64,000 bases of DNA from a virus: the IMG/VR virus record IMGVR_UViG_3300045988_110026. The stretch is one strand, 5' to 3'. Under the pieces are notes generated by a model, which saw only the letters and a program-made list of their open reading frames with translations, had not been told where the DNA came from and searched no databases. Of this stretch, positions 1-64,000 are shown piece by piece. Positions within the stretch are counted from its first letter, which is position 1, and each line of letters opens with the position of its first letter. The position numbers were made by a program, and so were the translations under genes.

Positions 1-151
1 TTCTCTAATTTTTAAAATGTGGACTAAGTTTTTAAAGAGAATGGGAAGGGAGAACTTAGAGAAACCCTTATCAGCAAAGACGCGACCTCTGCCTATCCCG
101 GTTGCAAATGTAGTATTCACAAATTGATAATTGAATTAAAAAAGTATAATT

Positions 152-565
152 ATGGCTTGTGTTTCTAAAATAGGATCGTTGTATGAGATGGTTACGAAGA
201 ATGTTATTGTCAGTACGACAAATACAGTCTTCGGTATTAACCCACGGGCTTGGATCGCCCTTCCGTGTGAGGGTCTTATCCTTCTTAAGATAAGGCAAGT
301 AGTTCCCACAGCCGGAAGTGCTCTACCGGTACAGATTGCGGTCCCGGCAAACAGTACAGTTTCAACAGTAGGAGCCGACACCTGTTGCCCGGTTACGGGA
401 GTGAATGTCGTGAACCCTATTAACGTAGCTGTCACGGGTGCTGCTATGGTAAATGGCACAGAACGCCTTCTGTACTTCAATAAAGTTCGTGGCGTGTTAA
501 GATTAATGGATTGTTGTGTTCCGACAACAACAGCCCAGGCGTCTGAAGTTAAAGCAGGTAAATGA
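152..565 (+). CDS. hypothetical protein
   Basis: 137-aa ORF with ATG at 152. It is followed directly by a hairpin terminator (573-600). The overlapping antisense ORF 136..480 is judged a shadow. Confidence 0.5.
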   Translation: MACVSKIGSLYEMVTKNVIVSTTNTVFGINPRAWIALPCEGLILLKIRQVVPTAGSALPVQIAVPANSTVSTVGADTCCPVTGVNVVNPINVAVTGAAMVNGTERLLYFNKVRGVLRLMDCCVPTTTAQASEVKAGK

Positions 566-572
566 TTTCAGT

Positions 573-600
573 AGGGTGATGGAGATCATCACCCTATTTT
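573..600 (+). terminator. rho-independent-like hairpin (agggtgat / atcaccct, 7-nt loop) followed by ATTTT
   Basis: 8-bp perfect stem read directly; weak T-run. Confidence 0.45.
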
Positions 601-615
601 CACCTAACTAATATT

Positions 616-1110
616 TTGATCATGTTTTCAGATTTGAAGAAAGGGTTTCAGGTACATACCCTTGATACTAATACAGTACCTAAATACGAATTGGGAAAGG
701 TAGTAGCCGTATCCGAACCCAGGTATCTTCCTCCTCAGCCAGGTCAGTATCAGGCGATGCAGACCCGCGTGGTGGATCTGACGGTAGAGCTCACTGGCGA
801 AACCAAGACCTATACGGTCCCGGAATCCCAGAATGTGGCTAAGGCTATGGGCATAACATTATCTACCAGCATAGATCCGATTATGAACGAGCTGAATGCC
901 ATAAAAAGCACCAGTCAGGAAATAATAGACAGCGTAGATGCCCATCGTGCCAAGATAGAGGCTTGTGAATCTATATTAGAAGATATCAATCCGGCATTCA
1001 AGCAAACGAGAGAGCAGGATCGTAAAATAGCTGGTATAGAAAATAAGGTGAATGACCTTACTGATTCATTCGAAGATTTAAAGAAGTTAATTGTAGAACG
1101 TTTGAAATAA
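616..1110 (+). CDS. hypothetical coiled-coil protein
   Basis: ORF track starts at TTG 616. The first ATG is at 622 (MFSDLKKG...). The C-terminal half is heptad-like and Glu/Lys-rich. Confidence 0.5.
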   Translation: MIMFSDLKKGFQVHTLDTNTVPKYELGKVVAVSEPRYLPPQPGQYQAMQTRVVDLTVELTGETKTYTVPESQNVAKAMGITLSTSIDPIMNELNAIKSTSQEIIDSVDAHRAKIEACESILEDINPAFKQTREQDRKIAGIENKVNDLTDSFEDLKKLIVERLK

Positions 1111-1117
1111 GTATAAT

Positions 1118-1486
1118 ATGATAGTATATGATTTAAATTCAGGACACAGAGAATATCCTGGATATGACGAGATAGAAGACAGACGAGGTGGAGGCAGAGG
1201 CAGAAGCCGGCGTTCTGATGGGACGTACATGGGGTACGGTGGTGGTATTTACGACCATTACGGTATGCATGAGAAGATGAAGGAAATGGAAGAACGCGAA
1301 AACGAGCTGGAAGAAAGGGAAAGAAGGCTTGAAGAGCGCGAACGTCGTCATGAAATGGAGGACCGGGAATACCGGAGGATGGGTTACGAATCCTACCCGA
1401 CCGATTACTATGGAGACGACAGATACTACGGTGACGGACCTCAGATGCGTAGAGGTCGCGGACGTGGCAGAGGTCGTTCTTATTGA
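1118..1486 (+). CDS. low-complexity RGG / Arg-Glu-repeat protein
   Basis: Contains GGGRGRSRR, GRGRGRGRS and EERERRLEERERRHEMEDREYRR runs plus Tyr/Gly-rich segments. Lies in the co-directional + array 7 bp after the previous stop. Confidence 0.5.
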   Translation: MIVYDLNSGHREYPGYDEIEDRRGGGRGRSRRSDGTYMGYGGGIYDHYGMHEKMKEMEERENELEERERRLEERERRHEMEDREYRRMGYESYPTDYYGDDRYYGDGPQMRRGRGRGRGRSY

Positions 1487-1579
1487 GGAGCAGACGCAGA
1501 GGATCCAGCTTATCAGAAATATGTAGATACTTACGGCTACCATTTTTCTAATGCTCTCGCTGATGAGGCGGTAAAGAAG

Positions 1580-1873
1580 ATGGTCAACGTCGATGGATCC
1601 AAGAGGATCTGGAAGCAGCCGGAAATAAAAGATATTTTTGAAAAGTGCGGAGCGAAGAAGCCGGATAAAGCGACATGGGGCGATGTCCAATATGTCTTTG
1701 CAATGTACTATTCGGATGGTTTTCCGAAGGTCTTCAAATGTGAGAACGAGTTGGTGAAAGCTACGTTAATGTATTTGGATGATCCGGATGCTCCCGAAGG
1801 AGTAGCCTTTATAAGATGGCTTGCCGTGCAAGATTACCTCGGCGAAAAAATAAACTGGAAGGATCTGACCTGA
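1580..1873 (+). CDS. hypothetical protein
   Basis: 97-aa ORF in + array; no motif recognised. Confidence 0.45.
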   Translation: MVNVDGSKRIWKQPEIKDIFEKCGAKKPDKATWGDVQYVFAMYYSDGFPKVFKCENELVKATLMYLDDPDAPEGVAFIRWLAVQDYLGEKINWKDLT

Positions 1874-2031
1874 GATCCAGATCCAGGTCCTTCCGGTGGT
1901 GCGGGAGCCATAGTAAAAAATATGATTCCCGCATTCCCGTTTTTCCCGTTTGGAAAAAAAGGAATAAAAATATTATACCGGTCGGCGGGCAATAGAATAC
2001 CCGTGGCCGGTTTGTTTCACATAACTTTTTT

Positions 2032-2214
2032 TTGGATATGAATATAGCACACGAATCTAAATCGAATAAAACCCCATTGTATTTAATAGGAGAGTTGATT
2101 GGCGTACCGAATACGGTTATGGACTCAGCATTGCATGAACTGAAAGATAGAATAGACAAAGACCCCAAATATAAAGATGTTAAAAATTGGCTCGAATCTT
2201 TACCCAAGATCTGA
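2032..2214 (+). CDS. hypothetical small protein
   Basis: 60-aa ORF followed by hairpin terminator 2238-2272. Confidence 0.3.
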   Translation: MDMNIAHESKSNKTPLYLIGELIGVPNTVMDSALHELKDRIDKDPKYKDVKNWLESLPKI

Positions 2215-2237
2215 ACCTATTTTTTTTCAATACCAGG

Positions 2238-2272
2238 CCCGATGCGATTTTAATGTATCGGGTTTTTATTTT
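2238..2272 (+). terminator. hairpin (cccgat...atcggg) followed by TTTTTATTTT
   Basis: read directly. Confidence 0.5.
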
Positions 2273-2317
2273 AATTCATATTGTTTTATTTTAAATCTAA
2301 TTAATTCATGAATGTCG

Positions 2318-2325
2318 TACTTTTG
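2318..2325 (+). promoter_or_regulatory. Bacteroidota-type -7 promoter element TACTTTTG (TAnnTTTG)
   Basis: exact TAnnTTTG 17 bp upstream of ATG 2343. Confidence 0.4.
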
Positions 2326-2342
2326 TTGAAAAAGTATTCTAT

Positions 2343-2570
2343 ATGGAAAATAAGGAAGATTACGTTGGTTACGAAGATCAAGAACTGTGTAACCGGTATT
2401 ACAAAGAGGCTGAAGCCATGAGGCAAAAGCAGGACTGGTCTCGGCTTAGGGCTGTCCCTGCTCCGGCCAAGGGAACGCCATCGCCCGGCTGGGGTCAGCT
2501 TGGACGTGGAAATGATGTCCGTGTCAAGTATGTTAGCATCAATTCAGGATTAGGAGGAGATAGGTTATGA
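2343..2570 (+). CDS. hypothetical protein
   Basis: 75-aa ORF after promoter-like motif. Confidence 0.45.
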   Translation: MENKEDYVGYEDQELCNRYYKEAEAMRQKQDWSRLRAVPAPAKGTPSPGWGQLGRGNDVRVKYVSINSGLGGDRL

Positions 2571-2782
2571 CTGTAGAAGAATTGGCTAATAAAAGATACG
2601 GTGGCGAATTTGTTTTCATGTTTGGTCATCTTGAAGGTAGAACAAGATTCGTTTTTGAATGCTTTGATCCCAGACCTGATCACGAAGGTAAAAACACTTA
2701 TATGGTTTCCTATTTTGATAAGGGACTTCGTAGAAGAGATGTGGTAGATGTGCCATGTTATATGAATATTTTGCCAAAATAA
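2567..2782 (+). CDS. hypothetical protein
   Basis: 71-aa ORF; ATGA overlap with the upstream gene. Confidence 0.45.
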   Translation: MTVEELANKRYGGEFVFMFGHLEGRTRFVFECFDPRPDHEGKNTYMVSYFDKGLRRRDVVDVPCYMNILPK

Positions 2783-2985
2783 TGGAAACATTAATCTTAG
2801 ATGTACCTGTATTTTCCGGTAAGATTATTTCTCCTATCTGGATTAAAGCCGTAAGAGATTTTCAATCCAAATCGAAGACAGAAAGAGACTCGTATTGTTT
2901 GATTTGTGGATGTACAGGAGGGTGTAACTTGTGCGATGATATAAGTAAATATAGGATTTCAGAACAATTAAAATATTACAAATAA
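2755..2985 (+). CDS. hypothetical Cys-rich protein
   Basis: 76 aa; CLICGCTGGCNLCDD cluster. Confidence 0.4.
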   Translation: MLYEYFAKIMETLILDVPVFSGKIISPIWIKAVRDFQSKSKTERDSYCLICGCTGGCNLCDDISKYRISEQLKYYK

Positions 2986-3749
2986 TGGAATTAAAAGATT
3001 CAGTCAGGGTAATGACTAAAGAAGAGTTCGAATCAGCAATCAACGAAGATATTAAATTCGTTGAAGGAATTAAGCATTTTTTTAAACATGATGATGCTAC
3101 GAGGGTAATGGAACACGTAAAGTCCGTGTTAGAAGCATCAGTAGACTACCACTACCCGAATCATCCTGAACCTGAAGCAGAACCTGGAGACATGGGAGAG
3201 GTTTCTGATGGATACCATACTTTCAATGAATTGTATCGGTACCGCATGTTGTATAACGCCGCCTTCTTTAATCTATTAGCCAGAAACGGACAGGTTGAAG
3301 TTTGCAAATCAAGAAAGCACAGTGACGGAGAAAAATGCTTCGGTTCTGATGATTGGTTTATTGTGATGGCAATGTTACCTACTGGTCAGGTGTCTAATCA
3401 CTATGAAAGCAAGTACTGGGATTTGTTTGATGTTCCTGAAAGAGAAACCGCTTTCGAATACGACGGCCATACACCAAATGAAGCCGCCGACAGACTTGAA
3501 CAGTATCTTAATCAAAAGAAGTCAGGTTTAACATTTGAAGAAGCTTTTAAATTTCTGAAAGATGGTAATATGATTAAAAGACGTGGATGGAAAAATGAAC
3601 ATCTTGATGCTTTTAGAAGAAGTGGTGTTGGCTCAATTCATATGGAAAAGTCATTGATCATAATTATAAATGAAGAAACACGGAGGCTGACATCGTGGAA
3701 CCCAAGTATAGAAGATATATCGTCGAATGATTGGGAGATTACGAAATGA
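2985..3749 (+). CDS. protein with C-terminal DUF2829 (Tad2-like) domain
   Basis: C-terminus LTFEEAFKFLKDGNMIKRRGWKNEHL...SWNPSIEDISSNDWEI matches the DUF2829 pattern (GxxvrRxgW...W.Ps.eDllaxDWei). The N-terminal ~180 aa are unassigned. Confidence 0.55.
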   Translation: MELKDSVRVMTKEEFESAINEDIKFVEGIKHFFKHDDATRVMEHVKSVLEASVDYHYPNHPEPEAEPGDMGEVSDGYHTFNELYRYRMLYNAAFFNLLARNGQVEVCKSRKHSDGEKCFGSDDWFIVMAMLPTGQVSNHYESKYWDLFDVPERETAFEYDGHTPNEAADRLEQYLNQKKSGLTFEEAFKFLKDGNMIKRRGWKNEHLDAFRRSGVGSIHMEKSLIIIINEETRRLTSWNPSIEDISSNDWEITK

Positions 3750-4021
3750 GTTTGTTTGTGTGTTCAAAATGTGGCTGTATAGATAATACAGCCACATCAT
3801 ATTACTGGGCTCTTATAAGACCTTGTAAGAATCGTATTTACGATAAGTCGCTAAAGGGATATGAAGGCAAGCCTCTTTGTTCTGAATGTGCCGCTATTGA
3901 ATATAGTAAGGGAAGCGAAGTGATGGTAGTTCCTGGAACGTGGCATGGTAAGTTCAAGAAAGAATGGCCTACTGAAGAAGAAAAGAAACATATTGGTAAA
4001 AACGGTATTTTAAATTATTGA
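3731..4021 (+). CDS. zinc-ribbon protein
   Basis: CSKCGC...CSEC motifs. Confidence 0.5.
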   Translation: MGDYEMSLFVCSKCGCIDNTATSYYWALIRPCKNRIYDKSLKGYEGKPLCSECAAIEYSKGSEVMVVPGTWHGKFKKEWPTEEEKKHIGKNGILNY

Positions 4022-4024
4022 TTT

Positions 4025-4330
4025 ATGTGTGATAAGGAAATTGTTGTATGCGCGGCCATCTGGGTACAGGATGACAAGAAACGTCCCTATCAGCCCACCA
4101 ATATACCATCCGGCATCGTGTTCTGTGGATTGAGACACCCCTCTATACTATCTCAACTTGCGGCATACGGTATAGCCCATAAAAACCGCAGTGTGCAAGG
4201 ATTTTTGACAAGCAAGAATCGGTTTCTAACAAGAGAGGAGGCATCTGAACTTGTTAAGAGCAATAATCAGGAAATGGTAGTAGATAGGAGTGCCATTAGA
4301 GAACAATTGTATTCAGAAGATCTATATTAA
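4025..4330 (+). CDS. hypothetical protein
   Basis: 101-aa ORF in + array. Confidence 0.45.
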   Translation: MCDKEIVVCAAIWVQDDKKRPYQPTNIPSGIVFCGLRHPSILSQLAAYGIAHKNRSVQGFLTSKNRFLTREEASELVKSNNQEMVVDRSAIREQLYSEDLY

Positions 4331-4347
4331 CTAAAAAACAAAACAAC

Positions 4348-4701
4348 ATGGGGTTTAAAATCAAAAAGTCAATCACTTATGATATGATGAACAGTAGTCG
4401 GGTAGAGTACGAATTTGATAATACCAATGATTTAAATCATATCATATTTAAAGGTAATTGTAGAGAACCTTTTTCATTTAGCAGAGTACTTGTTGAAGAA
4501 TTGATTAAGACATTTGAAACCATACGGGATAGATACTCTGATAATTATGAACTTAAGGTCTATCTTTACAATTGCATAATTCAACTGAGCGTAAATCCAA
4601 AGGATCCCAGTGAATCCTTTTTTGGCGTATATGATAGAGATGAGATGAAATTGATATATAGTATAAAAAATAGTATCTTGAAAGGAATGTTTGGCATATG
4701 A
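4348..4701 (+). CDS. hypothetical protein
   Basis: 117-aa ORF. Confidence 0.45.
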   Translation: MGFKIKKSITYDMMNSSRVEYEFDNTNDLNHIIFKGNCREPFSFSRVLVEELIKTFETIRDRYSDNYELKVYLYNCIIQLSVNPKDPSESFFGVYDRDEMKLIYSIKNSILKGMFGI

Positions 4702-5018
4702 TTACTAAACAAGATATACAAGTAGCAGCATCGTATGTTTTCCGAAGCAGTTTTGTCTCGGAGGACCAGACAAGGAAAACAATGGTAAAAGCCGGCAATA
4801 ACGCTACCAAGATCCTCGTCAATACCTTTAGAGGTAAGTTGTTCAAGAAAGCTTTTGAAAGAGCCCGTAGAGGAAAGGATATCAGTTCTTTTGAAAGACA
4901 GGAAAAAGAAAGTAGTTTCAATTTTCTTTACAATCCTAATAATGGTCGTATGCAAAGCGGTCATGTAAAAATAGATGAAATTGGACTATTTAAACAAATA
5001 ATAAAGTCGGGTACGTAA
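4698..5018 (+). CDS. hypothetical protein
   Basis: 106-aa ORF; 4-bp overlap with the upstream gene. Confidence 0.45.
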   Translation: MITKQDIQVAASYVFRSSFVSEDQTRKTMVKAGNNATKILVNTFRGKLFKKAFERARRGKDISSFERQEKESSFNFLYNPNNGRMQSGHVKIDEIGLFKQIIKSGT

Positions 5019-5047
5019 GTTATCCGACTTTTTCATATATTTGTGGC

Positions 5048-5368
5048 ATGGCACGAGGTTATTATTGGATACCGCAGACAGATGAAACGTTAAATGGCAT
5101 AAGCTATTACGTGACTAAGGTAGTAGGAGATATAGTGTTTGATACTAAACGAAAAAGAATAGTGTTTCAAACTACCAGGTATTTCCCAGTAGGCTCCGTA
5201 TTCCATTTTACTCACAACTGCTTTAAATACGTCATAACCTGCCGGCTCCGTAAGCCGGGGCTTTGGTTTGAAGCCAGGAGAGAAGATTCGGGCCCTATTT
5301 GCCCTGAAGATATTGAGCGCTTTGAATCGGGAAGGTATATTCACCGAGATGGTTACATACATACATAA
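5048..5368 (+). CDS. hypothetical protein
   Basis: 106-aa ORF. Confidence 0.45.
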   Translation: MARGYYWIPQTDETLNGISYYVTKVVGDIVFDTKRKRIVFQTTRYFPVGSVFHFTHNCFKYVITCRLRKPGLWFEARREDSGPICPEDIERFESGRYIHRDGYIHT

Positions 5369-5420
5369 GTTGAACTTGACGATTTTTCGTCAGATTATAA
5401 TTTTTTTTCATATTATTTTT

Positions 5421-5458
5421 AAGCCATCAGACTGAGAAGTTAGATGGCTTTGTTTTAT
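5421..5458 (+). terminator. hairpin aagccatc...gatggctt followed by TGTTTTAT
   Basis: 8-bp perfect stem read directly. Confidence 0.5.
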
Positions 5459-5477
5459 CATATGCTTGATTTTTAAC

Positions 5478-5485
5478 TACCTTTG
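5478..5485 (+). promoter_or_regulatory. -7 promoter element TACCTTTG (TAnnTTTG)
   Basis: 24 bp upstream of ATG 5509. Confidence 0.4.
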
Positions 5486-5508
5486 TCACATAACAAAAAT
5501 GTTTCATT

Positions 5509-8500
5509 ATGGCATCAACGTGTATTATTAAAAGAGATAATAAAAAGAAAGTTGTTTCTGTCTCTACCAGATCAGGGGACAGGTCTATGTTGTTTGATAA
5601 AATAGCATCTATTCCTCTTATGGAGAACAGGGAACGGGCTACTACTGTTTTTAAAACCGTATTTTCTAATAAGTTCTTAAAGGCTTTTGGCGACTGGAGA
5701 AAGAAAGTGCCTATCAACAAAAAGGCTTATAATAAGGTAAAATCCAACATCGATCTCATTCCGGAAGCCTATAGAGAAAGGGTGCTGGATAAGGCTTCTA
5801 AGATGAGTAACCCTGTTCTTGTGTCAAAATCAGATGCACCTTATGAAATCCGAGAATCGGGCTTTGGATTTTACAGCCAAGATCTGGGTGATAATATTAT
5901 GTTGGTAGATGCTATGGTCCCGTCAAGTATTTCCGTACCGGAAGGACCTGGAATAGACGCCGGGCAGTATTTACAAGATGCTATATCTTCGGACTTCACT
6001 CCCGTATCTATGGTACAGGATAAGGGTGTTAATTATATGGTTATAAAAGACGGTCTTAAGATATTTAGCCCAGAAGAGTTACCACAGACAGATTCTAATC
6101 CTGTGGGTGTAACGTATCAGACCGGAGAGCCTCGTTTGTTTTTCATGAACGATCGTAATCAATTATTTGAAGATTACGGAGAAGCTCTTCGCTCTGGCGG
6201 GAATGATATTAGAATAGGATTCTTATCAGGCACCGTTCAAGAATCTGCCTGGGATGGCGTGGCAGACATTACTTACAAAGCTGGAAGGTATGTTCTTAAT
6301 AATCCCAAATCTTTTATACCGGTCATGACCGCTTCTGCTTCTACTTCTTTATCAACAAAAGGTGGTATAATTAACTACCTTATAAAGAAAGGTCTTTTGT
6401 CCGGATCTAAGATATTCGATCCTGAAACAAGAAGCTATTATCTTACAGGAGAAGGTCATACAGGACAAATTAGACTTTTCAATTCAGCCTTATCCTACAC
6501 CGAGCTCCGTAATCATTTTGGTTCAGATGTTTCCATGAACGACCAAGGTATGATAACCATAAGCTCGTTGGATAATAGTAAGGTAACTATGAGGCTCGCC
6601 ACCGGAGGAACGGAAAGGGTTAGCAAAGAGCAGATAAAGAACGATCTAAAGTCAGGAAGATACAATGAATTGGACGCCAAGTACGATCATTTTGATGCGC
6701 TTGTAGTTTCATTCATATTAGAAGACAACGATCTTTATGCTGATACTAAAGCTAAGATCGTATCAGATTATAGCAGGCAGGAACGTGATCAACGAAATTC
6801 TATTGTCGAGATACTGAAAACGTTGGGCGTTAGTGTCATAGGTATGACCGATTATATAGAGAAGTATCAAACCAAATACGGGCACGAACCTTCTGCTAAG
6901 GCATTGGCGGATATTGCCAATAACGTAATAGCAGTTGGTGAAGATGCTACTTTATCTGATTTAGTAGAAGAAACAGCCCACTTCCTTGTAGAGGCATACA
7001 GAGATCAGAATGCTGTTGAAGCTGTTCTGCAAGATGTAGAAGGCACAGAAGAGTGGAACCAGTATGCAGGTCAGTATTATAATACATACGGTAAAGTATA
7101 TGAAGGAGCCGAGCTTGATAATGCTGTTAGGAGGGAAATTCTTGGAAAGATCCTCGCCAGGGAGATGCAGACCGGCACAGCACAGGCGCCGGTAGAGCCC
7201 ACCTCCTTCCTGGGGCGCGTCCGGCAGCTTCTCTCTGGAATAGTAAGCTGGCTTAAATCAGCTTTATCTACTCAAAGACAAGATTTGAATAACGTTATTA
7301 AAAACATTCGTGATCTTGCCATTACTGACATAGATAAAGGATTTGACACTTCTCTGTTAAAGGATAATGACTTTACATTATACTCCCTTTCTTCTATGAA
7401 CAAGAACAAGTTTCTTGAGTCTAAGATCAGATCGCTAAGAAAAACATTAAGAGACTTACGTCAGATAAGCTCTGATAGGGCTGTAACTACGTCTATGACC
7501 CTTGCTCAGCTTAAGACCATAGAAGATAAGATAAATAAAGTAGAGACCGAGATAGACAAGAATGAGATGGCGGCTGCCATGAACAGCATGATCTCCACAG
7601 CCGAAGCTCAGGTCAGATACTTAAGCAATGTGGTGAACACCATCCTTCATGGTGATACCAAAGACGGTAAGCTTCACTTCAATACCAATGATCGAAAGAA
7701 CGTCGATATTATCAACAATCAGGTTCTTCCGATCATGAACGATCTTCGAGGATATATCCGTAACAGAAGTACCGAATTTGATGAACGTGAAAAGCAGGAT
7801 TATACAAATAGGATCAATACCGTCATTGCCGACATCAATGGTATTCAGTCTGATATTAAATCAGTACAAGACCTTGATGAAAGTACGTTGCTTGATAAGT
7901 TAATGAACGAACTTCATGTGCCGGCAGATAAGGTAAAGAGAGTAAAAGAATTTTTCGACAAGGTTCAACACGATGTTTCTTGGATAAGTAGGTGGTTTGG
8001 TATATTAGAGCATTCTTCCAGTCCGTTCAATAACGCTCTTGGAGCTATGATTGCCAAAGACAATTACAATGCGATGGTGAATGCCCAGCCCGCCATATCC
8101 GACTTCCTGGCATATGCTAAAAAGCATGGTTTTAACAAATATGAATTTGAAAAACTGCTTCAGAAAGTAGACGGCAAAACTTCTAATTACCTTCGTAGTG
8201 CTCTTGATATGGCTAAATACGATCGTAATAAGAAGCTGGCGCAGATGCGAGCGTTTGCGACTGCCATGAACATAGAGATATCAGAAGAAGAAATCAATGA
8301 TGTGGTTGACAATAACCGTAATTACGTATTTAAAAGAGAAGTAGTTGACAAGGATGGAAATACGGTTACTGAAAACGCTAAATTCAAACCATCGTCTGAT
8401 AGAGTTAATACCGATATTTTTACCATCGAGCAGGAAAAGATCTATACGGAACAGATGGAAAAGTGGGATGCTGAAAATTCGGAACTGGAATTTAGCGAAA

Positions 8501-11500
8501 GTTATGCCACAAGAATGGAATCCATATACAAAAAGGCTGAAGAAGAATTAGGGTATCCGGTTTCTCAAACAACCAAAGAATACCTTAATGCCCTATCCCG
8601 GCAAAAACAGATATTGAGGCAGCCTTTTATTGATAGCGGTGGTAATTTTGATGAGGTTGCCTATTTTAAAAGCAGCAATTACGAAGAAGAAGGACTGCTT
8701 CGTAAACAACGTAAGGAAGCAGCTTCAGAATACATATATGTAGGAACCAGGAGAGTGGAAAAAACCGGCGACCAACTTAAGATGGCCAAAGAAATACAAG
8801 CTATAAATGAAGTTTGGAGAAAGGAATCAAATAATGCCACTAATGCCGTATCAGAATCGTTTTTGCAAAAATTAAGAACGATTCAGAGCGAGTCTGGAGG
8901 AGAAGCTGCGCTGAAGACACTTATGTTGGGAGGTCACCTGTCATTCAACGATCGGTTTTGGAATGATGTAGAATCAGAACAGTCGGCACGTACCGAATCA
9001 AATAACAAGGCTTCGTATCTTAAAATGGCGCATGATATCATTAGTTCTACGACAAGTGATAGAGATGCGACTGACGTGGATTCTATTGTGAAAGATATAG
9101 AAAAAAATAAGGCTATTATCAAGGAAATAATCGGAAACAATCGCGATGTGGCTGATATCGGAGAGATTAACGAAGCGACATTTACCTCATCTGAAAGAGA
9201 TGCTTTTAGGGCTGCATCTGAAGCTATTGAAGCCGATTACGCTATCTTAATAGATTATGCTAAGATGGTGGGTCTTGAAGATATTGATAAGTACCTTACT
9301 AAAAGCAGTAAGGCTGAAAACGAAGTAAATCAGTCTTATTTAAATGCTCTTGCTGACTCCAAGGAAGTGGAATGGAAGTTCGTACAACGTCATACTACGG
9401 CGAAGAAAGCAAAAAGGATTCAGGCTTTAAGGGATAAGCTGTTTAAGGCTGCTGATAACCGATATCTGTTTACCGTATCTGAAACCAACTACCTGTCAGA
9501 AAAGCTTGGTATAAGCAAAGAATTAGACGGTAGAGATTTCAGGAATGCTGTTAATGCTAAGATGGCCAGCTTATTTTTAAATAATACAAGAGAAGAGGGC
9601 GTAGAAGAAGCTAATGCTATTGTTAATGAATTTGCCAGAAGCCAGGTTTTTTCGTACTATAAACGCATGGCGCCTACCGGATATGCAGCTATGATCGACA
9701 AAATCGGTCGAGGTGAGATAGATGTGGCGCAAATGGTTAAGGACGTACAAAACGGTACATCCACCCAAGATTATGGCATGGACATATCGTACTTGTCTTT
9801 CGACCCTGTAAGGGCATTGGTGGCTGAATCTGAAGCCGAAAATAGCGGTCGTAATCCTGATTATGTAAAAGATCATGGGTATGGTCATCGAATGCCTAAG
9901 AAAAGCCTGTATCGTGACGAATCGTATTTCAATGACTTTGGTATCAAGTATGATGCTGACGGTAATGAGGTTGCTACTAAAAACGTAGAGCAGTGGAATA
10001 TGATTCAAAAACTCAAGGAAATAAAAAGACAATCCCTTGATCTATACAAAGAGCAGAGCCCGAACCTGTATGCTATTCCACAGATATCCAAACAAGATAT
10101 AGAACGTGTAGAAGGATTGGGTATTAACTTCAAAAATACGGTTCGTAATTTTGTATCAGATCTGTGCCTGGACAGAGTAGACGATTCTCTATATGGTAAG
10201 ACCAGGCAAGGAGAAGTGTATGATCCAGAAGACAGGCTTAGGTCTATACCTAAATACTACATATATGAATTGGAGAACCAAGATGATGTATCTCACGATT
10301 TTGGCTACTCTTATTCGATGCTTATGATGCAGTCATCGTTATACAACGAAAAGCAGAAGTCTATAGAGCTCGCTCAAGGACTGGAGCAGATGTTACTAAA
10401 TAAACAATTTGAAGGTGGTAAAAAGGCTGAAGCAACCCAAGCATATCAGATGTTCAGGGACTTCTTCAATGACCATTATTATGGCATTAGAATGAACACC
10501 AAAAAACTGACGGTAAACATCGGTGGATACACAGTAGACCTTACCAGGATAATGATGGCCGTTGAAAGATTTATGTCGGTCATGAACCTGGCGCTGTCCC
10601 CGTTTGTGGCAGCTACCGGCGCCCTGACAGGTCATATCAACCTCATCATGGAATCTGCCGTAGGACAGTATATAAGCAAAGACTCCCTTAAATACGCATC
10701 GGCTGAATTTTCACGCCTTGCTCCATCTTGTATAGCAGAAACCGGAGACATAGATAGGAAAAGCAAATTATATGTCATAGGTGAGAGAATGGGGATATTC
10801 AATATCCGAAATCGTATGTATGGTGCCGGATATAATAGAGTGGCCAGGACCTTAATGCGTTCGCCTATGTATGCTTTTATGGAAATCCTGAACTACCCTC
10901 TTGATCCGCAGGTTATGATTGCTACTATGGACAATGTTCGTTATTACAAAGGTCGGTTCTACACGTTCCAAGATTTCAAGATGGAAAAAGAACGCAATAA
11001 AGAACAGAGTACCATAAAAAGAGAATGGAACGCATTAAAAGATCGTACTTTATGGAGTATGGTAGACGTCGTGGATGGGAAGGTGGTTGTAAAGCCCAGA
11101 TCGGGTGTTACTGTTGAGGAAGTTGAAACCCAGATGGCTATAACCAGAAATCAAGTTCGTAGCTTGTCGCAGATATGTAACGGATCTTTGAATGAAGAAA
11201 ACCGGACTGCCGCATCGCGCAACTGGATAGCCAGGTTCATGACCGCCCACCGAGGATGGTTGGTGCTGGCGGCTCAACGCCTGTGGAAAAGACGTGGCTT
11301 CAATTTCCAAACAATGCAAGAAGAGGAAGGGTTGTCAATTACGTTAAAGAATATGATAGCCAAAACATTTAGCCTGGCTTCCGAGTCTGGTATGAAAAAC
11401 ATCATAGATGCCTGGAACGAAAATAAAGACAATATGAATGAGGTAGAAAAAACCAATCTCAAACGTCTTAGTGTCTATGCCGGCACGTTCCTTATCATGC

Positions 11501-11931
11501 AGGCCGTATCTATGCTTCTTGCCGGATGGCGTGATGATGATGAAAACGAAGAAAGTTGGCTTACTCAATTCGGATCCTATGTCGGATTCAGAACCATAAA
11601 CGAAATAGCTTCACAGATGCCGTTTATTATGGAGCTTAATGTGGTAGATATCATTAACGACCCGTTTGTTATGGGACGGAAACTTAAGGATCTTACCGAT
11701 CTTAGGAACTACTCACTTGATAAGGTGACGTCCGGTACATACAAAGGAGAGTCTAAGTTATTTAGGCAACTCGCCAAACAGACGTTTATCAAACAATGGT
11801 ATAATATCAAGACGCCGGAAGATATAGCGCGCGCCTATAATTGGTGGCAGCAGACAAACAACAAGTCAATGATGTTCTTCATCGGCGCCACTCCTGATTC
11901 GGAAGGAGACGATGATGTTAGTTACAAATAG
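5509..11931 (+). CDS. giant 2140-aa protein; candidate virion tape-measure / ejection-type protein
   Basis: Uninterrupted 6.4-kb ORF. It has a long central coiled-coil-like Lys/Glu/Asp-rich region and C-terminal hydrophobic segments (MMAVERFMSVMNLALSPFVAATGALTGHINLIM; VYAGTFLIMQAVSMLLAGW). No polymerase, helicase or methylase motif was seen. Confidence 0.75.
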   Translation: MASTCIIKRDNKKKVVSVSTRSGDRSMLFDKIASIPLMENRERATTVFKTVFSNKFLKAFGDWRKKVPINKKAYNKVKSNIDLIPEAYRERVLDKASKMSNPVLVSKSDAPYEIRESGFGFYSQDLGDNIMLVDAMVPSSISVPEGPGIDAGQYLQDAISSDFTPVSMVQDKGVNYMVIKDGLKIFSPEELPQTDSNPVGVTYQTGEPRLFFMNDRNQLFEDYGEALRSGGNDIRIGFLSGTVQESAWDGVADITYKAGRYVLNNPKSFIPVMTASASTSLSTKGGIINYLIKKGLLSGSKIFDPETRSYYLTGEGHTGQIRLFNSALSYTELRNHFGSDVSMNDQGMITISSLDNSKVTMRLATGGTERVSKEQIKNDLKSGRYNELDAKYDHFDALVVSFILEDNDLYADTKAKIVSDYSRQERDQRNSIVEILKTLGVSVIGMTDYIEKYQTKYGHEPSAKALADIANNVIAVGEDATLSDLVEETAHFLVEAYRDQNAVEAVLQDVEGTEEWNQYAGQYYNTYGKVYEGAELDNAVRREILGKILAREMQTGTAQAPVEPTSFLGRVRQLLSGIVSWLKSALSTQRQDLNNVIKNIRDLAITDIDKGFDTSLLKDNDFTLYSLSSMNKNKFLESKIRSLRKTLRDLRQISSDRAVTTSMTLAQLKTIEDKINKVETEIDKNEMAAAMNSMISTAEAQVRYLSNVVNTILHGDTKDGKLHFNTNDRKNVDIINNQVLPIMNDLRGYIRNRSTEFDEREKQDYTNRINTVIADINGIQSDIKSVQDLDESTLLDKLMNELHVPADKVKRVKEFFDKVQHDVSWISRWFGILEHSSSPFNNALGAMIAKDNYNAMVNAQPAISDFLAYAKKHGFNKYEFEKLLQKVDGKTSNYLRSALDMAKYDRNKKLAQMRAFATAMNIEISEEEINDVVDNNRNYVFKREVVDKDGNTVTENAKFKPSSDRVNTDIFTIEQEKIYTEQMEKWDAENSELEFSESYATRMESIYKKAEEELGYPVSQTTKEYLNALSRQKQILRQPFIDSGGNFDEVAYFKSSNYEEEGLLRKQRKEAASEYIYVGTRRVEKTGDQLKMAKEIQAINEVWRKESNNATNAVSESFLQKLRTIQSESGGEAALKTLMLGGHLSFNDRFWNDVESEQSARTESNNKASYLKMAHDIISSTTSDRDATDVDSIVKDIEKNKAIIKEIIGNNRDVADIGEINEATFTSSERDAFRAASEAIEADYAILIDYAKMVGLEDIDKYLTKSSKAENEVNQSYLNALADSKEVEWKFVQRHTTAKKAKRIQALRDKLFKAADNRYLFTVSETNYLSEKLGISKELDGRDFRNAVNAKMASLFLNNTREEGVEEANAIVNEFARSQVFSYYKRMAPTGYAAMIDKIGRGEIDVAQMVKDVQNGTSTQDYGMDISYLSFDPVRALVAESEAENSGRNPDYVKDHGYGHRMPKKSLYRDESYFNDFGIKYDADGNEVATKNVEQWNMIQKLKEIKRQSLDLYKEQSPNLYAIPQISKQDIERVEGLGINFKNTVRNFVSDLCLDRVDDSLYGKTRQGEVYDPEDRLRSIPKYYIYELENQDDVSHDFGYSYSMLMMQSSLYNEKQKSIELAQGLEQMLLNKQFEGGKKAEATQAYQMFRDFFNDHYYGIRMNTKKLTVNIGGYTVDLTRIMMAVERFMSVMNLALSPFVAATGALTGHINLIMESAVGQYISKDSLKYASAEFSRLAPSCIAETGDIDRKSKLYVIGERMGIFNIRNRMYGAGYNRVARTLMRSPMYAFMEILNYPLDPQVMIATMDNVRYYKGRFYTFQDFKMEKERNKEQSTIKREWNALKDRTLWSMVDVVDGKVVVKPRSGVTVEEVETQMAITRNQVRSLSQICNGSLNEENRTAASRNWIARFMTAHRGWLVLAAQRLWKRRGFNFQTMQEEEGLSITLKNMIAKTFSLASESGMKNIIDAWNENKDNMNEVEKTNLKRLSVYAGTFLIMQAVSMLLAGWRDDDENEESWLTQFGSYVGFRTINEIASQMPFIMELNVVDIINDPFVMGRKLKDLTDLRNYSLDKVTSGTYKGESKLFRQLAKQTFIKQWYNIKTPEDIARAYNWWQQTNNKSMMFFIGATPDSEGDDDVSYK

Positions 11932-12070
11932 ACGAAGAATATCGGACTTGCATTGTTTTTGTATGATTCCAATATGCTATATTAGTATCGTCAAAGAGTA
12001 GATTGTACGTTTTTTTGTTCTTACTTGAAAGATTATGTAGGTTTAATTTTTTTTCTGAAATTGTTTTCTT

Positions 12071-12114
12071 ACCGGTTCTCAGTCAGAGATGATAGGGAAC
12101 CGGTTTCTTTTGTT
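12071..12114 (+). terminator. hairpin accggttc...gaaccggt followed by TTCTTTTGTT, at the convergent junction
   Basis: read directly; 215 bp after the giant ORF. Confidence 0.55.
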
Positions 12115-12146
12115 ATGAAAAAAAAGGTATATAATTACCTAAGTTT

Positions 12147-12635
12147 TTAAGCATTAACTTCATGACCTTCCCTATCTGTTAAAGCCAAACCAACACCTTC
12201 TATAACGTATCCTACTACAGGAGCCTTATCAAATTCTTCCTTCGTAGCCCAAGTAGCATTATCAGGCATCAGATCCTTAAATGCATCCGAAACATCACCT
12301 TGGCACCAGCAGTTATTTGATGTAACAATACCCTTCCCTTCGATATTGATATACATTTTTCTTCCACCACATCCAAGGCTATTCCATCCTCTTGGCACGT
12401 TTTCCACCATAGGCTTAAGCACCCAGCTTACACCGTCTATCCTAACCCATCCAGGATCGTCTTTGTGCTTGTCGTACAAGTTTTGCCAAAAAGAGCATTC
12501 GTAGCACCATCCCCTGTCTTCCATGACAGTTCTTATCTCACTCCTTTCAAATCCATCTGCATCCATCGTGTGCGGAGAATGAGGCTGGTGAGGGGTGCCA
12601 CATTTTGGACATACGAGTTTTAAATTATTTTTCAT
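12147..12635 (-). CDS. zinc-finger protein
   Basis: CPKCGTPH...CYECS. Confidence 0.5.
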   Translation of the reverse strand: MKNNLKLVCPKCGTPHQPHSPHTMDADGFERSEIRTVMEDRGWCYECSFWQNLYDKHKDDPGWVRIDGVSWVLKPMVENVPRGWNSLGCGGRKMYINIEGKGIVTSNNCWCQGDVSDAFKDLMPDNATWATKEEFDKAPVVGYVIEGVGLALTDREGHEVNA

Positions 12636-12636
12636 A

Positions 12637-12870
12637 TTATTTCACTTTTACGATTTTAATAGAATCTCCGATATTGTATTCTCCTTGGTATCCAACGAAT
12701 TTTATGATTCTATTATGTTTAAATATTGAAATTCTTTCGTCTTCAGCATAATACATCACACGTCCACCCTGTAAAGGACGTAGATCATATATAACCCATC
12801 CGTCATTAACCTGATGATTATTTGAACATGATGATAATACTAATGTTATCAATAAAATAAAATACTTCAT
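12637..12870 (-). CDS. putative lipoprotein
   Basis: N-terminus MKYFILLITLVLSSC: signal peptide plus lipobox Cys. Confidence 0.5.
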   Translation of the reverse strand: MKYFILLITLVLSSCSNNHQVNDGWVIYDLRPLQGGRVMYYAEDERISIFKHNRIIKFVGYQGEYNIGDSIKIVKVK

Positions 12871-12877
12871 ATTATTT

Positions 12878-13789
12878 TCAACATAAAAATTTGTAACCTG
12901 GTTTTACTGCCTCTGCTTCTTCTCTCGTATCAAACATTAAGATAGTGACAGCTCCTATGCCTTCGCAAATGTAAGACACTTTCACCCACCACCTAAAAAT
13001 ACCAGAACCGTAATCATCATAGTACGGCTCGGAAAGAATCTCTTCTACATACCCATCTAAATAATTCACGATCTCTCCTCCTTGTTTTTTAGATTCTGCC
13101 TCTTCGAGTATGCTGATCACCTTATCAACAATATCTGAATCGGATATTTTCTCAATAAAAACATCCATTGCCTTAGTTATGTCATTGGCTTCTTTTTCTT
13201 CAAGAGCTATTTCTCCACCGGTAATAGCATCAGATAATGATGTAGATAAGTGTCTTATCTTATCAATGCTCATAAACGTAAATGGATTACCACCTTGACC
13301 CCCACCCATTTCTTTCATGATCTGATATCCACCTGAGATAAGTCTGCCTGATGTCGTGGCCAAGGAGGATACGATTAGGGACAGTACCGCCGCTTCCGTC
13401 CGCTCCTCGGACACACCCCTCGACCACACGGCTGCCCTTATAGCGCCGGCCAGGTCGTCTATGTATGGCATGAGGCAATCTTCCATCGCTTGTGTTATAT
13501 CAGCTATAACCTCACTACGCTCTTTATTTATGTAGTAGATAGAAGCATTGTACCTCTTTATCTCTTTGTCCATGTCATTTAAAAGACGCTTGATATTGTG
13601 CTTATACATAGGACTGGTTTTAATTACTTCCTTTAGCTTAAGAATGTAATTATAAGCCTGGTCGTTTACGAACAACGTCATGGTCTCAACCGTTGAATGA
13701 AGCGTGTTGAGACTGTTAAGGATCTTATCGAAATTGTTTATCAAATAAGCTTTTCTGGCTTTTGCTGCATAGTTAATCATCGTATTCAA
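12878..13789 (-). CDS. hypothetical protein
   Basis: 303 aa. Confidence 0.5.
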   Translation of the reverse strand: MNTMINYAAKARKAYLINNFDKILNSLNTLHSTVETMTLFVNDQAYNYILKLKEVIKTSPMYKHNIKRLLNDMDKEIKRYNASIYYINKERSEVIADITQAMEDCLMPYIDDLAGAIRAAVWSRGVSEERTEAAVLSLIVSSLATTSGRLISGGYQIMKEMGGGQGGNPFTFMSIDKIRHLSTSLSDAITGGEIALEEKEANDITKAMDVFIEKISDSDIVDKVISILEEAESKKQGGEIVNYLDGYVEEILSEPYYDDYGSGIFRWWVKVSYICEGIGAVTILMFDTREEAEAVKPGYKFLC

Positions 13790-14315
13790 ATTTTAGATTT
13801 TCAAGTTCATGTATTTGTAACCTAAGAGACTTAATTAAATTCGTTCTCTGTTCCTCTGCATGTTTTAAAGCCTCTTCCTTGCTTTCAAAAGCACAATCCC
13901 CTATCTGATAAGGGGTGTAACGACCAGGAGTGTCGGCTAATAAAAGACCACCACAATCTTCTATTCTGGCTTTTACCTTTCTTATTTTCCCATCTTTTAG
14001 ACACATGTCTGTAACCCATACGAATTTACCATATAATTTATCATACTCTTCTGATCTCTCTTCTTGCAATTCATACCATTTCGGCTTAGGAAATCTTAAT
14101 GTGAATTTAACCTCAGTATCTTTTTCTAAGACATTAATATCGTATGCTTCCGGCCACAGCTCTTTTATGCTGTCTTCGTCTTCGGCATACGCTACAAGTG
14201 TGAATGAATCATCAGATTCACCACTACACCAATATGGATATTTTATAGGCCATTTGACTGGACGGTAGTCGTTACTACAGTCGGATTTTTTAATGTAAAA
14301 TCTTGCTCTAATCAT
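13773..14315 (-). CDS. hypothetical protein
   Basis: 180 aa. Confidence 0.5.
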   Translation of the reverse strand: MIRARFYIKKSDCSNDYRPVKWPIKYPYWCSGESDDSFTLVAYAEDEDSIKELWPEAYDINVLEKDTEVKFTLRFPKPKWYELQEERSEEYDKLYGKFVWVTDMCLKDGKIRKVKARIEDCGGLLLADTPGRYTPYQIGDCAFESKEEALKHAEEQRTNLIKSLRLQIHELENLKFEYDD

Positions 14316-14322
14316 ATCGTTA

Positions 14323-14634
14323 TTAATCTAATAATTTTTCAATTTTAATTGATTTTGATGATAGATACATATTCCATGTTCCTCTGCCTCTGTCACCTTT
14401 TTCGTTTTGTTTTTGGATTGTCAAGTACAGATCTCCGTCTTCACATACTTCAACTTTTTTCAAGAAGCCTATCATTTCATCTCCTGTTTCGTGTAAAATA
14501 CGGATCTTACCTCCTTCTTTTAACCCATAATTGGAATCAAAGTATTCTTTTTTGATTCTATCAATATTGTCTTTATGGTTTTTTATAGCATAAAGCTCTT
14601 TTCTTAATAAATAATTTAGTTGTTCTATTGTCAT
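14323..14634 (-). CDS. hypothetical protein
   Basis: 103 aa. Confidence 0.45.
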   Translation of the reverse strand: MTIEQLNYLLRKELYAIKNHKDNIDRIKKEYFDSNYGLKEGGKIRILHETGDEMIGFLKKVEVCEDGDLYLTIQKQNEKGDRGRGTWNMYLSSKSIKIEKLLD

Positions 14635-15188
14635 TTCTTTTCCTCCTTGTTTAATGGTATCAACCCTTTTCCATGCTTGTCATACCACAGCATAGCTATA
14701 CAGTTCCATGCACATTGTGCAAGATGAAAACATCCTGTATCGGAATCCACTCTTTCCCCTTTCATGTATTCCATTAGGTGTCTGGCAGCCGCAGCACGAT
14801 ACCGTTCAAACCCGTTGTCAAGGTTCTGCCATTTATTGGGTCCGTACTTCTTTGCACCAGCATGATAGACTCTTACAATATCCTCAATCTCTTTCATTGG
14901 AAGCAAATCCCATCGTAGTTTGTCGTCAATGATGTCATTTTTCACCGATTTGTTTTCTATGGGGTCTTTGGTAAGAATAATATCCATAATATCCGTTTCT
15001 ATGACGAACGTCTCCCCATTGCAACAAACCTCAGCATATTTATCATTTACTTCTATGTCTGATACTGCCTCCGCTATAGCTCCTTTGACGATTTTAAATT
15101 CGGCACTGATTATATCATCTTTTAATATGCGAAAAATAGATCCTTTTGGATAAAGGATATTTTTAGTATTATCATCCATCTTTTCCAT
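14631..15188 (-). CDS. protein with C-terminal MazG-like dATP/dGTP pyrophosphohydrolase-type domain
   Basis: C-terminal half LRWDLLPMKEIEDIVRVYHAGAKKYGPNKW...AARHLMEY...DSDTGCFHLAQCAWNCIAMLWY fits the phage all-alpha NTP-PPase signature (KYG..nW, RH, D.dsG.HlA...N.LaLl). Confidence 0.55.
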   Translation of the reverse strand: MEKMDDNTKNILYPKGSIFRILKDDIISAEFKIVKGAIAEAVSDIEVNDKYAEVCCNGETFVIETDIMDIILTKDPIENKSVKNDIIDDKLRWDLLPMKEIEDIVRVYHAGAKKYGPNKWQNLDNGFERYRAAAARHLMEYMKGERVDSDTGCFHLAQCAWNCIAMLWYDKHGKGLIPLNKEEKK

Positions 15189-15240
15189 TGCTTTATCGTT
15201 GTTTTACCTCATTTCGATAGTAATATAATCCATCTTCGTC

Positions 15241-15528
15241 TTATACCCTATCATTTCTGTTTTTCTCAAAATACTGTTTTACGGCTTCAATCGCCTTATC
15301 GTCATCAAAAGCCTCTACAAACCCCTCATAGAATCTATTTCGCTCCATAGAGAACGTATTGCTTCCATCCGGAATGGTTCTGAACACAACTACCTTCTCT
15401 CCATCTACGTTCGTTCCTATGATGTTGTTATGGAGAATAATAGAATACCGCCCAGAGTTTTTGTTCTGGACGACACTATGTTCGAGATTGTAGAGTCTAA
15501 GTAGTTCTCTTATTTCTTTTACTCCCAT
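15241..15528 (-). CDS. hypothetical protein
   Basis: 95 aa. Confidence 0.45.
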   Translation of the reverse strand: MGVKEIRELLRLYNLEHSVVQNKNSGRYSIILHNNIIGTNVDGEKVVVFRTIPDGSNTFSMERNRFYEGFVEAFDDDKAIEAVKQYFEKNRNDRV

Positions 15529-15529
15529 A

Positions 15530-16297
15530 TTATTTTACGTTTTTAGAAGTTACAGCCTCTTCTCCCCATTTCTTTACATATATAGATCTCATCATGTTCA
15601 TTAAATTAGAGAAAGAAGAGATGGTTCCCATCTCTATGCAGAATGCAAGATTAGACTGTAGGGTTTCAAGTTCTTTCAACTGCTCCTGTGTAGCCCTATT
15701 TCTTATCATGCTTTCATGCTCATTAAATACAATCCAATTTAAGCCTTTAGCCATCTTGGAGTAATCGGCATCCGGAAATCTTGATATAGCTCTTGACAAG
15801 ACATTGTATTTATCACCTGCCTCTATTCGGTTTAAGATAAGCTTATCTGTTAACCACGTAACAACCTCAGCATACAACATAGGGTTTAGTTCCATAGCTA
15901 CAAGCACCCATATATATGGATTACACATAGTTCTCCTATTCTCTCCTCTACCCATTGTCTTATAAGCTCCCATTTTTTTCATCACTTTTATAAGTGACTC
16001 TTTTTCAACAGATTGTATAAAACCAGGAAATCCTGATTCTATCTTATATCCTTGTTTTTCAAGGATATAGTAAACACGTTCCGCACTCTCCTTATTAGAT
16101 AGGATATTCTCTATTCTCTTTTCATTCCACCCCATCTCAACCCTCTTCTTCGTATAGGCTTCCTGAAGGTCTGTTAAGGACATAAACGAAGTTTTAGTGT
16201 CCTGCTTAATTATTACGCCAAATAATTCTCGGTCTTTTGATACCATTGTAACATTTGTTTTCATAAAATATAACACATAAAAAATAATACGATACAA
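15530..16297 (-). CDS. hypothetical protein
   Basis: 255 aa; the true start may be an internal Met. Confidence 0.5.
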   Translation of the reverse strand: MYRIIFYVLYFMKTNVTMVSKDRELFGVIIKQDTKTSFMSLTDLQEAYTKKRVEMGWNEKRIENILSNKESAERVYYILEKQGYKIESGFPGFIQSVEKESLIKVMKKMGAYKTMGRGENRRTMCNPYIWVLVAMELNPMLYAEVVTWLTDKLILNRIEAGDKYNVLSRAISRFPDADYSKMAKGLNWIVFNEHESMIRNRATQEQLKELETLQSNLAFCIEMGTISSFSNLMNMMRSIYVKKWGEEAVTSKNVK

Positions 16298-16361
16298 AAA
16301 TATGTATCGTATTATATCTATACAAATATATTGTGTTAAATTTTATGATTATATTTTTACG

Positions 16362-16724
16362 TTATGCGCCTATGGCTGCCTCTAAATTCCCTATAATACC
16401 AGTTTCTATGTCATTGATTTTATCATCAATGGTTGAAACCGCATTCTCTAAATCCCCTACAATACTTTCTATATCATCAACAACCGCCTCCATATTAGCT
16501 ACAGCCTCATCTGATTGATAATATCTTTCTGTATCTTGTAACGACTCCGGCATATTATCTCTTGCTTCCGTCTCTTCGTCTAAAATCATATCAACATCAT
16601 CCTTGGCTGAATCCAGATTATGCCTAACCTCTGACAGCTTTGATTTGATAAACTCAAGATCTGTTTTATGCTTTTCCAAATTGGAAATAATATCCTCTAT
16701 TTTCTTACGTCTTTTGCTGTTCAT
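16362..16724 (-). CDS. hypothetical acidic coiled-coil protein
   Basis: 120 aa. Confidence 0.45.
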   Translation of the reverse strand: MNSKRRKKIEDIISNLEKHKTDLEFIKSKLSEVRHNLDSAKDDVDMILDEETEARDNMPESLQDTERYYQSDEAVANMEAVVDDIESIVGDLENAVSTIDDKINDIETGIIGNLEAAIGA

Positions 16725-18142
16725 GCTTTTATTCTATTATAATATTCGATAATCTTTTCTTTCCTGTCTCCTGGTTTTACTGCCATATTCTCAGCCAAGA
16801 ACCTAAAATACGACACTGGTATGTCCTTGAATCTAATTCCTTCATATTTTCCAAACCACATTATTATGCTGTCAAGATCGTCTTCTCTCCTACCATCTCC
16901 ATTCACAGATTTAAGCGAGGCTGCCCGACGAAGGATCTCGTCTTTGGTAATAATATCACCCATCCTTATATTAGACAGAAGTTGATCGCCGGCAAACATA
17001 CACCAGCCCTTAGAAGGGAATTGCTCGATTGTCAGGTCTTCTATCCGACCAAAGCGTCTCATGTTGTCGCAGCAATCAACTATCAGCGCCTCTTTCTTGT
17101 CAGGATGGATGCGGACGGCGCGGCCTAATATTTGGTAATAAGTTGAATATGAGAAAGTTGGTCGACCAAACATCACACAATCAAGTTCAGGGAAATCAAA
17201 TCCGGTAGCAAGCGTTGAATAATTAAAAACCACCTTCAACTTACCTTCTTTGAAATCGGATATGATTTGCTCTCTTTTCTTTTTGGTTGTTAGCGATGTT
17301 ACGACACCGGTTATGGCTCCCATCCTGGCATTCATGAACTCTGATATTCTATTACATGATTCGATAGAATCCATGCAAACCAAAATGGCTTTACGCTCGT
17401 TCATAAGTTGAAGAAGGCGCTTGTAGATAGAGTTGTTTAAGCCGTTTCGTACAATACTTTCTTTAATAGATTCGTTGGTGTATTCGGCTCCGGTACTGTT
17501 TAACATCAGAGCCGATTCATCAAACGACCATCGTTCGTACTTAAGTGGACACCAAAACCCTTGAGAAGTTAGTTCTTGTATTTGAGTCACATGAACTATT
17601 TTCTTGAAGAAGTTATGCTCGTCTTTCGTCAGCATATTGAGCTTGCTATAGTTCCCTTCCAGCATGGAACTGTAGGTTCGGAGGCGGCAGGGAGTGGCGG
17701 TGAAGCCCAGTACCTTCGCCTCTGGAAACCCGTTCATAAACTCCATAAATTCAGAACCTTCTTCAGGAGAATATCCTGAATGACATTCGTCTATCAATAA
17801 GGTATCTATCCCTATATCCTTCAACCTCGCTACATCTTTCTTTATGCTCTTTAATGTTGCATAAGTCATAGCCGACAGCTCCTTTATACCACATGAAGCA
17901 GAATATATAGTAGGTTTAGAACCGAATGATACGGCCTTTGCATAATTCTGCTCCAGAATCTCTTTTGAGGGCTGTAATACTAATGTCGGTCTATTTATTT
18001 CATGTGCTATCTTGGATATCAGAAGGCTCTTTCCACATCCGCATGGGGCTACGATTATGCCAGGCTTCTTAGATCTTCCTGCAAGAAACTTAAGCCCGGC
18101 ATCTACTGCTTCTTTTTGGTAAGGTCTAAGTTCAAAGCCCAT
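16721..18142 (-). CDS. SF2 DNA/RNA helicase (DEAD/DEAH-like, DECH box)
   Basis: LRPYQKEAV (Q-motif-like), APCGCGKS (motif I), LLIDECH (motif II), FTATP (III), QILGRAVR (VI). Confidence 0.8.
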   Translation of the reverse strand: MGFELRPYQKEAVDAGLKFLAGRSKKPGIIVAPCGCGKSLLISKIAHEINRPTLVLQPSKEILEQNYAKAVSFGSKPTIYSASCGIKELSAMTYATLKSIKKDVARLKDIGIDTLLIDECHSGYSPEEGSEFMEFMNGFPEAKVLGFTATPCRLRTYSSMLEGNYSKLNMLTKDEHNFFKKIVHVTQIQELTSQGFWCPLKYERWSFDESALMLNSTGAEYTNESIKESIVRNGLNNSIYKRLLQLMNERKAILVCMDSIESCNRISEFMNARMGAITGVVTSLTTKKKREQIISDFKEGKLKVVFNYSTLATGFDFPELDCVMFGRPTFSYSTYYQILGRAVRIHPDKKEALIVDCCDNMRRFGRIEDLTIEQFPSKGWCMFAGDQLLSNIRMGDIITKDEILRRAASLKSVNGDGRREDDLDSIIMWFGKYEGIRFKDIPVSYFRFLAENMAVKPGDRKEKIIEYYNRIKA

Positions 18143-18518
18143 CGCAATCTATTATATTATTTTTTGAAAGTTCTATTATCGCCTCTTTCAACATCTCCCT
18201 TGCTTTATTCTCATTATCTTCAAACAGGCATACACTGCATGTAGCACCTTTGGAGGGGTAGTCTCTGTAGGCTTCTGCTCTTTCTACAACGTACTCACAA
18301 CAATAGTCGTGACTCATGTCTTTTGCTATACTTATAAAATGATCTTCTCCATCCATCAACACGCAATATTCAGCATCGTTTTCGCATGCAATAACACCTT
18401 TGTTTTTTAAAATGGATAGCACTTTGTTTCCAAAAAGTCCAATATAGACCCATATATCTTTCCCTGCATTTTTGTAAAAAATATCCATTCCTTCTTTGAT
18501 TGTGACTTTCTTTTCCAT
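18132..18518 (-). CDS. hypothetical protein
   Basis: 128 aa. Confidence 0.45.
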   Translation of the reverse strand: MEKKVTIKEGMDIFYKNAGKDIWVYIGLFGNKVLSILKNKGVIACENDAEYCVLMDGEDHFISIAKDMSHDYCCEYVVERAEAYRDYPSKGATCSVCLFEDNENKAREMLKEAIIELSKNNIIDCDGL

Positions 18519-18524
18519 AATCCC

Positions 18525-18848
18525 TTATTTTATATCAGTAATTAAAACATATATTTTAGCAATATCTTCAAGACTCACAGAAGAACGTATATATAGTTTT
18601 TCTTCGTACTCATATAGAGCGTACCCTTCTTTTACGTCTAATATCTTAATCACATGCTTGCCTCTTTCAAATGGATCCTCAAAGTAGTTCTTATGTTCGT
18701 ATCTTTGACCGACTTTTATTTTGTCAGTTTTCTTCTTCATCTTATAACGATCTACTGCTCTACCTGTTTTTATGAAAGCTGTCGTGAGTAAGTATAATAA
18801 AACTAAATACAAAAGGATCGCTACTCCACATATTAGATCTTCTTTCAT
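18525..18848 (-). CDS. hypothetical membrane protein
   Basis: N-terminal hydrophobic helix. Confidence 0.45.
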   Translation of the reverse strand: MKEDLICGVAILLYLVLLYLLTTAFIKTGRAVDRYKMKKKTDKIKVGQRYEHKNYFEDPFERGKHVIKILDVKEGYALYEYEEKLYIRSSVSLEDIAKIYVLITDIK

Positions 18849-19014
18849 TGGACTCCCTTTAAGTAGTTAAACCATATATCCTCCAGCTTCTCCTGAAGCT
18901 CAAATGCTTTCTTAAAATCCCCGCATCTTACAGCAACGTCTCTCATGTATGTCAAGTTTATAACTTCCGGATCTTGCCGGTATTTTGTTCTTAACTTTTG
19001 AACATCCTCGTATT

Positions 19015-20034
19015 TCATCGCTTTATCTTTTTAGACGGATCCCAATCTGAAGAGAAAGGGCATTCGTTTTTGTTATGTAATCCAAAGTCACAATAATAAC
19101 ACAGTGCCGACGGGCAGGGTAGCTTGTTTTGCGAAACAGGCTGGCTTAGGGTGGCACGCCGCTTGCTATACCTGGCTCCTTCTGCTCCCTGGATGTACGC
19201 TTGAAATGATTTTACACTATTATCTTCAAAATCATACATTTTAGATAAAGTGTCATTTAGCATCTCTATAGATTTTGTTTTACGTTCCTCATCCACTTTA
19301 ACCTTTTGGTATTGTCTGGTCCTGGTAAAGAAATAGATGTTCATATCTGGCAGAACTCCACCATATTTTCTATAGATGTAAAACGAATATATAGGATGCT
19401 GTAAATTCGTTTCCAACTTCTTAGAATCAAAAACCTTATTACCTGATTTCCAATCTATGACATAATGGTGAACTACGTTCTTGCTCTTTATAGCCAGATG
19501 AAGATCTACCGATCCTACTATGTACACATGTGTATGAACGTCACCATTTATATCAACAGGCTTAGGAAGACGATACGGCAGCACAAAATCTTCTTCGACT
19601 CCAATTATAGCGCCGTGTCTGATAAGTTTCTCACAGGGATTAAGATCACTATCAGCTATCATAAACCTATTGCCGTCTTTTTTGAACAGATCCACAATCC
19701 AAGCAAGAAGCTCCCCAGATTGTTTCATGGCTATCATCATATTTTCCGGTGATTGCCAAGGTATGTCTTCTTGATAGGAATAGTAACTTATCGCTTCTCC
19801 AAGGTCTTTACCAGAAGGCTGTCTTCCGTTCTTAAAGAAGTATTCCAGTGTTTTATGGATAACCGTACCATAAGATGTAGCTTCTTGTTTTTCTGTAGAC
19901 CTTTTACCCTCTACGTAAGTCTTATACCATTTCATTGGACAAGTAAGAAACGTATCTATCTGGGAATAAGATATGGCAAGACGTTTCACACCATTAAACT
20001 CCTTATATAGCAAATGTGTTTCCGGGACCATCAT
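19015..20034 (-). CDS. Cas4-like / RecB-family PD-(D/E)XK exonuclease with Fe-S Cys cluster
   Basis: N-terminal SYSQIDTFLTCPMKWY plus GTVIHKTLE; IDWKSG (D-x-K); Q..IYSFYIY (QxxxY); C-terminal CPSALCYYCDF...NECPF. Confidence 0.8.
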   Translation of the reverse strand: MMVPETHLLYKEFNGVKRLAISYSQIDTFLTCPMKWYKTYVEGKRSTEKQEATSYGTVIHKTLEYFFKNGRQPSGKDLGEAISYYSYQEDIPWQSPENMMIAMKQSGELLAWIVDLFKKDGNRFMIADSDLNPCEKLIRHGAIIGVEEDFVLPYRLPKPVDINGDVHTHVYIVGSVDLHLAIKSKNVVHHYVIDWKSGNKVFDSKKLETNLQHPIYSFYIYRKYGGVLPDMNIYFFTRTRQYQKVKVDEERKTKSIEMLNDTLSKMYDFEDNSVKSFQAYIQGAEGARYSKRRATLSQPVSQNKLPCPSALCYYCDFGLHNKNECPFSSDWDPSKKIKR

Positions 20035-20390
20035 AAGTCATTGTCTTTAAATCCTTCCGGGTAATATACGACATACTTCTTACCGTCTTCTGGTGTCATG
20101 GCAAACTGCATGTAGTTATTACGATTACGATGCTTGCCATCTAATCCTCGCTTCCAATACAGAATCCCGTCTATCTCCACATAAGACCGTCCGCGTTCGG
20201 CTCTAACTACGTCCGTGTGTAGCAGATACCCGTCGGAAGACACGATCCATACTTTATCACCTTTGTTTAAATAAGATATTCTTTTTCTTACAACAACCTT
20301 TTTCTTATTATCCAATACAAATTCCTCATCAGTCATACTCTTCATCCTCCTCTTCTTCTGTTTCAAAATCAATTCCATAACACTGATCAT
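20031..20390 (-). CDS. hypothetical protein
   Basis: 119 aa. Confidence 0.45.
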   Translation of the reverse strand: MISVMELILKQKKRRMKSMTDEEFVLDNKKKVVVRKRISYLNKGDKVWIVSSDGYLLHTDVVRAERGRSYVEIDGILYWKRGLDGKHRNRNNYMQFAMTPEDGKKYVVYYPEGFKDNDL

Positions 20391-20553
20391 AATGCTTGGT
20401 CAGTTCTTCTGGTTCTAAATCTTGTCCAAAATCCATGTTAAAAATATCGTAATTAGTAAAGCACTTAAAAGCACTGTTTCCGCCGGCAGGAAATCTATGA
20501 ATGCTGCTTTTATTTCTTCAATTAGGCCCAAGTGTAACCTTGGGCCATTGTAT

Positions 20554-22254
20554 TTATTTTTTGTCATCTCCCTTTAACTTCTTTAAAGTATCTGCAATCG
20601 GAAGCTGATCAATGACTCCCAATGCCGGAGCGACGGTCTTGACAACATTGTTAAGGAAATTACCGGTACTGTTCTGACCGCCGTCAAATACCGTGATATT
20701 TCCGAGGTTAATGTGCTCAAATGCCTTAACCTGTTCTCCGGCAATTTCTTTCCACTGATTAACCATCTTGTACTGGATGGCGATCTGAGGATTGGATTCT
20801 GCTGCTTCCACCATAGCCTTAAATCCGTCGGCTTCTGCCATCAACGATTTTTTCTTACCTTCGGCTTCTGCCTCCAGCTTCATCTGAATAGCTTTTGCCT
20901 CCGCCTCAGCTTTTGCCAAATGTGCTGCTGCCTCTGCCTCAGCCCGGCGTTTGATCTTCTCGGCTTCAGCATCAGCTTGCAAGATAGCCTCTTCCTTCTG
21001 GGTTTCAGCCGGCACAATCTTTTCAGCCTTAAGCGCAGCCTGAACTTTCTTAGCCTTAGCTTCTTCCACTTCTTTGTCGGCAAGCTCTTTTGCTGTTTTT
21101 ACAGCCGCTTCCGATTTAACTTTTTCTTCTCCGGCCTTCTTCTCTGATTGAGCTTTGATGATCTGTAGTTCTGATACTGATACAGCAACCTCCTTCTGGG
21201 CATTGTTGTATCCTATAGACGCATTTTTCTCAGCCTCAGCCTTCTTAATCTGAGCTTCAGAGTCTTGTATTGCTATAGCTGCTTCCTTGTCAGCTTCAGC
21301 CTTATTCTTTCCGACTTCTTCCATTCTTTCAGCCTCGGCTTTATTTACTTCAAGTTCTGCCTTAGATCTTGCGATCGCTGATTCCTTATCAGCCAAAGTC
21401 TTTGCAATAACCGCAGCCCTATCTCTATCGGCTTGAGCTACACCGATCTGTTTTTCTTTATCGGTTAAAGCCAAAGCTACTTCTTTTTCTTTCTTTGTTT
21501 CAGCTACTACCGTTTCCTTTTCTTTTTCAGTATAGGCAATTTGAATCTCTTGCTCTTTTTGGGTATTAGCTACAGCCGTTTCTTTTTCCTTTTGCTGTAC
21601 AGCAATCTTAATAGCACCCAGCTTTTCCTGTTCTTCGATATTAGCCTGTGCTTCGTTCAGGGCCTTACTTTCAGCTTCTTTGCCAAGATTCATGATATAG
21701 CCGGCTTCGTCTCTGATGTCACTGATGTTGATATTTAGGAGGTAAAGGCCTAACTTATTAAGTTCGTTATCAATGTTTTTTCTTGCCTTATCCAAAAACT
21801 CATCCCTGTCAGAATTAAGTTTTTCAATCGTCATTTCAGCAATGATCAAACGCATTTGGCCATAAACAATATCCGTAATAAGATTTTCAGTAGATTCAGT
21901 ATCCATCCCCAAAAGCCTTTCTGCTGCATTCTGCATAATTTCAGGATTTGTGCTGATTGCTACTGTAATAGTAGTAGGTACATCCACTCTGATATTTTGA
22001 GACGACAAAGCACCGGTGAGCCTACAATCTATTTGCATAGGCTCCATAGACAAAATATCATAGCTTTGAATAATAGGCAAGACGAATGCCGCTCCACCAT
22101 GATATAATTTCGCCGATTTCTTTTCCCCACCTGTCTTACCATAAACGACCAAGACTTGGTTAGGCTTACATCTACGATACCTTGATAAGACTCCGATGAT
22201 TGTCAAAATAATCACTACAGCTAAAATAGCTGACACGTACATGATTGTTGTCAT
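20554..22254 (-). CDS. flotillin-like SPFH/band-7 protein (FloT/YuaG-like)
   Basis: N-terminal TM helix, SPFH core (VVYGKTGG...GAAFVLPIIQ...), then ~250 aa of EA/KE-rich flotillin-type coiled-coil repeats. Confidence 0.8.
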   Translation of the reverse strand: MTTIMYVSAILAVVIILTIIGVLSRYRRCKPNQVLVVYGKTGGEKKSAKLYHGGAAFVLPIIQSYDILSMEPMQIDCRLTGALSSQNIRVDVPTTITVAISTNPEIMQNAAERLLGMDTESTENLITDIVYGQMRLIIAEMTIEKLNSDRDEFLDKARKNIDNELNKLGLYLLNINISDIRDEAGYIMNLGKEAESKALNEAQANIEEQEKLGAIKIAVQQKEKETAVANTQKEQEIQIAYTEKEKETVVAETKKEKEVALALTDKEKQIGVAQADRDRAAVIAKTLADKESAIARSKAELEVNKAEAERMEEVGKNKAEADKEAAIAIQDSEAQIKKAEAEKNASIGYNNAQKEVAVSVSELQIIKAQSEKKAGEEKVKSEAAVKTAKELADKEVEEAKAKKVQAALKAEKIVPAETQKEEAILQADAEAEKIKRRAEAEAAAHLAKAEAEAKAIQMKLEAEAEGKKKSLMAEADGFKAMVEAAESNPQIAIQYKMVNQWKEIAGEQVKAFEHINLGNITVFDGGQNSTGNFLNNVVKTVAPALGVIDQLPIADTLKKLKGDDKK

Positions 22255-22286
22255 AACTTTTAAAATTTAATTGTTGATAAAAAAAA

Positions 22287-22781
22287 TTAGATGCTTAATT
22301 CTCCTTCTTCGTATTTTATATTCACCTTGTCACCGTTTTTGTAATTTTTTCCAGACAAGCATCTTACTCTCATTTGCTCTTGTCTTCCATTTTTCGAAAT
22401 ATTTACCATATAATGATTCTTCCCTGATCTAAACACTATCTCCACCTCTCTGCCATTTAAATCTTCCGGACATTCGTACACCATTTCTTGCTTTAACTTA
22501 AGAAGTAACTTATATACATAAAACAAAACGATAAAGAAAAACGACCCTATTACGATCCCTACTAAATGGGAACCCGAAAAGTATGTGGTCCAGCTATATC
22601 CAAGAATAAAATGTGTTATGCCCTTGAATGATATGATGTCCGACAAAGACATGCTTAAATCAGAAGCGCTGTTAATGTCAATATCCGTATCCAGATCAGA
22701 TCCTAATATCGACAACAAAAACTGTATAACAAAAGCAAATGACGCTATTAAAGCCATGCATAAAATTATATCACTTCCCAT
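22287..22781 (-). CDS. NfeD-like membrane protein (YuaF/YqiJ-like)
   Basis: Hydrophobic N-terminal half plus C-terminal beta-rich OB-like segment (GREVEIVFRSGKNHYMVNI...). Sits immediately upstream of the flotillin gene, as in NfeD-SPFH operons. Confidence 0.65.
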   Translation of the reverse strand: MGSDIILCMALIASFAFVIQFLLSILGSDLDTDIDINSASDLSMSLSDIISFKGITHFILGYSWTTYFSGSHLVGIVIGSFFFIVLFYVYKLLLKLKQEMVYECPEDLNGREVEIVFRSGKNHYMVNISKNGRQEQMRVRCLSGKNYKNGDKVNIKYEEGELSI

Positions 22782-23022
22782 ACCCTTCTGTTATTATTTT
22801 GTAAACAAGATCAGTCATATCTTTGATGGTCTCCATATCATAATCAATAATAACAATATTGAATTTTTGTTCCACCATCACATCAAGCTCAATCCGATCA
22901 ATAAAATCTAATCCAAGTTCTTTAAACGACACATCTTCTTCATGAACTATATCTATTTCCGAATTAAGAAACTGAGTAATAATTATATCCTCTATTATCT
23001 TTCTGATTCTTACTTTTTCCAT
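22771..23022 (-). CDS. acyl-carrier-protein-like protein; phosphopantetheine Ser replaced by Phe
   Basis: SFKELGLDFIDRIELDVMVEQKFNIVI aligns with ACP [28 protein letters not shown]. The DSL Ser corresponds to F here. Confidence 0.6.
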   Translation of the reverse strand: MEKVRIRKIIEDIIITQFLNSEIDIVHEEDVSFKELGLDFIDRIELDVMVEQKFNIVIIDYDMETIKDMTDLVYKIITEGYGK

Positions 23023-23723
23023 TGCTTTCTAATTTTGTTAAATAAGTATGTTTTTATGTTTTTCAATCTCTCTTTGTCTGTTTCAGAACTTCCGGTAAAT
23101 AAATAATCCGGATTGCCTTTAGCCGGCGGCGTAGGCAATTTAGATACGGCAAACAACCAATCCATTTCCTTATTCTTCTTAGGCTCCAAATAAGGCTCGG
23201 TAGCGATCTTAAATTTTTCAGCTATTAAGTCAAAGAGCTTTGAATTTTTAAGGTTCATATGAACTGAAAAAGCTTGAGAAGGTGGTTTCCATATGAAGTT
23301 ACATAAGCTCATTGTATAATCTCCTGACTCTGCTATATAAGATTCCGTTACCTGAAGTATGACCTCTTTCTTGAATGAGGTGTTACCCATAAACCAACAC
23401 AATCTGGATTCTGCTTCTTTTCTGCTGACACCTATGTCTTTTGAATATGATTCGTACATTCCTATCATAATCTTCAACGTTTCCAGAACCTCGTCTGTCA
23501 TTTCCGGTGTCTCTATATAATTCACAAAAGACGTTCCCTTGTTGGTCAATCTCATCACGCCTGATTTTAATTTCTCAACCAGGCCAAGCTCTATATACCT
23601 CCCAGCATCTTCTTCCGGCATGGCTTCGATCATAACCGAATCCTTCTGTCTTATGGCAAGAAGATTGGCAAGATCATTAGGAGTCATGTCTGATGCTGCA
23701 AGTTGTCTGAAATTGATGTACAT
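23010..23723 (-). CDS. hypothetical protein
   Basis: 237 aa. Confidence 0.5.
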   Translation of the reverse strand: MYINFRQLAASDMTPNDLANLLAIRQKDSVMIEAMPEEDAGRYIELGLVEKLKSGVMRLTNKGTSFVNYIETPEMTDEVLETLKIMIGMYESYSKDIGVSRKEAESRLCWFMGNTSFKKEVILQVTESYIAESGDYTMSLCNFIWKPPSQAFSVHMNLKNSKLFDLIAEKFKIATEPYLEPKKNKEMDWLFAVSKLPTPPAKGNPDYLFTGSSETDKERLKNIKTYLFNKIRKQWKK

Positions 23724-23725
23724 TC

Positions 23726-23923
23726 TTAATCAGCTTTAATAAAAATAACATTCTTGTTATCTTGTCTATCAACATGTCCACATGGACCAATAATTATGTC
23801 TGTACATGAACAAGAATCGTAATCTTCGAATATACACCTATCGCATTTATCACCTTCCACACATTTTAATCTTACAAGTCCGGCAGTAAATACTTCTCCT
23901 ACTTTAAATTCCTTCTTTTCCAT
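23726..23923 (-). CDS. small Cys-rich protein
   Basis: 65 aa, 8 Cys. Confidence 0.4.
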   Translation of the reverse strand: MEKKEFKVGEVFTAGLVRLKCVEGDKCDRCIFEDYDSCSCTDIIIGPCGHVDRQDNKNVIFIKAD

Positions 23924-23938
23924 ATTCCCTCCTTGTTT

Positions 23939-24541
23939 TTAACTGTTGTACCCTTCTTTAATAATCGAATTTCTACCGGTAGATACCGACTGTCGAAGAT
24001 CGTCATGTACAGAATCTACCGTAGAATACTTGTTTCTGGTTGTAAAAATCACTTCCAGCATCTCCTTGTAATCACCTAAAGCTACTTCGTATCTCGGATC
24101 TACTTTGGCTTTTCTTTCGGCCTCGGCATTACTTTTAGCCAGTTCTCGGTCGAGGAGGTCTTCTTTGATTCGGTCAGCAATCATATCAAGTTCTTTTTTA
24201 ATAACTTCTCCTGCTGCCCGAAGTTGACCTTCTACGTCACCAAGCTGGTCTTGGACGGTTCCTATTTCTTTCTTTAAACGATCGTATTCGTTAATCATAC
24301 CCATATCACCTGCATATCCGGAAAAGTCCTTGATTATTCTGGTTCCTTCTTTAAGGAGCTCAATGACTCGTCTTTTACGTTCTCTGCTTATTAAAGACGG
24401 AAGACGATAATTCATATCCGCCACCGCCTTATCATGTATGGAGTTGATTAAAAACATCTCTCTTTCATCTCCTGCAAACTCAGTAAGAACCAAAAGGAAC
24501 TTACTTATCAGGTATTCGTTTTCTTCTACTGTTAGTCTCAT
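23939..24541 (-). CDS. hypothetical coiled-coil protein
   Basis: 200 aa. Confidence 0.5.
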   Translation of the reverse strand: MRLTVEENEYLISKFLLVLTEFAGDEREMFLINSIHDKAVADMNYRLPSLISRERKRRVIELLKEGTRIIKDFSGYAGDMGMINEYDRLKKEIGTVQDQLGDVEGQLRAAGEVIKKELDMIADRIKEDLLDRELAKSNAEAERKAKVDPRYEVALGDYKEMLEVIFTTRNKYSTVDSVHDDLRQSVSTGRNSIIKEGYNS

Positions 24542-24556
24542 GGTTCTTATTTTTTT

Positions 24557-25690
24557 TTAATACAATGACTGTTCTTCTCTTGTCTCTTGTTCTTGTTCCT
24601 GATTGTCCGTAACATCTTCCACAGTATAGAGCTTGGGCGGCGTCGGCGGCTGGTTGGGGTTCACGAACTTCGTCCCTCCCTCCCCGTACATCCATCCATG
24701 TCCCGGCAGTATCTCTGGGTGGATTGTATTAGTAAGCTCTTCCATACTAACTTGCCTTACCTTCAGTATATGATGAAACACCAGTCCGGCTGTCCTGAAT
24801 GATGTTTTGTTTTCAGTTTTAAACCTATCAAGAGTCTGATACCAATCTTTCCCAAATATCATATACTTATCCAGCCCGTACCTACGAGGATTGTGCAAAC
24901 CTATCATTAACGTACATAACTGACCCAGCGTATCAGACTGGTAAAAATCAGAAAGACGCGGAGGCTGTTCTTGTGGGCTTTTTATCCTTCCTTCTATCTC
25001 TCTGTTGAATTGGGATATGATGAGGAAAAATATGTTTTTATATACTAATTTAGCCTCGTTCATAACCGCCACCAAATCATCTATAGCCGACTTAGGATCT
25101 AACCCCATTCTTTTTATCAAAGCAATATGATCGACTTTAAATATTATAAGACGTTTGTCTTTGTGCTTGGTAGCTATATGATACACAGCCGCCTCAAACT
25201 CTTTTACCGTACACGGAGCATCGATGTATATTATATTATTCCTGATTTCACCTTGAAGGATTTCAAACATCCTCATCTCTTCTACTGTATTAGAATCTTG
25301 CCTTCTTAATATTTCAGGAGCTCGCTTTTTCATATCCTGGCTCATTCTGCGAAGAAGAAGATCTTGAGGATTCATTTCGAACTCGCAATTAACAAGAAAA
25401 TAATCTTCTGCTTGCGGGTTGATCATCGGATTCATCACATTTTCCAATATCTTTTGGGCCACATACGATTTACCTACAGATGGCCGGGCTCCTATGGCAA
25501 TAGCGTGCTGAGGAAAAATACCTCCAAGCAAAGCCTCATCAATATAATCGTATCCGGTTTTAGCGGGGATAAGCTCTCCCCGCCTGTATTTCAAGATATT
25601 CTCATACGCCTCTTCCATAACCTGTTTAGAGGTTTTGAATATCCTTCTTATATCTATTTTATTTTTCAGATCCTCTTGCATTTTTGTCAC
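24557..25690 (-). CDS. DnaB-family replicative helicase (RecA-fold domain)
   Basis: GYDYIDEALLGGI...IAIGARPSVGKS (H1 / Walker A), IFKVDHIALI (Walker B), ISQFNRE (SQLNR-like). Confidence 0.8.
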   Translation of the reverse strand: MTKMQEDLKNKIDIRRIFKTSKQVMEEAYENILKYRRGELIPAKTGYDYIDEALLGGIFPQHAIAIGARPSVGKSYVAQKILENVMNPMINPQAEDYFLVNCEFEMNPQDLLLRRMSQDMKKRAPEILRRQDSNTVEEMRMFEILQGEIRNNIIYIDAPCTVKEFEAAVYHIATKHKDKRLIIFKVDHIALIKRMGLDPKSAIDDLVAVMNEAKLVYKNIFFLIISQFNREIEGRIKSPQEQPPRLSDFYQSDTLGQLCTLMIGLHNPRRYGLDKYMIFGKDWYQTLDRFKTENKTSFRTAGLVFHHILKVRQVSMEELTNTIHPEILPGHGWMYGEGGTKFVNPNQPPTPPKLYTVEDVTDNQEQEQETREEQSLY

Positions 25691-25937
25691 CTTTCGTATC
25701 CGATTTGGATCCCCTATTAGCTTTTACTGATTTATACCTAAGACCGTTCTTGGTATGAGAACAATCCTTTCCTTTTCTCCAGCCCTTACCCTTCTTCTTG
25801 TCCGTTTCGTAGTTTTTACGACCAAGCTCTCGGCGTTTGGCTTTCTGTTCCGGTCTGGCATTTATCTCCTTGTCCTTTTTAGCCTTTTTCTTCCTGGCTT
25901 CGGGATGAGTCCTGTAGTACTCTGTTGATCTGCCCAT
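25659..25937 (-). CDS. highly basic Lys/Arg-rich small protein
   Basis: 92 aa, about 35% K+R; 3' end overlaps the dnaB-like start by 32 bp. Confidence 0.4.
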   Translation of the reverse strand: MGRSTEYYRTHPEARKKKAKKDKEINARPEQKAKRRELGRKNYETDKKKGKGWRKGKDCSHTKNGLRYKSVKANRGSKSDTKGDKNARGSEK

Positions 25938-25988
25938 ATGCTTATATTTTTTTGATTAATAATAGCACAAAGATAGGCAATTCGCGCC

Positions 25989-26555
25989 CTATTTCAACCT
26001 GCCGTAGCTCATATCAGGATCACACCAGACATATCCGTCTTTCTCATCATGAAGATACTCAGGACATCCTCTACATGCGCTACTGCCTGACACTATTTGA
26101 TTGTTTTTATTAGGGCACTTATCTCCAGGTTTATGCCATTCTATTCTCGAACCTGATCGTTCTTTGTTTACATGACAGAACTGAAAGATTTTTCCCATCG
26201 TCTTCTCGCCGAACATACCTATATGTGTGTATTCTTCCGGTATAGAGAGAAATTCAGATAAATCTTTATACATCCTTTTCCGTTCCTCCGGCGTAGACCA
26301 TAGTCTGTCAAGTTCGGCATGGACTCTTATCTTAAGAGATCTCAGTGATGGCCCCGCAAGCCGGCCTTTAGCTTTTCCCTTATTCGGCCCTGATTCATGA
26401 ACACCGACATAAGCGTTGCATGGTTTGCACATCATAACCATCCCTAAGCCTTTTCTGCTATATATTTTATCGGCATTTACCAGCTCAGTTTCTCTTCCGC
26501 AATAAGGACAAATTTCGCCTCTTAAAACCCGTTGTTGGCGCTCATTAAGTTCCAT
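25989..26555 (-). CDS. zinc-ribbon protein
   Basis: CPYCG...CKPCN. Confidence 0.5.
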   Translation of the reverse strand: MELNERQQRVLRGEICPYCGRETELVNADKIYSRKGLGMVMMCKPCNAYVGVHESGPNKGKAKGRLAGPSLRSLKIRVHAELDRLWSTPEERKRMYKDLSEFLSIPEEYTHIGMFGEKTMGKIFQFCHVNKERSGSRIEWHKPGDKCPNKNNQIVSGSSACRGCPEYLHDEKDGYVWCDPDMSYGRLK

Positions 26556-26797
26556 ACCCTATTCTTTTGTTTTTCTTTAAACTTTTCATACAAACTGCTT
26601 TCAGTTTCCATTTCTGAGATCTCTACCTCTACGTCCTCTCTTTTGAAAATTACTTTCTTGGCTGTCGGATACGCGCATTTAGAGATACGAATAGCATTAC
26701 GAATAGCGTAAACAAAATACGTTTCTGGTGACGATTCGATCACCACTACCTCGTTTAAAGTGTTTTTGTAATTTTCCATATTATCTGCTTGCTTCAA
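26522..26797 (-). CDS. hypothetical protein
   Basis: 91 aa. Confidence 0.4.
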   Translation of the reverse strand: MKQADNMENYKNTLNEVVVIESSPETYFVYAIRNAIRISKCAYPTAKKVIFKREDVEVEISEMETESSLYEKFKEKQKNRVWNLMSANNGF

Positions 26798-27134
26798 TTA
26801 TATAACCTGGATTATCTTCACACGCCTCTTTATATTCGATAAGAAACTTAAGAAATGAATCATAAGACCCCCATCCGTTTTCCGGCTCGTATCTCAAAAG
26901 ACTTTTTCTCTTAGAGATCATAATACATATACCTTTTGTAAGTACATTCTTCATCTCATTGGTATATATTTCTTTATACAATTCTTCTGGTCTCCAAACA
27001 TAATCGTACAGCGTTTCTTTATTTTCCGATACGAATATTCTTTGTGCCATCTTGTTCATGTTGTGGGTGATGTTTGCAACCCATTCACGATCCTCTTCTT
27101 TCTTCTTGTTCTTAATATAAACATCCAGGCTCAT
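26781..27134 (-). CDS. hypothetical protein
   Basis: 117 aa. Confidence 0.45.
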   Translation of the reverse strand: MSLDVYIKNKKKEEDREWVANITHNMNKMAQRIFVSENKETLYDYVWRPEELYKEIYTNEMKNVLTKGICIMISKRKSLLRYEPENGWGSYDSFLKFLIEYKEACEDNPGYIIEASR

Positions 27135-28125
27135 GATATTTCTCTTTTACCTTGTTATTAATTATCAAATCTGCCACATCATCTCCGTCTCCTACATTTT
27201 CAACATTTTGAAGATAGTCTGATACTTTTATCCTTGACTTCATCATCATCCCATCTATCTTTTTACTCCATGTCTCAAATGCTTGTCCTTTGTCCGGAAA
27301 AGCTACAGTCTTTCTATCTTTTAAAACATCTATCACTTCCGGCCTTAGATTCTGCAACCCTCCGGTGGCCACAAATAATTCATCTGGTTTATTCACAGCG
27401 CATATAATAGCCGTCTTTTCTGATTCCACCAGATTAACCACCTTATCCGGATACTGGCTTAGAAGATGCTCTCCGAACAGGCATTGTCTAAACAAGAAGT
27501 CTCTTGCATGCAACGAGTGATAAAACATAACATGAGGTCGTTCATTGTCACCTTCTTTTTCCTTCACTCTTTTTACATCAATCTCATTACCCTGGCTGTC
27601 GGTCTTTATATAAAAGTCCATGATTTTGCCAGTTCTACATACAAAATCCTTATCTATCTGCCAGAATATACAACACCCTTTCCATCCCCATAAGTCCATT
27701 GTTCCGACATGATATCTTCTAAACACGTCAGATACCCTTTCTTTTCCCCATAGAGACGATAAAAACCTAAACACAGTATTTCTATCATCTGGAACCACAG
27801 TCCTCTCAAACTCGCTAAAAGGTATGTAATTTACAACATCAGGATTTACAGGAGGGCGATAAGCTCTTATACACTTATTCCCAGAAATCCAAAGATCTTT
27901 GTCGCCCACATCCTTGCCGGTAGGCCGTTTGTCATAACCGCAAGTCCGTTCATGATCACATCTTCCGAACTCGTTTCCAACAACCTGACCTGTTGCCACA
28001 TCAATATAAGGAGTGAGGCACCGGCTTTTTCCGCAAGCCGGGCAGGTTAGCTTCAGTCGGCTCCTGCCCGGCCTGCGGTCAAGTTGAAACCGAGGTACGT
28101 TTTCGTATTTTCTAAAATCAAGCAT
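27112..28125 (-). CDS. DNA primase (Zn-ribbon + TOPRIM)
   Basis: CPACGKSRC...CDHERTC zinc ribbon; TOPRIM Glu (LVESEKTAIICA) and DGDD acidic motif. Confidence 0.75.
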   Translation of the reverse strand: MLDFRKYENVPRFQLDRRPGRSRLKLTCPACGKSRCLTPYIDVATGQVVGNEFGRCDHERTCGYDKRPTGKDVGDKDLWISGNKCIRAYRPPVNPDVVNYIPFSEFERTVVPDDRNTVFRFLSSLWGKERVSDVFRRYHVGTMDLWGWKGCCIFWQIDKDFVCRTGKIMDFYIKTDSQGNEIDVKRVKEKEGDNERPHVMFYHSLHARDFLFRQCLFGEHLLSQYPDKVVNLVESEKTAIICAVNKPDELFVATGGLQNLRPEVIDVLKDRKTVAFPDKGQAFETWSKKIDGMMMKSRIKVSDYLQNVENVGDGDDVADLIINNKVKEKYHEPGCLY

Positions 28126-28468
28126 TTTTAACTCCTCTCATCGCCTCTATGATTCTATCTGCTATAGTTATAGACCATGACACCACATCTGGTACATATA
28201 CTCCGCAATCTATTTCACCTTTTCTATTTTGTGCTTTAACAAACTCAATAGAATAAGCCTTGATAAGATCGAATCTACGTTGCTCCCAGTCTACATCTTT
28301 GTTTTCGTCATTTACAGGAAGGGTATCGAGATAAAAATTTAAACTCTCACTTATCACATTCCCATTATCACCATAGAACTGTATTCTGTCATGGTCGCTT
28401 CTTGTAGTTGAGCTACTGAAAGTGATTACGTCTATTATCTCTCCTGTTCTTCTAATTTTTCTTTTCAT
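28118..28468 (-). CDS. hypothetical protein
   Basis: 116 aa. Confidence 0.45.
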   Translation of the reverse strand: MKRKIRRTGEIIDVITFSSSTTRSDHDRIQFYGDNGNVISESLNFYLDTLPVNDENKDVDWEQRRFDLIKAYSIEFVKAQNRKGEIDCGVYVPDVVSWSITIADRIIEAMRGVKNA

Positions 28469-28698
28469 ACTCTTCTTGTATTTCTGACCAATATAGGCAT
28501 TATTATTTCGATGGTCTTGCCATATTTCTTATGAGATGCAAGTACACATATTGCATATTTATCTCCTATTTTCAAATCTTTCGATAATCTTAATCTCGAA
28601 CCCCTTTTGATGTTAATAAAATAATAACCAAAAGGATTGATGCATATCGGTTTTACGATTTCTATATAATCTCCTTCAGGAATAACAATATCGTTCAT
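28465..28698 (-). CDS. hypothetical protein
   Basis: 77 aa. Confidence 0.4.
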   Translation of the reverse strand: MNDIVIPEGDYIEIVKPICINPFGYYFINIKRGSRLRLSKDLKIGDKYAICVLASHKKYGKTIEIIMPILVRNTRRV

Positions 28699-30014
28699 AT
28701 TATGAATCTTTTAGACATTTCCTCTGCAATATCATACACGACCGTATGATCCTCTTCATTGTACGGCTTATTGATATTCAGCACTCCTTTTCTCACTTTG
28801 AACTTCTTATCTTTTCTAAGGTGATTCAACATACCTTGTTGGAACACGCAGTCCGCTTTCTCCATAGCAGCATTTTTATCAGACCATTCTTTTAGCGTAT
28901 AACCTTTACTGTTCGTGCTTTTTGGAGAAAAATTCATAATACGTGCATCAATTCCGTACCAGTTTTTAACCATTCTTCTTTCAGCCTCCAATTGAAAAGC
29001 GTGTTCATTTCGTATGTCACCTGATTTAAAATCTAAGATAACAATCTCTTCTTTCTCCACTTCTCTCACTTCCTTCTTCGGATCACCTTTTTTGAACTGC
29101 CCTGTGGCCCTTTGATACACGGCTCCAAAATAACCTTCTTCTTTGTATTTGAATGTCATTTCAACCATCGCATCTATCGGCGTAGCTACCAAATAGTCCT
29201 CTAATGACAATATTCTTTCAATCATCATCGGCTTAACCTTATACTCCGAACAAAACTTAGCAAACTTCATAACTCTGACAATCATATCATCAAGATCATC
29301 TATGCTACCAAAGAATTTGTCAAGATTCTTTTTTGATATTTTAAGCTTGCCTTCTTGCACTGTCTTAACTATAAAACTTCGATTTAAGACCATATCTCTA
29401 CCTGTCAAGTACAATCCGTATAGGTAGTGCATGATCGTTCCTTTATCTGCATCATATTCTGATACTTCTTCCGGATTGCGACCAATCATCCTCATCTCCT
29501 GTCTCCATTCTTGAAGAGCCGTCTTGTCATCTACGAATCCGTCTCTGATCATGGTTGTTACCGAGGCGTATATCTTGGCTGTCCCATCGTCCATCTTTCT
29601 TACATAAAAACGATTACCGTCTAATGTCAATCTTACGAATTTGGGAGTCTCGATCTTCTTTAACTCATCACAGATATAAAACGGTTCTAACGTTTCCTGA
29701 TTTTCTGTAAACGGATTCGAATCCTCTTCTCCAGGGTTAGGAGCGGCTTCCTCCGCCGGAGCTTCCGGTTCCTCCTTCTGGGCCTGCTCTGGCTCAGGCG
29801 CCGGCTCTTTAACTACTGGAACCTGTCCGCCTCTTTCTGCTATGTCTTTGTTTTTTATTAAAGACATAACTTCCTTTCTCAATTGCTCCGGTGTTTGATT
29901 AGGATCTGACACCGACATCACAACATCGTTCATTCTAAACAACGTATTTCCTTTTCCCTCCACCATAGGTACAAACCCTAAATCTGTCAATATTTTTATT
30001 TTCTGTTCTATCAT
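28695..30014 (-). CDS. PD-(D/E)XK nuclease (RecB/Cas4-like core, no Cys cluster) with N-terminal Pro/Glu-rich linker
   Basis: GTIMHYLYG (GTxxH), EEIVILDFKSGD (E..D-x-K), QLEAERRMVKNWY (QxxxY); PEPEQAQKEEPEAPAEEAAP linker. Confidence 0.55.
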   Translation of the reverse strand: MIEQKIKILTDLGFVPMVEGKGNTLFRMNDVVMSVSDPNQTPEQLRKEVMSLIKNKDIAERGGQVPVVKEPAPEPEQAQKEEPEAPAEEAAPNPGEEDSNPFTENQETLEPFYICDELKKIETPKFVRLTLDGNRFYVRKMDDGTAKIYASVTTMIRDGFVDDKTALQEWRQEMRMIGRNPEEVSEYDADKGTIMHYLYGLYLTGRDMVLNRSFIVKTVQEGKLKISKKNLDKFFGSIDDLDDMIVRVMKFAKFCSEYKVKPMMIERILSLEDYLVATPIDAMVEMTFKYKEEGYFGAVYQRATGQFKKGDPKKEVREVEKEEIVILDFKSGDIRNEHAFQLEAERRMVKNWYGIDARIMNFSPKSTNSKGYTLKEWSDKNAAMEKADCVFQQGMLNHLRKDKKFKVRKGVLNINKPYNEEDHTVVYDIAEEMSKRFII

Positions 30015-30096
30015 CGCAATTTCTCAATTAATTCCTCTTTAACATAATACAACACAGTTACAGTCTCATCAATATCTGTGGCTGCTTTCTCAAATA

Positions 30097-30618
30097 CTAT
30101 TTGGGGTTATATCTGTCAATTATTTCAATAATCAACCTACCTCTTTCTTTAATCATTCCCCTGCTTTCCATATCCAGTACCTTCTTTACCGCATATTTCC
30201 ACACAAAAGGAAATTCTGTTTCAAGTTTATCAAATTCTATCCGGTCAAGATACATGTCGAATACCGTATGCTCCGATTCATGTAGAAAAACTATATTATC
30301 TCTGCAAGTGGCAACCGACTTATATATCCTTTTCGGAAGTATGTGACATACGTTACATACTGTAGGAAAATGAATAGCCCTACCAGTCATAGACATCCGA
30401 ATACTATTTAGCTCTTCCAGCATAAGACGAAAAAACCCGGATAAATCCGGGCTCTCTAACTTTTTCTTCTTGCTGCTGTTTTTAATGGATGTAATTCTGT
30501 TTTTCTTCTTCGGAGTCAACTCTTTGCTCCTGCAAGCCTGGCATAAGCCATGACTTCTTATCATCACTTTTCGTCCGCATCGTTCGCAGACGTATAGCTT
30601 CTTTTCCTTGCTTTCCAT
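30097..30618 (-). CDS. zinc-ribbon protein
   Basis: CERCG...CQAC. Confidence 0.5.
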   Translation of the reverse strand: MESKEKKLYVCERCGRKVMIRSHGLCQACRSKELTPKKKNRITSIKNSSKKKKLESPDLSGFFRLMLEELNSIRMSMTGRAIHFPTVCNVCHILPKRIYKSVATCRDNIVFLHESEHTVFDMYLDRIEFDKLETEFPFVWKYAVKKVLDMESRGMIKERGRLIIEIIDRYNPK

Positions 30619-30803
30619 TCGAATAATAATGATATTATTGAAAAGAACAATCCCGCTGAAGCCAGTAGATAAGGTACGTTCATTAATAATTTAGATACCT
30701 CGTCTGTCTTAATCACTATCAGAAGGAAAGCGCCTGCTGAAAGCAATGATATTATCGCCACAACAAGCGCTATGTTGGAAACTACATCAGCCTTACTCTT
30801 CAC
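30564..30803 (-). CDS. small two-TM membrane protein
   Basis: 79 aa with two hydrophobic helices; overlaps the downstream gene by 55 bp. Confidence 0.4.
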   Translation of the reverse strand: MKSKADVVSNIALVVAIISLLSAGAFLLIVIKTDEVSKLLMNVPYLLASAGLFFSIISLLFEWKARKRSYTSANDADEK

Positions 30804-31263
30804 TCTTCTTCTCGCCTAATTTTTCAGCTCCCTTCTGAAGATCATATTTGAATACGTCAATGATCTTCGTTTCAGCAATAGCTTCGCAATTCCAGTCGCC
30901 TAACGTGCCCTGCATACCTTTAGTCAACACAGCTTCGGCATCCTTAGGATTGCCGGCCTGGACATACATATAGCATGGAGTTTTCTTTTCTTTACCTTTC
31001 TTTTCATCCAGTGTAATGTAATTTACCTTACACTTATACCAGTACTCAGCTTCTCCGTTGAAGAAGATTTCCGACACTTTAATAGGATTTATTTTAACAA
31101 TGTCGAACACTTGAAATAAATCCTTGAAAATCTCTAAAGATCTTGATTCTGCCTCTGTATAAGATAAGGCATCTACCAAATACTTTTCAGTTACTTTCTT
31201 TTTTTTGCCGTTCTCGATATTATCAATCTCGGCTTTTACCGTAATTTCAAACCAGCGATTCAT
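30793..31263 (-). CDS. hypothetical protein
   Basis: 156 aa. Confidence 0.5.
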   Translation of the reverse strand: MNRWFEITVKAEIDNIENGKKKKVTEKYLVDALSYTEAESRSLEIFKDLFQVFDIVKINPIKVSEIFFNGEAEYWYKCKVNYITLDEKKGKEKKTPCYMYVQAGNPKDAEAVLTKGMQGTLGDWNCEAIAETKIIDVFKYDLQKGAEKLGEKKSEE

Positions 31264-31267
31264 TGTA

Positions 31268-31582
31268 TTAATATTTAATTAGTTGATTTTTCCCTTTCTC
31301 TATACTGTTTTTAAATCTTTCAGAACACCATTGCAAAACGTCCATCATCATCATCTCATTATTAGATAAGATACCTTTTATAACTAATGCCAATTGATGT
31401 TGTGACATTCTTAGGCTCATATCAAATCTTCTTTCCTCTTCGTTTACTATCGTAGCCACGAAATACTTACACCCCTCTAAGTGCGTCAGGGCTTCAATCA
31501 TAGCTTCTTTTATCTCTTTTTCTTCCATTCTGTTTGTTTTTTTTGGACAAAGATATGTCTTTTGATAATAAAAAAGATTCAA
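31268..31582 (-). CDS. hypothetical protein
   Basis: 104 aa. Confidence 0.45.
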   Translation of the reverse strand: MNLFYYQKTYLCPKKTNRMEEKEIKEAMIEALTHLEGCKYFVATIVNEEERRFDMSLRMSQHQLALVIKGILSNNEMMMMDVLQWCSERFKNSIEKGKNQLIKY

Positions 31583-31602
31583 AATGATTTAATTTAGCTT
31601 AA

Positions 31603-32271
31603 TTACTGCTCTTTTGATTCGTTCGGCATAGGCATGTCAAACTTTTTCCTGATAAACGATTCTGTTTCTTCATTGAATGGATAGGCCTCCTTAATAAAAT
31701 TCATAGCTACTTCCATGTCACCGTCTGCTATATCTTTATACCTTTCAAAGATACCAACCAGGTCATTGTTGTATGAACGTTCTTGTTTTATATTGTACAC
31801 GTATTTCAATACCCTGTCTTTAATTTCATTGGCTTTTTTCACAGTATCATTGAAAGAATTTATACTTTCCAATTCTGGATCTTTGTTTTCCTTGTTTACC
31901 TTATCAAACTCTTCCTTGCTATATCCCGCTTCTCCTGTAATGGCTGGGCAAACACTTCCATTTATGATCCAAAACTGCTCATACGATCCTATCAGAAACT
32001 TTGATTCCATTTTAAATGCATTATATTTAATAAGCAAATTAGCCACCTCAGTTGCACCTTCTATGGTTCTAAAACCGATGCCGATATCTTTTAACATAAA
32101 TACTGGAACTCCAGTTCTTGGATACACGACTTCTTTTTTGTTCTTTATATTCCAGTTTTTAGCTTCAATTGGAATACCTTTACCAGCAAGCTCTTTGTCT
32201 ATATACAGATATATCTCTTTGCATGTCAATGACACAATCTCATCTCTGCTTAAATCAAAAACTGTTTTCAT
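31603..32271 (-). CDS. hypothetical protein
   Basis: 222 aa. Confidence 0.5.
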   Translation of the reverse strand: MKTVFDLSRDEIVSLTCKEIYLYIDKELAGKGIPIEAKNWNIKNKKEVVYPRTGVPVFMLKDIGIGFRTIEGATEVANLLIKYNAFKMESKFLIGSYEQFWIINGSVCPAITGEAGYSKEEFDKVNKENKDPELESINSFNDTVKKANEIKDRVLKYVYNIKQERSYNNDLVGIFERYKDIADGDMEVAMNFIKEAYPFNEETESFIRKKFDMPMPNESKEQ

Positions 32272-32471
32272 TTCTTTTTATTTATTAAATTAAACAATCT
32301 ACCTCTTTGTTCAGGCTCCGTATATTCCACCCATATATCGGCTGCCACATTTCTAAGAAATTCCATAAAGTCTTGATGATCCCTGTATTCAACAGAATCA
32401 ACTTTTCTCACAAAACTTAGAATTTCCTTTAACATCTTATTGTTTTCTTCAAGAAGTTCTCTGTCGGTCAT
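32268..32471 (-). CDS. hypothetical protein
   Basis: 67 aa. Confidence 0.4.
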   Translation of the reverse strand: MTDRELLEENNKMLKEILSFVRKVDSVEYRDHQDFMEFLRNVAADIWVEYTEPEQRGRLFNLINKKK

Positions 32472-32492
32472 GATCTCGTGAAAATATATTAT

Positions 32493-32828
32493 TCAACATG
32501 TAATAGGCAGTAAATTTTCGATGTAGGCCCATCTTACGATATGGAAAATTCTAACAGCTATTTTCCAATTAGAGTTATTTGGCCCACAGACAATAGGAGT
32601 TCCATCTTGTTTAATAGCAATCAACATTCCACTGTGTTGTGGTGTTTCGCTTGCATCATGCCACGCGCTGCTGATGCTCCATTCTGCACCTGCCATGAAG
32701 TCTTCATAGCAATTATCCTTGCGTAAAACATAATCGTCTGCATCCACTTCTTTGAGAACGTTTCGCCGAAAATGTGTTTTACCTATGGTATAATCTTTTG
32801 CTGCTTTTTCAATATCTTCTCGTTTCAT
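32493..32828 (-). CDS. hypothetical protein
   Basis: 111 aa. Confidence 0.45.
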   Translation of the reverse strand: MKREDIEKAAKDYTIGKTHFRRNVLKEVDADDYVLRKDNCYEDFMAGAEWSISSAWHDASETPQHSGMLIAIKQDGTPIVCGPNNSNWKIAVRIFHIVRWAYIENLLPITC

Positions 32829-32845
32829 TTCTTTTTAGTTATTCG

Positions 32846-33106
32846 TTAAATACAATTTGTTCGATATGTGTATTCATCAATCATATCATTACCGATAATC
32901 TCAGGTAGCTCAAAAAATCTTGTAACCGGACAAACATGCGCTTCAATCTCCACACAAAGACCGTCACCCGGTATATAGGCACAACCTACGTTATTATTCC
33001 AGTTTATATGCTTTTGGGCTGCTTTAGCTACTTTATCGCAAGCTGATAAGTATTCAGTATATTTACTGTTAGCTCTTTTTATTTTCCTGAATAGTATATC
33101 GTTCAT
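32846..33106 (-). CDS. hypothetical protein
   Basis: 86 aa. Confidence 0.45.
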   Translation of the reverse strand: MNDILFRKIKRANSKYTEYLSACDKVAKAAQKHINWNNNVGCAYIPGDGLCVEIEAHVCPVTRFFELPEIIGNDMIDEYTYRTNCI

Positions 33107-33120
33107 TTCTTTTTATATTA

Positions 33121-33384
33121 TTACCAATCTCCGCCATCATTCGGTATTCCATCAATGATGGTTATACTATTTTCAATGTTACTGCCTCCATATTGCGTAA
33201 ATTCCGGTGTGGGATTATAGTTTGTATCTCCATGCATCATTACATGTAATGTTCCGCTTGCTGAATATATCCATAATCGTTTCCCATCTTTCTTCCATTT
33301 TTTGGCAAGCCTCTTAAATGAATCAATTAGCTTGCATTCTTCTTCCGTGCATTCTATTCCGGCTTCTGTTCTGTATTTGCTCAT
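33121..33384 (-). CDS. hypothetical protein
   Basis: 87 aa. Confidence 0.45.
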   Translation of the reverse strand: MSKYRTEAGIECTEEECKLIDSFKRLAKKWKKDGKRLWIYSASGTLHVMMHGDTNYNPTPEFTQYGGSNIENSITIIDGIPNDGGDW

Positions 33385-33537
33385 ATCTTTTTAAAGTTTA
33401 TCTATTATTTTGTCACCCATTTCCTGCCATTCATCACTCACGCTTATAACCAATCCTATGACAGTGAGTGATAATAACAACGTAAAAATAAGCCATAACA
33501 GAAAGCAGATAAAAACACATATATACCTCATGATTTT

Positions 33538-34290
33538 TTAGTTGTTAGATAAAAGCAAAATCGGTTCATTTGACTCCGCAATTGCTTTTATTTGTTCTGG
33601 ATTGATAAAACTCTTAATTTGTTCACTTATCTTACAAATAGATTTGATCATATCAACGAATAATTTTGAGGTGCATTCGTTGCATTCCACTTCCATTACC
33701 GGCTTATATCGATTGTATGACATACCTGCTACACAATTCAGCCAGTGTGTATAAGTTCCTTTTTCTGCATTCAATCTATCGTATTCTACTTTTTTCTCTC
33801 CATTACCATATTCAATTACTCTTTTTAGAAATGGTTTTGCATAAATACTAAAACCGAAAGGTTCGGCATTTAAAGCATCTAAACGAGAAGTTCCATCTCT
33901 CCATTCTCCATTCTCATAGTTCCCTGTCCATTCCACAGAGGGGTTAGGAACAATGTCTCCGTTTTTGTCATAGGCAAATAAACAGAGAGTTTCTAACTGA
34001 TACTTAATAACAGGTACTTCTTCTACTATTTTATAGCTTAAACACCTCTCCAGGACTTTCCTGATTTGATTTTCCAGATCAGAAAGTGATGTGCTATTGA
34101 AATATCCTTCGTTGCCTAATCTGTTGACAGGTAATTTGATCTTATAAGAATGAATCTTGTCCACATCTTCTTTTGATAAAGTAGTGGTAAACACTCCTTC
34201 TTTGGTGACATTCACTTTAACAGTTACAGATAAACTGTTATTGGTATTCTTTTCCGTTATATTTAGTGTTGTTAATGCTGCCATAATCAA
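33538..34290 (-). CDS. hypothetical protein
   Basis: 250 aa. Confidence 0.5.
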   Translation of the reverse strand: MIMAALTTLNITEKNTNNSLSVTVKVNVTKEGVFTTTLSKEDVDKIHSYKIKLPVNRLGNEGYFNSTSLSDLENQIRKVLERCLSYKIVEEVPVIKYQLETLCLFAYDKNGDIVPNPSVEWTGNYENGEWRDGTSRLDALNAEPFGFSIYAKPFLKRVIEYGNGEKKVEYDRLNAEKGTYTHWLNCVAGMSYNRYKPVMEVECNECTSKLFVDMIKSICKISEQIKSFINPEQIKAIAESNEPILLLSNN

Positions 34291-34302
34291 ATCTTTTTAA
34301 AA

Positions 34303-34554
34303 TCAATTTGAATAAATATAATGCATTCCTGCTTCATATACCTTATGTATATCAGGGTCATTCTTGTCTTCCGGTTCCAATTCACTCTCTTCAAGAGTAT
34401 AATCCCATTCAGAGTTGTAGTACATATTCTCATTTGTTTTCTCCAAGGAGCAATCTTTCATCAAATTCAGATATTCTCCCCAAACTGCAACTTCCTGCTG
34501 TTGCTCTTCTTCTGTCATAAGAGATATTTTGTCTTTCAATTCTTTCCAAGTCAT
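34303..34554 (-). CDS. hypothetical acidic protein
   Basis: 83 aa. Confidence 0.4.
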   Translation of the reverse strand: MTWKELKDKISLMTEEEQQQEVAVWGEYLNLMKDCSLEKTNENMYYNSEWDYTLEESELEPEDKNDPDIHKVYEAGMHYIYSN

Positions 34555-34583
34555 AGCTTGATTTATAAAAGGTGATTACTAAT

Positions 34584-34967
34584 TTATTCCACATCAAAAA
34601 GTTGATCCAATACCAATAATTCTGCATTCATATCTTCATCTTTTTGGAAACGAACCTTTATGTTTCCGAACTTAGATGTTTTAAATAAGATGTAAGGATT
34701 CATATCTTCGGCAGTCACCGGCTTATACTCCTTAACTTCCGACATCTTGAGATACCAGTCACCTATTTTCACAAATTTGGAGAAGACAGAACACAAATGC
34801 GCTTTCACGGACAGTATTTCCCTTTTATCTTTAAAGGGTATAATTTCCTCCTTCCCTCTTATCCTGATTGATAGGAAAGGACGAATGTTGTCTGTTTCAT
34901 TTTGGAATCTGAAGCCTGTTATGGCTTGCTTTGGGATTCTTCTCCCCATTAATACAAAATAGCTCAT
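34584..34967 (-). CDS. hypothetical protein
   Basis: 127 aa. Confidence 0.45.
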   Translation of the reverse strand: MSYFVLMGRRIPKQAITGFRFQNETDNIRPFLSIRIRGKEEIIPFKDKREILSVKAHLCSVFSKFVKIGDWYLKMSEVKEYKPVTAEDMNPYILFKTSKFGNIKVRFQKDEDMNAELLVLDQLFDVE

Positions 34968-34979
34968 TGTTGAAAATAT

Positions 34980-35777
34980 TTAATTAGACATAAATATACA
35001 AGTTTTACTAAGATATCCTTCTGTCATCTCTATGAAATTCACACAATCTAATTTGCTTAACTTGTAAATCAATGCCGGATTGTGTACTATGGCTATAATT
35101 TGTATTTGTGGTTTATGGAATGACAATACATTATAAATTTGCATTATGTTATCAATATCAAGATTCCTGTCTGGCTCATCCATGAGAACCGTGTATTCAA
35201 AACTGCTTTTTGTTAATGCTATGCGGTTTCTTTTATAATACTTCAACAGGTTATCAATTCTTTTAATCCAAAACGCATTTGATTTTTTCTTGTATTCTAC
35301 AAGATCTTGTATTGGAAACGTATAATCCTTCTGACTGAACATTAAATTGAAAAGCGATTCCAATGATAACACCACTTTCTCTCCATAAGATTTTCGAATA
35401 TTATTCACATACAAATCTAAATTGCTGATGTTTTTCAATATACTATCTCGATTCATCTCCGCCGATGGCAATAAACGGAATACTTTCCCTGCATAATCGG
35501 ATGATATGTCAATCCCATCAAAAACCTTATCATCGTCATCAAATATAGGTGGAAAATCCAGTGCCTCGGTCGGCATTTCAGAGCACATGGATTTCTCGCA
35601 TAACGCATACATTGATATGATGTTAAACAAGGTTGATTTTCCGCTACCGTTTTTACCTATAATTACATTCACTCCTGGCTTGAAAATAAATTTCTTGCCA
35701 TTTTCAAATGCTTCTATATCCGAAACATATTCAAATGGAGTTTTTGTATTGTCTTTTATTTTTACCGATGTTATCAT
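34980..35777 (-). CDS. small ABC-type (AAA_21-like) ATPase
   Basis: Walker A GKNGSGKST, Walker B TVLMDEPDRNLD, H-loop-like IAIVHN; 265 aa with no other domain. Confidence 0.7.
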   Translation of the reverse strand: MITSVKIKDNTKTPFEYVSDIEAFENGKKFIFKPGVNVIIGKNGSGKSTLFNIISMYALCEKSMCSEMPTEALDFPPIFDDDDKVFDGIDISSDYAGKVFRLLPSAEMNRDSILKNISNLDLYVNNIRKSYGEKVVLSLESLFNLMFSQKDYTFPIQDLVEYKKKSNAFWIKRIDNLLKYYKRNRIALTKSSFEYTVLMDEPDRNLDIDNIMQIYNVLSFHKPQIQIIAIVHNPALIYKLSKLDCVNFIEMTEGYLSKTCIFMSN

Positions 35778-35788
35778 TGTAATTCTTT

Positions 35789-36661
35789 TTAAAAATCAAT
35801 TACCGTCCGAACCATGTCTCCGATGTGCTTGTTGCCGGTGCCCGTGAGACCACTGGAGAAGACCACGTACCACGCGACGGCCTGGCTGCTCTCAGTACTG
35901 GACCAATACCACGTCGAGGAGAGGGGAGATGCCGAAACATAAGTGAATGCTTTGTTTAGTTCGTCCATATAATGGGCCATTAAATTTAATTGACCAAGAG
36001 ATGGTATATACTCGCCATCTTCCAGCAGATTTCTCAATTTTGGATTTCTGGCTACAAGGCGTTCCGTATTGCCGCGTCCGTCAATGTCAAACAGCGCATC
36101 ACATTCACGTTCGTAATATGTCCCACTTCCGGATTCTTCACGGCTATCATCGTCAAGCAATTGTACGATATCATGTTCCGTCAGTGAGATTGCAAATGAC
36201 ATGTATCTGTGCTTCAACCCAATGTATCGTACACAATCTTTGGAGTTATCGCCGGTAAACGGCTCTACATGTCCATCTTTGTAGATTATATACAGTCCAT
36301 CAGTTGACTTTTTCTTATCCTCTTCGGATGGTACTCTGTTTTCACATGTACATTTCTCACTTTTGGATCTTACGATTATATTCAACTCATTTAATACATG
36401 ATCCCTGATGACGCTCTCGCACGCTCTTCTTACAAAATTATGATCTCTTTGTTTAAGCTCATCTGTTACCATACATCTGATCCAATGTTCTATCTGATTG
36501 TTTCCTCCGTATGTATTAAGCATACACCGTTTTACGAGTTTTTCCAATAATGGCTCTATGTTTTTGATTATATCTTCTTTGGTAAGGTGAAGTTCATTTA
36601 ATATATAGTTCCTTACTGCCTTGTATTCTTTACTTGTGCTCATAATATACCGATTTAACAT
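35789..36661 (-). CDS. protein with C-terminal DUF1566/Lcl-C-like (C-type-lectin-fold) domain
   Basis: C-terminus YWSSTESSQAVAWYVVFSSGLTGTGNKHIGDMVRTV matches the DUF1566 pattern (YWSST...AW.V.F..G.......VR.V). Confidence 0.5.
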   Translation of the reverse strand: MLNRYIMSTSKEYKAVRNYILNELHLTKEDIIKNIEPLLEKLVKRCMLNTYGGNNQIEHWIRCMVTDELKQRDHNFVRRACESVIRDHVLNELNIIVRSKSEKCTCENRVPSEEDKKKSTDGLYIIYKDGHVEPFTGDNSKDCVRYIGLKHRYMSFAISLTEHDIVQLLDDDSREESGSGTYYERECDALFDIDGRGNTERLVARNPKLRNLLEDGEYIPSLGQLNLMAHYMDELNKAFTYVSASPLSSTWYWSSTESSQAVAWYVVFSSGLTGTGNKHIGDMVRTVIDF

Positions 36662-37122
36662 TGTGAATCATATTTTCTTTCTCTCCCGCTGTCTTCCCCT
36701 ATCGGATTGTCCCATCCATATTTTACAGCCGTAGCTTTAAATAGAGGGAGTCCATAAAATGCATAATCATCCTCACTCCAGCCTTCAAGACCTTCTTCCA
36801 GAATGTAGTTCCACATCATCACACATTCAAACATCAAACTGGCTGATATTCCTCTCTGATTTAATGCCTTTTCAAAACCGAATCTTACGTCTTCTTCAAG
36901 CTGTTTCAGGACATTTTCTCTGGTAAATTCAACTACAGTACTGTTCCACTTTTCCTCGTTGTCATATTCTTCATTCGGCTCCATACCGAAATCCTTTATC
37001 ATGCTATATGGAACAAATTTAGCCAGTCTGTTAAAATCTCTACCGTCTAAACATTTTGATGTTAATTCTTTAAGTTGTTCTAATGTTTTCATAAGCAATT
37101 TTGTTTTATAGGTTAATCCCAT
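36655..37122 (-). CDS. hypothetical protein
   Basis: 155 aa; 10-bp overlap with the upstream NTase gene. Confidence 0.45.
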   Translation of the reverse strand: MGLTYKTKLLMKTLEQLKELTSKCLDGRDFNRLAKFVPYSMIKDFGMEPNEEYDNEEKWNSTVVEFTRENVLKQLEEDVRFGFEKALNQRGISASLMFECVMMWNYILEEGLEGWSEDDYAFYGLPLFKATAVKYGWDNPIGEDSGRERKYDSQC

Positions 37123-37790
37123 CCTCCAGTAGCATACAAAGATACATCTTCCTCCTCTACATTTACACCTTTAAGAGCCTGTAGAAGTTTTTTCTTTGCC
37201 TCCCGGCACATATTGTAACCATATCCTTTATACCGATATGAGCGTTCCCATGTGCTTACTGGAAAAGGAATATTTTCATCAATGACCAGTCTCTTCATAT
37301 GAAGATGTTCGAAGAATTTCTCATGGTAGAGTAGTTTGTACTCGTATGCTACTATACTTGCAGATGAGAATGGAAAATAATCATCTTCCTCTTCTTCGTA
37401 TTCCTCTTCTTCGTATTTAGGCTCCTTGTAGTAAGCCATTTTTGCCACAGTAAAGTCGAAGCTCCTGAGAATCTCTTCTGGCTTTCCGAACTCTGACTCT
37501 ATGAACTCTACCCATACCTTTTCTCCCTCTTTCTGGAATGCGCATACCTTCTCATTCCTGTACTTAAATTTCCATCCTTCTTTCTGATGTTTTTCATCAT
37601 TGAACAAATCAACAGCTTCCTGAAAATCGTCTTCGCTTTCAAAGAAAATATCAATATCTTTTACTTTTTCTCCGGAAAGGATATTCTTAAAACATCCACC
37701 AGCTATGAACCCCTTGTGACCTTCCATATATTTGTCAAGCCATCTTATTTGCCAGAAATTATCTGGAGTATCTATTATAAAATTGTTCAT
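37113..37790 (-). CDS. truncated class-II tRNA nucleotidyltransferase / poly(A)-polymerase-family head domain
   Basis: FIAGGCFKNILSGEKVKDIDIFF matches (GGxVRDxLLG....DxD); LRSFDFTVAKMAY matches (RRDFTINA); only 225 aa. Confidence 0.65.
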   Translation of the reverse strand: MNNFIIDTPDNFWQIRWLDKYMEGHKGFIAGGCFKNILSGEKVKDIDIFFESEDDFQEAVDLFNDEKHQKEGWKFKYRNEKVCAFQKEGEKVWVEFIESEFGKPEEILRSFDFTVAKMAYYKEPKYEEEEYEEEEDDYFPFSSASIVAYEYKLLYHEKFFEHLHMKRLVIDENIPFPVSTWERSYRYKGYGYNMCREAKKKLLQALKGVNVEEEDVSLYATGGWD

Positions 37791-37808
37791 ATTGTTTGTA
37801 TTTTACTG

Positions 37809-38063
37809 TCACCAAGCGAGATAAAAATTCCGCTTTACTATAACACAGTGGGTATAGTTATCCAGATCAACCCCATTTTCTTTGAATGTATCCAGAACCC
37901 TCTTTTCCACATGTTTCAATTTTACTATTATTCCCTTCCTAAACTCTTCTATTAACTTCCCGTTACATTCAATAGGCCCAATAAAACAGTATCTATTCGA
38001 AGGACTGTCTGATATACAATATGTCTGACATCCTAACATGTTGCTTAAAATTACTTCGTTCAT
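37809..38063 (-). CDS. hypothetical protein
   Basis: 84 aa. Confidence 0.4.
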   Translation of the reverse strand: MNEVILSNMLGCQTYCISDSPSNRYCFIGPIECNGKLIEEFRKGIIVKLKHVEKRVLDTFKENGVDLDNYTHCVIVKRNFYLAW

Positions 38064-38070
38064 AATTTCT

Positions 38071-38547
38071 CTATGATTTTAATATGGCGTCTACAAACTC
38101 CGTTATTTTATCAACGGATTCTTTTGATAAGGTATATCTTCCCCAATCCCATCTAAAATGTGCTTTTGGGAGATTTTTAGTAGAATATTTTTCATTTCCG
38201 TCCTTGTTAGTCCATTCGTAATTATCCTCTGGATCCGCCACTTTTATCCCCGATTTAGGTCCGTTACGAAAGCTATATAGCATTCTTATAACCGATTCAA
38301 AATCCGAACCTATATCAAATAGCATATGATACACCTTGTTTATTAAAGCCCTATCAGCTTGTTCCAAGTCTTCACCAAACAACTCTCTTACACTCCAATT
38401 TTTCATTTCTGAATAACGAATGAAATTAAGTTTCCCTTTTTCTATATTAGGATCTTTTCTTGATAATACAAGCTCCAAATCTTTCACAAATGATTCTTTT
38501 AGTTTCTGTTGTCCTAACAAGGCGGTGTATTTGCTTACTATATCCAT
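38071..38547 (-). CDS. hypothetical protein
   Basis: 158 aa. Confidence 0.45.
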   Translation of the reverse strand: MDIVSKYTALLGQQKLKESFVKDLELVLSRKDPNIEKGKLNFIRYSEMKNWSVRELFGEDLEQADRALINKVYHMLFDIGSDFESVIRMLYSFRNGPKSGIKVADPEDNYEWTNKDGNEKYSTKNLPKAHFRWDWGRYTLSKESVDKITEFVDAILKS

Positions 38548-38918
38548 TATCCAAAGTTTTTTAATATTGCTCCAAACGAATCATATTTAATCCCTAATGT
38601 ATCATGTGCCTTTTGGGATCCACATTCACATTCACCAACTCTTGCGCCGGACCCACACTCGCATAAGTCTATTCCCCAATGGTTGACGCAGTGGTTGCAG
38701 CAGCAGGACTGGTGAAGCCATGTGGCATCACCAGCATCCAAATCCAATTTTTCAAATGTTTCCCAAAACATGCTATTCGAAGCACCATTATCAAAGCTGA
38801 TAGTGACTGCGCCGCATTTACATTTTTGTATGTATTCTATTTTCATATATGTTCCATTTTCAAAATTTCTGGGGACAGATATTCTTGTAACTCCAATTTG
38901 CGTATTGGAACAAGACAA
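38547..38918 (-). CDS. Cys-rich protein
   Basis: 123 aa, many Cys/His. Confidence 0.45.
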   Translation of the reverse strand: MSCSNTQIGVTRISVPRNFENGTYMKIEYIQKCKCGAVTISFDNGASNSMFWETFEKLDLDAGDATWLHQSCCCNHCVNHWGIDLCECGSGARVGECECGSQKAHDTLGIKYDSFGAILKNFG

Positions 38919-39091
38919 TCCAGATGTTTAGCGTCCATTTCTTGCCTATTCTCATCTACCCACATTAAAGTATCTTTACTGCTACATTCCGGGCATTTGT
39001 CAGCTCCACGTGGAAGAAGCATTTGTGCTCCACATTGAGTACATCTCACCCAGTCTCCATGCTGCACCCCTTCGTATGTTCTTGTTTTCAT
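38843..39091 (-). CDS. zinc-ribbon protein (start uncertain)
   Basis: CTQCG...CPEC; overlaps the downstream gene by 76 bp. Confidence 0.35.
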   Translation of the reverse strand: MKTRTYEGVQHGDWVRCTQCGAQMLLPRGADKCPECSSKDTLMWVDENRQEMDAKHLDCLVPIRKLELQEYLSPEILKMEHI

Positions 39092-39093
39092 AT

Positions 39094-39288
39094 TTATTGT
39101 TTATCATTTATAACATTTACTTCTTCGCTCCACAAATGTCTCTTATATATCGGAGTGATGCCGATCAGAATACCACTATCTTCGCCCCAATACTGAAGTG
39201 TTTTAGGCTCAATTTTATGATGCAATTCTTGTATTCCTCCTTTGTTTCTGTCATAAGGAGAAAAATCAGATAATTTTACCGTTTTCAT
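39094..39288 (-). CDS. hypothetical protein
   Basis: 64 aa. Confidence 0.35.
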   Translation of the reverse strand: MKTVKLSDFSPYDRNKGGIQELHHKIEPKTLQYWGEDSGILIGITPIYKRHLWSEEVNVINDKQ

Positions 39289-40019
39289 TTTTCTGGATTT
39301 TCAGCAGTTCCTAAAAGATATTCATTGCCCTCAAAAGGAATGCAATAAACATACACTGTTCCATTCAAGCATTCATATTTAGTCTCCCCATCCTGATCGT
39401 CTGTAATTGTTCTTATGAATAAACTGGCCTCCCAATTATCGTCCTCATAATATTTTGCTAACACTTTGTCAAACGGCTTAAACTCATATTTCGGCTTTTC
39501 TTCAATCCCGAAGAAGCGTTTTAGATATTCTTTTGCTTTAGGATTTTTGCTTTTCTTTAACGCTTTAATCATCCTCTGTTTTTCCGAATCTGTTGCAAGT
39601 CTATAGCATTCTATTTTGTTATTACATGCAGCAAGATTATCCGATATATTAAGACCTGTTCTCGCTGCAAGACTCGCATAAAAAGATGTTAAATATTTCC
39701 CATGTATATTTAAAATAAAAATAAAACTTCCATCTTCGTTGCTTAACACCTCTCCATCTTTAAATGTAATATATTCTGGAACTTCAAGAAGGAGGCGATT
39801 TTCGCCGCTAATTGCTTTTCCTGTAGCAGAAAACCAATCTGCCGATACAGAAATCGAATGAATTACAACCAATAACGGACAAATTGACGAATTGTCTTCA
39901 TATACGATTTCTGCTCTATTTCGTCCTTTCTCTGTCACAATACGACCTGCTATTTCCCCTATGTTTATTTTTTTCGCCGTTTCTAAATCAAACGGAATTG
40001 TTGCTGTTCTCTGTTCCAT
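39285..40019 (-). CDS. hypothetical protein, tandem paralogue A
   Basis: 244 aa; shares end-to-end similarity with the adjacent 247-aa ORF (IPFDLETAKKINIGEI...YECLNGTVYVYCIPFEGNEYLLGT). Confidence 0.55.
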   Translation of the reverse strand: MEQRTATIPFDLETAKKINIGEIAGRIVTEKGRNRAEIVYEDNSSICPLLVVIHSISVSADWFSATGKAISGENRLLLEVPEYITFKDGEVLSNEDGSFIFILNIHGKYLTSFYASLAARTGLNISDNLAACNNKIECYRLATDSEKQRMIKALKKSKNPKAKEYLKRFFGIEEKPKYEFKPFDKVLAKYYEDDNWEASLFIRTITDDQDGETKYECLNGTVYVYCIPFEGNEYLLGTAENPEK

Positions 40020-40023
40020 GATC

Positions 40024-40767
40024 TTATTTGCTTTTATTAGTTCCTAAAAGATGCTCATTTCCTTGGTATGGAATACACTCTTTGTATCTCAAACCTCCCA
40101 AGCATTCATATTTGTATTCTTCTTCTCTTACTCTGGCAAATAAGTGTAGATTCCAATTTCCCAAATTGCTTGCTCTCACCAAGACTTGATCGAATGGCTT
40201 AAAATCGCATTTCTTTTCTTTAGTCAGCAAGTATTCGTACTCACTTAGATATTGTTTTATTATTCCTGCTTTTTTAAGGTTTTCTGTATTAGCAATTCTT
40301 TCAGCAAAAGATTTTTTCTCTTCCTCTGTGGCTAATCTAACATACTTGGATTTATCCTCACCACACACACTTGTCCATATTGGAACTTCTTCAGATGTAA
40401 TCTCGCCATATGCCGATATACCATATATGCATCCCATATCTCCTTCTCTATTAATAATACCATTATATATAAATGGGTTCCCAAGCGTGCTTATTAATAC
40501 ATCTCCTTTCTTAAAATACGCTCCAGCCTCTACTTCCAATTCCAGAACGTTGTTGAAAAAAGTACGACCTTCTGTATCGGCATATATAGCACTTATCCCA
40601 GATTCATCTTTTTTTACAAAAAGTAAATTATAACGATCTGCACAGTCTTTTGACTCATATACAAATTCTATTTTAATATTACCAATTAATACTGAACCTT
40701 CTATTTCTCCGCTTTTAATTTTTCTCGCCGTATTTAAATCAAACGGAACAATAATTGGATTTTCCAT
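40024..40767 (-). CDS. hypothetical protein, tandem paralogue B
   Basis: 247 aa (VPFDLNTARKIKSGEI...YECLGGLRYKECIPYQGNEHLLGT). Confidence 0.55.
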   Translation of the reverse strand: MENPIIVPFDLNTARKIKSGEIEGSVLIGNIKIEFVYESKDCADRYNLLFVKKDESGISAIYADTEGRTFFNNVLELEVEAGAYFKKGDVLISTLGNPFIYNGIINREGDMGCIYGISAYGEITSEEVPIWTSVCGEDKSKYVRLATEEEKKSFAERIANTENLKKAGIIKQYLSEYEYLLTKEKKCDFKPFDQVLVRASNLGNWNLHLFARVREEEYKYECLGGLRYKECIPYQGNEHLLGTNKSK

Positions 40768-40813
40768 ATCTTTTTATTTTTAATTATGTAATCAATAAAA
40801 CAAGATGGGTTAC

Positions 40814-41875
40814 TTAAACCCATCCCAGTTGTTTTGCTATTCTCTCCATTTCGTTATATGCTATCCTATGACATCCAGCGGTTAGCAAATCGTTTTCGTA
40901 CCGATTTAGACTCCACTGGTGACCGGTGATGTCCTCCACCAGACCGTGCCGAAACTCGGCGCCCCGGTGCATTGCCGACACAGCCCGCCACAGTTTTCTG
41001 GCTTCTGCTATTCCAATCTTTATCTGTTTACTTGTCTCAATAATATTTCCTTTTATACGAATCCAGGCGTTAGGTTTTTCACCAGGAATATAGAAAGGTG
41101 TATTCAAGAAATTGATTTCTCCTGACTTCCACTCTTCCAGTTTTTCATCAAAATCCTTGTAACGGGCTTCTTCTTCCTTTCTTAATCTCTCTAATTTTAT
41201 TCTTTCTCTTTCTTCCTCACCCTTTCTCCATCTTTCAGATCTTTCTGAATACTTAATCCATGTACCTTCCCCGCAAACTTCATCAACAATCACATTTACG
41301 GTCCCTAACACTTTTAATCCTTGATGATCCAATAAAATTTGAAAGATGCGTTTTAATTCATGTACGTGCTTACGCTTGATACTATCTCCGCTCTTGGATA
41401 ATTCATGATTGGTTCCAAGCCAATCATTAGCACTCTTTTTAAGGATACTCTTAGCAGTTCCCATGTTAAAGAACTGAATGTAATCCATCATATTCCCAAA
41501 AGCGCCCCAAATATCTGTATAAGATAATTCTGTTTTAGCTCTTTTGTATTTTTCAATAGACTTCTTAATTGATTCCAGTTTGCTGGCAACAAACCTCATA
41601 TTACCAGTATCCGATATATTATCCCCTACACTGAAAACCATTGCCCAAGTTGGTATCGCATTACGAACATAGAATTGATGTTTGCTCGTGGTAACAGAAT
41701 AATAATCTTCATTTATCAGGTATGCTTTCTTCCCTTGTTTGTTTTTTACTATTCTCCCGACTTCAAAGTGATGCCCATAAGAATAAATACTTGTACCTTC
41801 AAAGAAGAAATTGCTCCCTGATGCTGATTCTTCTTGTTCATGAGCCCACAAGTGAGCGACCATTGAATTGTTCAT
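40814..41875 (-). CDS. hypothetical protein
   Basis: 353 aa; internal Arg/Glu-rich helix. Confidence 0.5.
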   Translation of the reverse strand: MNNSMVAHLWAHEQEESASGSNFFFEGTSIYSYGHHFEVGRIVKNKQGKKAYLINEDYYSVTTSKHQFYVRNAIPTWAMVFSVGDNISDTGNMRFVASKLESIKKSIEKYKRAKTELSYTDIWGAFGNMMDYIQFFNMGTAKSILKKSANDWLGTNHELSKSGDSIKRKHVHELKRIFQILLDHQGLKVLGTVNVIVDEVCGEGTWIKYSERSERWRKGEEERERIKLERLRKEEEARYKDFDEKLEEWKSGEINFLNTPFYIPGEKPNAWIRIKGNIIETSKQIKIGIAEARKLWRAVSAMHRGAEFRHGLVEDITGHQWSLNRYENDLLTAGCHRIAYNEMERIAKQLGWV

Positions 41876-41887
41876 ATAAATATCTTT

Positions 41888-42202
41888 TTAATTGTTTAAC
41901 TTACCTTTATCATATGACATTCTCTTTTCGTATTTTTCAATACGTTCGGTTATCATATCGCAGAAGACTTGCCCCTCTTTTTCGGAACCTCTGAAGTAAC
42001 CAACCATCTTCAGAATATTTCCGTCAAATTCATGGACAAACTTGTTATAATAATGTTCACCCATAACTTTCCCGTATTTTCCCATAAACAAATCCTTGTC
42101 TAACGACTCATCCTTGAAACAACGGTTGTAATCCCATCTTACAATACGAAACAATGTTTCAAAATCCAATCTTTCCATATCCTGTATTTTATTTAAGCTC
42201 AA
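41888..42202 (-). CDS. hypothetical protein
   Basis: 104 aa. Confidence 0.45.
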   Translation of the reverse strand: MSLNKIQDMERLDFETLFRIVRWDYNRCFKDESLDKDLFMGKYGKVMGEHYYNKFVHEFDGNILKMVGYFRGSEKEGQVFCDMITERIEKYEKRMSYDKGKLNN

Positions 42203-43085
42203 ACTTAATACCTTCCGGCAACTGAGAGCGGTCTACCTTATTCACAAAATCATCAAACTCTTCCTGTGTGATTTTTTCTCCATAACCGTTCCAGTTGAAA
42301 GACAAAGTGTTCGTGTGAGAATAATATATAACATTATCGGTAGACAACCCATAATCAAACACACAGAGCATTATCTTCTTTTCTGCTTCTGCTTGTCTGA
42401 TTTTCTTATCGTATCGCTCACAAATTTCAGCACGTTTTGCCGCCATCTTTGCTTTATGGGCTTCCACTCTGCGTTTCTCTATATTTTCTGAGGAATAATG
42501 CCCGGCTTTAATACGCTCTTCAATAAGAGATCGTTCCTCGTCCGTTAGTGTTAAAACAAATCTTTCTTCTTCCGGCTTATATGGATTAACCCACTTCTTA
42601 CCACACAATTTTTCAAGTTCCGCAATAAGTTCTTCTGATTCTCTTTTCCATCTATCCACGATCCCCAGATTGAAAAGCATATACCTGAAATACAACTTAT
42701 CCTCAGAGGCTTTATATAATTCTACGCATTCTTGTTCTGATATACGCAAATACTCCATTGCCACAGACATACCGCTTCTTCTAACGTGATATATGCCATT
42801 TTCCACCGGATACATAGGAGCACCATAATGGTTACAAAGATGCAACGATATGAATTTTGCCAATTCCGGAAAATGTTTTGCAACTTCATCATGGCAGCAG
42901 CCTCCTAAGTAATCCTCATATTTTCCATGCTTGTTTTTCCAGTCAACGTCGGCTGTTATACTCCAGTCGCATATGTTATTTTTGCAGTCATCATCCAAAG
43001 AGATTCTAACTGTTATTCTATAATCTTCTTCATTTTCTGTAAAGAATTTTGTACCTGAATAAAACAGTTTGTTTGTAGTTTCCAT
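42189..43085 (-). CDS. hypothetical protein
   Basis: 298 aa. Confidence 0.5.
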   Translation of the reverse strand: METTNKLFYSGTKFFTENEEDYRITVRISLDDDCKNNICDWSITADVDWKNKHGKYEDYLGGCCHDEVAKHFPELAKFISLHLCNHYGAPMYPVENGIYHVRRSGMSVAMEYLRISEQECVELYKASEDKLYFRYMLFNLGIVDRWKRESEELIAELEKLCGKKWVNPYKPEEERFVLTLTDEERSLIEERIKAGHYSSENIEKRRVEAHKAKMAAKRAEICERYDKKIRQAEAEKKIMLCVFDYGLSTDNVIYYSHTNTLSFNWNGYGEKITQEEFDDFVNKVDRSQLPEGIKFELK

Positions 43086-43096
43086 ATTATTTCAAT

Positions 43097-43333
43097 TTAA
43101 TCATTACACTTATGAAAAATAAAATCTGCACACTCTCCGGGAAGTGTTCCTGCGTCATTACAACGGTAAAACCCTTGTGTTTCCAAATCTACATCTACCG
43201 GATAACCTTCTGCTGCTTCCAAGAAGCGTTGGATTTCCTCACATTCTTCATCCGTTAATCCAGTGTAATCATCATTGATTAACGGGCAAGCCCAATAAGA
43301 GGGCAACCTGTATCTTATTACTTTTATGCTCAT
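43097..43333 (-). CDS. hypothetical protein
   Basis: 78 aa. Confidence 0.4.
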   Translation of the reverse strand: MSIKVIRYRLPSYWACPLINDDYTGLTDEECEEIQRFLEAAEGYPVDVDLETQGFYRCNDAGTLPGECADFIFHKCND

Positions 43334-43722
43334 AGTTTTATTAATCTACAGTTACTATCTTCAAATACCGGAACCTTCCCTTGTTCTCTAAAATAAGCAG
43401 TGGCCACCTTGAAAGCATAAAGCGGATTTACTTTCTGGATTTCTTGTTGTGATTTATAGAAAGATAGCGGCTTACATACATAGAAATTTTCATTGCCAAG
43501 ACTCCCAAAAAGCCAATCCATACTGCCTTCATCACAATTAGTGCCACCCAATATTATTAAATCACATCCGGTCTTCCGGGTTCCAAGAATAAATATCTTA
43601 TTCCTGTTTTCCGGTTGCATAAATATCTCCCTGTCAATCCTAAACCAGTCATTCTGGCAACTCTCCACATCCCGGCGAACAATTTCGTCAATTTCAAGTG
43701 CGTATTCTTCTTGTGTTTTCAT
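43330..43722 (-). CDS. hypothetical protein; weak nucleoside 2-deoxyribosyltransferase / SLOG-like signature
   Basis: CDLIILGGTNCDEGSMDWLFGSLGNENFYVCKP loosely resembles the Rossmann-like D.GT..E.G.A...KPV pattern; speculative. Confidence 0.4.
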   Translation of the reverse strand: MKTQEEYALEIDEIVRRDVESCQNDWFRIDREIFMQPENRNKIFILGTRKTGCDLIILGGTNCDEGSMDWLFGSLGNENFYVCKPLSFYKSQQEIQKVNPLYAFKVATAYFREQGKVPVFEDSNCRLIKL

Positions 43723-43730
43723 AAAATATG

Positions 43731-44249
43731 TTATAAAAAATGATAAATGAATATTCCTCTTATTTTAATGACGGTTCCAGGCTTTAAACCTTGAACCCAT
43801 TCTATTAGTGTTATTGGATCTTTTACAACATATCCCGGATATGAATCAATGCAAATACGATACGCGTATCTGCAAATCCCATATTTTATTACATAAATAA
43901 GATTATGCCCATTCATATCTTTGTTAACATTCATTTTATCTACCCCATTTTGTATAGCACGCATCCATTCCTCTTTTACATCTTCTATATTACCATTATA
44001 TATAATTTCATCATCAACTTCCCCCTTTTCAAATATTTTACCAAGACAAGGGTCATTTAATAAATCCTTGATCTCACTCTTTCTGTCACATTCTCGTATT
44101 TCTTTCGTGTAATCTATAGATGTGTTATTATAGGAGATTTCCCCATCCATGTATCTCCCTGTATATTTCGACTTTTCTTCTAATTCAAATATTATTCCAT
44201 TCATAAAGCATTTTTTAAATGTAGTTATATAACTTCTGAATAAAATCAC
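43731..44249 (-). CDS. hypothetical protein
   Basis: 172 aa. Confidence 0.45.
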   Translation of the reverse strand: MILFRSYITTFKKCFMNGIIFELEEKSKYTGRYMDGEISYNNTSIDYTKEIRECDRKSEIKDLLNDPCLGKIFEKGEVDDEIIYNGNIEDVKEEWMRAIQNGVDKMNVNKDMNGHNLIYVIKYGICRYAYRICIDSYPGYVVKDPITLIEWVQGLKPGTVIKIRGIFIYHFL

Positions 44250-44580
44250 TCATGGTATTGGCATGTTCTCTAAGATCATACCAGTCCATTTCTTCAATAT
44301 CCCAAGGTCTATTCTCCTTTATATGTGGATAGAATACGTTTGTGTCCCCTATCTCCAAATTAATCAACTCATCTATTATCGATTCCGGTTTGCCAACAAT
44401 GAAATACCAATGCGTCGAAATCTCTTCTTTATCAAATTCTTCCCATTCATTATTCCAAAACTCTTTTGATGTCATGGATGGGCACTCACTCATTAACTTC
44501 TCCCAAGCCTTCTTATCTTTGTTTCTAGACCAATAGACTTCTCTGTTTTGCTCTGTAATAGGAATTTTTATTATTTTCAT
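44215..44580 (-). CDS. hypothetical protein
   Basis: 121 aa. Confidence 0.45.
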   Translation of the reverse strand: MKIIKIPITEQNREVYWSRNKDKKAWEKLMSECPSMTSKEFWNNEWEEFDKEEISTHWYFIVGKPESIIDELINLEIGDTNVFYPHIKENRPWDIEEMDWYDLREHANTMSDFIQKLYNYI

Positions 44581-44593
44581 ATCTGTATAGGTT

Positions 44594-45007
44594 TTAAAAG
44601 AAACTCCAACAAAATGTTACGATAAATCCTCCCACTCCGTATTCAGCAAGTTGCTTAAACGATTCTATCCCATTGCAATAACAAAAAACATCATCATTGT
44701 CATCATCGTTGATGCTCAATGATAGTTTTATTGTCTTTCTTTGTTCATCTCCTGTCTCTTTCCGTACAATCTGACATTCTACGTATTCAGGCTCCTTACC
44801 TGTTTTTTCTACAAATTCATGAAACCTTAAATCAATTTCATGTTTGACTCCTTCAATGTTGGATATTATCACCTCGTTTTCACAATTCGAGCAAATAGCA
44901 TGCATGAAAGATTCATCAAGATAATCTATTATTTTTCCAGTATTCGGATTTACTATGGCTTCACAGACAACATTTGTTCCACCACATCTTGTACATATAT
45001 ATCCCAT
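44594..45007 (-). CDS. zinc-ribbon protein
   Basis: CTRCGG...CSNC. Confidence 0.45.
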   Translation of the reverse strand: MGYICTRCGGTNVVCEAIVNPNTGKIIDYLDESFMHAICSNCENEVIISNIEGVKHEIDLRFHEFVEKTGKEPEYVECQIVRKETGDEQRKTIKLSLSINDDDNDDVFCYCNGIESFKQLAEYGVGGFIVTFCWSFF

Positions 45008-45151
45008 AATTATCTGTTTTTAAAATGTTCAACAATTTCATCTACTGTAGCATTACGCCACGCAGAGCAGGCCGCGTCTCCTCTGAACCGGAACTCTTCG
45101 CGCTTTACCCACCTGTCTCCTGCGGCGTCCGTCACTATCAGCCATTACAAC

Positions 45152-45952
45152 CTATTCTTCTAAGCCATTCTCTATCATGACTTCCTTTATCAATTCATCT
45201 GTCTCCTCGTAACATCCCCAGCAAGAATCAACCTCTTCCCATTCTTCGCAATCTTCATCCTCTCTTGATTCGTCTTTGTATTTCTTGGTAAATGCTACCT
45301 TCTTTTCAAGAACGTACCCTTTTACATCTCCCCACATCCACATACCTATGGATTTCACTTCATCATCAATCAATTTGTCAATTTGGGTTTTCCAATCGGA
45401 AGTATTATTACTAACCATTTTTGTGTACCTCTCCTTTGTACAGAAAGCTATACCTTTAACATAATCCCCTTGACTGTATCCTGTTGTGGACCATTCTTTG
45501 ACAAATATATCTTTGCCTAAGTCTGAAAGAATCTGAATCAATTCTTCACATCCTAAGTCTTCTATAAATTCATACGTATAATCATACGTGTAAAGATCTG
45601 ATGGAGAAATGCTAAAAATTTCTTTATAATACCACATTTTATCATGGTTATCATATCTCAGTTGATAACCGTCAATCTTGCCTTTCTTAAAATAATTCAG
45701 CAAGTCTTTCCATTTAACATATTTACTAATAAGTTTATGTAGTGCATCTATAAGCGAGTGTCGACTATCTCCGTATTTACCAAATACTTCTCTCCAATCG
45801 CACACATCTTGCAGTTGGTATGAATCGCTATATTCCCATAAGAAACATGCTGCCATATCCCAACTTTTACAAGGACATTCCATGTCAGTATCATAGTATA
45901 TTTTTATACGATAATTCCCTACTTCTTTTGTTGTAATAAGTCTGTCTTCCAT
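45152..45952 (-). CDS. hypothetical protein
   Basis: 266 aa. Confidence 0.5.
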   Translation of the reverse strand: MEDRLITTKEVGNYRIKIYYDTDMECPCKSWDMAACFLWEYSDSYQLQDVCDWREVFGKYGDSRHSLIDALHKLISKYVKWKDLLNYFKKGKIDGYQLRYDNHDKMWYYKEIFSISPSDLYTYDYTYEFIEDLGCEELIQILSDLGKDIFVKEWSTTGYSQGDYVKGIAFCTKERYTKMVSNNTSDWKTQIDKLIDDEVKSIGMWMWGDVKGYVLEKKVAFTKKYKDESREDEDCEEWEEVDSCWGCYEETDELIKEVMIENGLEE

Positions 45953-45956
45953 GTCT

Positions 45957-46241
45957 TTATATTTTACACAAAGTGAATACTATATATCTAACACCATAAC
46001 TGTTATGTTTATATGATACCGAGAAACCCTCAGAACGAGCAAAATCAATTGCCACTTGTTCATGTGCCATACGGATCGTGTTATCGTTAGGCGATACATC
46101 GGTTTCTCTAATATGCTTGTCGCAAATAAAACTTGCATATCCATACGCCTTAATTAGACGAGAGATTTTACTAATAAATTCGTCCTTACTAAATGGTATT
46201 TCTTGCGCTATTTCCATACGCAATTTTTCTGCTGCTGTCAT
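45957..46241 (-). CDS. hypothetical protein
   Basis: 94 aa. Confidence 0.4.
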   Translation of the reverse strand: MTAAEKLRMEIAQEIPFSKDEFISKISRLIKAYGYASFICDKHIRETDVSPNDNTIRMAHEQVAIDFARSEGFSVSYKHNSYGVRYIVFTLCKI

Positions 46242-46432
46242 AATATTAATTTGTTATTCTATATCAATTATTCCATACTCTGCCACTTCCAACACATCCT
46301 GCACTATTTCCGGATAGTCAGTCGTATCTAACGAAGCATCTTGAACGTATGCTTCCGCTAATTTCTTGGCTTCTTCAAACGATTCGGCTTGTATATATAA
46401 GTCAAGCGTCAATGAAAACGGGTATAACATAG

Positions 46433-46747
46433 CTAATCGGTTATTCTGTAATAATAATCAAGTTCTTCTCCCTTAAAATTGTTCATGGCATACTCGTCGG
46501 CTTCTCGCCATAACCGGTCATACAATGCAGCCAGTTTGCGATTGCTTTCATAATGTTGCCAGATTTTATGATTCAATACGAGCGTTAATTCCGTGAAAAA
46601 CTTATAATTACCTTTCCATTCACTGAATGCACGTTTGTAGGTATCTTTGACACCTGCTACACCATACTTGTCGGCTATGCTGAAATCTTCCCAAAAGGTA
46701 GTTATCAGGTCATAGCCGTTCTCCTGCATAAATTCTCGAAATGTCAT
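46433..46747 (-). CDS. hypothetical protein
   Basis: 104 aa. Confidence 0.45.
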   Translation of the reverse strand: MTFREFMQENGYDLITTFWEDFSIADKYGVAGVKDTYKRAFSEWKGNYKFFTELTLVLNHKIWQHYESNRKLAALYDRLWREADEYAMNNFKGEELDYYYRITD

Positions 46748-46781
46748 AAGCTATTATTTTAATCTTCTTTTTACATTATGC

Positions 46782-47027
46782 TTACTTTTTCCAGCACCAA
46801 AAATTCACAGCATATTTCCCAGTAGTTATAAATATCTTATCCCCTCCTATCTCCGCAAGTATGTTCTTTCCAAATATCCTTGTAAGAAGCGGTATGTACT
46901 TTGCATCTATAGGTAAATCCTGGGTTTCTTTTATAGGTCTATATGGCACAAACGCTTTGTTCTCATATACCATCTCAATATACAATCCATCCGGTGATTC
47001 AAATACGTCTTTTCTTTTCTGCCTCAT
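46782..47027 (-). CDS. hypothetical protein
   Basis: 81 aa. Confidence 0.4.
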   Translation of the reverse strand: MRQKRKDVFESPDGLYIEMVYENKAFVPYRPIKETQDLPIDAKYIPLLTRIFGKNILAEIGGDKIFITTGKYAVNFWCWKK

Positions 47028-47057
47028 CCCAGACCGTATTATCTGTTCTTTCCAAGA

Positions 47058-47537
47058 TTAAATATATGATTTTCTACGGGTCTCATTTATCTTATTAATA
47101 ACCTCTTCCTTAAATTCGTAATACTCATATATATGACCTTTGTAGTCAGCTATCATTTCTTCAATCTTACTTTCGGATGCCCATAACCCACAATACACAT
47201 AGCAATCCAGTAATCTATCTACTGAAGAAACACCGATCAACATCATCTTAGAAAATGGATTCCCTTCTTTTTCCAATTCTTCTCTTGCTCTGTCTGTCAC
47301 TGCATCCCACCATTGCCCTTCACACTTCTCTATCTCCCCGTTGTCAAGTACTATATCGAACTTTCTACCTCCGAAAGCTTCTCTTCTCTCATTTCTCTTT
47401 GCAAGGAAATCATAGAATATACCTCCTATCCTTCCAATAATGGTATCATCTCCGTACTTTGTGCTAATTTTATCAGGCATTTCGTCGAAGACAAGAAACT
47501 TCGATTTTCCTGACTCTACTAAGTATAATAGCTTCAT
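47058..47537 (-). CDS. hypothetical protein
   Basis: 159 aa. Confidence 0.45.
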   Translation of the reverse strand: MKLLYLVESGKSKFLVFDEMPDKISTKYGDDTIIGRIGGIFYDFLAKRNERREAFGGRKFDIVLDNGEIEKCEGQWWDAVTDRAREELEKEGNPFSKMMLIGVSSVDRLLDCYVYCGLWASESKIEEMIADYKGHIYEYYEFKEEVINKINETRRKSYI

Positions 47538-47548
47538 GATTTATCTCT

Positions 47549-48028
47549 TTAAATGTAAGTTATGCTGCCAACATTAATCTGCATTATATCGTTTTCCAGC
47601 GTAATGAAATTATTTTGTTTTATGGGTCCAAACATCAATCCATATACACTTACTGTATTAAACAGCCTAACAGTGTGAAAATCTTCATTTAGCTCTACCC
47701 TGTTTTTATCCCAATATCCCAAATCGTTGATAGTTGCCGGGAATCCTCCTACGTCGTTATACTTATAGTAATCGTTTTGATTAAAAATGATTCCCTTTAT
47801 TAACAGGTTCCCGATGCTTTTCATGTTGAATCCGGACAACGCGATCTGCTCTGAGATATAACTAATCAAACAGTTATGATACGTGTTTGGCTTATCTCCT
47901 CTCTCGTTAATAATTTTCTTCCATTTCTTCGTTAATGGAACCCTAATATCCATATATGTACCAAATACGACTATGTTAGGACATTCTCCTTCAAACTTCG
48001 TTAAATCTTCTACTCTCATAATTAACAA
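47549..48028 (-). CDS. hypothetical protein
   Basis: 159 aa. Confidence 0.45.
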   Translation of the reverse strand: MLIMRVEDLTKFEGECPNIVVFGTYMDIRVPLTKKWKKIINERGDKPNTYHNCLISYISEQIALSGFNMKSIGNLLIKGIIFNQNDYYKYNDVGGFPATINDLGYWDKNRVELNEDFHTVRLFNTVSVYGLMFGPIKQNNFITLENDIMQINVGSITYI

Positions 48029-48121
48029 ACATTTGTATTGTTTTCGTTGTTCACTATCTGACTAATGTACGGACCTGGCCACAGACAGCCAGGCCGACCT
48101 CATGGCAGGGCAGGCGCCGCC

Positions 48122-48310
48122 TTACTCTGGCTGTTCTACCCACTCCCTGTATCCTACATTAAAACCAATAGGATCATACCTTTTGATCATAGTGCCATAA
48201 TTCTCTCTACCGCAATACCTGTTCTTTCCTCCAATGATCCATCTCTCATCGTCTCTATCTGGAGATATTGAGTTAAGATACTTCTCATAATCTTTTCTAC
48301 TCTTTCCCAT
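48122..48310 (-). CDS. hypothetical protein
   Basis: 62 aa. Confidence 0.35.
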   Translation of the reverse strand: MGKSRKDYEKYLNSISPDRDDERWIIGGKNRYCGRENYGTMIKRYDPIGFNVGYREWVEQPE

Positions 48311-48665
48311 CTTTGTCTTGATTTAAGCAATAGTTAATAAAATAAGCAACCTGTTCATTTTCCCCTGTATTATCATAATCACCTAAAGTCATATCATCAT
48401 AATCCAGCAGAACTATACGAAAATCGTTTTTTTTGACATACACTTCCGTTAAATACATAGGAATCCCAGCAATTTCTATTATCACCGGAAACTGATCGTC
48501 AAAGTCAAATACATCATTAGTTTCTTTAAATTCTTTAAACTCTTTAAATTTTAGCTTTATAATTCCATTGTTTTCTGCTAATGCTTCTTTGATGTACTTT
48601 AATCTTTTTGCATTCAGATCAACCTCCGCTTTTTCTATTTCTTTGTACAATTCATTCAGATCCAT
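48297..48665 (-). CDS. hypothetical acidic protein
   Basis: 122 aa. Confidence 0.45.
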   Translation of the reverse strand: MDLNELYKEIEKAEVDLNAKRLKYIKEALAENNGIIKLKFKEFKEFKETNDVFDFDDQFPVIIEIAGIPMYLTEVYVKKNDFRIVLLDYDDMTLGDYDNTGENEQVAYFINYCLNQDKDGKE

Positions 48666-49167
48666 ATTCCACTATATTTATGTTGTCAAATTTTTCTTTT
48701 ATAACATCCAAGGCGCCACACTCGTTTGTTACCATAGCATACTTTCCTGGCTTCATTCTCCACAGATTGAAATACCTTGTCACATTTATAATGTTGTTAA
48801 ATAATGATATTTCGTATCTTGTATTCCCATTTACATCATGTCCAGCTTTTTTAAAATAACATAGGGTCGGCTTGTATTTGAAATAATTAAAAAGCCTATA
48901 CCATCCCTTTCCGTTACATGTTTCACGATTCCATATTCCAGTAAGCTTCCTATATCCCCTTACCGGTATTTTCTCTATTTCTTTTGGTACAATCTTGACA
49001 TACTCTCCTTCTCCGATTGGTATAGTCATATTACCTGCCTCTTCCGTGCAAAAGTATTCTATTTCAGATGCCATTCCTTTATACACATAGAACCGGTATG
49101 GGTTCCCGTCAGGGTCTACCCGATCCATATAGTATAATATCACTTTGTCTACTTTTATCTTTTTCAT
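48652..49167 (-). CDS. hypothetical protein
   Basis: 171 aa. Confidence 0.45.
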   Translation of the reverse strand: MKKIKVDKVILYYMDRVDPDGNPYRFYVYKGMASEIEYFCTEEAGNMTIPIGEGEYVKIVPKEIEKIPVRGYRKLTGIWNRETCNGKGWYRLFNYFKYKPTLCYFKKAGHDVNGNTRYEISLFNNIINVTRYFNLWRMKPGKYAMVTNECGALDVIKEKFDNINIVEYGSE

Positions 49168-49451
49168 TCCTTTATTCTCCTTATCTTTAAATCGTTATTC
49201 CCACAGTATTCCTTCAACCAACTATCCGTTAGATAACGATTAACTCTATCGTATTTCTTTTTCGGACCCTTGCTCCAGAATTTCCATTCGTTTGTGATAT
49301 TGTACCCATATTTATCAAACCAATGGATATAATACACTACGTTACCGTACAAATCCACTCTTTTTCTTTCCTGTATGACTACCTCGTAAGGCATCTTCTT
49401 GCCTCTTTTCTCCATCTTTGTCCTCCTTTCTTGAATAAAAAAAAACGGCAC
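49164..49451 (-). CDS. hypothetical protein
   Basis: 95 aa. Confidence 0.4.
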   Translation of the reverse strand: MPFFFIQERRTKMEKRGKKMPYEVVIQERKRVDLYGNVVYYIHWFDKYGYNITNEWKFWSKGPKKKYDRVNRYLTDSWLKEYCGNNDLKIRRIKE

Positions 49452-49494
49452 CTATCTTCGCAGACCAGTGCCGGTAACTAACTTACATGGAAAA

Positions 49495-49905
49495 CTATTT
49501 TACTTCAACTAATTCTACAGAGCTGTAGAATTTAGTGAAGCTACCAACAAATTCTCTTATATTTTTATATTCTTCTGGTCGTTTTCTGTTACCGTCTTTT
49601 ATGTAATTCACCCACAGTCTATCCTCTATGTTCTTAATCGCATTTTCTATCGTAAATTCGTCGCTGACACACATTAAGCACGAAGATCCGGTTTTCTTAT
49701 GTGGTTTGTACATTCTTGAAAAAGACCATATTTTTATCCTGTCGTATATATATCCGTTGTTAGGATAAACGAATCCTATTCGACTGTCACCTTCTTTGGC
49801 GTAAAACACACCTGGCTCCTTCCCGCCCTTTCTATATACTACAAATCCTTTTTCTTTTAGGATCTTAACCACTTTGTCTAATTTATTTTCCACGTTCATT
49901 TTCAT
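49495..49905 (-). CDS. hypothetical protein
   Basis: 136 aa. Confidence 0.45.
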   Translation of the reverse strand: MKMNVENKLDKVVKILKEKGFVVYRKGGKEPGVFYAKEGDSRIGFVYPNNGYIYDRIKIWSFSRMYKPHKKTGSSCLMCVSDEFTIENAIKNIEDRLWVNYIKDGNRKRPEEYKNIREFVGSFTKFYSSVELVEVK

Positions 49906-50356
49906 GCAAGTATTTAAAAACGACTCTCATTATAGTTGCGAAGTTCTCCACCTTAACCCACTCATGAGCTACTGCTCTAAGTACAGATGTTTCATATGTT
50001 GGAACATTGTCTTCTTCAATCATCTTACAAGAGGCCAGAACTCCTTCGGTCGGCTTTAGTCCGCGGTCATGCAGCTGGCAGAGACCGTCTGGCCGGCGGA
50101 ACACGCACCACCCGTCTTTCTCTGTTGGCTGGATCATCGCTATTGGTTTTTCTTTCACTGCAAGATACCCCACCATCCACATTGTCTCTTTTAGCCTGTC
50201 AGCATATCCGGCATCTATGATGGCTTCTATGTCTTTTGGCGTACCAATACAAGAAACTTTACACATGTTCTTGCATTTATCACATGTACAAGGCTGCTCC
50301 CATCTATTATGATCTATGCCAACCAACTTCTTTATCCGTTCTACTTCCTTTTTCAT
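49883..50356 (-). CDS. YkgJ/UPF0153-like Cys-cluster (Fe-S or Zn) protein
   Basis: CTCDKCKNMCK plus DGWCVFRRPDGLCQLHDRGLKP...C resemble the CxxCxxCC...dg.C.iy..RP..C pattern. Confidence 0.45.
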   Translation of the reverse strand: MKKEVERIKKLVGIDHNRWEQPCTCDKCKNMCKVSCIGTPKDIEAIIDAGYADRLKETMWMVGYLAVKEKPIAMIQPTEKDGWCVFRRPDGLCQLHDRGLKPTEGVLASCKMIEEDNVPTYETSVLRAVAHEWVKVENFATIMRVVFKYLHENERGK

Positions 50357-50357
50357 A

Positions 50358-50639
50358 TTATACTGTCTCTGTTAGTTTTTCGTAATACAATTTCATTTCC
50401 GGTGAAGCGTATTCCATGAATGCTTCGAATAAGTGGGGTACCTCTATTATCATATTCACATTACAACCTTCTACCTGTGAAAGATATTCAAGATCATTAC
50501 TGTATGAACACGTTACATGAGCTCCTACATTAAACACATGTAAATCTAATCTCGCATATTCCATACATAAATCTAACGCTTTAAACAAGCTCTCTACCTC
50601 AATCTCCTGAAATAGGTCTATAAACATCCTTAAATCCAT
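50358..50639 (-). CDS. hypothetical protein
   Basis: 93 aa. Confidence 0.4.
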   Translation of the reverse strand: MDLRMFIDLFQEIEVESLFKALDLCMEYARLDLHVFNVGAHVTCSYSNDLEYLSQVEGCNVNMIIEVPHLFEAFMEYASPEMKLYYEKLTETV

Positions 50640-51022
50640 TATTTCACCACCCTTTCCACGTGTTTAATTAATACTACCGCCATTCCCTTACCGGTTTTTA
50701 TCGCACATTCTGACCCTTTTATCCATTCTACACACCCTACATACTTTTCCGTAGCATGAAATCCGGGATTGTATTTTCCAGATGTACTAAACTCTACCGT
50801 ATCCCCTACCTTTAGATCATCAAAAGCGATAGACCATGTGGTCCAAATTCTGTCATGTCTCCCAGGCTGAATGGCTCCGATTACGCCCTTCTTACGACCG
50901 TTTTTTATTGCCCTTAGTATTATCTTTCTGTCACCTTCGATAAGGCTGCAAAAGCGCCCGTAAAAGGTCAAATCAACCTGTTTTCCTCCTATTTCTTCTC
51001 TTATTTTTGTTATTCTGTTCAT
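50639..51022 (-). CDS. hypothetical protein
   Basis: 127 aa. Confidence 0.45.
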   Translation of the reverse strand: MNRITKIREEIGGKQVDLTFYGRFCSLIEGDRKIILRAIKNGRKKGVIGAIQPGRHDRIWTTWSIAFDDLKVGDTVEFSTSGKYNPGFHATEKYVGCVEWIKGSECAIKTGKGMAVVLIKHVERVVK

Positions 51023-51266
51023 TTTCTGATTTTGTTTTATTTTTTTCTTTGTTTTTTCTATCTTCTATAGAAGATGATAATAACATTATCTTTTCTATGT
51101 TACTTTTTGACTGTAAAAAAGAATCGCATTTCATTACTACTACCACCTTCTTAAGCTCCCCATTATCGTATAGCGATACACGCATCATGTTTTGCGCCTC
51201 GTCCACTATCAGACCTGGAGTAGTCTTAACCATTTTACGTAGCTTATTATACTCCGGTCTTTCCAT
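50973..51266 (-). CDS. hypothetical protein with Lys/Asn-rich basic tail
   Basis: 97 aa; 50-bp overlap with the downstream gene. Confidence 0.35.
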   Translation of the reverse strand: MERPEYNKLRKMVKTTPGLIVDEAQNMMRVSLYDNGELKKVVVVMKCDSFLQSKSNIEKIMLLSSSIEDRKNKEKNKTKSENEQNNKNKRRNRRKTG

Positions 51267-51558
51267 TTCCTCTGTTTATTACTCTATAGTATTTATCTTT
51301 ATCTCCCTCTTCCAACTTCTCCAGATAGAAAATTCCATCATGTAAATGAGACAAACAAAACCTGTATCCATATTTCTGCACTCTTCTTACATGATCCCGC
51401 AGTCTTATTTCTTCACTTTTGTCTTGTACTTTGATCTTAATACTGTCTCCTTCTTTGATTGTGTATAAAATAGTTTGAATCTCTTCTTTTTTCATATTAT
51501 AAAATAATTTAACGGCAGCACCTATACTCACGCACCAATACTGCCTTATGTTTAACAA
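51247..51558 (-). CDS. hypothetical protein
   Basis: 103 aa. Confidence 0.4.
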   Translation of the reverse strand: MLNIRQYWCVSIGAAVKLFYNMKKEEIQTILYTIKEGDSIKIKVQDKSEEIRLRDHVRRVQKYGYRFCLSHLHDGIFYLEKLEEGDKDKYYRVINRGNGKTGV

Positions 51559-52368
51559 TTAAATACTTAACTCTTCAATGGTCAAGCCTTTTTCTTCTGC
51601 CCACTTTAACATCGTACATAATTCTGTTTCTGATTTATATTTCGGATCACGCCACGCCCATCCGTATTTATCCAAAACATAGTGATATAATTCGTCGGCT
51701 TCTGCTGTATGCACGTCATTGAATAAATACTCCGAACCTTCCGGTATAAGCATTTCTGTTGTTGCGAAATCGGAATACAACAAACATTCGTAAGCATATT
51801 CTGTTATTTCACTCCATGCTTCTCCGGCTTTAAATCCAAATTCTTTTACAAAAGCCAAAGTTAGATACATATTTAATAGTACTGCCGGATCATATCCTGA
51901 ATTTGGATTCTTTTCTATTATTTCTTTCTCAAACTCCTTTAGATTTTCGGGCCCGAAAAATATGTAGCCCTGAACTGATTTATAATTTACCTCAGCATAT
52001 CTTCTACATCTATCATCATCGATTATCTTACCAATGTTGGATAACAGCATCTGTCGCCACCCATCACAGAACTCCACCTCTACCTCCATCCAATCAGTAT
52101 CATAGTTATACTCTCTTGGGTGTCCGACTGATATCACCTTTATATCCTTTACACCATATACTAAAAGACGTTCTTTAACCTCGTCCGCCCATTTTTGCAC
52201 ATAAGGTATGAACGCATTACAATAAGAATCAAAATCAAAATTTGATTCTTCTTCATATTCCGGCATCTCATCATATTCCTGTGAAAAGAAATGACGCGGG
52301 TCTGCTACTGTTTCATAAAAACTTACGTTAATGAAACAAAATTCGTTGGTTGTTGTTTTTAATATCAT
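51559..52368 (-). CDS. hypothetical acidic protein
   Basis: 269 aa. Confidence 0.5.
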   Translation of the reverse strand: MILKTTTNEFCFINVSFYETVADPRHFFSQEYDEMPEYEEESNFDFDSYCNAFIPYVQKWADEVKERLLVYGVKDIKVISVGHPREYNYDTDWMEVEVEFCDGWRQMLLSNIGKIIDDDRCRRYAEVNYKSVQGYIFFGPENLKEFEKEIIEKNPNSGYDPAVLLNMYLTLAFVKEFGFKAGEAWSEITEYAYECLLYSDFATTEMLIPEGSEYLFNDVHTAEADELYHYVLDKYGWAWRDPKYKSETELCTMLKWAEEKGLTIEELSI

Positions 52369-52619
52369 AACTTTTTGTATTTACGTACATTTTTCTTGCC
52401 ATAGAATCTACACATGGCACGAATCTGACTATAAAATACTTTTGTCCTCCTGGCCTCAAAGTATTTAAACATTTCTTCATTCTTTGTCTCCCACACGTAA
52501 TCCGTTTGAGAACTTATGTGATTTTTATCTTTGCGTGAATAATGGTAATATGATACCACAACACGTTTCGCACCATTCTTTACAGGTACGATATTCACAT
52601 CTATGTTATTATCTGTCAT
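52365..52619 (-). CDS. hypothetical protein
   Basis: 84 aa. Confidence 0.4.
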   Translation of the reverse strand: MTDNNIDVNIVPVKNGAKRVVVSYYHYSRKDKNHISSQTDYVWETKNEEMFKYFEARRTKVFYSQIRAMCRFYGKKNVRKYKKL

Positions 52620-52653
52620 ATTATTATTGTTTTATGTATTATACAAATACAAA

Positions 52654-52681
52654 GAGCGCATACCTTCACAGGCCGGCGCTC
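52654..52681 (-). terminator. hairpin gagcgc...gcgctc; on the minus strand it is followed by TTTGTATTTG
   Basis: read directly; downstream of minus gene 52764..52973. Confidence 0.4.
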
Positions 52682-52763
52682 CTTTCAATAAAAATGAAAA
52701 AACTAACATTACATAAACATATTGTTTTCTGCTCTTTATTACAATACTTTTGTTCCGCAATTA

Positions 52764-52973
52764 TTATATCTTCCGTACTCTTTTTTTCGTATCATTCAAG
52801 ATTTCAAAAACCATCTTCTTGTGATCTTTGTTTGGTAACTTGTCTTTAACGGCCGATATTACACCCGCTATAGACGTAAAACCTGAATCTGTTATTGAAC
52901 ACAGCAATAATCCCCTTTCGTCGTCTGTGCTTATCGCTGACGCCTTTATAATATCATTCTTGTATATTCTCAT
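52764..52973 (-). CDS. hypothetical protein
   Basis: 69 aa. Confidence 0.4.
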   Translation of the reverse strand: MRIYKNDIIKASAISTDDERGLLLCSITDSGFTSIAGVISAVKDKLPNKDHKKMVFEILNDTKKRVRKI

Positions 52974-53379
52974 AATCTTTCGTTTTATTATCTACAAACT
53001 TATCCATATCGTCTCTTATTCTTTTTAGCACTCCGGCTATAATTTCCGGCATCTCTCCTTCGGTACGGTTCAGAGTTTCTATCACCCCATCAATCCTACC
53101 AATTTGACGCCATAAGAAATTGGCGTCTTTCGTATTAAATTTCCCCATCATGTTTTTACAGTAAACAACTTGCTTTTTCAAACACCAGTCTTGCGATTCT
53201 GAGAGTGAACACCGTTCGGAGTCGTTAAAAAATATACAATCTTTGCAGAACATAAGAGGGTCTTCGTCGTCACCAACCACTTTGACATCATACTCTATGC
53301 CATGCAATTTTAATCTAAATACATCTCCTACTTCTTTAGAAGACAAATCCATGTCCGGACCGAATGTTATTACTTCCAT
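52954..53379 (-). CDS. hypothetical protein
   Basis: 141 aa. Confidence 0.45.
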   Translation of the reverse strand: MEVITFGPDMDLSSKEVGDVFRLKLHGIEYDVKVVGDDEDPLMFCKDCIFFNDSERCSLSESQDWCLKKQVVYCKNMMGKFNTKDANFLWRQIGRIDGVIETLNRTEGEMPEIIAGVLKRIRDDMDKFVDNKTKDYENIQE

Positions 53380-53400
53380 ATAATTATGTTTTATTGTTTG

Positions 53401-53460
53401 TGAAATGCCCAGAATCGAACCAGGACCGACACATACATACCGGCACGCCGCGTCATCTCC
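53401..53460 (-). tRNA. tRNA-like element A (non-canonical, ~60 nt; T-arm CCTGG-TTCGATT-CTGGG)
   Basis: Minus-sense ...GGAGATG...CCTGGTTCGATTCTGGGCATTTCA-CA in a 175-bp gap. A 6/7-bp acceptor-like pairing is possible, but I could not fold D or anticodon arms by hand. No CCA. Confidence 0.35.
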
Positions 53461-53554
53461 TCTATGATACAGAAATAGACATGCCTATTCTCACGAACCG
53501 ACATGCCAAAACCCAAAAACTTAATTTGATGAATAAAATAGATTAACAAAAATA

Positions 53555-53869
53555 CTATCCTAATTCTTTTATAATATCTTTCACAATATTCAACCTTACC
53601 TCCTTCGTTTCTGGGCTAATACAACCAAACCACCCATAAAACGTTCTTGTTTCCTCTGGTTCTGTAGCCATACCTATCTTCTCCTCCAATTCCGGGAAAT
53701 ATATTCTCACCATTTCGTCTGAACGAAACTCATAAATATTTTTATGTTTTTTGAAATACATAAACACTACATTTCTTAACGCAACACATATGTATTCCCC
53801 ATCCTCTAACCTATCAATCATCTCATATACCTTTTTCCAAATGAATAATCGCTCTTCTTTTGTAAACAT
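53555..53869 (-). CDS. hypothetical protein
   Basis: 104 aa. Confidence 0.45.
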   Translation of the reverse strand: MFTKEERLFIWKKVYEMIDRLEDGEYICVALRNVVFMYFKKHKNIYEFRSDEMVRIYFPELEEKIGMATEPEETRTFYGWFGCISPETKEVRLNIVKDIIKELG

Positions 53870-53883
53870 ATCTTTCTTTATTT

Positions 53884-54225
53884 TTATGGTATTATTTGAC
53901 TGTATGCAGACTTTTCCATGTACACAACACTATGTTCCTGTCCAAGTATTTTCTTTGCTGCTTCTTTCTTTATCGCGCAATATCTCCCTGTACGATACGG
54001 ATTCTTTTGATCTGATCCATCCTCAACTTCGATAATAAAACAACCTCCGTCATCTATTATCTTTTTGCAATTGTCACATATTTCTCCCGTGCATATATGA
54101 TGCGGCGCCTGCCCTTTGATGTTATTCCCTAATAAAGCAATCCCCATCTCTTCACCGCATACTATGCATAGTTCTATGGATGGATTCAACCCATGCTCTG
54201 GATGCAATACAATACCGTCTTTCAT
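53884..54225 (-). CDS. Cys-rich zinc-binding protein
   Basis: CIVCG...CTGEICDNC. Confidence 0.45.
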   Translation of the reverse strand: MKDGIVLHPEHGLNPSIELCIVCGEEMGIALLGNNIKGQAPHHICTGEICDNCKKIIDDGGCFIIEVEDGSDQKNPYRTGRYCAIKKEAAKKILGQEHSVVYMEKSAYSQIIP

Positions 54226-54626
54226 TTTCTATCCTCCTTTATTAATTCTATTATAAACTTTTTATCTTGTTCCCACAATGGCAGCCCTTCTTTTACTGTG
54301 TATGCCACTGTTTCCCTCTCTCCTATTAATCGCACGGCAATCTCTCTTGCTTTCAAGTCATCCTCCTCATGCGATTTGTTTATTAAATCATAGGCACATG
54401 ATTCCACCTTTTGCCTTTCGATTATTATCGAACCCATTAACTCGCTTATATGCGATCCTAAAAACGATAAGACATTAATAGCTTTCCCAATATCATTTGA
54501 AATAGCACTTGCTAAATACATCTTATCCATATACTCCGGCAAAGCCTCGTATGCCGTTTCTATGTTTTTATACTGATTTTCGTTTACCTCCCTTTTAATC
54601 AGTTCTTCAAATTCTTCTTTTAACAT
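54222..54626 (-). CDS. hypothetical protein
   Basis: 134 aa. Confidence 0.45.
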   Translation of the reverse strand: MLKEEFEELIKREVNENQYKNIETAYEALPEYMDKMYLASAISNDIGKAINVLSFLGSHISELMGSIIIERQKVESCAYDLINKSHEEDDLKAREIAVRLIGERETVAYTVKEGLPLWEQDKKFIIELIKEDRK

Positions 54627-54650
54627 GTTCTTCCCTATTTTAATGTTGTG

Positions 54651-54730
54651 TGAGATCGCCGGAATCGAACCAGCCTACCGCACCATGAATCCCATAAAGC
54701 AAGTGCTCCGATCTTCGCAGATGGGAGCAC
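54651..54730 (-). tRNA. tRNA-like element B (T-arm GCTGG-TTCGATT-CCGGC) preceded by a 7-bp hairpin
   Basis: Minus-sense GTGCTCC-(14 nt)-GGAGCAC hairpin (54703-54730), then ~52 nt ending ...GCTGGTTCGATTCCGGCGATCTCA-CA. Not foldable by hand as a full tRNA. Confidence 0.35.
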
Positions 54731-54959
54731 TTTGTCTAAAGCATAAGAAAATTAATGAAGAAATTTTTCTCACTTACGCCATAGCATCTAAAATAGCTAT
54801 CAGCACTATTTCTATGACAAACATAATAGAAAATATCTTAAATGCCTTTTTCATATCGCTATCTCCTCCTTTTTTTTTTTTAGTTCCACAATAAACTGTT
54901 CCGGCTCTGCTCCGAACTACGTTCCACCTACAACCGCAGGCCTTAGCCCAAGGCGCCGC

Positions 54960-55220
54960 CTACTCCCCCTCTATGGCAGCCTGTTCGTACCTACAACACC
55001 AGTCTCCATCTATACAACTATTACTACGCGATAACAAACATTTATCCTTATAATAATCATAAAAAATACACCTCTCACAACTGTAATCCCTAATTTCTAC
55101 ACAGCTAACTACCTTAGCATATACTATACCATCACTGCCTTCTATTCCTTTCACCCCAAAAATAGAACCTTCTCCCTCCTTACTCAAATCTAAGTCAGGC
55201 GCAAAGTCATATACGTTCAT
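54960..55220 (-). CDS. hypothetical Cys-containing protein
   Basis: 86 aa. Confidence 0.45.
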   Translation of the reverse strand: MNVYDFAPDLDLSKEGEGSIFGVKGIEGSDGIVYAKVVSCVEIRDYSCERCIFYDYYKDKCLLSRSNSCIDGDWCCRYEQAAIEGE

Positions 55221-55294
55221 GTTGTTTATGTTTTAATTGTTATACATTCCGATTACTACTAATCTATAGAATATAGTTTTCAACTCTCAACCTA

Positions 55295-55462
55295 TTGAAT
55301 TTTGTAGAATAAACTCACATTATGCCGTTTTAAAGCACTGTAAGTCTTAATTTTGTAGGAAAACCCTACATAATGCTGTTTTAAAACGCTGATCTGTTGA
55401 ATTTTGTTGGCAGGAACTACATAACGCTGTTTTAAAACGCTGTAAGTCTTAATTTTGTGGGA
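55295..55462. repeat. tandem direct repeats, ~51-bp unit x ~3.3
   Basis: Units start at 55295, 55347, 55397 and 55449 (TTRAATTTTGTDG...ACATWAYGCYGTTTTAAARCRCTG...). Each holds a CGCTG-TTTTAAAA-CGCTG core. Confidence 0.7.
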
Positions 55463-55524
55463 AGGGAGTGCCCTCCCTCTCCCCCTCTCCAACTCCCGCT
55501 AATCCTCCGGCTTTCCGCATAGAA

Positions 55525-55656
55525 CCCACGCCCTACCGCCTCACTACCGGCATACGGAGAGCGCTACAAGCTTATACTCTGGCATGGAGTATGGGGGATT
55601 TGGAGATAATATCATTCCATAGAGAGAATAGAGAGCCTTCAGCCCACGCCCTACCG
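55525..55656. repeat. GC/pyrimidine-rich island with 14-bp direct repeat CCCACGCCCTACCG (55525-55538, 55643-55656)
   Basis: Local composition shifts sharply (CCCTCCCTCTCCCCCTCTCC at 55471-55490), and there is an exact 14-mer repeat 118 bp apart. Confidence 0.45.
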
Positions 55657-56154
55657 TCTGCTCCTCCTATCAAGATAGATATTCAAAACTATAATCAAAG
55701 CCAAAAACAAAAAGCAAAAGACCATCACAATATTATACTGATCTGGTCCGTACTCTAACATAGACCTTACTCCAACCGATAAAAAATACAGGTCAGCTAC
55801 TAATAAAAACCACCACATAAAATAAAAAATTTACAATAAGTATGTCCGAAAATACGGGTATTATAAAACCTAACTAATTGATAATCAAGCATACCTTATT
55901 TTTAAGAAAAATACAATAAGCCCAATTTTCAATCCATAGAGACGAAAAAGGCGGCATCCGACACCATATTTTGGGTCAGAAAACCGCCTACAGTTTCGTT
56001 TTAGACCAATTTTAACGACAATATATAGACAAAATACCGGCATTATATCCAAACAGCCTTATTTTTGTTTCGATTTGAACCAATATACGCATTCCTACCT
56101 TGTTTGTCGTCGTGTTCACTCTCAGAATATCCTACCCGTAAATAGAAAGAGTAG

Positions 56155-56197
56155 GATACAAAAATAGGGCTGCTCCGATATTCGAAACAACCCTATT
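56155..56197 (-). terminator. hairpin AATAGGG...CCCTATT, with a T-run on the minus strand
   Basis: read directly; downstream of minus gene 56203..56409. Confidence 0.45.
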
Positions 56198-56202
56198 CCT
56201 AT

Positions 56203-56409
56203 TTAAATACTGTTTATATTTTCCTTAACGTACGTTCTTGACGTATGAACTTTACGCTTGCACTTTTCTTTTCCGGTATCGGAATGATACGCCTCTTTGA
56301 GATCACGATACAACATAAATTCACGATACGCTCTTTTCCGCTTTTCTTTGGCTTCTTTCCTGGACAGACCGCGAACATCTACCATGTAAGATTTAAATTT
56401 CCTTTCCAT
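56203..56409 (-). CDS. small basic protein
   Basis: 68 aa, Lys/Arg-rich. Confidence 0.4.
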   Translation of the reverse strand: MERKFKSYMVDVRGLSRKEAKEKRKRAYREFMLYRDLKEAYHSDTGKEKCKRKVHTSRTYVKENINSI

Positions 56410-56431
56410 TTTCTTTATGCTTTAATTATGA

Positions 56432-56602
56432 TTAACCCCAGCGGTTAAGTGCTTCGATATAGAAACCTTCCGCCTCTTTGTACTCACTTTCGCTCAATGT
56501 TTCCACCGTCTCGATATAGTTACGCAATGTTATTTTTACGCAACTGTTTTTAGATTTATTGAACGCTTCAATTAAAGCGTTGATCATTGCTTTCTTTTCC
56601 AT
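56432..56602 (-). CDS. small hypothetical protein (56 aa, below ORF-track cutoff)
   Basis: Hand-translated MEKKAMINALIEAFNKSKNSCVKITLRNYIETVETLSESEYKEAEGFYIEALNRWG; sits 22 bp upstream of the next minus gene. Confidence 0.35.
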   Translation of the reverse strand: MEKKAMINALIEAFNKSKNSCVKITLRNYIETVETLSESEYKEAEGFYIEALNRWG

Positions 56603-56627
56603 GCTATTATATTATTTATAATTTAGA

Positions 56628-56688
56628 GGTTGCTCCGGAATCGAACCGGACGCGCATTCCTATCCTATAGAGATTTTATGCTACAACC
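56628..56688 (-). tRNA. tRNA-like element C (61 nt between acceptor-like halves; T-arm TCCGG-TTCGATT-CCGGA)
   Basis: Minus-sense GGTTGTAGCATAAAATCTCTATAGGATAGGAATGCGCGTCCGGTTCGATTCCGGAGCAACC-TCTA. Shares AAAATCTC with the tRNA-Cys anticodon region but appears to lack a D-arm. Confidence 0.35.
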
Positions 56689-57161
56689 AACAGCCCGTAA
56701 TTAGTACGTAGTTCTTGCGTACAGGCTCGTACTATGTTGTTATTATATTTTCCGTCCGCTACACAACTTAGCCACAAATAAAGGCGATTGTGTCCTTGCG
56801 TTTTGATACGGCACGTCCCTACATGGTAGGCTACATGCTTGTACCCTGTAATTTAATCTACAGCCTTGTTCTATTTTTCGTGTAAGCAAGTAAGACACGT
56901 TTCGATCTGGAGATAAACCTCGTACAACGGCATGTTTTCCAAACTGTAATCACATACCTAACATAAACCATACCTATTCGGATAGTCCATGCAGTAATAC
57001 CAGCCCTTTAATTGCCAACGGCAAGGGCAACGGTATATCTATCTCCAATATGTAAAATAACTCTCTGTTTTGTCAGCTTCAGTCTAAAGCATACGCGGGA
57101 CGTGCACCCACCAACAACGGCGCACAGACGCGTTTAAAGGTACGCGCCCAACCTTGTTTTT

Positions 57162-57764
57162 TCACTGCTGATTACTTTCGTGTGCTAAATACTCAGATAC
57201 GCACTTTGCAACGGTGCGGATAGAATAAGACTTAATCTTAACGGCCACATAAGTGGCTTTATATTCGTCCGTCTCTTTAACGATCCATTTTGCACTACTT
57301 TTCGTTTCCAACGTTTCCGCGGTTGCAAATCCGAAAGGCTTATACTCACCGCCATAAACTACATTATCGGAACACCAATCAGCCGTTTTTGCCTCAATTC
57401 CTTTCTCTTTATCTACTTTGCTATCCTTATATACTTTAGAGTATAGGGAAAACTTAACAAAGGTATCATCAACTTTTGGTAACATTTGGCTACACACAGC
57501 CACCAGGCGTTTTTTATCCTTGGCCAGAGATGCAACCTTTACAGCGTATTCTGCCGGTATTTCCAAGGCCTTGCAAATAGCCTTTAGATCAGCTCCATTA
57601 GCAAATAGAGCGTTGTACAGTTTAACAGCACCTACCAAATTTGCAGCATTTTCTTTGATAACGGCATTCTGTAGTTTGTTTACATTTTTTTTCGTAATCA
57701 TATCCCAATATATTTTAATTGTTAAACAAATGATATTCAAATTAATGACCCACAAAGCAGGCAA
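57162..57764 (-). CDS. hypothetical protein (start possibly at internal Met, 57701)
   Basis: 200-aa ORF; Ala/Lys-rich; follows a ~550-bp repeat-rich leader. Confidence 0.5.
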   Translation of the reverse strand: MPALWVINLNIICLTIKIYWDMITKKNVNKLQNAVIKENAANLVGAVKLYNALFANGADLKAICKALEIPAEYAVKVASLAKDKKRLVAVCSQMLPKVDDTFVKFSLYSKVYKDSKVDKEKGIEAKTADWCSDNVVYGGEYKPFGFATAETLETKSSAKWIVKETDEYKATYVAVKIKSYSIRTVAKCVSEYLAHESNQQ

Positions 57765-57927
57765 TTACAGATACATATATAGCCAGCCCAACGGGCACAC
57801 TATATAGGATCACTATGTTAACTCGTAATCTCTCTCGATCACGACGCAAATATACGACATTTATCAATATTACATATATATATGCTATATTTTTTTTGTT
57901 AACTTGTATTAATTTCGATTCTATTAT

Positions 57928-58076
57928 CTGATTATCAGTAAGTTACAAAAAACACAAGAGCAGTATTACACGCGTACATTAATATGTAGGATATATTCTT
58001 ATTTAAGTGGCTTATAATCAATAGGTTATAATAACACATTGATTATCAATAATTTAAATAAGTGATTGATAATCAG
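57928..58076. promoter_or_regulatory. cluster of TTGATWATCAA-type palindromes (57928-57938 CTGATTATCAG; 58039-58049 TTGATTATCAA; 58065-58076 TTGATAATCAG)
   Basis: Read directly. A fourth perfect copy, TTGATAATCAA, is at 55878-55888. Confidence 0.45.
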
Positions 58077-58097
58077 AGAGTTTGTGGGTTTGAGGTA

Positions 58098-58149
58098 AAA
58101 CGCGTTTCCGGTTTTCCAGCGAAGGGGGTGCGGGGGAGAAAACGCGTTT
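58098..58149. repeat. two copies of AAAACGCGTTTC(C)GG (palindromic core AAACGCGTTT) 42 bp apart
   Basis: 58098-58107 and 58140-58149. Confidence 0.45.
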
Positions 58150-58181
58150 CGGGGGCGGGAGGTTCGTGATAGGTACCCCCT

Positions 58182-58262
58182 CTCTCCCATCACATAAACC
58201 TCTTTCTCATATCTCTCCCATCACATAAACATTTCACCATTCCTCTCCCTCATCACATAAAA
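58182..58262. repeat. three phased 18-bp iteron-like direct repeats CTCTCCCATCACATAAAC (starts 58182, 58213, 58243; the third has a 1-nt insertion)
   Basis: about 31-bp periodicity, read directly. Confidence 0.55.
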
Positions 58263-58310
58263 ATATGGGGAACCTATCCAAAGTTCCCCATACTTATTTT
58301 ACGACGGTAA

Positions 58311-58703
58311 TTATTTACTTTCCCATATTAGTTTATCTTCGGCTATTCCGATCTTTACTTCCTCGCACTTTCTCCCTATCCATCCATTGAGATACGAGAA
58401 TGGTTCTGAGTTTTTTACTTCTTCTCCTAAGAAATTAAAAGCTTCAGTAGAAACATGGGATGCTTCATGGCAAACTGTTTCAAAATCAATTATTTTCTTA
58501 TTAAGAAACCATATCAAAAATCCCGTATTAGGATTTAATTTACACCCTCCGTATGGAACGGATACAGTTACAGCCTTGCTATTATCTACGTAACTAAAAT
58601 CGTTATTGAAACATTCTACCATGCCAGATACGTCTTTTCCTACGTATATCCACAGATTAAAAGGATAGACTTCCGGATAGAACTGATATAATTCACGCTT
58701 CAT
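58311..58703 (-). CDS. small HExxH-motif protein (putative zinc metallopeptidase-like)
   Basis: VCHEASHVSTEAF; 130 aa. Confidence 0.45.
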   Translation of the reverse strand: MKRELYQFYPEVYPFNLWIYVGKDVSGMVECFNNDFSYVDNSKAVTVSVPYGGCKLNPNTGFLIWFLNKKIIDFETVCHEASHVSTEAFNFLGEEVKNSEPFSYLNGWIGRKCEEVKIGIAEDKLIWESK

Positions 58704-59656
58704 TTCGATAAAAGTTTTTTACTTTCAAGGAAGTCCTTAAACTGGTCACTTGATACGTCTATAACGAATCCAGCAGCACCAGCATGTCCTCCACCACCGA
58801 ATCTCTTACTTACCTCACAGCAATCTACGCTGTCTTCTACGCATTCGTAAAGAGAGAACCTAACCTTACCACATGGCATGATACAAAATGGCATCAGAGC
58901 TTTAATTTTTCTACCGTCTAACCAGTCCGGTGTAAGAGAATCAAATACCTTAGAGCTAAATTCAGCGGTATTCATAGCCACTACCTTCACCTCGTCGACG
59001 TAAGCTTCGAACGAGTACCTACTTACCTCATCTTCGTTTTTACAAGCCATGTAATTAATTATAGCACGTCCTTCTTTAGCAAGATCATAAAAAATAAGAT
59101 CAATTTCATTGTCTTTCATGTTTTCTTTAAAGTGATCATATAAATACGACAATGCAATCAATACATTGAGTCTTATTTTTGATCTCAAGGCATACTGGAC
59201 AGCTACTACCGTATCCCAGCCTAAGCCAGATTCTTTATTCCACACATCGTAGTCTGACAGGCATCGGACGATCGCCGGCACCTTCCCCATCAGCAGGTCC
59301 GAAGCCAGTGCGCACGCACCGACACCGACCCTCCTCAACCCTGGAACTACGAACCCCCATGTCTTACTGTCCTCAATAATTCCCTTGTGGTGATCTATCC
59401 ACATCAGGCTCTTCCCTTCATCAAGCCACTTTTTGAAAACAGTTTTAGAATCGGCTCCAAAAGACACGTCAAGAACATAAACAACATCTAAGTCACGTAC
59501 TTGGTCAACAACTTTCTTAACATCATCTTCATACGAATACGGGATATAAACAACATCCTTGTTTTTACTGTTTTCGTACATGGTTGCGATGGCTGCCGAT
59601 ACAACGCCATCTAAATCCGATTTATGATAAACTATCGCTGTTTTCTTTACTTTCAT
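58700..59656 (-). CDS. DHH-DHHA1 phosphoesterase (NrnA/DhhP-like)
   Basis: HKSDLDGVVSAA (motif I DxD), WIDHHKG (DHH), C-terminal GGGHAGAAGF (DHHA1 GGGH). Confidence 0.75.
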   Translation of the reverse strand: MKVKKTAIVYHKSDLDGVVSAAIATMYENSKNKDVVYIPYSYEDDVKKVVDQVRDLDVVYVLDVSFGADSKTVFKKWLDEGKSLMWIDHHKGIIEDSKTWGFVVPGLRRVGVGACALASDLLMGKVPAIVRCLSDYDVWNKESGLGWDTVVAVQYALRSKIRLNVLIALSYLYDHFKENMKDNEIDLIFYDLAKEGRAIINYMACKNEDEVSRYSFEAYVDEVKVVAMNTAEFSSKVFDSLTPDWLDGRKIKALMPFCIMPCGKVRFSLYECVEDSVDCCEVSKRFGGGGHAGAAGFVIDVSSDQFKDFLESKKLLSK

Positions 59657-60563
59657 GATATAAGCTTGTATATTTGATACTACCGTCTTTTAATGTTTCT
59701 ATTTTTATAACATCACTATATGAATTAAAATTCTGATCTTTATCAATCCTTATATTCAGCACATCATCTACGGTTGCAGTTTTTCCATCATCGGTTTCAA
59801 TCTTATAAAAATCTTTTAAAGTGATTTTTATATTAAGACCAACCCCATATGGATTTTCAAGGATATATATATGATCGTTGTTTAGAATAACTATTCCTTC
59901 ACTTGTATGTTCTTTGGACAATACATATTCTAAATCAAGATCTTTATCCAAAAATGTAGTAATATCCATATAGTTAATACCGGAATTATAGGCACATACC
60001 TTATCCGAATCAGAGAACTGCCCTGGCAGACCACTGGCGTCCCCGACCATCAACGAACATCCCTTAAGTTGACTGAAGTTCATACCGCGCATTACCGTGT
60101 CTTTACACTTCATAAGAATATCATCAATCATGCCCGTATTAGGCTTCCTCATCGGATTTTGTTCGTCATTTGAATAACACAACCTTTTTTCATATAGGAC
60201 GCCTCTTATACCTCTCTTTACCGCCAGATCATGTACGGACCTCAGTACGTATTCTATCTTAGCTTCAATATCAGCTCCAGAAACAAACCCAGCTTCTACT
60301 CCTCCTTGATTGCTTACGATAGCAAATACCTTAACACCGTTCTCCTGCATGAGGTCAAGAGCCTTATTCACCACATCCATCTTAATCCTCATATCTGTCA
60401 AGTCTGTAGCGAACGTATTCCCAGAAGCGGTTTCTATAAGCGTTCCATCAAAATCAAACAATAATATTCGTTTGGATTTTATATCAATATCTTGTACCAT
60501 ATCATTCTCCTTTCTCAAACTTACTTTTCTTAATCTCTCTCGGAACCAGGCAGAACACACCAT
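59622..60563 (-). CDS. HAD-IIIA phosphatase of PNK-3'-phosphatase / GmhB type with extra C-terminal domain
   Basis: LLFDFDGTLIE (DxDGT), IVSNQGG, RKPNTGM, MVGDASG; about 140 aa of unassigned C-terminus. Confidence 0.7.
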   Translation of the reverse strand: MVCSAWFRERLRKVSLRKENDMVQDIDIKSKRILLFDFDGTLIETASGNTFATDLTDMRIKMDVVNKALDLMQENGVKVFAIVSNQGGVEAGFVSGADIEAKIEYVLRSVHDLAVKRGIRGVLYEKRLCYSNDEQNPMRKPNTGMIDDILMKCKDTVMRGMNFSQLKGCSLMVGDASGLPGQFSDSDKVCAYNSGINYMDITTFLDKDLDLEYVLSKEHTSEGIVILNNDHIYILENPYGVGLNIKITLKDFYKIETDDGKTATVDDVLNIRIDKDQNFNSYSDVIKIETLKDGSIKYTSLYHESKENSDSLS

Positions 60564-60924
60564 CTTCGTCCTTAACCTTCACAATATCATAAACCGCATA
60601 CTGATTATCACCGATATCCCAACCTAACGAAGACAGTACATCACGGAGGTAAATACGTCTATATTTATCACCTTGTTTATTTAATAAAAACGATCTCTCG
60701 TCTTCTACCTTAGAAGGAGCTATATACAAATTAGAATCCAACACCCCTTTAAACTCAGCTCCTTCTTCCATACCAATAATAACCGCATCTTCGATACCCA
60801 TCCATTTCAGATTGTCCACCGATATGGTCATAATCCGATCTTTGCTAATAGAAAGCTTTCTGATTTTAGCTTCTTTTGTCTTAGAACCTACATAGGTTTT
60901 ACTGCTTAAAAAGTTTATCTTCAT
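60502..60924 (-). CDS. hypothetical protein
   Basis: 140 aa; overlaps the downstream gene by 62 bp. Confidence 0.4.
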   Translation of the reverse strand: MKINFLSSKTYVGSKTKEAKIRKLSISKDRIMTISVDNLKWMGIEDAVIIGMEEGAEFKGVLDSNLYIAPSKVEDERSFLLNKQGDKYRRIYLRDVLSSLGWDIGDNQYAVYDIVKVKDEDGVFCLVPREIKKSKFEKGE

Positions 60925-60931
60925 GATATAA

Positions 60932-60989
60932 TGTTTTTAAATTGTATCGCAAATATACGCAATAATATAAACAATACAATTTAAAAACA
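60932..60989. repeat. 16-bp perfect inverted repeat TGTTTTTAAATTGTAT / ATACAATTTAAAAACA with 26-nt spacer
   Basis: read directly; sits between minus genes 61004..62209 and 60502..60924. Confidence 0.55.
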
Positions 60990-61003
60990 ATTAAAATATG
61001 ATA

Positions 61004-62209
61004 TTATAATACAGGTAATTTTTTGAACTGCTCTGGAGCCACCTCGGATATGATTCCACGGAAAGCAAGACGCGAACCGAAGTACGAACTCGCGCTCAAC
61101 GCGTTGCGAGACGCATACGCATACGCCACGCCACTACTCGTATCCGAGCCGCTATAGGAGCGCGCCAAAACAATGGAGTTGCTCGATGTCTGACTATAGT
61201 AATCTGAATAATGCATGGAATCGTTACCGCCAACATTTGTCGGCACCACATCGAAAAACGGACCGTTTTCCGCTGCGATATTCGTTATCCAGCCATTGGA
61301 AGTTCCGGCGTTCACATTGCGAGTCGATCCGTCTGGGTCGGTGATTTTCCAAACTCGGTTGTTGATTTCTACACCTTCAACCCATTCATAGATACCACCA
61401 AAAACCCCTTCCAAACCTAAGCCGCAAACGTACTTTGAACTTTCGTTTTTGGTATCCGCACCGCCGGTTGCGTTGCTGCTTCCCGTTGTTGTAGCCGGAT
61501 TATTATTTGCGCCACCTAATCCTAATACAGATTGAATATTACGTGTTTTGTACTTAGCATACAACATCATAGCAATCACGCAATGTTGTTGAAAATCTAT
61601 CATCTGAAACCCGGTACCACGCGCTTTCGCATAACCTTCAAAATCGTTGAATGATTTTGAAGTTGTAGGACTAACACCACTCCAGCTATATAATCCATTC
61701 AAAGATACATATCCTTTATATGCTCCAACAAGAGATTCCGGAACATGAATGTAAGTGCCATCGATATCATGATCAGCAAAATGATAAAGAAATCTATTAT
61801 CATCCACCTTATACCATTTATACCAAAATTCTAAGAAAACGACCATCACATCACCTTCTGGTCCGGTAAGAACAGCCGGACTGCCATCAAGATATAAGTT
61901 ACTGTCGCTATCTTTTAACCTACATACAAAAACCTCTCTTCCTCCCATAGCGCTCTTGCAAAGAACTCTATAAAATCCACTTGTAATCAACCTGTATAAA
62001 AAATCGCCATCTTCACTTATTGTTATATTAGCCGGATCTGATACAGATTTATCAAAAACTATAAAATTATCAGTAGGGAGATTACCCCCCCCCACTATTT
62101 TATTAAAAAATCTTCTTCTCATGATTGTCTTATATTTTAGGTCAAATATAGATTTTAATTTATAAACATGAATAATATGATTTTCGTGTAATAAACTTAT
62201 ATTTGTCAA
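61004..62209 (-). CDS. protein with FGE-sulfatase / C-type-lectin-fold-like C-terminal region (possible fibre or receptor-binding protein)
   Basis: GVFGGIYEWVEG and C-terminal ...SYFGSRLAFRGII resemble FGE / DUF1566-type motifs; Gly/Ser/Asn/Thr-rich central region. Confidence 0.45.
   Translation of the reverse strand: MTNISLLHENHIIHVYKLKSIFDLKYKTIMRRRFFNKIVGGGNLPTDNFIVFDKSVSDPANITISEDGDFLYRLITSGFYRVLCKSAMGGREVFVCRLKDSDSNLYLDGSPAVLTGPEGDVMVVFLEFWYKWYKVDDNRFLYHFADHDIDGTYIHVPESLVGAYKGYVSLNGLYSWSGVSPTTSKSFNDFEGYAKARGTGFQMIDFQQHCVIAMMLYAKYKTRNIQSVLGLGGANNNPATTTGSSNATGGADTKNESSKYVCGLGLEGVFGGIYEWVEGVEINNRVWKITDPDGSTRNVNAGTSNGWITNIAAENGPFFDVVPTNVGGNDSMHYSDYYSQTSSNSIVLARSYSGSDTSSGVAYAYASRNALSASSYFGSRLAFRGIISEVAPEQFKKLPVL
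62198..62205 (+). promoter_or_regulatory. -7 promoter element TATATTTG (TAnnTTTG) for the + gene at 62241
   Basis: 36 bp upstream of ATG. Confidence 0.45.
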
Positions 62210-62224
62210 GATATTAATTAACTA

Positions 62225-62232
62225 CAAAATTA
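62225..62232 (-). promoter_or_regulatory. divergent -7 element TAATTTTG (minus strand) 16 bp upstream of minus-gene start 62209
   Basis: reverse complement of CAAAATTA read directly. Confidence 0.4.
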
Positions 62233-62240
62233 TTTATGTC

Positions 62241-62897
62241 ATGGCAGAAATGAAAATAGGTTTTGTAACCTTCAATCCAGGATCAGGTGATGGTGATCAG
62301 GCGGTTACCGTATCAGGTGAAAAATACGAAGGTCGTGTACAGCGCACGCAACAAGTAGAATTTGGTGCCGAATCCGGGGGCGTTAAGAAAAGTGCTACCA
62401 TAAACCAATCTCCGGCAGCTGAGTTTGTAAAAATAGATCCTACTGCATCTGTAGGGAAAGAAGGTGGTACTGTAACAATCAACGGTACAAGTAACTCAAC
62501 TAAATTAACGTTCTCTTTAACTCCGGACGAGACTCATCCTCTGACGTTAGAAATACCTGCCAGTTATCAAGCGGCAGGCAAGGCTACCAACAACGGCGCT
62601 GTTATTGCCGACGACCCTGGTGCAACAGGATCTTTCGCTTTCAGTATCGTATTCTCCGATATTGCAGAGAACGCTGATGTAAACGATCTGGTAAATACTC
62701 TTAAGGTGACGGCCTCCGGTGGTCAGACAGCCAATACGGTTATTACCCAGACAGCAGGTGATCCGTTCTTGGAAATAGACAAGAATGTAATCAACTTGGA
62801 TGCAAACGGTACTCCTCAGACTATCAACGTTAATGCAAACATCAAGTGGACTATCACGCAAGCTGTTTCTAAGTTGGTAAGGAAAGTAATGAAATAA
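62241..62897 (+). CDS. Ig-like / BACON-like repeat protein
   Basis: Three beta-rich repeats (VTFNPGSGDGDQAVTVSG; GGTVTINGTSNSTKLTFSL; TPQTINVNANIKWTI). Lone + gene with its own promoter and terminator. Confidence 0.5.
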   Translation: MAEMKIGFVTFNPGSGDGDQAVTVSGEKYEGRVQRTQQVEFGAESGGVKKSATINQSPAAEFVKIDPTASVGKEGGTVTINGTSNSTKLTFSLTPDETHPLTLEIPASYQAAGKATNNGAVIADDPGATGSFAFSIVFSDIAENADVNDLVNTLKVTASGGQTANTVITQTAGDPFLEIDKNVINLDANGTPQTINVNANIKWTITQAVSKLVRKVMK

Positions 62898-62910
62898 CAA
62901 TCACTTACAG

Positions 62911-62948
62911 AAAAAGAAAAGGGACGTCTATTTGGCGTCCCTTTTTTC
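62911..62948. terminator. bidirectional rho-independent terminator (A-run, GGGACG...CGTCCC hairpin, T6)
   Basis: AAAAAGAAAAGGGACGTCTATTTGGCGTCCCTTTTTT. Confidence 0.6.
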
Positions 62949-63197
62949 TATGCATTGTATGTAGTATTTATCTTTTTGCCTACTGACAAAAATCTTTTTG
63001 AAAATCATCTGTTTCCTGATATGGACTCTTTTCCCGTCATCTAATTCCCTCCATATTTCATTAAAGATCAAATCTATTAATTCCATGACCTTCTTATCAG
63101 AGACAAGATTCTTTCTACCGGGACTGACCCATCCATCATCAGTCATCTTACCGGCTATCCTATTAGCTATCCTGCTTAATTCACGTGGGGTGCTCAT
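62928..63197 (-). CDS. hypothetical protein
   Basis: 89 aa; its 3' end overlaps the terminator hairpin. Confidence 0.4.
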   Translation of the reverse strand: MSTPRELSRIANRIAGKMTDDGWVSPGRKNLVSDKKVMELIDLIFNEIWRELDDGKRVHIRKQMIFKKIFVSRQKDKYYIQCIEKRDAK

Positions 63198-63886
63198 TTT
63201 AATATACCTTTAAATATTCTACCTTTTTCACACTGAAGTATGCAGTCTCTCATGGGATGATCCTGTTCATGATCGTCACACATCGGAAATTCTTTTCCAT
63301 AGGGGAAAGCAATGTGCGGGCACTGCGCCCTGAACGCATCCCAGGCCGACTTCCTCACAGCCTCAGCTCCGGCACGCACGCCTTTCTCTCTTTCCTTGGC
63401 CGGGTCAGCATACACGTTTGAAATAGCTCTTTTCTTCCAAGTAAGCATATTGTAGTAAAACTTATCCACCAGTTTCCTACCCACTACATCAAACTTCTGT
63501 CTATGAATTAAAGGTGCTACCTTAACGACGTTCTTCCTATTTTTACTAACATCGACATAAATCAGCCCGGCATAAGACGGAACTTCATTTACGTCAATCA
63601 TATTAGGCGGACAGGCGTAGTAGAAATAGTTTGGAGGATAGCTTATGACACCACCTACCTTAATAATGCCGTCCTTAAGAACTTTATGTTTTTTATCCTT
63701 TTTGAAGTCGTTAAAGAAATCTTGTTTAGACATCTTGACCTCTACTTCATAAGCGTACAATGATCTTGTTATGGCCAGGAAGTCAGATTCCCAATCATAT
63801 ATATGGAGATTGTTAATAACATACATCGGATTACTTAGCAGATCCCTATTAAGGATCTTAAGCATTTGTTGCTCTGGGTAGTTCAT
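63194..63886 (-). CDS. hypothetical protein
   Basis: 230 aa. Confidence 0.5.
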   Translation of the reverse strand: MNYPEQQMLKILNRDLLSNPMYVINNLHIYDWESDFLAITRSLYAYEVEVKMSKQDFFNDFKKDKKHKVLKDGIIKVGGVISYPPNYFYYACPPNMIDVNEVPSYAGLIYVDVSKNRKNVVKVAPLIHRQKFDVVGRKLVDKFYYNMLTWKKRAISNVYADPAKEREKGVRAGAEAVRKSAWDAFRAQCPHIAFPYGKEFPMCDDHEQDHPMRDCILQCEKGRIFKGILK

Positions 63887-63903
63887 TGTCTTACTTTTTT
63901 TAG

Positions 63904-63975
63904 AGGCTTGTGGCGGAATCGAACCGCCCTACGAGATTTTGCAGATCCCTGACTAAACCACTCATCCAACAAGCC
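63904..63975 (-). tRNA. tRNA-Cys (anticodon GCA), 72 nt, CCA not encoded
   Basis: Hand-folded. Acceptor GGCTTGT/ACAAGCC; D-arm with GG; anticodon stem GGGAT/ATCTC with loop CTGCAAA; T-arm GGCGG-TTCGATT-CCGCC; discriminator T. Confidence 0.75.
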
Positions 63976-63978
63976 ATG

Positions 63979-64000
63979 TAGCCCAACCGGGAGTCGAACC
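63979..64000 (-). tRNA. 3' part of a second tRNA, truncated by the window edge
   Basis: Minus-sense ...GG-TTCGACT-CCCGG-TTGGGCT-A: T-loop, T-stem 3' strand, acceptor 3' strand and discriminator are visible. Confidence 0.55.

What the first reader, a model, noticed from the sequence alone, without database searches (positions are those of the whole stretch)
53401..56688. Three short (~55-61 nt) elements with a near-perfect tRNA T-arm but no foldable D/anticodon arms
Each sits in a small intergenic gap on the minus strand. Each ends with a 5-bp stem / TTCGATT loop / 7-nt acceptor-like 3' strand. None ends in CCA: A and B end ...TCA-CA and C ends ...ACC-TCTA. C shares AAAATCTC with the bona fide tRNA-Cys anticodon arm. 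The only acceptor-like pairings I could find by hand, in A and C, give lengths near 60 nt, too short for a tRNA with a D-arm. B is directly preceded by a 7-bp hairpin. They may be degenerate or mini tRNAs, tRNA-derived decoys for host anticodon nucleases, or 3' tRNA-like processing signals (RNase P/Z entry sites) that punctuate the long polycistronic transcript.
Basis: seen in the sequence. Interest (0 to 1): 0.55.

Follow-up and report, generated by a model that had tools for sequence, protein, structure and literature searches.

The report
Anticodon-less tRNA-like elements in phage
Three short elements in a human-gut phage keep only a tRNA's acceptor stem and T-arm, sit 21-31 bases upstream of genes, and are held in shape by selection in over 150 related phage contigs. 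They most likely act as cut-here signals for tRNA-processing enzymes and do not decode.

Summary
The 64-kb window has exactly four perfect T-arms, all on the minus (coding) strand: tRNA-Cys plus elements A (53400-53460), B (54650-54694) and C (56627-56688). Shuffles give 0.28.

None is a tRNA. ARAGORN in every mode and Rfam RF00005 fail, even on 120-nt stretches. No element has room for both a D arm and an anticodon arm, and none has a 7-nt anticodon loop.

Each is an acceptor stem (6-7 bp) stacked on a T-arm, joined by a 13-32-nt linker. All three are conserved in phage csAssE-Sib and in over 150 IMG/VR gut contigs. Of 33 alternative base-pair types, 28 keep pairing, against about 11.5 expected neutrally. 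T-loop positions 54-58 are essentially fixed, while parts of the linkers drift or are deleted.

No bacterial tRNA shares B's 3' half. Each element ends 21-31 nt before a start codon, as tRNA-Cys does (16 nt), and the following gene varies between genomes.

Best reading (confidence about 0.45, not shown experimentally): tRNA-derived minihelices kept as RNase P / RNase Z processing signals. The closest analogues are plant-mitochondrial t-elements and mascRNA. Functional mini-tRNAs and anticodon-nuclease decoys are rejected. A role as stable acceptor-end mimics remains open.

The parts
53400..53460 (-). Element A, a tRNA-like minihelix. Acceptor 5' strand 53454-53460; linker 53425-53453 with a dispensable 7-bp hairpin at 53426-53443; T-stem 53420-53424 / 53408-53412; T-loop TTCGATT 53413-53419; acceptor 3' strand 53401-53407; unpaired C at 53400.
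   Evidence: Alignment A2 of 42 distinct sequences keeps 95.6% of cells paired, against 24-56% for slid controls. The hairpin is deleted in L039 and L068.
53380..53399 (-). A-rich leader between A and the ATG at 53379. The first ~14 nt (CAAACAATAAAACA, counted from the unpaired C at 53400) stay with the element whichever gene follows.
54650..54694 (-). Element B, the minimal minihelix. Acceptor 5' strand TGGGATT 54688-54694; 13-nt linker 54675-54687; T-stem 54670-54674 / 54658-54662; T-loop 54663-54669; acceptor 3' strand GATCTCA 54651-54657; unpaired C at 54650. It carries G2-C71, G3.U70 and G4-C69.
   Evidence: In alignment A3 of 35 distinct sequences the acceptor stem is invariant and the T-stem is 100% paired, with CG/UG/UA exchanges. 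The linker's 3' half varies freely.
54627..54649 (-). Leader between B and the ATG at 54626. The first ~13 nt (CACAACATTAAAA, counted from the unpaired C at 54650) are conserved with the element.
54701..54732 (-). Hairpin 6 nt upstream of B: a 9+4-bp stem with a GCGA tetraloop, followed by UUGCUUUA. It could act as a 3'-end protector or a weak terminator.
   Evidence: three pairs with compensatory changes, 98.7% of cells paired.
56627..56688 (-). Element C, tRNA-like with one central arm. Acceptor 5' strand GGTTGT 56683-56688; central arm 56654-56681 (GCAT/ATGC stem plus an inner 4-bp hairpin with a 5-nt loop); T-stem 56646-56650 / 56634-56638; T-loop 56639-56645; acceptor 3' strand GCAACC 56628-56633; unpaired T at 56627.
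   Evidence: Alignment A4 of 27 distinct sequences keeps 99.7% of cells paired. Double changes occur at two T-stem pairs and one inner-hairpin pair. L189 has a GTAA tetraloop in place of the 5-nt loop.
56603..56626 (-). Leader between C and the ATG at 56602.
56692..56727 (-). 8-bp long-range hairpin directly upstream of C.
   Evidence: helix 1: 99.5% of cells paired, with UA to CG/UG exchange.
63903..63975 (-). The genuine tRNA-Cys(GCA), used as comparator. It has the same T-loop, encodes no CCA, has the trailer T-CTAAAAA, and the next ATG lies 16 nt downstream (63886).
   Evidence: RF00005, 46.3 bits.

Best explanation
A, B and C are remnants of phage tRNA genes. They have lost the D and anticodon arms but keep, under purifying selection, the coaxial acceptor-stem/T-arm 'top half' of a tRNA.

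They are transcribed as part of the long minus-strand gene block. There they would fold into minihelices that the host's tRNA-maturation enzymes recognise. RNase P would cut at the 5' edge, and RNase Z or an equivalent 3' activity would cut after the unpaired base that follows the acceptor stem. The polycistronic RNA would thus be cut 21-31 nt ahead of the next start codon.

The expected products are three. First, an upstream mRNA that ends just after a hairpin. Second, a downstream mRNA with a short, A-rich, unstructured leader. Third, a 45-62-nt minihelix by-product that may receive CCA.

What is shown: the structure, the conservation, selection on the helices, the position and the strand. 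What is inferred: the cleavage and its effect on expression.
For: 1. Only the module that RNase P, RNase Z and the CCA-adding enzyme need is retained: an 11-12-bp acceptor+T stack with a canonical T-loop. Acceptor-stem/T-stem/T-loop model substrates are cleaved efficiently by bacterial RNase P at the canonical site (PMC11143913).

2. There is selection on that module. 28 of 33 alternative pair types keep pairing, against about 11.5 expected (none of 200,000 simulations reached 28). Paired cells are 95.6-99.7%, against 24-56% in slid controls. T-loop positions 54-58 are fixed and position 59 is free, with one U55C exception. B's linker and A's hairpin drift or are deleted. In sequences sampled through a neighbouring gene (though the elements were then located with patterns on their 3' parts), diversity (pi) of the first 20 nt from the T-stem into the acceptor 3' strand is 0.003-0.035, while flanking genes run from 0.04 to 0.34.

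3. Many stem pairs are G.U, so the fold exists only in the minus-strand (sense) RNA. No T-arm occurs on the other strand in 78 related loci.

4. The position is constant: at the 3' end of each gap, 21-31 nt before the ATG, whichever gene follows. The real tRNA-Cys has the same relation to its downstream gene, at 16 nt.

5. A hairpin precedes each element. Those before B and C show pair-preserving or compensatory changes.

6. There is precedent. Plant mitochondrial t-elements were found with the same GGTTCRANYCC screen. They have a conserved T-arm on a non-canonical body and define mRNA ends through RNase P/Z (PMC1920247).

7. Orphan minihelices in the same position occur in unrelated viral contigs, e.g. 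L283, with an 11-nt linker and an ATG 23 nt downstream.
Against: - No RNA-end data exist, so cleavage is not shown.
- The family is one tight clade (about 87-95% nt identity). Covariation is therefore mostly one-sided G.U exchange, and B's acceptor stem never varies.
- Whole stretches of the A and B intergenic gaps are as conserved as the elements, or more so. Some of the conservation may therefore reflect promoters or recombination sweeps.
- Each element can be lost: 4 of 33 genomes lack A or B.
- The acceptor stems of A and C have only 6 clean pairs, and nothing in them clearly replaces the D-loop at the tRNA elbow. Only an invariant GG in each linker could do so, and that is an inference.
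- If a promoter sits in the A gap, A would lie in a primary 5' UTR rather than between cistrons.
Confidence: 0.45

Rival explanations
1. Stable trans-acting tRNA mimics. The elements are excised, given CCA and accumulate as anticodon-less minihelices. These would occupy or be modified by factors that read the tRNA acceptor end or T-arm. They might be alanylated through G3.U70, like a tmRNA tRNA-like domain without the message. Or they might soak up host toxins that attack tRNA 3' ends.
For: B has G2-C71, G3.U70 and G4-C69 in all 35 distinct sequences. A has G.U at 3:70 in 39 of 42. The related genome csAssE-Sib carries a PNK3P-type phosphatase, a DHH phosphodiesterase, a nucleotidyltransferase-like protein, a Ro60/Rsr gene and a YrlA-like RNA. 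That shows heavy investment in tRNA and RNA-repair biology. The T-loop and acceptor stem are the most conserved parts.
Against: The window's own A has A3-U70, so the G.U is not strictly kept. The unpaired base after the stem is C, not the A73 of tRNA-Ala. Position 1:72 is a mismatch in A. The G.U could be a drifted G-C of a tRNA-Gln-like ancestor. The fixed distance to the next ATG and the conserved leader are not explained by a trans role. No Rfam tmRNA or YrlA match goes beyond the T-arm.
Confidence: 0.2
2. Uncleaved cis-acting 5'-UTR structures. The tRNA-like fold stays on the mRNA and either stabilises its 5' end or recruits a tRNA-binding factor (ribosome, EF-Tu, a T-arm modification enzyme acting as chaperone) to boost translation of whatever gene follows.
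For: The spacing of 21-31 nt to the ATG is constant, and a leader segment stays with the element across different downstream genes. The most conserved stretch of the A gap lies upstream of A and could hold a promoter, which would make A part of a 5' UTR.
Against: There is no pairing between the elements and the start regions. The retained module is precisely an RNase P/Z substrate, so escaping cleavage would need explaining. No promoter was demonstrated: the sigma-70-type scan was not above the shuffle expectation.
Confidence: 0.15
3. Functionless relics. These are recently decayed tRNA pseudogenes that look conserved only because the clade is young, or because they act as short homology patches where gene cassettes recombine.
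For: The elements are restricted to one tight clade. A more distant phage with a 57%-identical neighbouring gene has none. Cassette insertions and deletions begin 12-14 nt after each element. A B/A recombinant (L045) and losses of A or B exist.
Against: Substitutions are strongly biased toward keeping pairs: 28 of 33, against about 11.5 expected. Variation is concentrated in the linkers while the T-loop and acceptor stem stay fixed. Three separate loci have converged on the same reduced architecture. 29 of 33 genomes with enough sequence downstream of C keep all three.
Confidence: 0.12
4. Integration-site debris. These are copies of the 3' part of a host tRNA gene, as carried by phage attP sites or left behind by integrating elements.
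For: T-arm plus acceptor 3' strand is what att-site tRNA fragments look like (PMC9897764).
Against: Each element also has the complementary 5' acceptor strand. B's 21-nt T-arm/acceptor 3' half matches no tRNA gene in 185,579 representative bacterial and archaeal genomes. The single hit is the same phage sequence in a 3.9-kb contig of a metagenome bin labelled Veillonella. No integrase appears in the csAssE-Sib annotation.
Confidence: 0.02

Closest known systems
Plant mitochondrial t-elements (Hanic-Joyce 1990; Forner et al. 2007, PMC1920247)
   Same: They were found by the same GGTTCRANYCC T-arm screen. They have a perfectly conserved T-arm plus an acceptor-like stem on a non-canonical body and do not decode. 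They sit next to mRNA 5' or 3' ends, and RNase P/Z cleavage defines those ends. The excised element can receive non-templated C/CC/CCA.
   Different: They occur in organelle genomes, not in a dsDNA phage. Their processing is partly shown experimentally, whereas here it is inferred. The phage elements are even more reduced (B has a 13-nt linker) and always lie 21-31 nt before a start codon.
mascRNA / MEN-beta tRNA-like ends, and MHV68 viral tRNA-like TMERs (from my own knowledge)
   Same: These are tRNA-like folds embedded in longer transcripts. RNase P and/or RNase Z cut them to mature the flanking RNA. The small by-product gets CCA and is not aminoacylated. MHV68 is a viral example.
   Different: They are eukaryotic or nuclear. 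Most keep a shortened anticodon arm and a D-like arm. None is known to punctuate bacterial-type operons.
Mitochondrial tRNA punctuation, and tRNA genes embedded in phage or bacterial operons (T4 tRNA cluster, tufB and secG-leuU operons; from my own knowledge)
   Same: tRNA excision separates flanking RNAs. The tRNA-Cys-to-gene junction in this same phage has the same geometry as A, B and C.
   Different: Those punctuation marks are working tRNAs. These elements have lost the decoding half.
tmRNA tRNA-like domain and synthetic alanine minihelices
   Same: Acceptor stem plus T-arm without an anticodon arm, with a G.U at 3:70 in B and in most copies of A.
   Different: There is no mRNA-like domain, no pseudoknots and no encoded CCA. 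The unpaired base after the stem is C rather than A. Rfam tmRNA models match only the 17-nt T-arm.
Bacterial and phage Y RNAs of the YrlA type (PMC4201824)
   Same: These are tRNA mimics with a canonical T-arm. The same phage lineage encodes Ro60/Rsr and a weak YrlA candidate.
   Different: YrlA has the order T-arm, closed acceptor-like hairpin, D-arm, all inside a Ro-binding stem, and lies next to rsr. A, B and C have an open acceptor stem, no D-arm and no Ro-binding stem. In csAssE-Sib they lie about 72-76 kb from rsr around the genome, and they give no RF02553 match.

Membership tests
Canonical tRNA (Rfam RF00005) | Cloverleaf with a D arm and an anticodon arm with a 7-nt loop | tested here: not met
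   Only 29, 13 and 32 nt lie between the acceptor 5' strand and the T-stem. Loops are 4-5 nt and vary in sequence. ARAGORN in default, intron and mitochondrial modes makes no call.
Canonical tRNA (Rfam RF00005) | Covariance-model score at or above gathering (29 bits) | tested here: not met
   RF00005 gives no match at E<=10 on 116-126-nt stretches around each element. tRNA-Cys scores 46.3 bits.
Canonical tRNA (Rfam RF00005) | T-arm: 5-bp stem, G53-C61, T54-T55-C56-R57-A58 | tested here: met
   Across the family only position 59 varies, apart from one U55C copy.
Armless / D-armless mitochondrial-type mini tRNA | An anticodon stem with a 7-nt loop (U33, purine 37) is retained despite loss of an arm | tested here: not met
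   A has a 4-nt loop and its hairpin is deleted in L039 and L068. B has no hairpin. C has a 5-nt loop (CTATA/GTACA/GTATA/ATATA), or GTAA in L189. ARAGORN -mt makes no call at these sites.
t-element-like tRNA-like processing signal | Conserved GGTTCRANYCC T-arm on a non-canonical body with an acceptor-like stem | tested here: met
   B and C match GGTTCRANYCC exactly; A reads GGTTCGATTCT, differing at the last base because its 52:62 pair is G.U. The definition is taken from PMC1920247.
t-element-like tRNA-like processing signal | Lies in the sense strand of a longer transcript, next to a gene end | tested here: met
   Same strand as all flanking ORFs, and 21-31 nt before the next ATG. That it is actually transcribed is inferred.
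t-element-like tRNA-like processing signal | RNA 5'/3' ends coincide with the element borders; cleaved by RNase P / RNase Z | not testable with these tools
   No transcript-end data or enzyme assay is available.
YrlA / bacterial Y RNA (RF02553) | Order T-arm, closed acceptor-like hairpin, D-arm inside a Ro-binding stem; encoded next to rsr | tested here: not met
   Open acceptor stem, no D-arm, no RF02553 match. In csAssE-Sib, rsr lies at 73091-74725, about 72-76 kb from the elements around the genome, and has its own weak YrlA candidate at 72601-72705.
tmRNA (RF00023) tRNA-like domain | G3.U70 in the acceptor stem | tested here: inconclusive
   Present in B (35/35) and in A (39/42) but not in the window's own A or in C. 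The numbering depends on the unknown 5' end.
tmRNA (RF00023) tRNA-like domain | mRNA-like tag reading frame and pseudoknots between the two halves of the tRNA-like domain | tested here: not met
   Linkers are 13-32 nt. Rfam tmRNA models match only the T-arm, at 6-10 bits.
att-site / integration-derived tRNA gene fragment | Sequence identity with the 3' part of a host tRNA gene | tested here: not met
   The genome-contig scan with B's 21-nt 3' half gave one hit, which is the same phage sequence. Only B was tested.

The most novel reading that the evidence does not exclude
A previously unrecognised class of phage-encoded, anticodon-less tRNA minihelices. They would be excised, CCA-tailed and accumulate as 45-62-nt RNAs acting in trans. 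They might be alanylated via G3.U70, as a 'message-less tmRNA domain'. Or they might act as sponges for host defence toxins or enzymes that target the tRNA acceptor end or T-arm. The class would extend to unrelated phages, given the orphan minihelices seen in L283, the L260 group, L292 and L248.
Probability: 0.15. Interest if true: 0.8.

Novelty: new variant of a known kind. Interest (0 to 1): 0.55.

Why it matters
If the elements are RNase P/Z entry sites, this phage lineage punctuates its operons with stripped-down tRNA modules. That is the strategy known from mitochondria and a few eukaryotic and herpesviral transcripts, but I know of no description of it for tailed phages.

It would explain why phage tRNA genes so often sit inside operons. 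It would show what remains once the decoding function is lost. It would also give a compact, portable 45-nt processing tag (B) that works upstream of interchangeable genes.

It flags a blind spot as well. tRNA finders and Rfam both miss these elements, and the annotated genome csAssE-Sib lists an ORF over A and another over the 5' half of C. Preliminary hits in unrelated viral contigs suggest the class may be wider.

If the elements instead act in trans as acceptor-end mimics, they would be a new kind of phage counter-defence or translation-interference RNA.

Tried and rejected
- **Ordinary tRNAs missed by hand-folding.** Rejected by ARAGORN in default, -i, -mt and lowered-threshold runs. At ps80, C appears as 'tRNA-Pro agg', but among 23 calls of which 22 are evident noise. 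Also rejected by RF00005. The whole-window Rfam 'gathering' run missed even tRNA-Cys, so only the sensitive runs count.
- **Thermodynamic folding alone.** Uninformative: z-scores from +0.8 to -1.3 for the elements. For B the minimum-energy fold prefers an alternative extension of the T-stem, but family variation at the linker positions breaks that extension.
- **Split tRNA, intron-containing tRNA, tmRNA.** No supporting partner or match was found.
- **YrlA / Y RNA.** The topology and location do not fit.
- **Host tRNA / attP.** The genome scan was negative.
- **More distant relatives for acceptor covariation.** The protein-anchored search and the homologue search returned only the same clade, plus one distant phage without elements. 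L246 turned out to be a clade member with a chimeric protein.
- **A joint covariance model of A+B.** Abandoned. MAFFT aligns B's linker ATGGTGCGG with A's ATGGCGCGG, which puts the acceptor strands out of register.
- **Function of neighbouring genes.** Pfam and PHROGs gave nothing informative for the downstream small proteins.
- **The 'CCA-adding enzyme' annotated in csAssE-Sib.** Its window homologue (37113-37790) is supported only as a nucleotidyltransferase-like PHROG hit. It has no Pfam or PDB sequence match.

Full report
**Context.** The window is part of a ~151-kb tailed phage from the human gut. Its closest GenBank relative is phage csAssE-Sib, OR575929.1. Identity is 93.6% over window 52007-56087 and 87% over 56001-64000, and the window runs across the ends of that linear record. 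The finding lies in a long block of minus-strand genes. In csAssE-Sib that block runs from replication genes through a tRNA cluster (Met, Gln, Arg, Cys), then an MmcB-like gene, a PNK3P-type phosphatase and a DHH phosphodiesterase, into dozens of small hypothetical genes.

**They are not tRNAs.** ARAGORN calls only tRNA-Cys in default, intron and mitochondrial modes. Only when the threshold is lowered to noise level (23 calls) does C appear as 'tRNA-Pro'. On 161 related loci ARAGORN calls only Cys, Arg, Gln and Met. Rfam's tRNA model gives nothing at E<=10 on 116-126-nt stretches around each element but scores tRNA-Cys at 46.3 bits. The fast-filter whole-window run missed even tRNA-Cys and is therefore not evidence. 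tRNAscan-SE was not available.

**Anatomy.**
- **A (53460->53400):** GGAGATG, a 29-nt linker containing a 7-bp hairpin with a 4-nt loop, then CCTGG-TTCGATT-CTGGG, CATTTCA and an unpaired C.
- **B (54694->54650):** TGGGATT, the 13-nt linker CATGGTGCGGTAG, then GCTGG-TTCGATT-CCGGC, GATCTCA and an unpaired C.
- **C (56688->56627):** GGTTGT, A, one central arm (GCAT...ATGC with an inner 4-bp hairpin and a 5-nt loop), GCG, then TCCGG-TTCGATT-CCGGA, GCAACC and an unpaired T.

So each element is the acceptor/T-arm 'top half' of a tRNA, 11-12 stacked base pairs, joined by a short linker. None encodes CCA, but neither does tRNA-Cys.

**Conservation and selection.** DNA-pattern scans of IMG/VR found the A/B 3' motif in more than 118 loci and the C motif in 66. 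A scan anchored on the DHH phosphodiesterase gene, which does not depend on the elements, returned 161 relatives, of which 80 were kept, all 92-100% identical in protein. Of 33 such loci with at least 5 kb downstream of C, 29 carry C, B and A, three lack A and one lacks B.

On alignments of distinct sequences (A2, A3, A4), my structures keep 95.6%, 99.3% and 99.7% of cells paired, against 24-56% when partners are slid. Changes are mostly G-C/A-U to G.U exchanges. Double changes occur at two T-stem pairs and one inner-hairpin pair of C, at one acceptor pair of A (G4-C69 to A-U), and at three pairs of the hairpin upstream of B.

Counting alternative pair types in the tRNA-like helices only, 28 of 33 keep pairing. 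A simple transition-biased single-substitution model expects about 11.5, and none of 200,000 simulations reached 28.

Variation is concentrated elsewhere:
- The 3' half of B's linker reads CGGTAG, CAGCAA, CAACAG or AAATAG in different copies.
- A's hairpin is precisely deleted in L039 and L068, which leaves a B-like 15-nt linker.
- C's loop sequence varies, and in L189 it is replaced by a GTAA tetraloop.
- In the T-loop only position 59 varies, apart from one U55C copy.

In the sample drawn through the neighbouring gene (the elements were then located with patterns on their 3' parts), the first 20 nt from the T-stem into the acceptor 3' strand have pi 0.003 (B), 0.035 (A) and 0.032 (C). Flanking genes run from 0.04 to 0.34. 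Because many pairs are G.U, the fold exists only in the minus-strand RNA, which is the sense strand of the genes.

A caveat applies. This is one tight clade, and parts of the A and B gaps outside the elements are equally conserved or more so.

**Origin.**
- C shares with tRNA-Cys the string AAAATCTC and the 3' end CC-T-CTAAA.
- B starts with T1 like the phage tRNA-Gln, and its linker ATGGTG..GGTAG resembles that tRNA's D region.
- A and B are paralogues: 77% identity over 35 nt from the T-stem into the leader, with ATGG(C/T)GCGG shared in the linker.
- B's 3' half occurs in no tRNA gene of 185,579 representative bacterial and archaeal genomes. The single hit is the phage itself, in a short contig of a metagenome bin labelled Veillonella.
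- Together with the presence of a complementary 5' strand, this rules out att-site debris.
- A more distant phage with a 57%-identical neighbouring gene has no such element.

**Position.** Each element sits at the downstream end of its gap. Its acceptor 3' strand ends 21-31 nt before the next ATG, with rare exceptions at 12, 39 and 48 nt. The first 12-14 nt of the A-rich leader stay with the element while the gene that follows changes:
- After A: MRIYK... (about 77 aa), MEVITF... (82 or 141 aa) or MMGEF...
- After B: MLKEEF... (134 aa) or MKDGI... (113/115 aa).
- After C: MEKKAM... (56 aa), MERKFK... (68 aa) or MKTMTE...

A B/A recombinant (L045) and deletions starting in B's leader (L239) show that the paralogous leaders also recombine. 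The genuine tRNA-Cys has the same geometry, with 16 nt of A-rich trailer before the next ATG. Hairpins lie 3-13 nt upstream of each element. Those before B and C show pair-preserving or compensatory changes.

**Interpretation.** The retained module is what RNase P, RNase Z and the CCA-adding enzyme need. Acceptor/T-stem/T-loop model substrates are cut efficiently by bacterial RNase P at the canonical site, and RNase P is known to cut phage RNAs and operon mRNAs (PMC11143913). Plant mitochondrial t-elements are the closest precedent. They were found with the same T-arm motif, have a non-canonical body, and define mRNA ends through RNase P/Z (PMC1920247).

I therefore favour tRNA-derived punctuation signals. 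These would free a hairpin-ended upstream RNA and a short-leader downstream mRNA. The structure, the selection and the position are shown. The cleavage is inferred. Confidence is about 0.45.

The main rivals are as follows:
- **Trans-acting acceptor-end mimics.** The G2-C71/G3.U70/G4-C69 triplet in B and most copies of A, together with the lineage's Ro60/Rsr, YrlA-like RNA, PNK3P and DHH genes, keeps this open.
- **Uncleaved 5'-UTR structures.**
- **Functionless relics or recombination patches.**

Mini-tRNAs and anticodon-nuclease decoys are rejected because there is no anticodon loop. YrlA membership fails on topology and location (PMC4201824).

**Wider occurrence (exploratory).** A scan of IMG/VR for GGTTCGAATC-N8-TCACA gave 55 loci, 47 of them outside ARAGORN calls. 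Most are chance matches, but 18 orphan sites (13 distinct sequences) have perfect T-stems, about 20-fold more than chance predicts. Several combine a 6/7 acceptor pairing with a linker too short for D plus anticodon arms:
- L283: 11 nt, same-strand gap, ATG 23 nt downstream.
- L260, L265, L267, L271 and L273: 29 nt.
- L292: 36 nt.
- L248: 40 nt, with tetraloop hairpins.

RF00005 gave no match at E<=1 at any of the four orphan sites in this list that were included in that search (L248, L260, L271, L283, L292 and L294 were searched). This hints at a broader class but was not followed through.

Noticed in passing
csAssE-Sib OR575929.1 72571-74725 (L243:22571-24725), outside the window: A Ro60/Rsr gene is preceded by a weak YrlA match (RF02553, 28.5 bits, E=0.0024, at 72601-72705) and by two tRNAs (Tyr, Lys). 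Each of the three units follows a GGTGA(T)GG...TACTTCG motif. This may be a phage Y-RNA/tRNA array.
   Followed up: partly
window 55298-55458: A 51-nt tandem repeat, 3.2 copies, lies in a ~900-nt stretch (about 55230-56140) without long ORFs. Many IMG/VR contigs of the family end here, and the GenBank record's ends map to about 56087-56100. This could be a genome terminus, a packaging site, an origin, or an assembly break. It lies between C and B.
   Followed up: partly
window ~56150-56200 (-): A 10-bp hairpin (AATAGGGTTG...CAGCCCTATT) followed by TTTTG. It looks like an intrinsic terminator ending the two-gene unit downstream of C. The tool's terminator scan missed it because the loop is 15 nt.
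   Followed up: no
window 54704-54717, 54908-54921, 56171-56184: The motif CG(A/T)A.(A/T)TCGGAGCA (minus-strand reading) recurs inside three different hairpins: the one upstream of B, a terminator-like hairpin, and the terminator after C's genes.
   Followed up: no
window ~53481-53560 (-), upstream part of the A gap: This is the most conserved stretch of the whole region (pi 0-0.03 over about 80 nt, against about 0.1 in the flanking gene). It includes TATTTTTG and a near-palindrome, AATAGGCATGTCTATT. It may be a promoter or operator. csAssE-Sib annotates a 52-aa ORF across it and across A, which is probably spurious.
   Followed up: partly
window 54774-54854 (-): A 26-aa hydrophobic ORF (MKKAFKIFSIMFVIEIVLIAILDAMA) with a strong GGAGG site lies just upstream of B's hairpin. 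It is far more conserved (pi 0.003-0.05) than the gene before it (0.16-0.34).
   Followed up: no
window 52954-53379, 54222-54626, 56432-56602 (-), and loci L045, L239, L172: The first gene after each element is a present/absent or swapped cassette across the family. The B and A leaders recombine (L045), and some genomes lack A or B.
   Followed up: yes
L283:5015-5037(-), L260:7316-7338(-), L271:10817-10839(+), L292:7080-7102(+), L248:11370-11392(-): Unrelated viral contigs carry orphan T-arm plus acceptor elements with linkers of 11-40 nt. ARAGORN and RF00005 do not call them, and all are followed by CAA. L294 also carries a phage tmRNA (3971-4349, 56.9 bits).
   Followed up: partly
window 63991-64000 (-): GGTTCGACTC at the very edge of the window is the T-arm of the next tRNA of the cluster (tRNA-Arg in csAssE-Sib). 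It is cut off by the window end.
   Followed up: no
whole window, Rfam 'gathering' run: The default fast-filter Rfam scan of the 64-kb window returned nothing, not even the 46-bit tRNA-Cys. Negative results from that mode should not be trusted for short RNAs.
   Followed up: yes

Follow-up and report, generated by a model that had tools for sequence, protein, structure and literature searches.

The window analysed here is a 64,000-nt stretch of DNA from a human-gut phage of ~151 kb that, to our knowledge, has no cultured host. Its only relative in GenBank at the DNA level is csAssE-Sib (OR575929.1), with 89-91% identity. From 12 to 64 kb the window forms a single minus-strand block, within which lie genes for a helicase, a DnaB-like helicase and an exonuclease. 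In csAssE-Sib the same block continues via tRNAs and genes for dUTPase, SSB, sliding clamp, RuvC and thymidylate synthase, and stops at 17.4 kb in the record, where a divergent switch leads into the structural genes. The crAss-like name and the size of the phage agree with the epsilon group of crAss-like phages, which have genomes of ~150 kb, lack a DNA polymerase and carry a minimal replication set (Yutin et al. 2021, PMC7886860). That study treats the epsilon group and does not describe the region considered here, and our literature search found no mention of csAssE-Sib, nor of tandem repeats or origins in crAss-like phages. A host search over 185,579 species genomes returned one 3.9-kb contig in a MAG labelled Veillonella, which we set aside as probably a binning artefact.

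The locus of interest lies inside the minus-strand block. Read in the minus sense, it consists of a 68-aa ORF, a hairpin, a 55-aa ORF, a GC-rich spacer, a G-rich tract, a tandem array, a short leader and an 86-aa ORF (Table 1). As the first-pass annotation of this DNA had stated, the array is directly upstream, in the minus sense, of a row of genes that begins with an ATG at 55220; the distance to this first gene is 75 bp. The 86-aa ORF is the first of ~40 small minus-strand ORFs in the downstream block. Its product has 514 homologues, none of them annotated (one homologue cluster alone contains 3,819 member sequences), and no Pfam or PHROG match, and its AlphaFold2 model is unusable (pLDDT 46.5). 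Among the ORFs flanking the array (86, 134, 113, 104, 55, 68, 56 and 200 aa) we found no informative Pfam or PHROG match and no DNA-binding domain. The 56-aa ORF, at 56432-56602, gives a weak match to DUF6241.

Table 1. Features of the tandem array and its surroundings, with positions in the window.
Feature	Position	Strand	Basis or remark
51-bp tandem array, three full units and a partial fourth	55295-55462	none	TRF, copy spacing, shuffle maximum 64
Block B core, unit 1, degenerate: GCCGTTTTAAAGCACTG	55324-55340	+	Match with 3 mismatches, logo of 111 units
Block B core, unit 2: GCTGTTTTAAAACGCTG	55375-55391	+	Core search
Block B core, unit 3: GCTGTTTTAAAACGCTG	55426-55442	+	Core search
Block C: TTAATTTTGTAGG	55347-55359	+	Conservation of logo positions 21-35
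Further block C copies	55296-55308, 55398-55410, 55449-55461	+	Block C search
Small hairpin AGGGAG-TGCC-CTCCCT	55463-55478	none	Sequence; overlaps the polypyrimidine tract
Polypyrimidine tract CCCTCCCTCTCCCCCTCTCC (+ strand)	55471-55490	G-rich on minus	Sequence; duplications abut the tract
Perfect mirror repeat CCTCTCCCCCTCTCC inside the polypyrimidine tract	55476-55490		Sequence
GC-rich non-coding spacer	55493-55650	none	As conserved as flanking coding DNA
17-nt direct repeat CCCACGCCCTACCGCCT	55525-55541 and 55643-55659		Repeat search; second copy overlaps the end of the 55-aa ORF
Conserved 55-aa ORF (MWWFLLVADLYFLSVG...), hydrophobic, probably membrane	55651-55818	minus	Comparison of relatives
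Leader from the array to the ATG of the 86-aa ORF, 74 nt	55221-55294	minus	Upstream sequences of 80 loci
First gene downstream of the array, 86-aa Cys-rich protein	54960-55220	minus	ORF calls
Strong hairpin with U-tract, directly after the stop of the 68-aa ORF (56203-56409)	56158-56202	minus	MFE and centroid folds
Second tandem array, period 31, 2.6 copies	58179-58261	none	TRF; 2.8 kb upstream (minus sense)
Least stable 200-bp duplex of the window	57861-58060	none	Duplex stability

The array had also been placed at the head of a 1-kb region free of ORFs, a description that holds only in part. There is no ORF of at least 100 aa in 55221-56202, and the stretch stays closed under TAG or TGA recoding; a reading with recoded stops was rejected, as TAA stops occur in all six frames. 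The stretch does, however, contain the conserved 55-aa ORF, so the array in fact lies in an intergenic space of 430 bp, 55221-55650. All 49 relatives compared have the 55-aa ORF intact and unchanged in length, with 14, 8 and 28 variable columns at codon positions 1, 2 and 3, respectively. Because it is always intact and varies mostly at third codon positions, we regard it as a real small gene; it has no family match. Four other candidate ORFs in the stretch (55468-55758 and 56075-56167 on the plus strand, 55885-56052 and 55800-55892 on the minus strand) were discarded, since they are not conserved in the relatives.

Upstream of the 55-aa ORF, about 340 nt of conserved non-coding DNA separate it, in the minus sense, from the hairpin at the end of the 68-aa ORF. 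This hairpin has a helix of 20 pairs, which is helix 1 of our alignment A1, where it is 99.7% paired, is retained by all relatives and shows only changes compatible with G-U pairing; it is probably the intrinsic terminator of the upstream transcription unit. On the other side of the array, the leader exists in two or three unrelated sequence variants among the relatives, which share only the ~37 nt beside the ATG. Any conserved control element must thus lie in the array or above it. We found no conserved minus-strand promoter for the downstream block; the TAnnTTTG elements of the array are on the plus strand only.

We also searched this neighbourhood for structured RNAs. Rfam reported only two chance-level miRNA matches in 54500-57500 at E<=1, and no family in 50000-64000 at the gathering threshold. 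In a consensus RNA structure of 55463-56205 from 49 relatives, 99% of cells pair and all measures equal those of the shuffle control, the relatives being too close to one another for covariation. In its intron mode, ARAGORN predicted two tRNAs: a 'tRNA(UCA)' with an 824-nt intron that would span the whole array together with the 86-aa ORF, and at 56626-56769 a 'tRNA(CUA)' with a 65-nt intron. Both were dismissed as false positives with poor arms, appearing only at the 85% threshold and when introns of up to 3 kb are allowed. At the sites of these low-threshold predictions are two minus-strand sequences resembling tRNA T-arms (GGTTCGATTCCGG with a flanking stem, at ~54650-54690 and ~56626-56660) to which no callable tRNA belongs; they could be remnants, tRNA-like elements or chance. 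At 63903-63975, ARAGORN calls a tRNA-Cys, in a range for which the Rfam scan at the gathering threshold reports no family. Further observations concern the surrounding DNA. The 86-aa ORF is followed by a highly conserved gap of 333 bp (54627-54959, minus strand) with a run of 12 A-nucleotides and an AGGAGG-like site, and this gap contains a 26-aa hydrophobic mini-ORF, MKKAFKIFSIMFVIEIVLIAILDAMA, at 54774-54854 (minus strand). In some members of the clade, the stretch 56400-56610 has been replaced or has diverged strongly (entropy 0.6-0.95, 23% gaps), which points to a mosaic exchange point between the two tandem arrays of Table 1.

The array itself is a genuine tandem array. The first-pass annotation had described a tandem repeat of ~51 bp, and Tandem Repeats Finder (TRF) agrees: it reports an array of period 51 at 55298-55458, with 3.2 copies, 75% matches and a score of 172, the highest anywhere in the window. 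By comparison, TRF scored no higher than 64 in any of 40 block-wise shuffles of the window, which preserve local composition. An independent repeat search found three 45-nt copies in register, spaced by 51 and 51 bp. The core GCTGTTTTAAAACGCTG with up to 3 mismatches has three matches in the window, all inside the array, where 0.18 would be expected. Neither in the 64-kb window nor in 114 kb of csAssE-Sib is there any further copy of the array motifs (blocks B, C and A+B), so anything that binds them would act at this one locus.

Three conserved blocks make up each unit: CTACAnAAT (block A), cTGTTTTAAAaC-CT (block B) and TkAATTTTGTtGG (block C), joined by linkers that vary freely. In a logo of 111 distinct units from the relatives, TGTTTTAAA is nearly invariant (1.7-2.0 bits) and the CTACA and AATTTTG blocks reach 1.2-1.7 bits, compared with 0.1-0.9 bits in the linkers. 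The units had previously been described as CGCTG-[sequence]-CGCTG around an AT palindrome. The flanking pentamers are found in this form only in unit 3 (CGCTG-TTTTAAAA-CGCTG), since the left flank of the core is TGCTG in unit 2 and unit 1 is degenerate (GCCGTTTTAAAGCACTG). Nor is the core a strict palindrome: across the 111 distinct units it is the asymmetric cTGTTTTAAA, with A in 74 and G in 31 of them at position 9. The block C copies at 55347 and 55449 contain TAATTTTG, a plus-strand match to the Bacteroidota -7 box TAnnTTTG. CRISPR repeats are separated by unique spacers of about 25-40 bp, and the earlier view that the array is not CRISPR-like is correct, as its units are contiguous and its variable linkers of ~7-10 bp are far below spacer length.

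We then compared the array among related phages, using 80 IMG/VR loci retrieved by a search with the 86-aa protein. The array lies upstream of the 86-aa ORF in all of these loci whose contig reaches the site, and also in csAssE-Sib (locus L001, 6392-6545). A scan of IMG/VR with an exact two-core DNA pattern returned 111 stretches; those resembling the window all belong to one clade with 85-95% nucleotide identity, and five loci that did not align to the window were discarded as single chance matches. The core-to-core spacing is 51 bp in 98 intervals and 50 or 52 bp in 21. Where the upstream region is complete, 33, 10, 9, 4, 3 and 1 loci have 2, 3, 4, 5, 6 and 7 cores, respectively, and fewer than two cores were seen in no genome spanning the site. 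The distal boundary of the array, which consists of the last block C followed by GTGCCCTCCC, is identical in all spanning relatives, as is the position upstream of the 86-aa ORF. Absence of the repeats in close relatives, or variability without effect, had been named in advance as evidence against a role; the outcome is mixed, as they are never absent and yet their number is highly variable, from two to seven cores. Since all relatives are 85-95% identical, retention of the array at such depth is weak proof of selection. In csAssE-Sib, an annotated 41-aa hypothetical protein at record positions 150547-150669 (L001 6478-6600) overlaps the distal end of the array and the polypyrimidine tract, and is almost certainly a spurious call.

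The array is moreover the most variable stretch of a 1.8-kb region, with entropy up to 1.45 compared with 0.1-0.3 in the flanks, whereas the adjoining non-coding DNA matches the genes in conservation. In several genomes the units are near-identical (93-96% matches in L011, L028 and L078), indicating recent expansion. Among 128 distinct array sequences of the relatives, we also found 36 distinct near-perfect short tandem duplications, which are independent, recent events. Their periods span 12-39 bp and peak sharply at 21 bp (11 distinct units) and 22 bp (6). They have differing phases and 2 to ~9 copies, and most of them cover block C of the last unit, beside the G-rich tract. They are located at the distal end of the array in L003-L192, at a site equivalent to window positions 55440-55470. 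The microhomology at the junctions inspected is only 1-2 nt. The polypyrimidine tract itself varies in length among the relatives (indels in columns 720-755 of alignment A1), and its G-rich minus strand, judged from its composition and the mirror repeat, may be able to form H-DNA or a G-quadruplex. Replication that stalls at the mirror repeat and G-tract is probably what causes this duplication hot spot.

The array is, in addition, a place where assembled sequences stop. Twenty-two of the 80 IMG/VR contigs, including contigs of 136-155 kb, terminate inside the array or shortly past it, within about 410 nt upstream of the 86-aa gene; two ENA contigs, of 142 and 106 kb, do so 43 and 117 nt away from this gene; and the GenBank record of csAssE-Sib is cut 660 bp from the array. 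This pattern would be expected if the array were a physical landmark of the DNA, that is, a genome end or packaging site, a T5-like injection-stop signal, or a centromere-like partition site such as sopC of the F plasmid, which the array may resemble. However, a further 10 of the 80 contigs end at the unrelated 31-bp array (32 of 80 thus end at one array or the other), so the ends track tandem repeats. The Veillonella-labelled contig also starts at the 31-bp array. Assembled short-period arrays reach at most about 140-155 bp, those of the 36 short duplications about 154 bp, with many contigs ending inside them; this limit would correspond to the read length or the largest k-mer of short-read assemblers, suggesting that the arrays are probably longer in reality. 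Where a contig does resolve the array, the array is internal and its position arbitrary, ranging from 6 to 125 kb in contigs 148-158 kb long. Since contig ends follow both unrelated arrays, and resolved arrays lie at arbitrary internal positions, the ends are assembly breaks, and we reject a physical terminus at the array. The terminase genes are ~20 kb from the array on the circular map (record positions 20.1-23.2 kb), and no ParA or ParB homologue was seen. Of the explanations considered in this work, a physical landmark of any of these kinds is the one we find least probable.

Strand composition changes at the locus, although not in the way that had been anticipated. The proposed check for an inflection of the cumulative GC skew gave a negative answer: the curve falls steadily from 12 to 64 kb without a turn at the array, and the best GC change point is elsewhere. 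There is only a step in AT skew, with the best change point of the block at ~54650 and values of about -0.15 for 12-55.2 kb and about -0.02 for 56.2-64 kb, and a step in the skews at third codon positions. GC3 skew is +0.23/+0.32 downstream of the locus versus +0.10/+0.14 upstream, and AT3 skew is +0.06/+0.11 versus -0.13/-0.06. The third-position difference is present in both the window and csAssE-Sib, among co-oriented genes. The locus is thus a module boundary, and two modules with different codon habits would explain the GC3 as well as the AT3 shift.

A second non-coding region, 57765-58310, is located 2.5 kb upstream of the 51-bp array in the minus sense and includes the 31-bp array. The copy number of the 31-bp array also varies among the relatives, and, as described above, it is likewise a hot spot of contig ends; in the ~114 kb of csAssE-Sib examined, the 51-bp and 31-bp arrays are the only strong arrays. 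The region holds three TGATWATCA motifs, palindromes of 24-32 nt and two AAACGCGTTT palindromes, and a hairpin terminator is found at 58261-58295. With the least stable duplex of the window at 57861-58060, which is a better candidate for an unwinding element than any DNA next to the 51-bp array, this region looks more origin-like than the 51-bp array. TGATWATCA occurs five times in the window (1.6 expected), at 55879-55887, 57929-57937, 58040-58048, 58067-58075 and 60602-60610, and the two non-coding regions account for four of these. The one at 55879 belongs to a stretch that is near-invariant in 49 relatives (minus-strand GATTATCAATTAGTTA) and overlaps a promoter-like TTGATT-N17-TATAAT on the minus strand (55888-55860).

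The array is therefore real, clade-wide and confined to a single locus, with conserved recognition boxes in its units. Our preferred reading, to which we would assign a probability of about 40%, is that it constitutes a row of sequence-specific protein-binding sites that control the block of small genes at the module boundary. The main argument for recognition is the block-wise pattern of conservation. Homogenization acts on whole units, and concerted evolution alone would therefore even out all positions; since conservation is instead restricted to blocks, the boxes are likely recognized by something. Conserved blocks separated by free linkers, as found in the 111 distinct units, are the pattern of an operator array, and point to putative sequence-specific binding sites. 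A phage- or host-encoded regulator could bind the boxes cooperatively and roughly on one face of the helix, where 51 bp corresponds to 4.86 turns at 10.5 bp per turn, so that phasing would be only approximate. The bound array would then control transcription into the small-gene block from 55220, much as a multi-site operator or enhancer does. Whatever its function, the array behaves as a minisatellite: entire units come and go, and stretches of 21-22 bp from the last unit are duplicated again and again beside the G-rich mirror-repeat tract, which probably stalls replication. The first-pass annotation had compared the array to iterons or to a multi-site operator; block-wise conservation, the uniqueness of the motifs and universal retention fit a row of protein-binding sites in general, and the version of this idea that involves an origin is little supported.

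Minisatellite behaviour raises the question of whether the array has a function at all. Slippage or template switching beside the polypurine/polypyrimidine tract could have produced a neutral minisatellite, and several observations agree with this: copy number differs from two to seven cores between genomes that are 85-95% identical, with no visible consequence, as it would in a neutral minisatellite; the array is more variable than anything else in the 1.8-kb region; near-identical units testify to recent expansion; the 36 short duplications among 128 distinct array sequences occur in differing phases; and the unrelated second array 2.8 kb away behaves alike. Yet the block-wise conservation persists in old, diverged units, every genome that spans the site retains at least two cores, and the distal boundary (GTGCCCTCCC) and the position are constant in all spanning relatives, and we therefore consider a functionless array unlikely. 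The same hypermutability could itself be put to use, in that the array and the G-rich mirror repeat would form a contingency control region whose copy number tunes early genes or replication between strains. Replication, or synthesis primed by transcription, would start or stall at the G-tract as a G-quadruplex or H-DNA, and this would repeatedly duplicate, in tandem, 21-22 bp (two helical turns) of the neighbouring binding box. We regard this elaboration as distinctly improbable.

An alternative that deserves more weight, though we still think it doubtful, is that the units are iterons of a replication origin, where an initiator would bind, AT-rich DNA would melt and the host replisome would be loaded. 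Like iterons, the units are repeated directly, in helical phase and in non-coding DNA, but iterons are usually 17-22 bp long and the composite unit of 51 bp is atypical; the perfect 21-22-bp repeats in relatives, with up to seven copies, do resemble classical 22-bp iterons. The setting is also suggestive, as the replication module has its largest non-coding cluster here and the direct repeats lie within it; the genes for the helicase, DnaB-like helicase and exonuclease share the strand, and those for SSB and sliding clamp are found upstream. AT-rich DNA (55680-55930) is 220 bp away and includes windows of 60-100 bp among the 0.5% least stable of the window, GC and GC3 skew are stronger downstream, which is the polarity of an origin and not of a terminus, and the epsilon group is reported to lack a DNA polymerase and to carry a minimal replication set (PMC7886860). 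Against this, the cumulative GC skew lacks an inflection at the locus, the AT3 shift is opposite to the usual T-rich leading strand, and 52.2-63.2 kb contains no DnaA box (TTWTNCACA, with 12 matches in the window versus 8.2 expected). Searches of Pfam and PHROG found no recognizable initiator-like gene beside the array, and the least stable 200-bp duplex, the long palindromes and most of the TGATWATCA motifs are in the other region, 57765-58310. The orientation of the TAnnTTTG elements allows yet another interpretation, in which the units are tandem host-type promoters on the plus strand, with block C as the Bacteroidota -7 box, that would direct an antisense or non-coding transcript into 55463-56200; such transcription could also prime replication, as at T7 or T4 origins. 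Block C is strongly conserved, two of its four copies carry TAATTTTG on the plus strand (at 55348 and 55450), TAnnTTTG is found 16-99 nt upstream of operon starts at 16323, 43184, 57847, 60950 and 62225 (minus strand) and 62198 (plus strand), and the hairpin at 56158-56202 could terminate in both directions. The complete sigma-A promoter of Bacteroidota, however, is TTTG-N19-21-TAnnTTTG, of which the window has two matches and the array none: there is no TTTG 19-21 nt upstream of the boxes, only a TTTT at 16 nt. TAnnTTTG is not enriched in the window (70 versus 68 expected), and its first T is a G in 61 of the 111 units, including every unit of some genomes. Downstream of the array, the plus strand is C-rich (GC skew -0.29) like the antisense strand of the neighbouring genes, carries a conserved ORF on its complement and folds worse than the minus strand (z -3.3 versus -4.9). 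Plus-strand promoters thus appear very unlikely.

Known systems offer partial parallels. Like the iterons of R6K gamma, P1 oriR and lambda ori, the array is a head-to-tail series of direct repeats, is located in non-coding DNA of a replication module and has an AT-rich stretch nearby, and the perfect 21-22-bp repeats in some relatives, at up to seven copies, have the classical size and number. Unlike them, it has a 51-bp composite unit with three boxes, it is accompanied by no recognizable initiator gene, DnaA boxes or skew inflection, and its copy number varies freely among near-identical genomes. Baculovirus hr elements, the p4/p6 sites of phi29 and the family of repeats of EBV oriP are bound cooperatively by a dimeric regulator and may function in transcription as well as in replication. 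The array may be likened to them in having units of tens of bp with an A/T-rich, partly palindromic core upstream of early genes, but hr elements are dispersed, whereas the array occupies a single locus and its asymmetric core is no clean palindrome. The sopC site of the F plasmid has 12 tandem units of 43 bp, each with a short inverted repeat, and is comparable in unit length, tandem order and the inverted repeat in each unit; it differs in that no ParA/ParB-like genes were found near the array and that plasmid-like persistence is not known for the phage. Finally, the control region of vertebrate mitochondrial DNA has tandem repeats beside G-rich conserved sequence blocks and the heavy-strand origin, and these minisatellites share with the array length-variable repeats beside a G-rich, structure-forming tract and recent near-perfect expansions. 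As the replicon is an entirely different one, this likeness is one of mutational behaviour only.

In kind, the array is ordinary for a phage control region; the 21-22-bp duplication hot spot is less so and is mildly notable, being a clean natural case of site-specific duplication beside a mirror-repeat G-tract. Less ordinary, too, is that this locus and the neighbouring 31-bp array break up the assemblies of an abundant gut phage. In practical terms, genome 'ends' reported at either array should not be read as physical termini, and both arrays could be used as length markers for strain typing. If the contingency reading were true, this phage region would be the equivalent of the mitochondrial control region, which also varies in length. 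If, as we prefer, the units are binding sites, the array would be the main switch between two gene modules of a widespread gut phage, and could serve as bait for its regulator or initiator.

Follow-up and report, generated by a model that had tools for sequence, protein, structure and literature searches.

The stretch of DNA analysed here, called the window throughout, comprises the 64,000 nucleotides of the IMG/VR virus record IMGVR_UViG_3300045988_110026 and belongs to an epsilon crAss-like phage of the human gut that is 88–89% identical to crAssE-Sib. Overall GC content is 37.8%, and the minus strand carries every open reading frame (ORF) listed between 52 and 59 kb. Two of the genes on this strand, encoding proteins of 86 and 55 aa, bracket a 51-bp tandem array and a GC-rich island (Table 1).

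Table 1. Coordinates of the features at the locus, in order of position in the window
Feature	Position	Strand	Basis or remark
86-aa gene	54960–55220	−	Next gene downstream; ORF list
51-bp tandem array (VNTR 1)	55298–55458	.	TRF: period 51, 3.2 copies; abuts the left side of the island
CT-rich tract of variable length (GA/G-rich on the minus strand)	55459–55492	−	Read from the sequence
Island core, 114 nt, predicted four-way junction	55488–55601	−	RNAalifold consensus
P1	55586–55594 with 55489–55496	−	Predicted helix
P4	55517–55526 with 55501–55511	−	Predicted helix
14-mer CCCACGCCCTACCG, copy 1	55525–55538	+	Supplies the 3′ side of minus-strand P3; lineage-specific
P3	55550–55564 with 55528–55544	−	Predicted helix
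P2	55582–55585 with 55574–55577	−	Predicted helix
A/G-rich spacer, nearly invariant (plus strand GAGATAATATCATTCCATAGAGAGAATAGAGAGCCTTCAG)	55602–55650	−	Few variable columns, 80 unique sequences
14-mer CCCACGCCCTACCG, copy 2	55643–55656	+	Covers the TAG stop and last codons of the 55-aa gene; almost invariant
55-aa protein gene	55651–55818	−	Two hydrophobic helices, RRSRR tail, membrane protein
Promoter-like site, sigma-70-like TTGATT-17-TATAAT	55860–55888	−	Upstream of the 55-aa gene; 10/12 in scan
27-nt inverted repeat around ~56121	56045–56071 / 56155–56181	.	Repeat search

Both flanking genes are real. Of the 66 unique relatives, 64 retain an intact ORF for the smaller protein, exactly 55 aa long. 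Its substitutions are conservative, and its diversity is 0.064, 0.011, and 0.153 at the three codon positions; judged from these sequences, it is a genuine small gene. Searches of Pfam and PHROG gave no family match for its product. Its TAG stop codon occupies 55651–55653, inside copy 2 of a 14-base direct repeat, and the island beyond is best read as the 3′ untranslated region (UTR) of this gene. The 86-aa gene is a paralogue of the N-terminal part of 52954–53379(−), with diversities of 0.034, 0.029, and 0.066 by codon position. The promoter-like stretch upstream of the 55-aa gene has the same sequence in crAssE-Sib, and its −35 hexamer sits in a palindrome, TTGATTATCAA, that is found again at 57927–58082. 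Promoters of the Bacteroidetes type are not enriched (six found versus 3.7 expected), and a match at 55718→55684(−) was set aside as falling within the 55-aa gene and having a −7 box that relatives do not conserve.

An earlier note on this DNA, made from its letters alone, had described a flip in composition directly after the tandem array. This is borne out: per 100 nt, the GC fraction is 0.60 at 55450–55549 and 0.56 at 55500–55599, against 0.25–0.40 on both sides, and 55458–55670 reaches 55.9% GC. The island begins at the exact end of the array, and its left 103 nt are 63% GC and, on the plus strand, 62% pyrimidine. The note's non-coding stretch of 55458–55700 holds for 55459–55650—the island proper, of about 190 bases and non-coding in all frames—but not for 55651–55700, which is part of the 55-aa gene. 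It had also doubted two predicted ORFs, rightly: 55468..55758(+) is broken by 8- and 14-nt indels in relatives, and 55292..55492(−) is simply the open frame of the 51-nt (17-codon) repeat unit. Stop codons are recoded in some crAss-like phages. A coding island was nevertheless rejected with recoded stops included: all six frames are closed and stay closed with TAG or TGA alone reassigned, the minus frame, read on past the end of the 55-aa ORF, runs into TAG, TGA, TGA, TAG, and TAA, and the 8- and 14-nt indels of relatives shift the frame.

At the left edge of the island, the CT-rich tract varies among relatives by indels of 6, 8, 12, and 14 nt and forms a GC hairpin (GGGAGAGGGAG-GGCA-CUCCCUUCCC). 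No U-tract follows this hairpin, the next bases being ACAAAAUU (minus strand) and CCUCUCC (plus strand), and no terminator was called there. At the right edge, the A/G-rich spacer holds ATAGAGAG twice and, directly past the stop codon, a weak hairpin with a U-rich tail; the terminator-like site at 55645→55633 is likewise weak, with five pairs. Identity as an intrinsic terminator was therefore rejected for the island, its GC hairpin having no U-tract and the sole candidate being weak, and the terminator scan found no convincing terminator bounding the element.

Each unit of the array contains a 10-bp palindrome, GTTTTAAAAC, along with a variable segment of 15 nt that is hairpin-like; about 36 nt are conserved and 15 nt variable in every 51-nt period. 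Among relatives, the number of units ranges from 0 to 15 (counted by the unit motif AATTTTG), and nucleotide diversity is 0.24. CRISPR arrays have constant repeats of 28–37 nt and unique spacers of at least 26 nt, and identity of the 51-bp units as a CRISPR array or mini-array was rejected on these dimensions. A second locus, with a tandem array, a GC-rich island, and palindromes, lies at 57927–58262. Contig and locus ends cluster at 55300–55550, with a twin cluster at 58000–58300; since contigs end within expanded tandem repeats, visibly so at the twin cluster, the clustering was rejected as evidence of physical termini, and the pile-ups are assembly breaks explained by the variable array. 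Short direct repeats abound in the region (TCAWTCCATAGAGA twice, ATAGAGAG twice, and a 17-mer), which is also flanked by a 15-nt inverted repeat (55269–55283 / 55682–55696). A mobile element bounded by this inverted repeat was considered and rejected, as none of 99 loci has an empty site.

The island is present in all 99 relatives whose loci span both flanks. Flank-to-flank spacing in these loci is 469–876 nt, a range explained by array copy number. A search with an island profile finds it only once in the window, which disposes of a template–variable repeat pair of a diversity-generating retroelement, where another copy of about 100 bp, altered at adenines, would stand beside a reverse transcriptase. 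Neither nhmmer nor BLAST found it outside this genus, and when distant relatives were sought through a nearby phosphodiesterase gene, the array motif, and a metagenome scan, every true match (about 85–95% identity) belonged to the same genus; locus L179, with a phosphodiesterase 36% identical, has a different synteny and no island. Diversity in the island core is 0.068, compared with 0.066–0.153 at third codon positions and 0.21–0.24 in the adjacent array and spacer, and the core is nearly free of indels, in contrast to the CT tract and the array, whose lengths vary freely. From these alignments, the island is a real feature kept throughout the genus under moderate constraint. The earlier note had made its proposal depend in part on conservation, and within the genus the region is conserved.

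Close kinship might nevertheless create an appearance of conservation in a stretch that has no specific function, such as a decayed remnant (e.g. of duplicated gene 3′ ends) left between two genes, with repeats that are by-products of template switching. The core's diversity is indeed not far under that of third codon positions and similar to that of nearby non-coding stretches, the island is confined to one genus, the first copy of the 14-mer exists in two forms as well as hybrid ones, the sequence around the 17-mer looks like the 3′ end of either flanking gene (TAG, then GGCG...GGGCT), and thermodynamic z-scores are weak. We nonetheless consider this explanation unlikely, given an almost indel-free core in 99 of 99 relatives beside a tract and an array of freely varying length, a GC content of 56–63% that shows no decay toward the 38% of the genome, long invariant blocks such as 55603–55656, and a consensus-fold signal specific to the minus strand.

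The 14-base direct repeat to which the earlier note drew attention is exact in the window: CCCACGCCCTACCG occurs twice, 118 bp apart, and nowhere else even with up to two mismatches (chance expectation 0.05; two matches in 0 of 100 shuffles), and the repeat reaches 17 nt if one mismatch is allowed. As a family feature it fails: among 55 relatives chosen independently of the repeat, only 20 have both copies exact. Because other lineages carry TGCGCTCT-CGG at copy 1, the repeat would seem to be a product of template switching or gene conversion and not the conserved feature; further forms at copy 1 are TGCGCTCTCGG, the hybrid TGCGCTCTACCG, and similar ones. In copy 1, the 3′ side of P3 has undergone a conversion specific to certain lineages; copy 2 is the stop region of the 55-aa gene, and the repeat itself is incidental. 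The note's suggestion of a recombination site is not supported for a site-specific att site, given no host match and the presence of the island in all 99 loci; the clustered copy-1 differences do look like template switching or gene conversion. An attP core is identical to host chromosomal DNA, often at the 3′ end of a tRNA; the attP candidate was scanned as one exact 19-mer, which diverged host copies could escape, against 185,579 species genomes and gave 10 chance matches and one mis-binned phage contig.

The genome start of crAssE-Sib was set by PhageTerm (p = 1.5e-22; PMC11054128). Base 1 of that record aligns to about 56121 in the window (position 72 of query 56050 matching record position 1), which places the predicted terminus, taken from this 88%-identical relative and not from reads of the present genome, about 470 bp to the right of the island (465–660 bp away, and 465 bp past copy 2). 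The site lies between its own inverted repeats of 27 nt, and no cluster of contig ends was seen at 56100–56150. A pac or cos signal at the island, as the earlier note had proposed, is thus not supported. It is very improbable that the island or its 14-mers are bound by the small terminase (TerS) as part of such a site, even with the start predicted for a close relative within about 0.5 kb and with many metagenomic contigs ending at the island's left margin, those ends being the assembly breaks described above. Sites bound by TerS typically carry short motifs in several copies, as P1 pac and SPP1 pacL and pacR do. The island shares with P1 pac, SPP1 pacL-pacC-pacR, and lambda cos a repeat-rich, non-coding character and closeness to a (predicted) terminus, but its repeat motif is not conserved genus-wide, copy 1 of the 14-mer being absent from most relatives, and the terminus is at a distance.

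The minus strand of the core carries a consensus fold of −24.2 kcal/mol in RNAalifold, where column-shuffled alignments give −14.7 ± 3.1 (z = −3.1; matched in 1 of 200 shuffles), while the plus strand has none (z = +1.65, SCI 0.04). Several sub-windows and both strands were tried, so that p ~ 0.005 becomes about 0.04 after correction, and the test is the same for RNA and for single-stranded DNA of that strand. Standard pairs make up 99.0% of pair cells over 108 unique variants, and P3 pairs in nearly all variants of the copy-1 strand (98% of its cells). Changes on both sides of a pair occur in 13 cells, against 3.3 in the shuffle control (1/500); frequent double-sided covariation is limited to one pair, 55588/55494, which is U-A in 37, U-G in 50, and C-G in 20 variants. 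The covariation check put forward in the earlier note thus gives an excess of double-sided changes but weak true covariation: the pairing support consists mostly of G-U-tolerant transitions on a G/U-rich strand among close kin (88% mean identity), and under a strand-symmetric fold without G-U pairs there is no consistent strand bias. Folded as single sequences, neither the core (z = +0.67) nor the whole island (z = −0.11) is unusually stable, and the whole-island consensus is only marginal (20 sequences, z = −1.3; 80 sequences, z = −2.0). The perfect P3 stem of one lineage could also be produced, without selection, by quasi-palindrome correction at the DNA level.

The earlier suggestion of a structured non-coding RNA accordingly survives for the minus strand of the 114-nt core but not for the whole island, whose folds are significant on neither strand, and it gains no family assignment. 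Rfam, searched at gathering score over the whole window, gave no match; at E ≤ 10 over 54500–56300 it gave three matches at chance level (18–21 bits versus gathering scores of 62–90), none of them in the core. Identity as a tRNA or tmRNA was rejected, as ARAGORN finds none at the island and the arm sizes of the junction are unlike those of tRNAs; the only tRNA gene in the window is a tRNA-Cys at 63903–63975(−).

A role at the level of DNA would make the island and array together a protein-binding region in cis, namely a replication origin, a partition or centromere-like array, or an array of operators or promoters serving the early genes downstream. In prototypic crAssphage, predicted origins fall where the replication block begins (PMC10983915), and the present locus lies at the head of the replication-gene block, about 0.5–0.8 kb from the predicted genome end. 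The palindrome in every 51-bp unit, the wealth of short direct repeats, and the second locus of similar make-up all suit this possibility. In F sopC, tandem 43-bp units each contain an inverted repeat, and RK2 oriV and lambda ori combine iterons with a GC-rich flank; here, too, close to where the replication genes begin, a palindrome-bearing array of direct repeats adjoins a GC-rich block. We still rate a DNA-level role as rather unlikely. Iterons typically measure 17–22 bp, far from a period of 51 bp, and an array of 0–15 units that is the most variable sequence of the region would be unusual for an essential origin. The island itself has no iterons, no DnaA-box-like site occurs in 54532–56767, and no initiator or ParB-like partition gene was identified adjacent to it, the neighbouring proteins having no family match. 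The strand-specific fold signal would also be left unexplained.

The small, conserved, hydrophobic 55-aa protein with its basic tail and the 3′ UTR of its gene, which is long, conserved, and rich in GC, together recall the txpA/RatA and bsrG/SR4 loci of Bacillus. By analogy, the protein would be the toxin of a type I toxin–antitoxin-like system, and the island would be its 3′ UTR overlapping a convergent, plus-sense antisense RNA that starts from the last array unit, where a box, TAATTTTG, stands on the plus strand at 55449–55456, immediately to the left of the island. The Bacteroidetes −7 consensus is TAnnTTTG. In most relatives, however, the box reads TGAATTTTG, which departs from it; a −33 TTTG partner was not found, so that the full Bacteroidetes-type consensus is absent at the box; and no plus-strand terminator was found. 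The plus strand also has no consensus fold, and the protein has two helices where type I toxins usually have one. In contrast to the Bacillus loci, no conserved antisense promoter or terminator was found here; an arrangement of this kind seems highly unlikely.

The explanation that we favour, tentatively and with somewhat less than even confidence, is that the island is a transcribed, minus-sense spacer or an RNA element of the 3′ UTR or intergenic region. It would form the untranslated spacer between the co-directional 55-aa (55818→55651) and 86-aa (55220→54960) genes, both apparently in the first transcription unit to read inward, next to the predicted end of the virion DNA, with transcription starting most probably from the promoter-like site at 55888–55860. 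The element would comprise a branched fold of about 105 nt (a closing helix, P1, and three hairpins; 55489–55594), followed by the GC hairpin of variable length (55459–55492). We infer that the island is transcribed, that the fold forms, and that it acts, probably at the RNA level. Such an element may stabilize or process the early transcript or may give rise to a stable non-coding RNA, as in phage phi14:2. Like 3′-UTR stabilizers and 3′-UTR-derived small RNAs of bacteria and phages, the island lies right after a stop codon, is sense to the upstream gene, and has GC-rich hairpins in an AT-rich genome; in contrast to them, neither a U-tract terminator nor a defined 3′ end was found for it, and its predicted four-way junction is atypical.

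In the sole transcriptome study of a cultured relative, the crAss-like phage phi14:2, long intergenic regions near the genome end, those of g004–g006, give very abundant early non-coding RNAs (Drobysheva et al., bioRxiv 10.1101/2020.03.07.982082). Those regions and the island are long untranslated intergenic stretches of crAss-like phages with a virion RNA polymerase, have a GC content above that of their flanks, and have small tandem repeats nearby. The phi14:2 regions, found about 3–4.6 kb into a record that is annotated as circular, show rightward transcription already at the earliest time point. The island corresponds to them in location, since it is an untranslated stretch in the unit reading inward from the predicted genome end, 470–660 bp from that end and downstream of the first minus-strand promoter-like site. 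The two share no sequence similarity and differ in size (about 1.7 kb in phi14:2 versus about 0.2 kb here, or 0.4 kb with the array), and expression was measured in phi14:2 whereas the island is known here from its sequence.

In a more specific form, which we consider unlikely, the island would be a hitherto undescribed structured RNA, a four-way junction of about 105 nt with a G-rich hairpin, made from the leading end of the genome right after DNA entry. Such an RNA would be the functional counterpart of the phi14:2 early non-coding RNAs and might help to take over the host or to control the small membrane protein next to it. If the island is a conserved RNA element like those of phi14:2, an uncultured lineage supplies a delimited candidate of 114 nt whose helices can be tested. 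If it is a mere spacer, the practical value is that the analysis tells apart a small gene that is real, a pair of hypervariable tandem arrays at which metagenomic assemblies break, and the likely genome end, all of use for annotation and assembly of these phages.

The earlier note had described a GC- and pyrimidine-rich island directly after a tandem array, and windowed counts bear this out: GC content is 0.56–0.60 in the island versus 0.25–0.40 on both flanks (100-nt windows) and 55.9% at 55458–55670 versus 37.8% in the whole window, and the first 103 nt of the island are 62% pyrimidine on the plus strand. The flagged interval (55458–55700) starts exactly where the 51-bp array ends, and the window contains the island only once. 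From ~12 kb to ~62 kb, every gene, the helicase, exonuclease, and DnaB-like replication genes among them, is encoded on the minus strand; counted from where the virion DNA is predicted to end on the right, the island therefore falls in the first inward-reading unit.

Features of the island and its surroundings
Feature	Position	Strand	Details
Island	55459–55650		GC-rich, untranslated
Island core	55488–55601		114 nt
CT tract	55459–55492		strong GC hairpin without U-tract
Tandem array	55298–55458		51-bp period, 3.2 copies
14-mer copy 1	55525–55538
14-mer copy 2	55643–55656		contains TAG stop (55651–55653) of 55-aa gene
55-aa gene	55651–55818	−	two hydrophobic helices, RRSRR tail
Sigma-70-like promoter	55888→55860	−	TTGATT-17-TATAAT, 10/12
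Bacteroidetes-type promoter match	55718→55684	−	not conserved
Direct repeat TCAWTCCATAGAGA ×2	55612–55625, 55929–55942		317 bp apart; terminus-proximal non-coding DNA
Direct repeat TAARAAAWWTACAATAAG ×2	55823–55840, 55903–55920		80 bp apart; terminus-proximal non-coding DNA
Candidate packaging cut site	56045–56181		27-nt inverted repeat, arms 56045–56071 and 56155–56181
Gene upstream of cut site	56203–56409	−	trailed by hairpin and T-run
T-arm motif	56630–56720	−	CCGG-UUCGAUU-CCGG, then AGCAACC
GC-richer non-coding stretch	56603–57161		~550 nt, no credible ORF
Second similar locus	57927–58262
GC block therein	58090–58180		60% GC, G5 runs, AAAACGCGTTTC ×2
Array therein	58181–58262		TCTCTCCCATCACATAAAC ×3
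134-aa ORF	54222–54626	−
GC-rich structured element	54640–54745	−	just upstream of 134-aa ORF start
26-aa hydrophobic ORF	54774–54854	−	MKKAFKIFSIMFVIEIVLIAILDAMA

The description of the stretch as non-coding holds for the island itself, across which no open frame runs, but not for the 50 nt at the right edge of the flagged interval, where a real gene ends. This ORF is intact and exactly 55 aa long in 64 of 66 unique relatives, its substitutions are conservative, and its diversity by codon position is 0.064, 0.011, and 0.153; the protein matched no Pfam or PHROG family. Stop-codon reassignment is known in crAss-like phages; the frame continuing past the stop meets TAG, TGA, TGA, TAG, and TAA, so a single reassignment cannot rescue it. 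In relatives, the CT-rich tract carries indels of 6, 8, 12, and 14 nt. The two predicted ORFs that had been doubted (55292..55492 minus and 55468..55758 plus) are spurious, the former being merely the open frame of the 51-nt (17-codon) repeat unit. In most relatives, one minus-strand frame runs uninterrupted across the array, and the longest open frame lies on that strand in 118/125; we judge it a probable by-product of the repeat, a repeat peptide being less likely.

The exact 14-bp direct repeat is likewise present as claimed: CCCACGCCCTACCG occurs at two sites and nowhere else in the window with two mismatches allowed (chance expectation 0.05), and allowing one difference lengthens the match to 17 nt. 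Relatives hardly vary in copy 2, which is unsurprising where a gene ends. Copy 1 is dimorphic: of 55 loci sampled via the neighbouring gene (not via the repeat), two exact 14-mers are present in 20, one in 29, and none in 6. Its most frequent alternative, TGCGCTCT-CGG, has five changes in an 11-nt stretch and forms a perfect 8-bp inverted repeat with GAGAGCGC (55557–55564); hybrid forms, such as TGCGCTCTACCG, also occur. Template switching and gene conversion characteristically leave clustered multi-base changes that turn a sequence into an exact direct copy of one close by or into a perfect inverted repeat, as is established for quasi-palindrome correction. Since the copy-1 differences are of this kind, we infer that the repeat, although statistically real, is a lineage-specific by-product and not functional in itself.

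The region shares 88–89% identity with crAssE-Sib (‘csAssE-Sib’ in its record, OR575929), an epsilon crAss-like phage of 151 kb from human stool. Both 14-mers were found in 45 IMG/VR contigs by exact-pattern scan and the array motif in 42 by motif scan; the phosphodiesterase gene 3 kb away, used as a query, yielded 161 relatives (80 kept), and a metagenome scan added 91 further true island copies. All copies come from close relatives, with full-length matches of at least 250 bits (nhmmer); a locus with a 36%-identical phosphodiesterase has different synteny and no island. Among GenBank phages, the island occurs in crAssE-Sib only. In reference bacterial genomes, an exact 19-mer scan located it, chance hits aside, solely in a 3.9-kb ‘Veillonella sp.’ contig that shares 87% identity with the phage over 1.6 kb, evidently a mis-binned phage fragment. 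The island is specific to one genus and in no described family. It is present in 99/99 loci spanning both flanks, where spacing differs only by array copy number; this constancy, the mis-binned sole host match, and the lack of a second copy give no sign of host origin, an att site, or mobility, and a site-specific recombination site is not supported.

Over 40 unique genomes, nucleotide diversity is 0.068 in the island core; in flanking genes it is 0.066–0.153 at third and 0.002–0.064 at first and second codon positions, and across the array and its left-hand spacer 0.21–0.24. The core is nearly indel-free, and the CT tract and array vary freely in length. The core's diversity and near-absence of indels indicate moderate purifying selection, short of the extreme conservation to which a first, repeat-biased sample had pointed. 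That the island has no specific function seems unlikely to us. In the same genomes, the 134-aa ORF has diversities of 0.002, 0.005, and 0.007 by codon position and its neighbours third-position values of 0.07–0.15, which suggests a recent sweep, recombination, or nucleotide-level constraint.

The earlier note had also considered a pac/cos signal. Base 1 of crAssE-Sib, set by its authors with PhageTerm (p = 1.5e-22; PMC11054128), aligns to window position ~56121, about 470 bp right of the island and, as read from the sequence, just past the hairpin and T-run that trail the upstream gene. The flanking inverted-repeat arms are 81% complementary and 83 nt apart, and conservation in the region is lowest in the 70 nt between them. 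Contig and locus ends cluster at 55300–55550 (65) and 58000–58300 (46), with no pile-up at 56100–56150. The first cluster sits in the 51-bp array (0–15 units among relatives) and the second in another array (TTTATGTGATGGGAGAGA..., ~31-nt units), where contigs visibly terminate within expansions of 6–9 or more copies; we rejected both as physical ends and regard them as assembly breaks at variable tandem repeats. This origin and the position of the predicted terminus argue against a packaging site in the island, which we consider highly improbable.

The suggestion of a structured non-coding RNA stands in part. Rfam and tRNA searches gave no match for the island, its single-sequence folds are no better than shuffles (z = −0.11 minus, −0.99 plus), and its consensus fold is marginal (minus z = −1.3 with 20 sequences and −2.0 with 80; plus z = +1.4). 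The minus-strand core gave an RNAalifold energy of −24.2 kcal/mol versus −14.7 ± 3.1 in conservation-class column shuffles (z = −3.1; 1/200; SCI 0.70), and the plus strand −1.3 kcal/mol (z = +1.65; SCI 0.04). The predicted fold is a four-way junction in which, on the minus strand, P1 pairs CCA-U-ACUCC with GGAGUUGG, P2 is a short hairpin stacked on P1, P3 is a long arm with 14-mer copy 1 as its 3′ strand, and P4 is the fourth arm. Standard pairs fill 99.0% of pair cells (108 unique variants, 202 loci), pair 55588/55494 occurs as U-A (37), U-G (50), and C-G (20), P3 pairing is kept in nearly all copy-1 strand variants (98% of P3 cells), and double-sided changes number 13 cells versus 3.3 in the shuffle control (1/500; 80-sequence alignment); this support consists mostly of G-U-tolerant transitions in a G/U-rich strand of closely related sequences, with several sub-windows tried. 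Folded alone, the core of the window has ordinary stability (z = +0.67), a strand-symmetric test with a no-GU fold gave no consistent strand bias, and the perfect P3 stem of one lineage could stem from DNA-level palindrome correction. The fold is suggestive, not established, and same-strand RNA and single-stranded DNA score alike. A DNA-level protein-binding region formed jointly with the array (an origin, centromere, or operator) is a rather unlikely alternative; no DnaA-like box was found near the island.

The best-supported reading, which we hold tentatively, makes the island a spacer or 3′ UTR transcribed in the minus sense within the terminal early unit; the RNA would contain a possibly functional branched fold and then a variable GC hairpin. 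The −35 hexamer of the sigma-70-like promoter lies within a palindrome, TTGATTATCAA, found again three to four times at 57927–58082. Bacteroidetes-type promoters (TTTG...TAnnTTTG) are not enriched, the tabulated match being the sole one near the island. No convincing terminator bounds the island; after the stop codon there is only a weak 5-pair candidate. The closest precedent is the cultured crAss-like phage phi14:2, in which two long intergenic stretches within 5 kb of the start of the record give rise to very abundant early RNAs (10.1101/2020.03.07.982082); GC is elevated and small tandem repeats occur there too, and sequence similarity to the island is absent. The island would be an undescribed phage intergenic or 3′-UTR non-coding element of an already known kind. 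A type I toxin–antitoxin-like antisense arrangement is very doubtful: the plus-strand box TAATTTTG just left of the island is TGAATTTTG in most relatives, which weakens the idea of a plus-sense transcript.

Several neighbouring elements were also noted. In the second similar locus, the array has ~31-nt units, with 6–9 or more copies in relatives. A TnpB (OrfB_IS605/Cas12f-like) gene is inserted among the small early genes of some relatives (L177, 15896–17035; L178, 16002–17141), ~2.6 kb past the island in the minus-strand direction (lower window coordinates), a site without TnpB in the window. A strong Shine-Dalgarno sequence, GGAGGAG, precedes the 26-aa ORF by 6 nt, and most genes nearby lack one. 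The second tRNA-like T-arm motif (56630–56720), which lies in the GC-richer non-coding stretch, had no match in ARAGORN and none in Rfam at E ≤ 1. Neither ARAGORN nor Rfam recognises the GC-rich element upstream of the 134-aa ORF (fold z = −3.1). In it, a GCGA tetraloop caps a long hairpin, after which come a T-arm resembling that of a tRNA (GCUGG-UUCGAUU-CCGGC) and an acceptor-like 3′ strand; comparison of the window with crAssE-Sib shows a T-stem change from CU to UC against GG that keeps the pairing.
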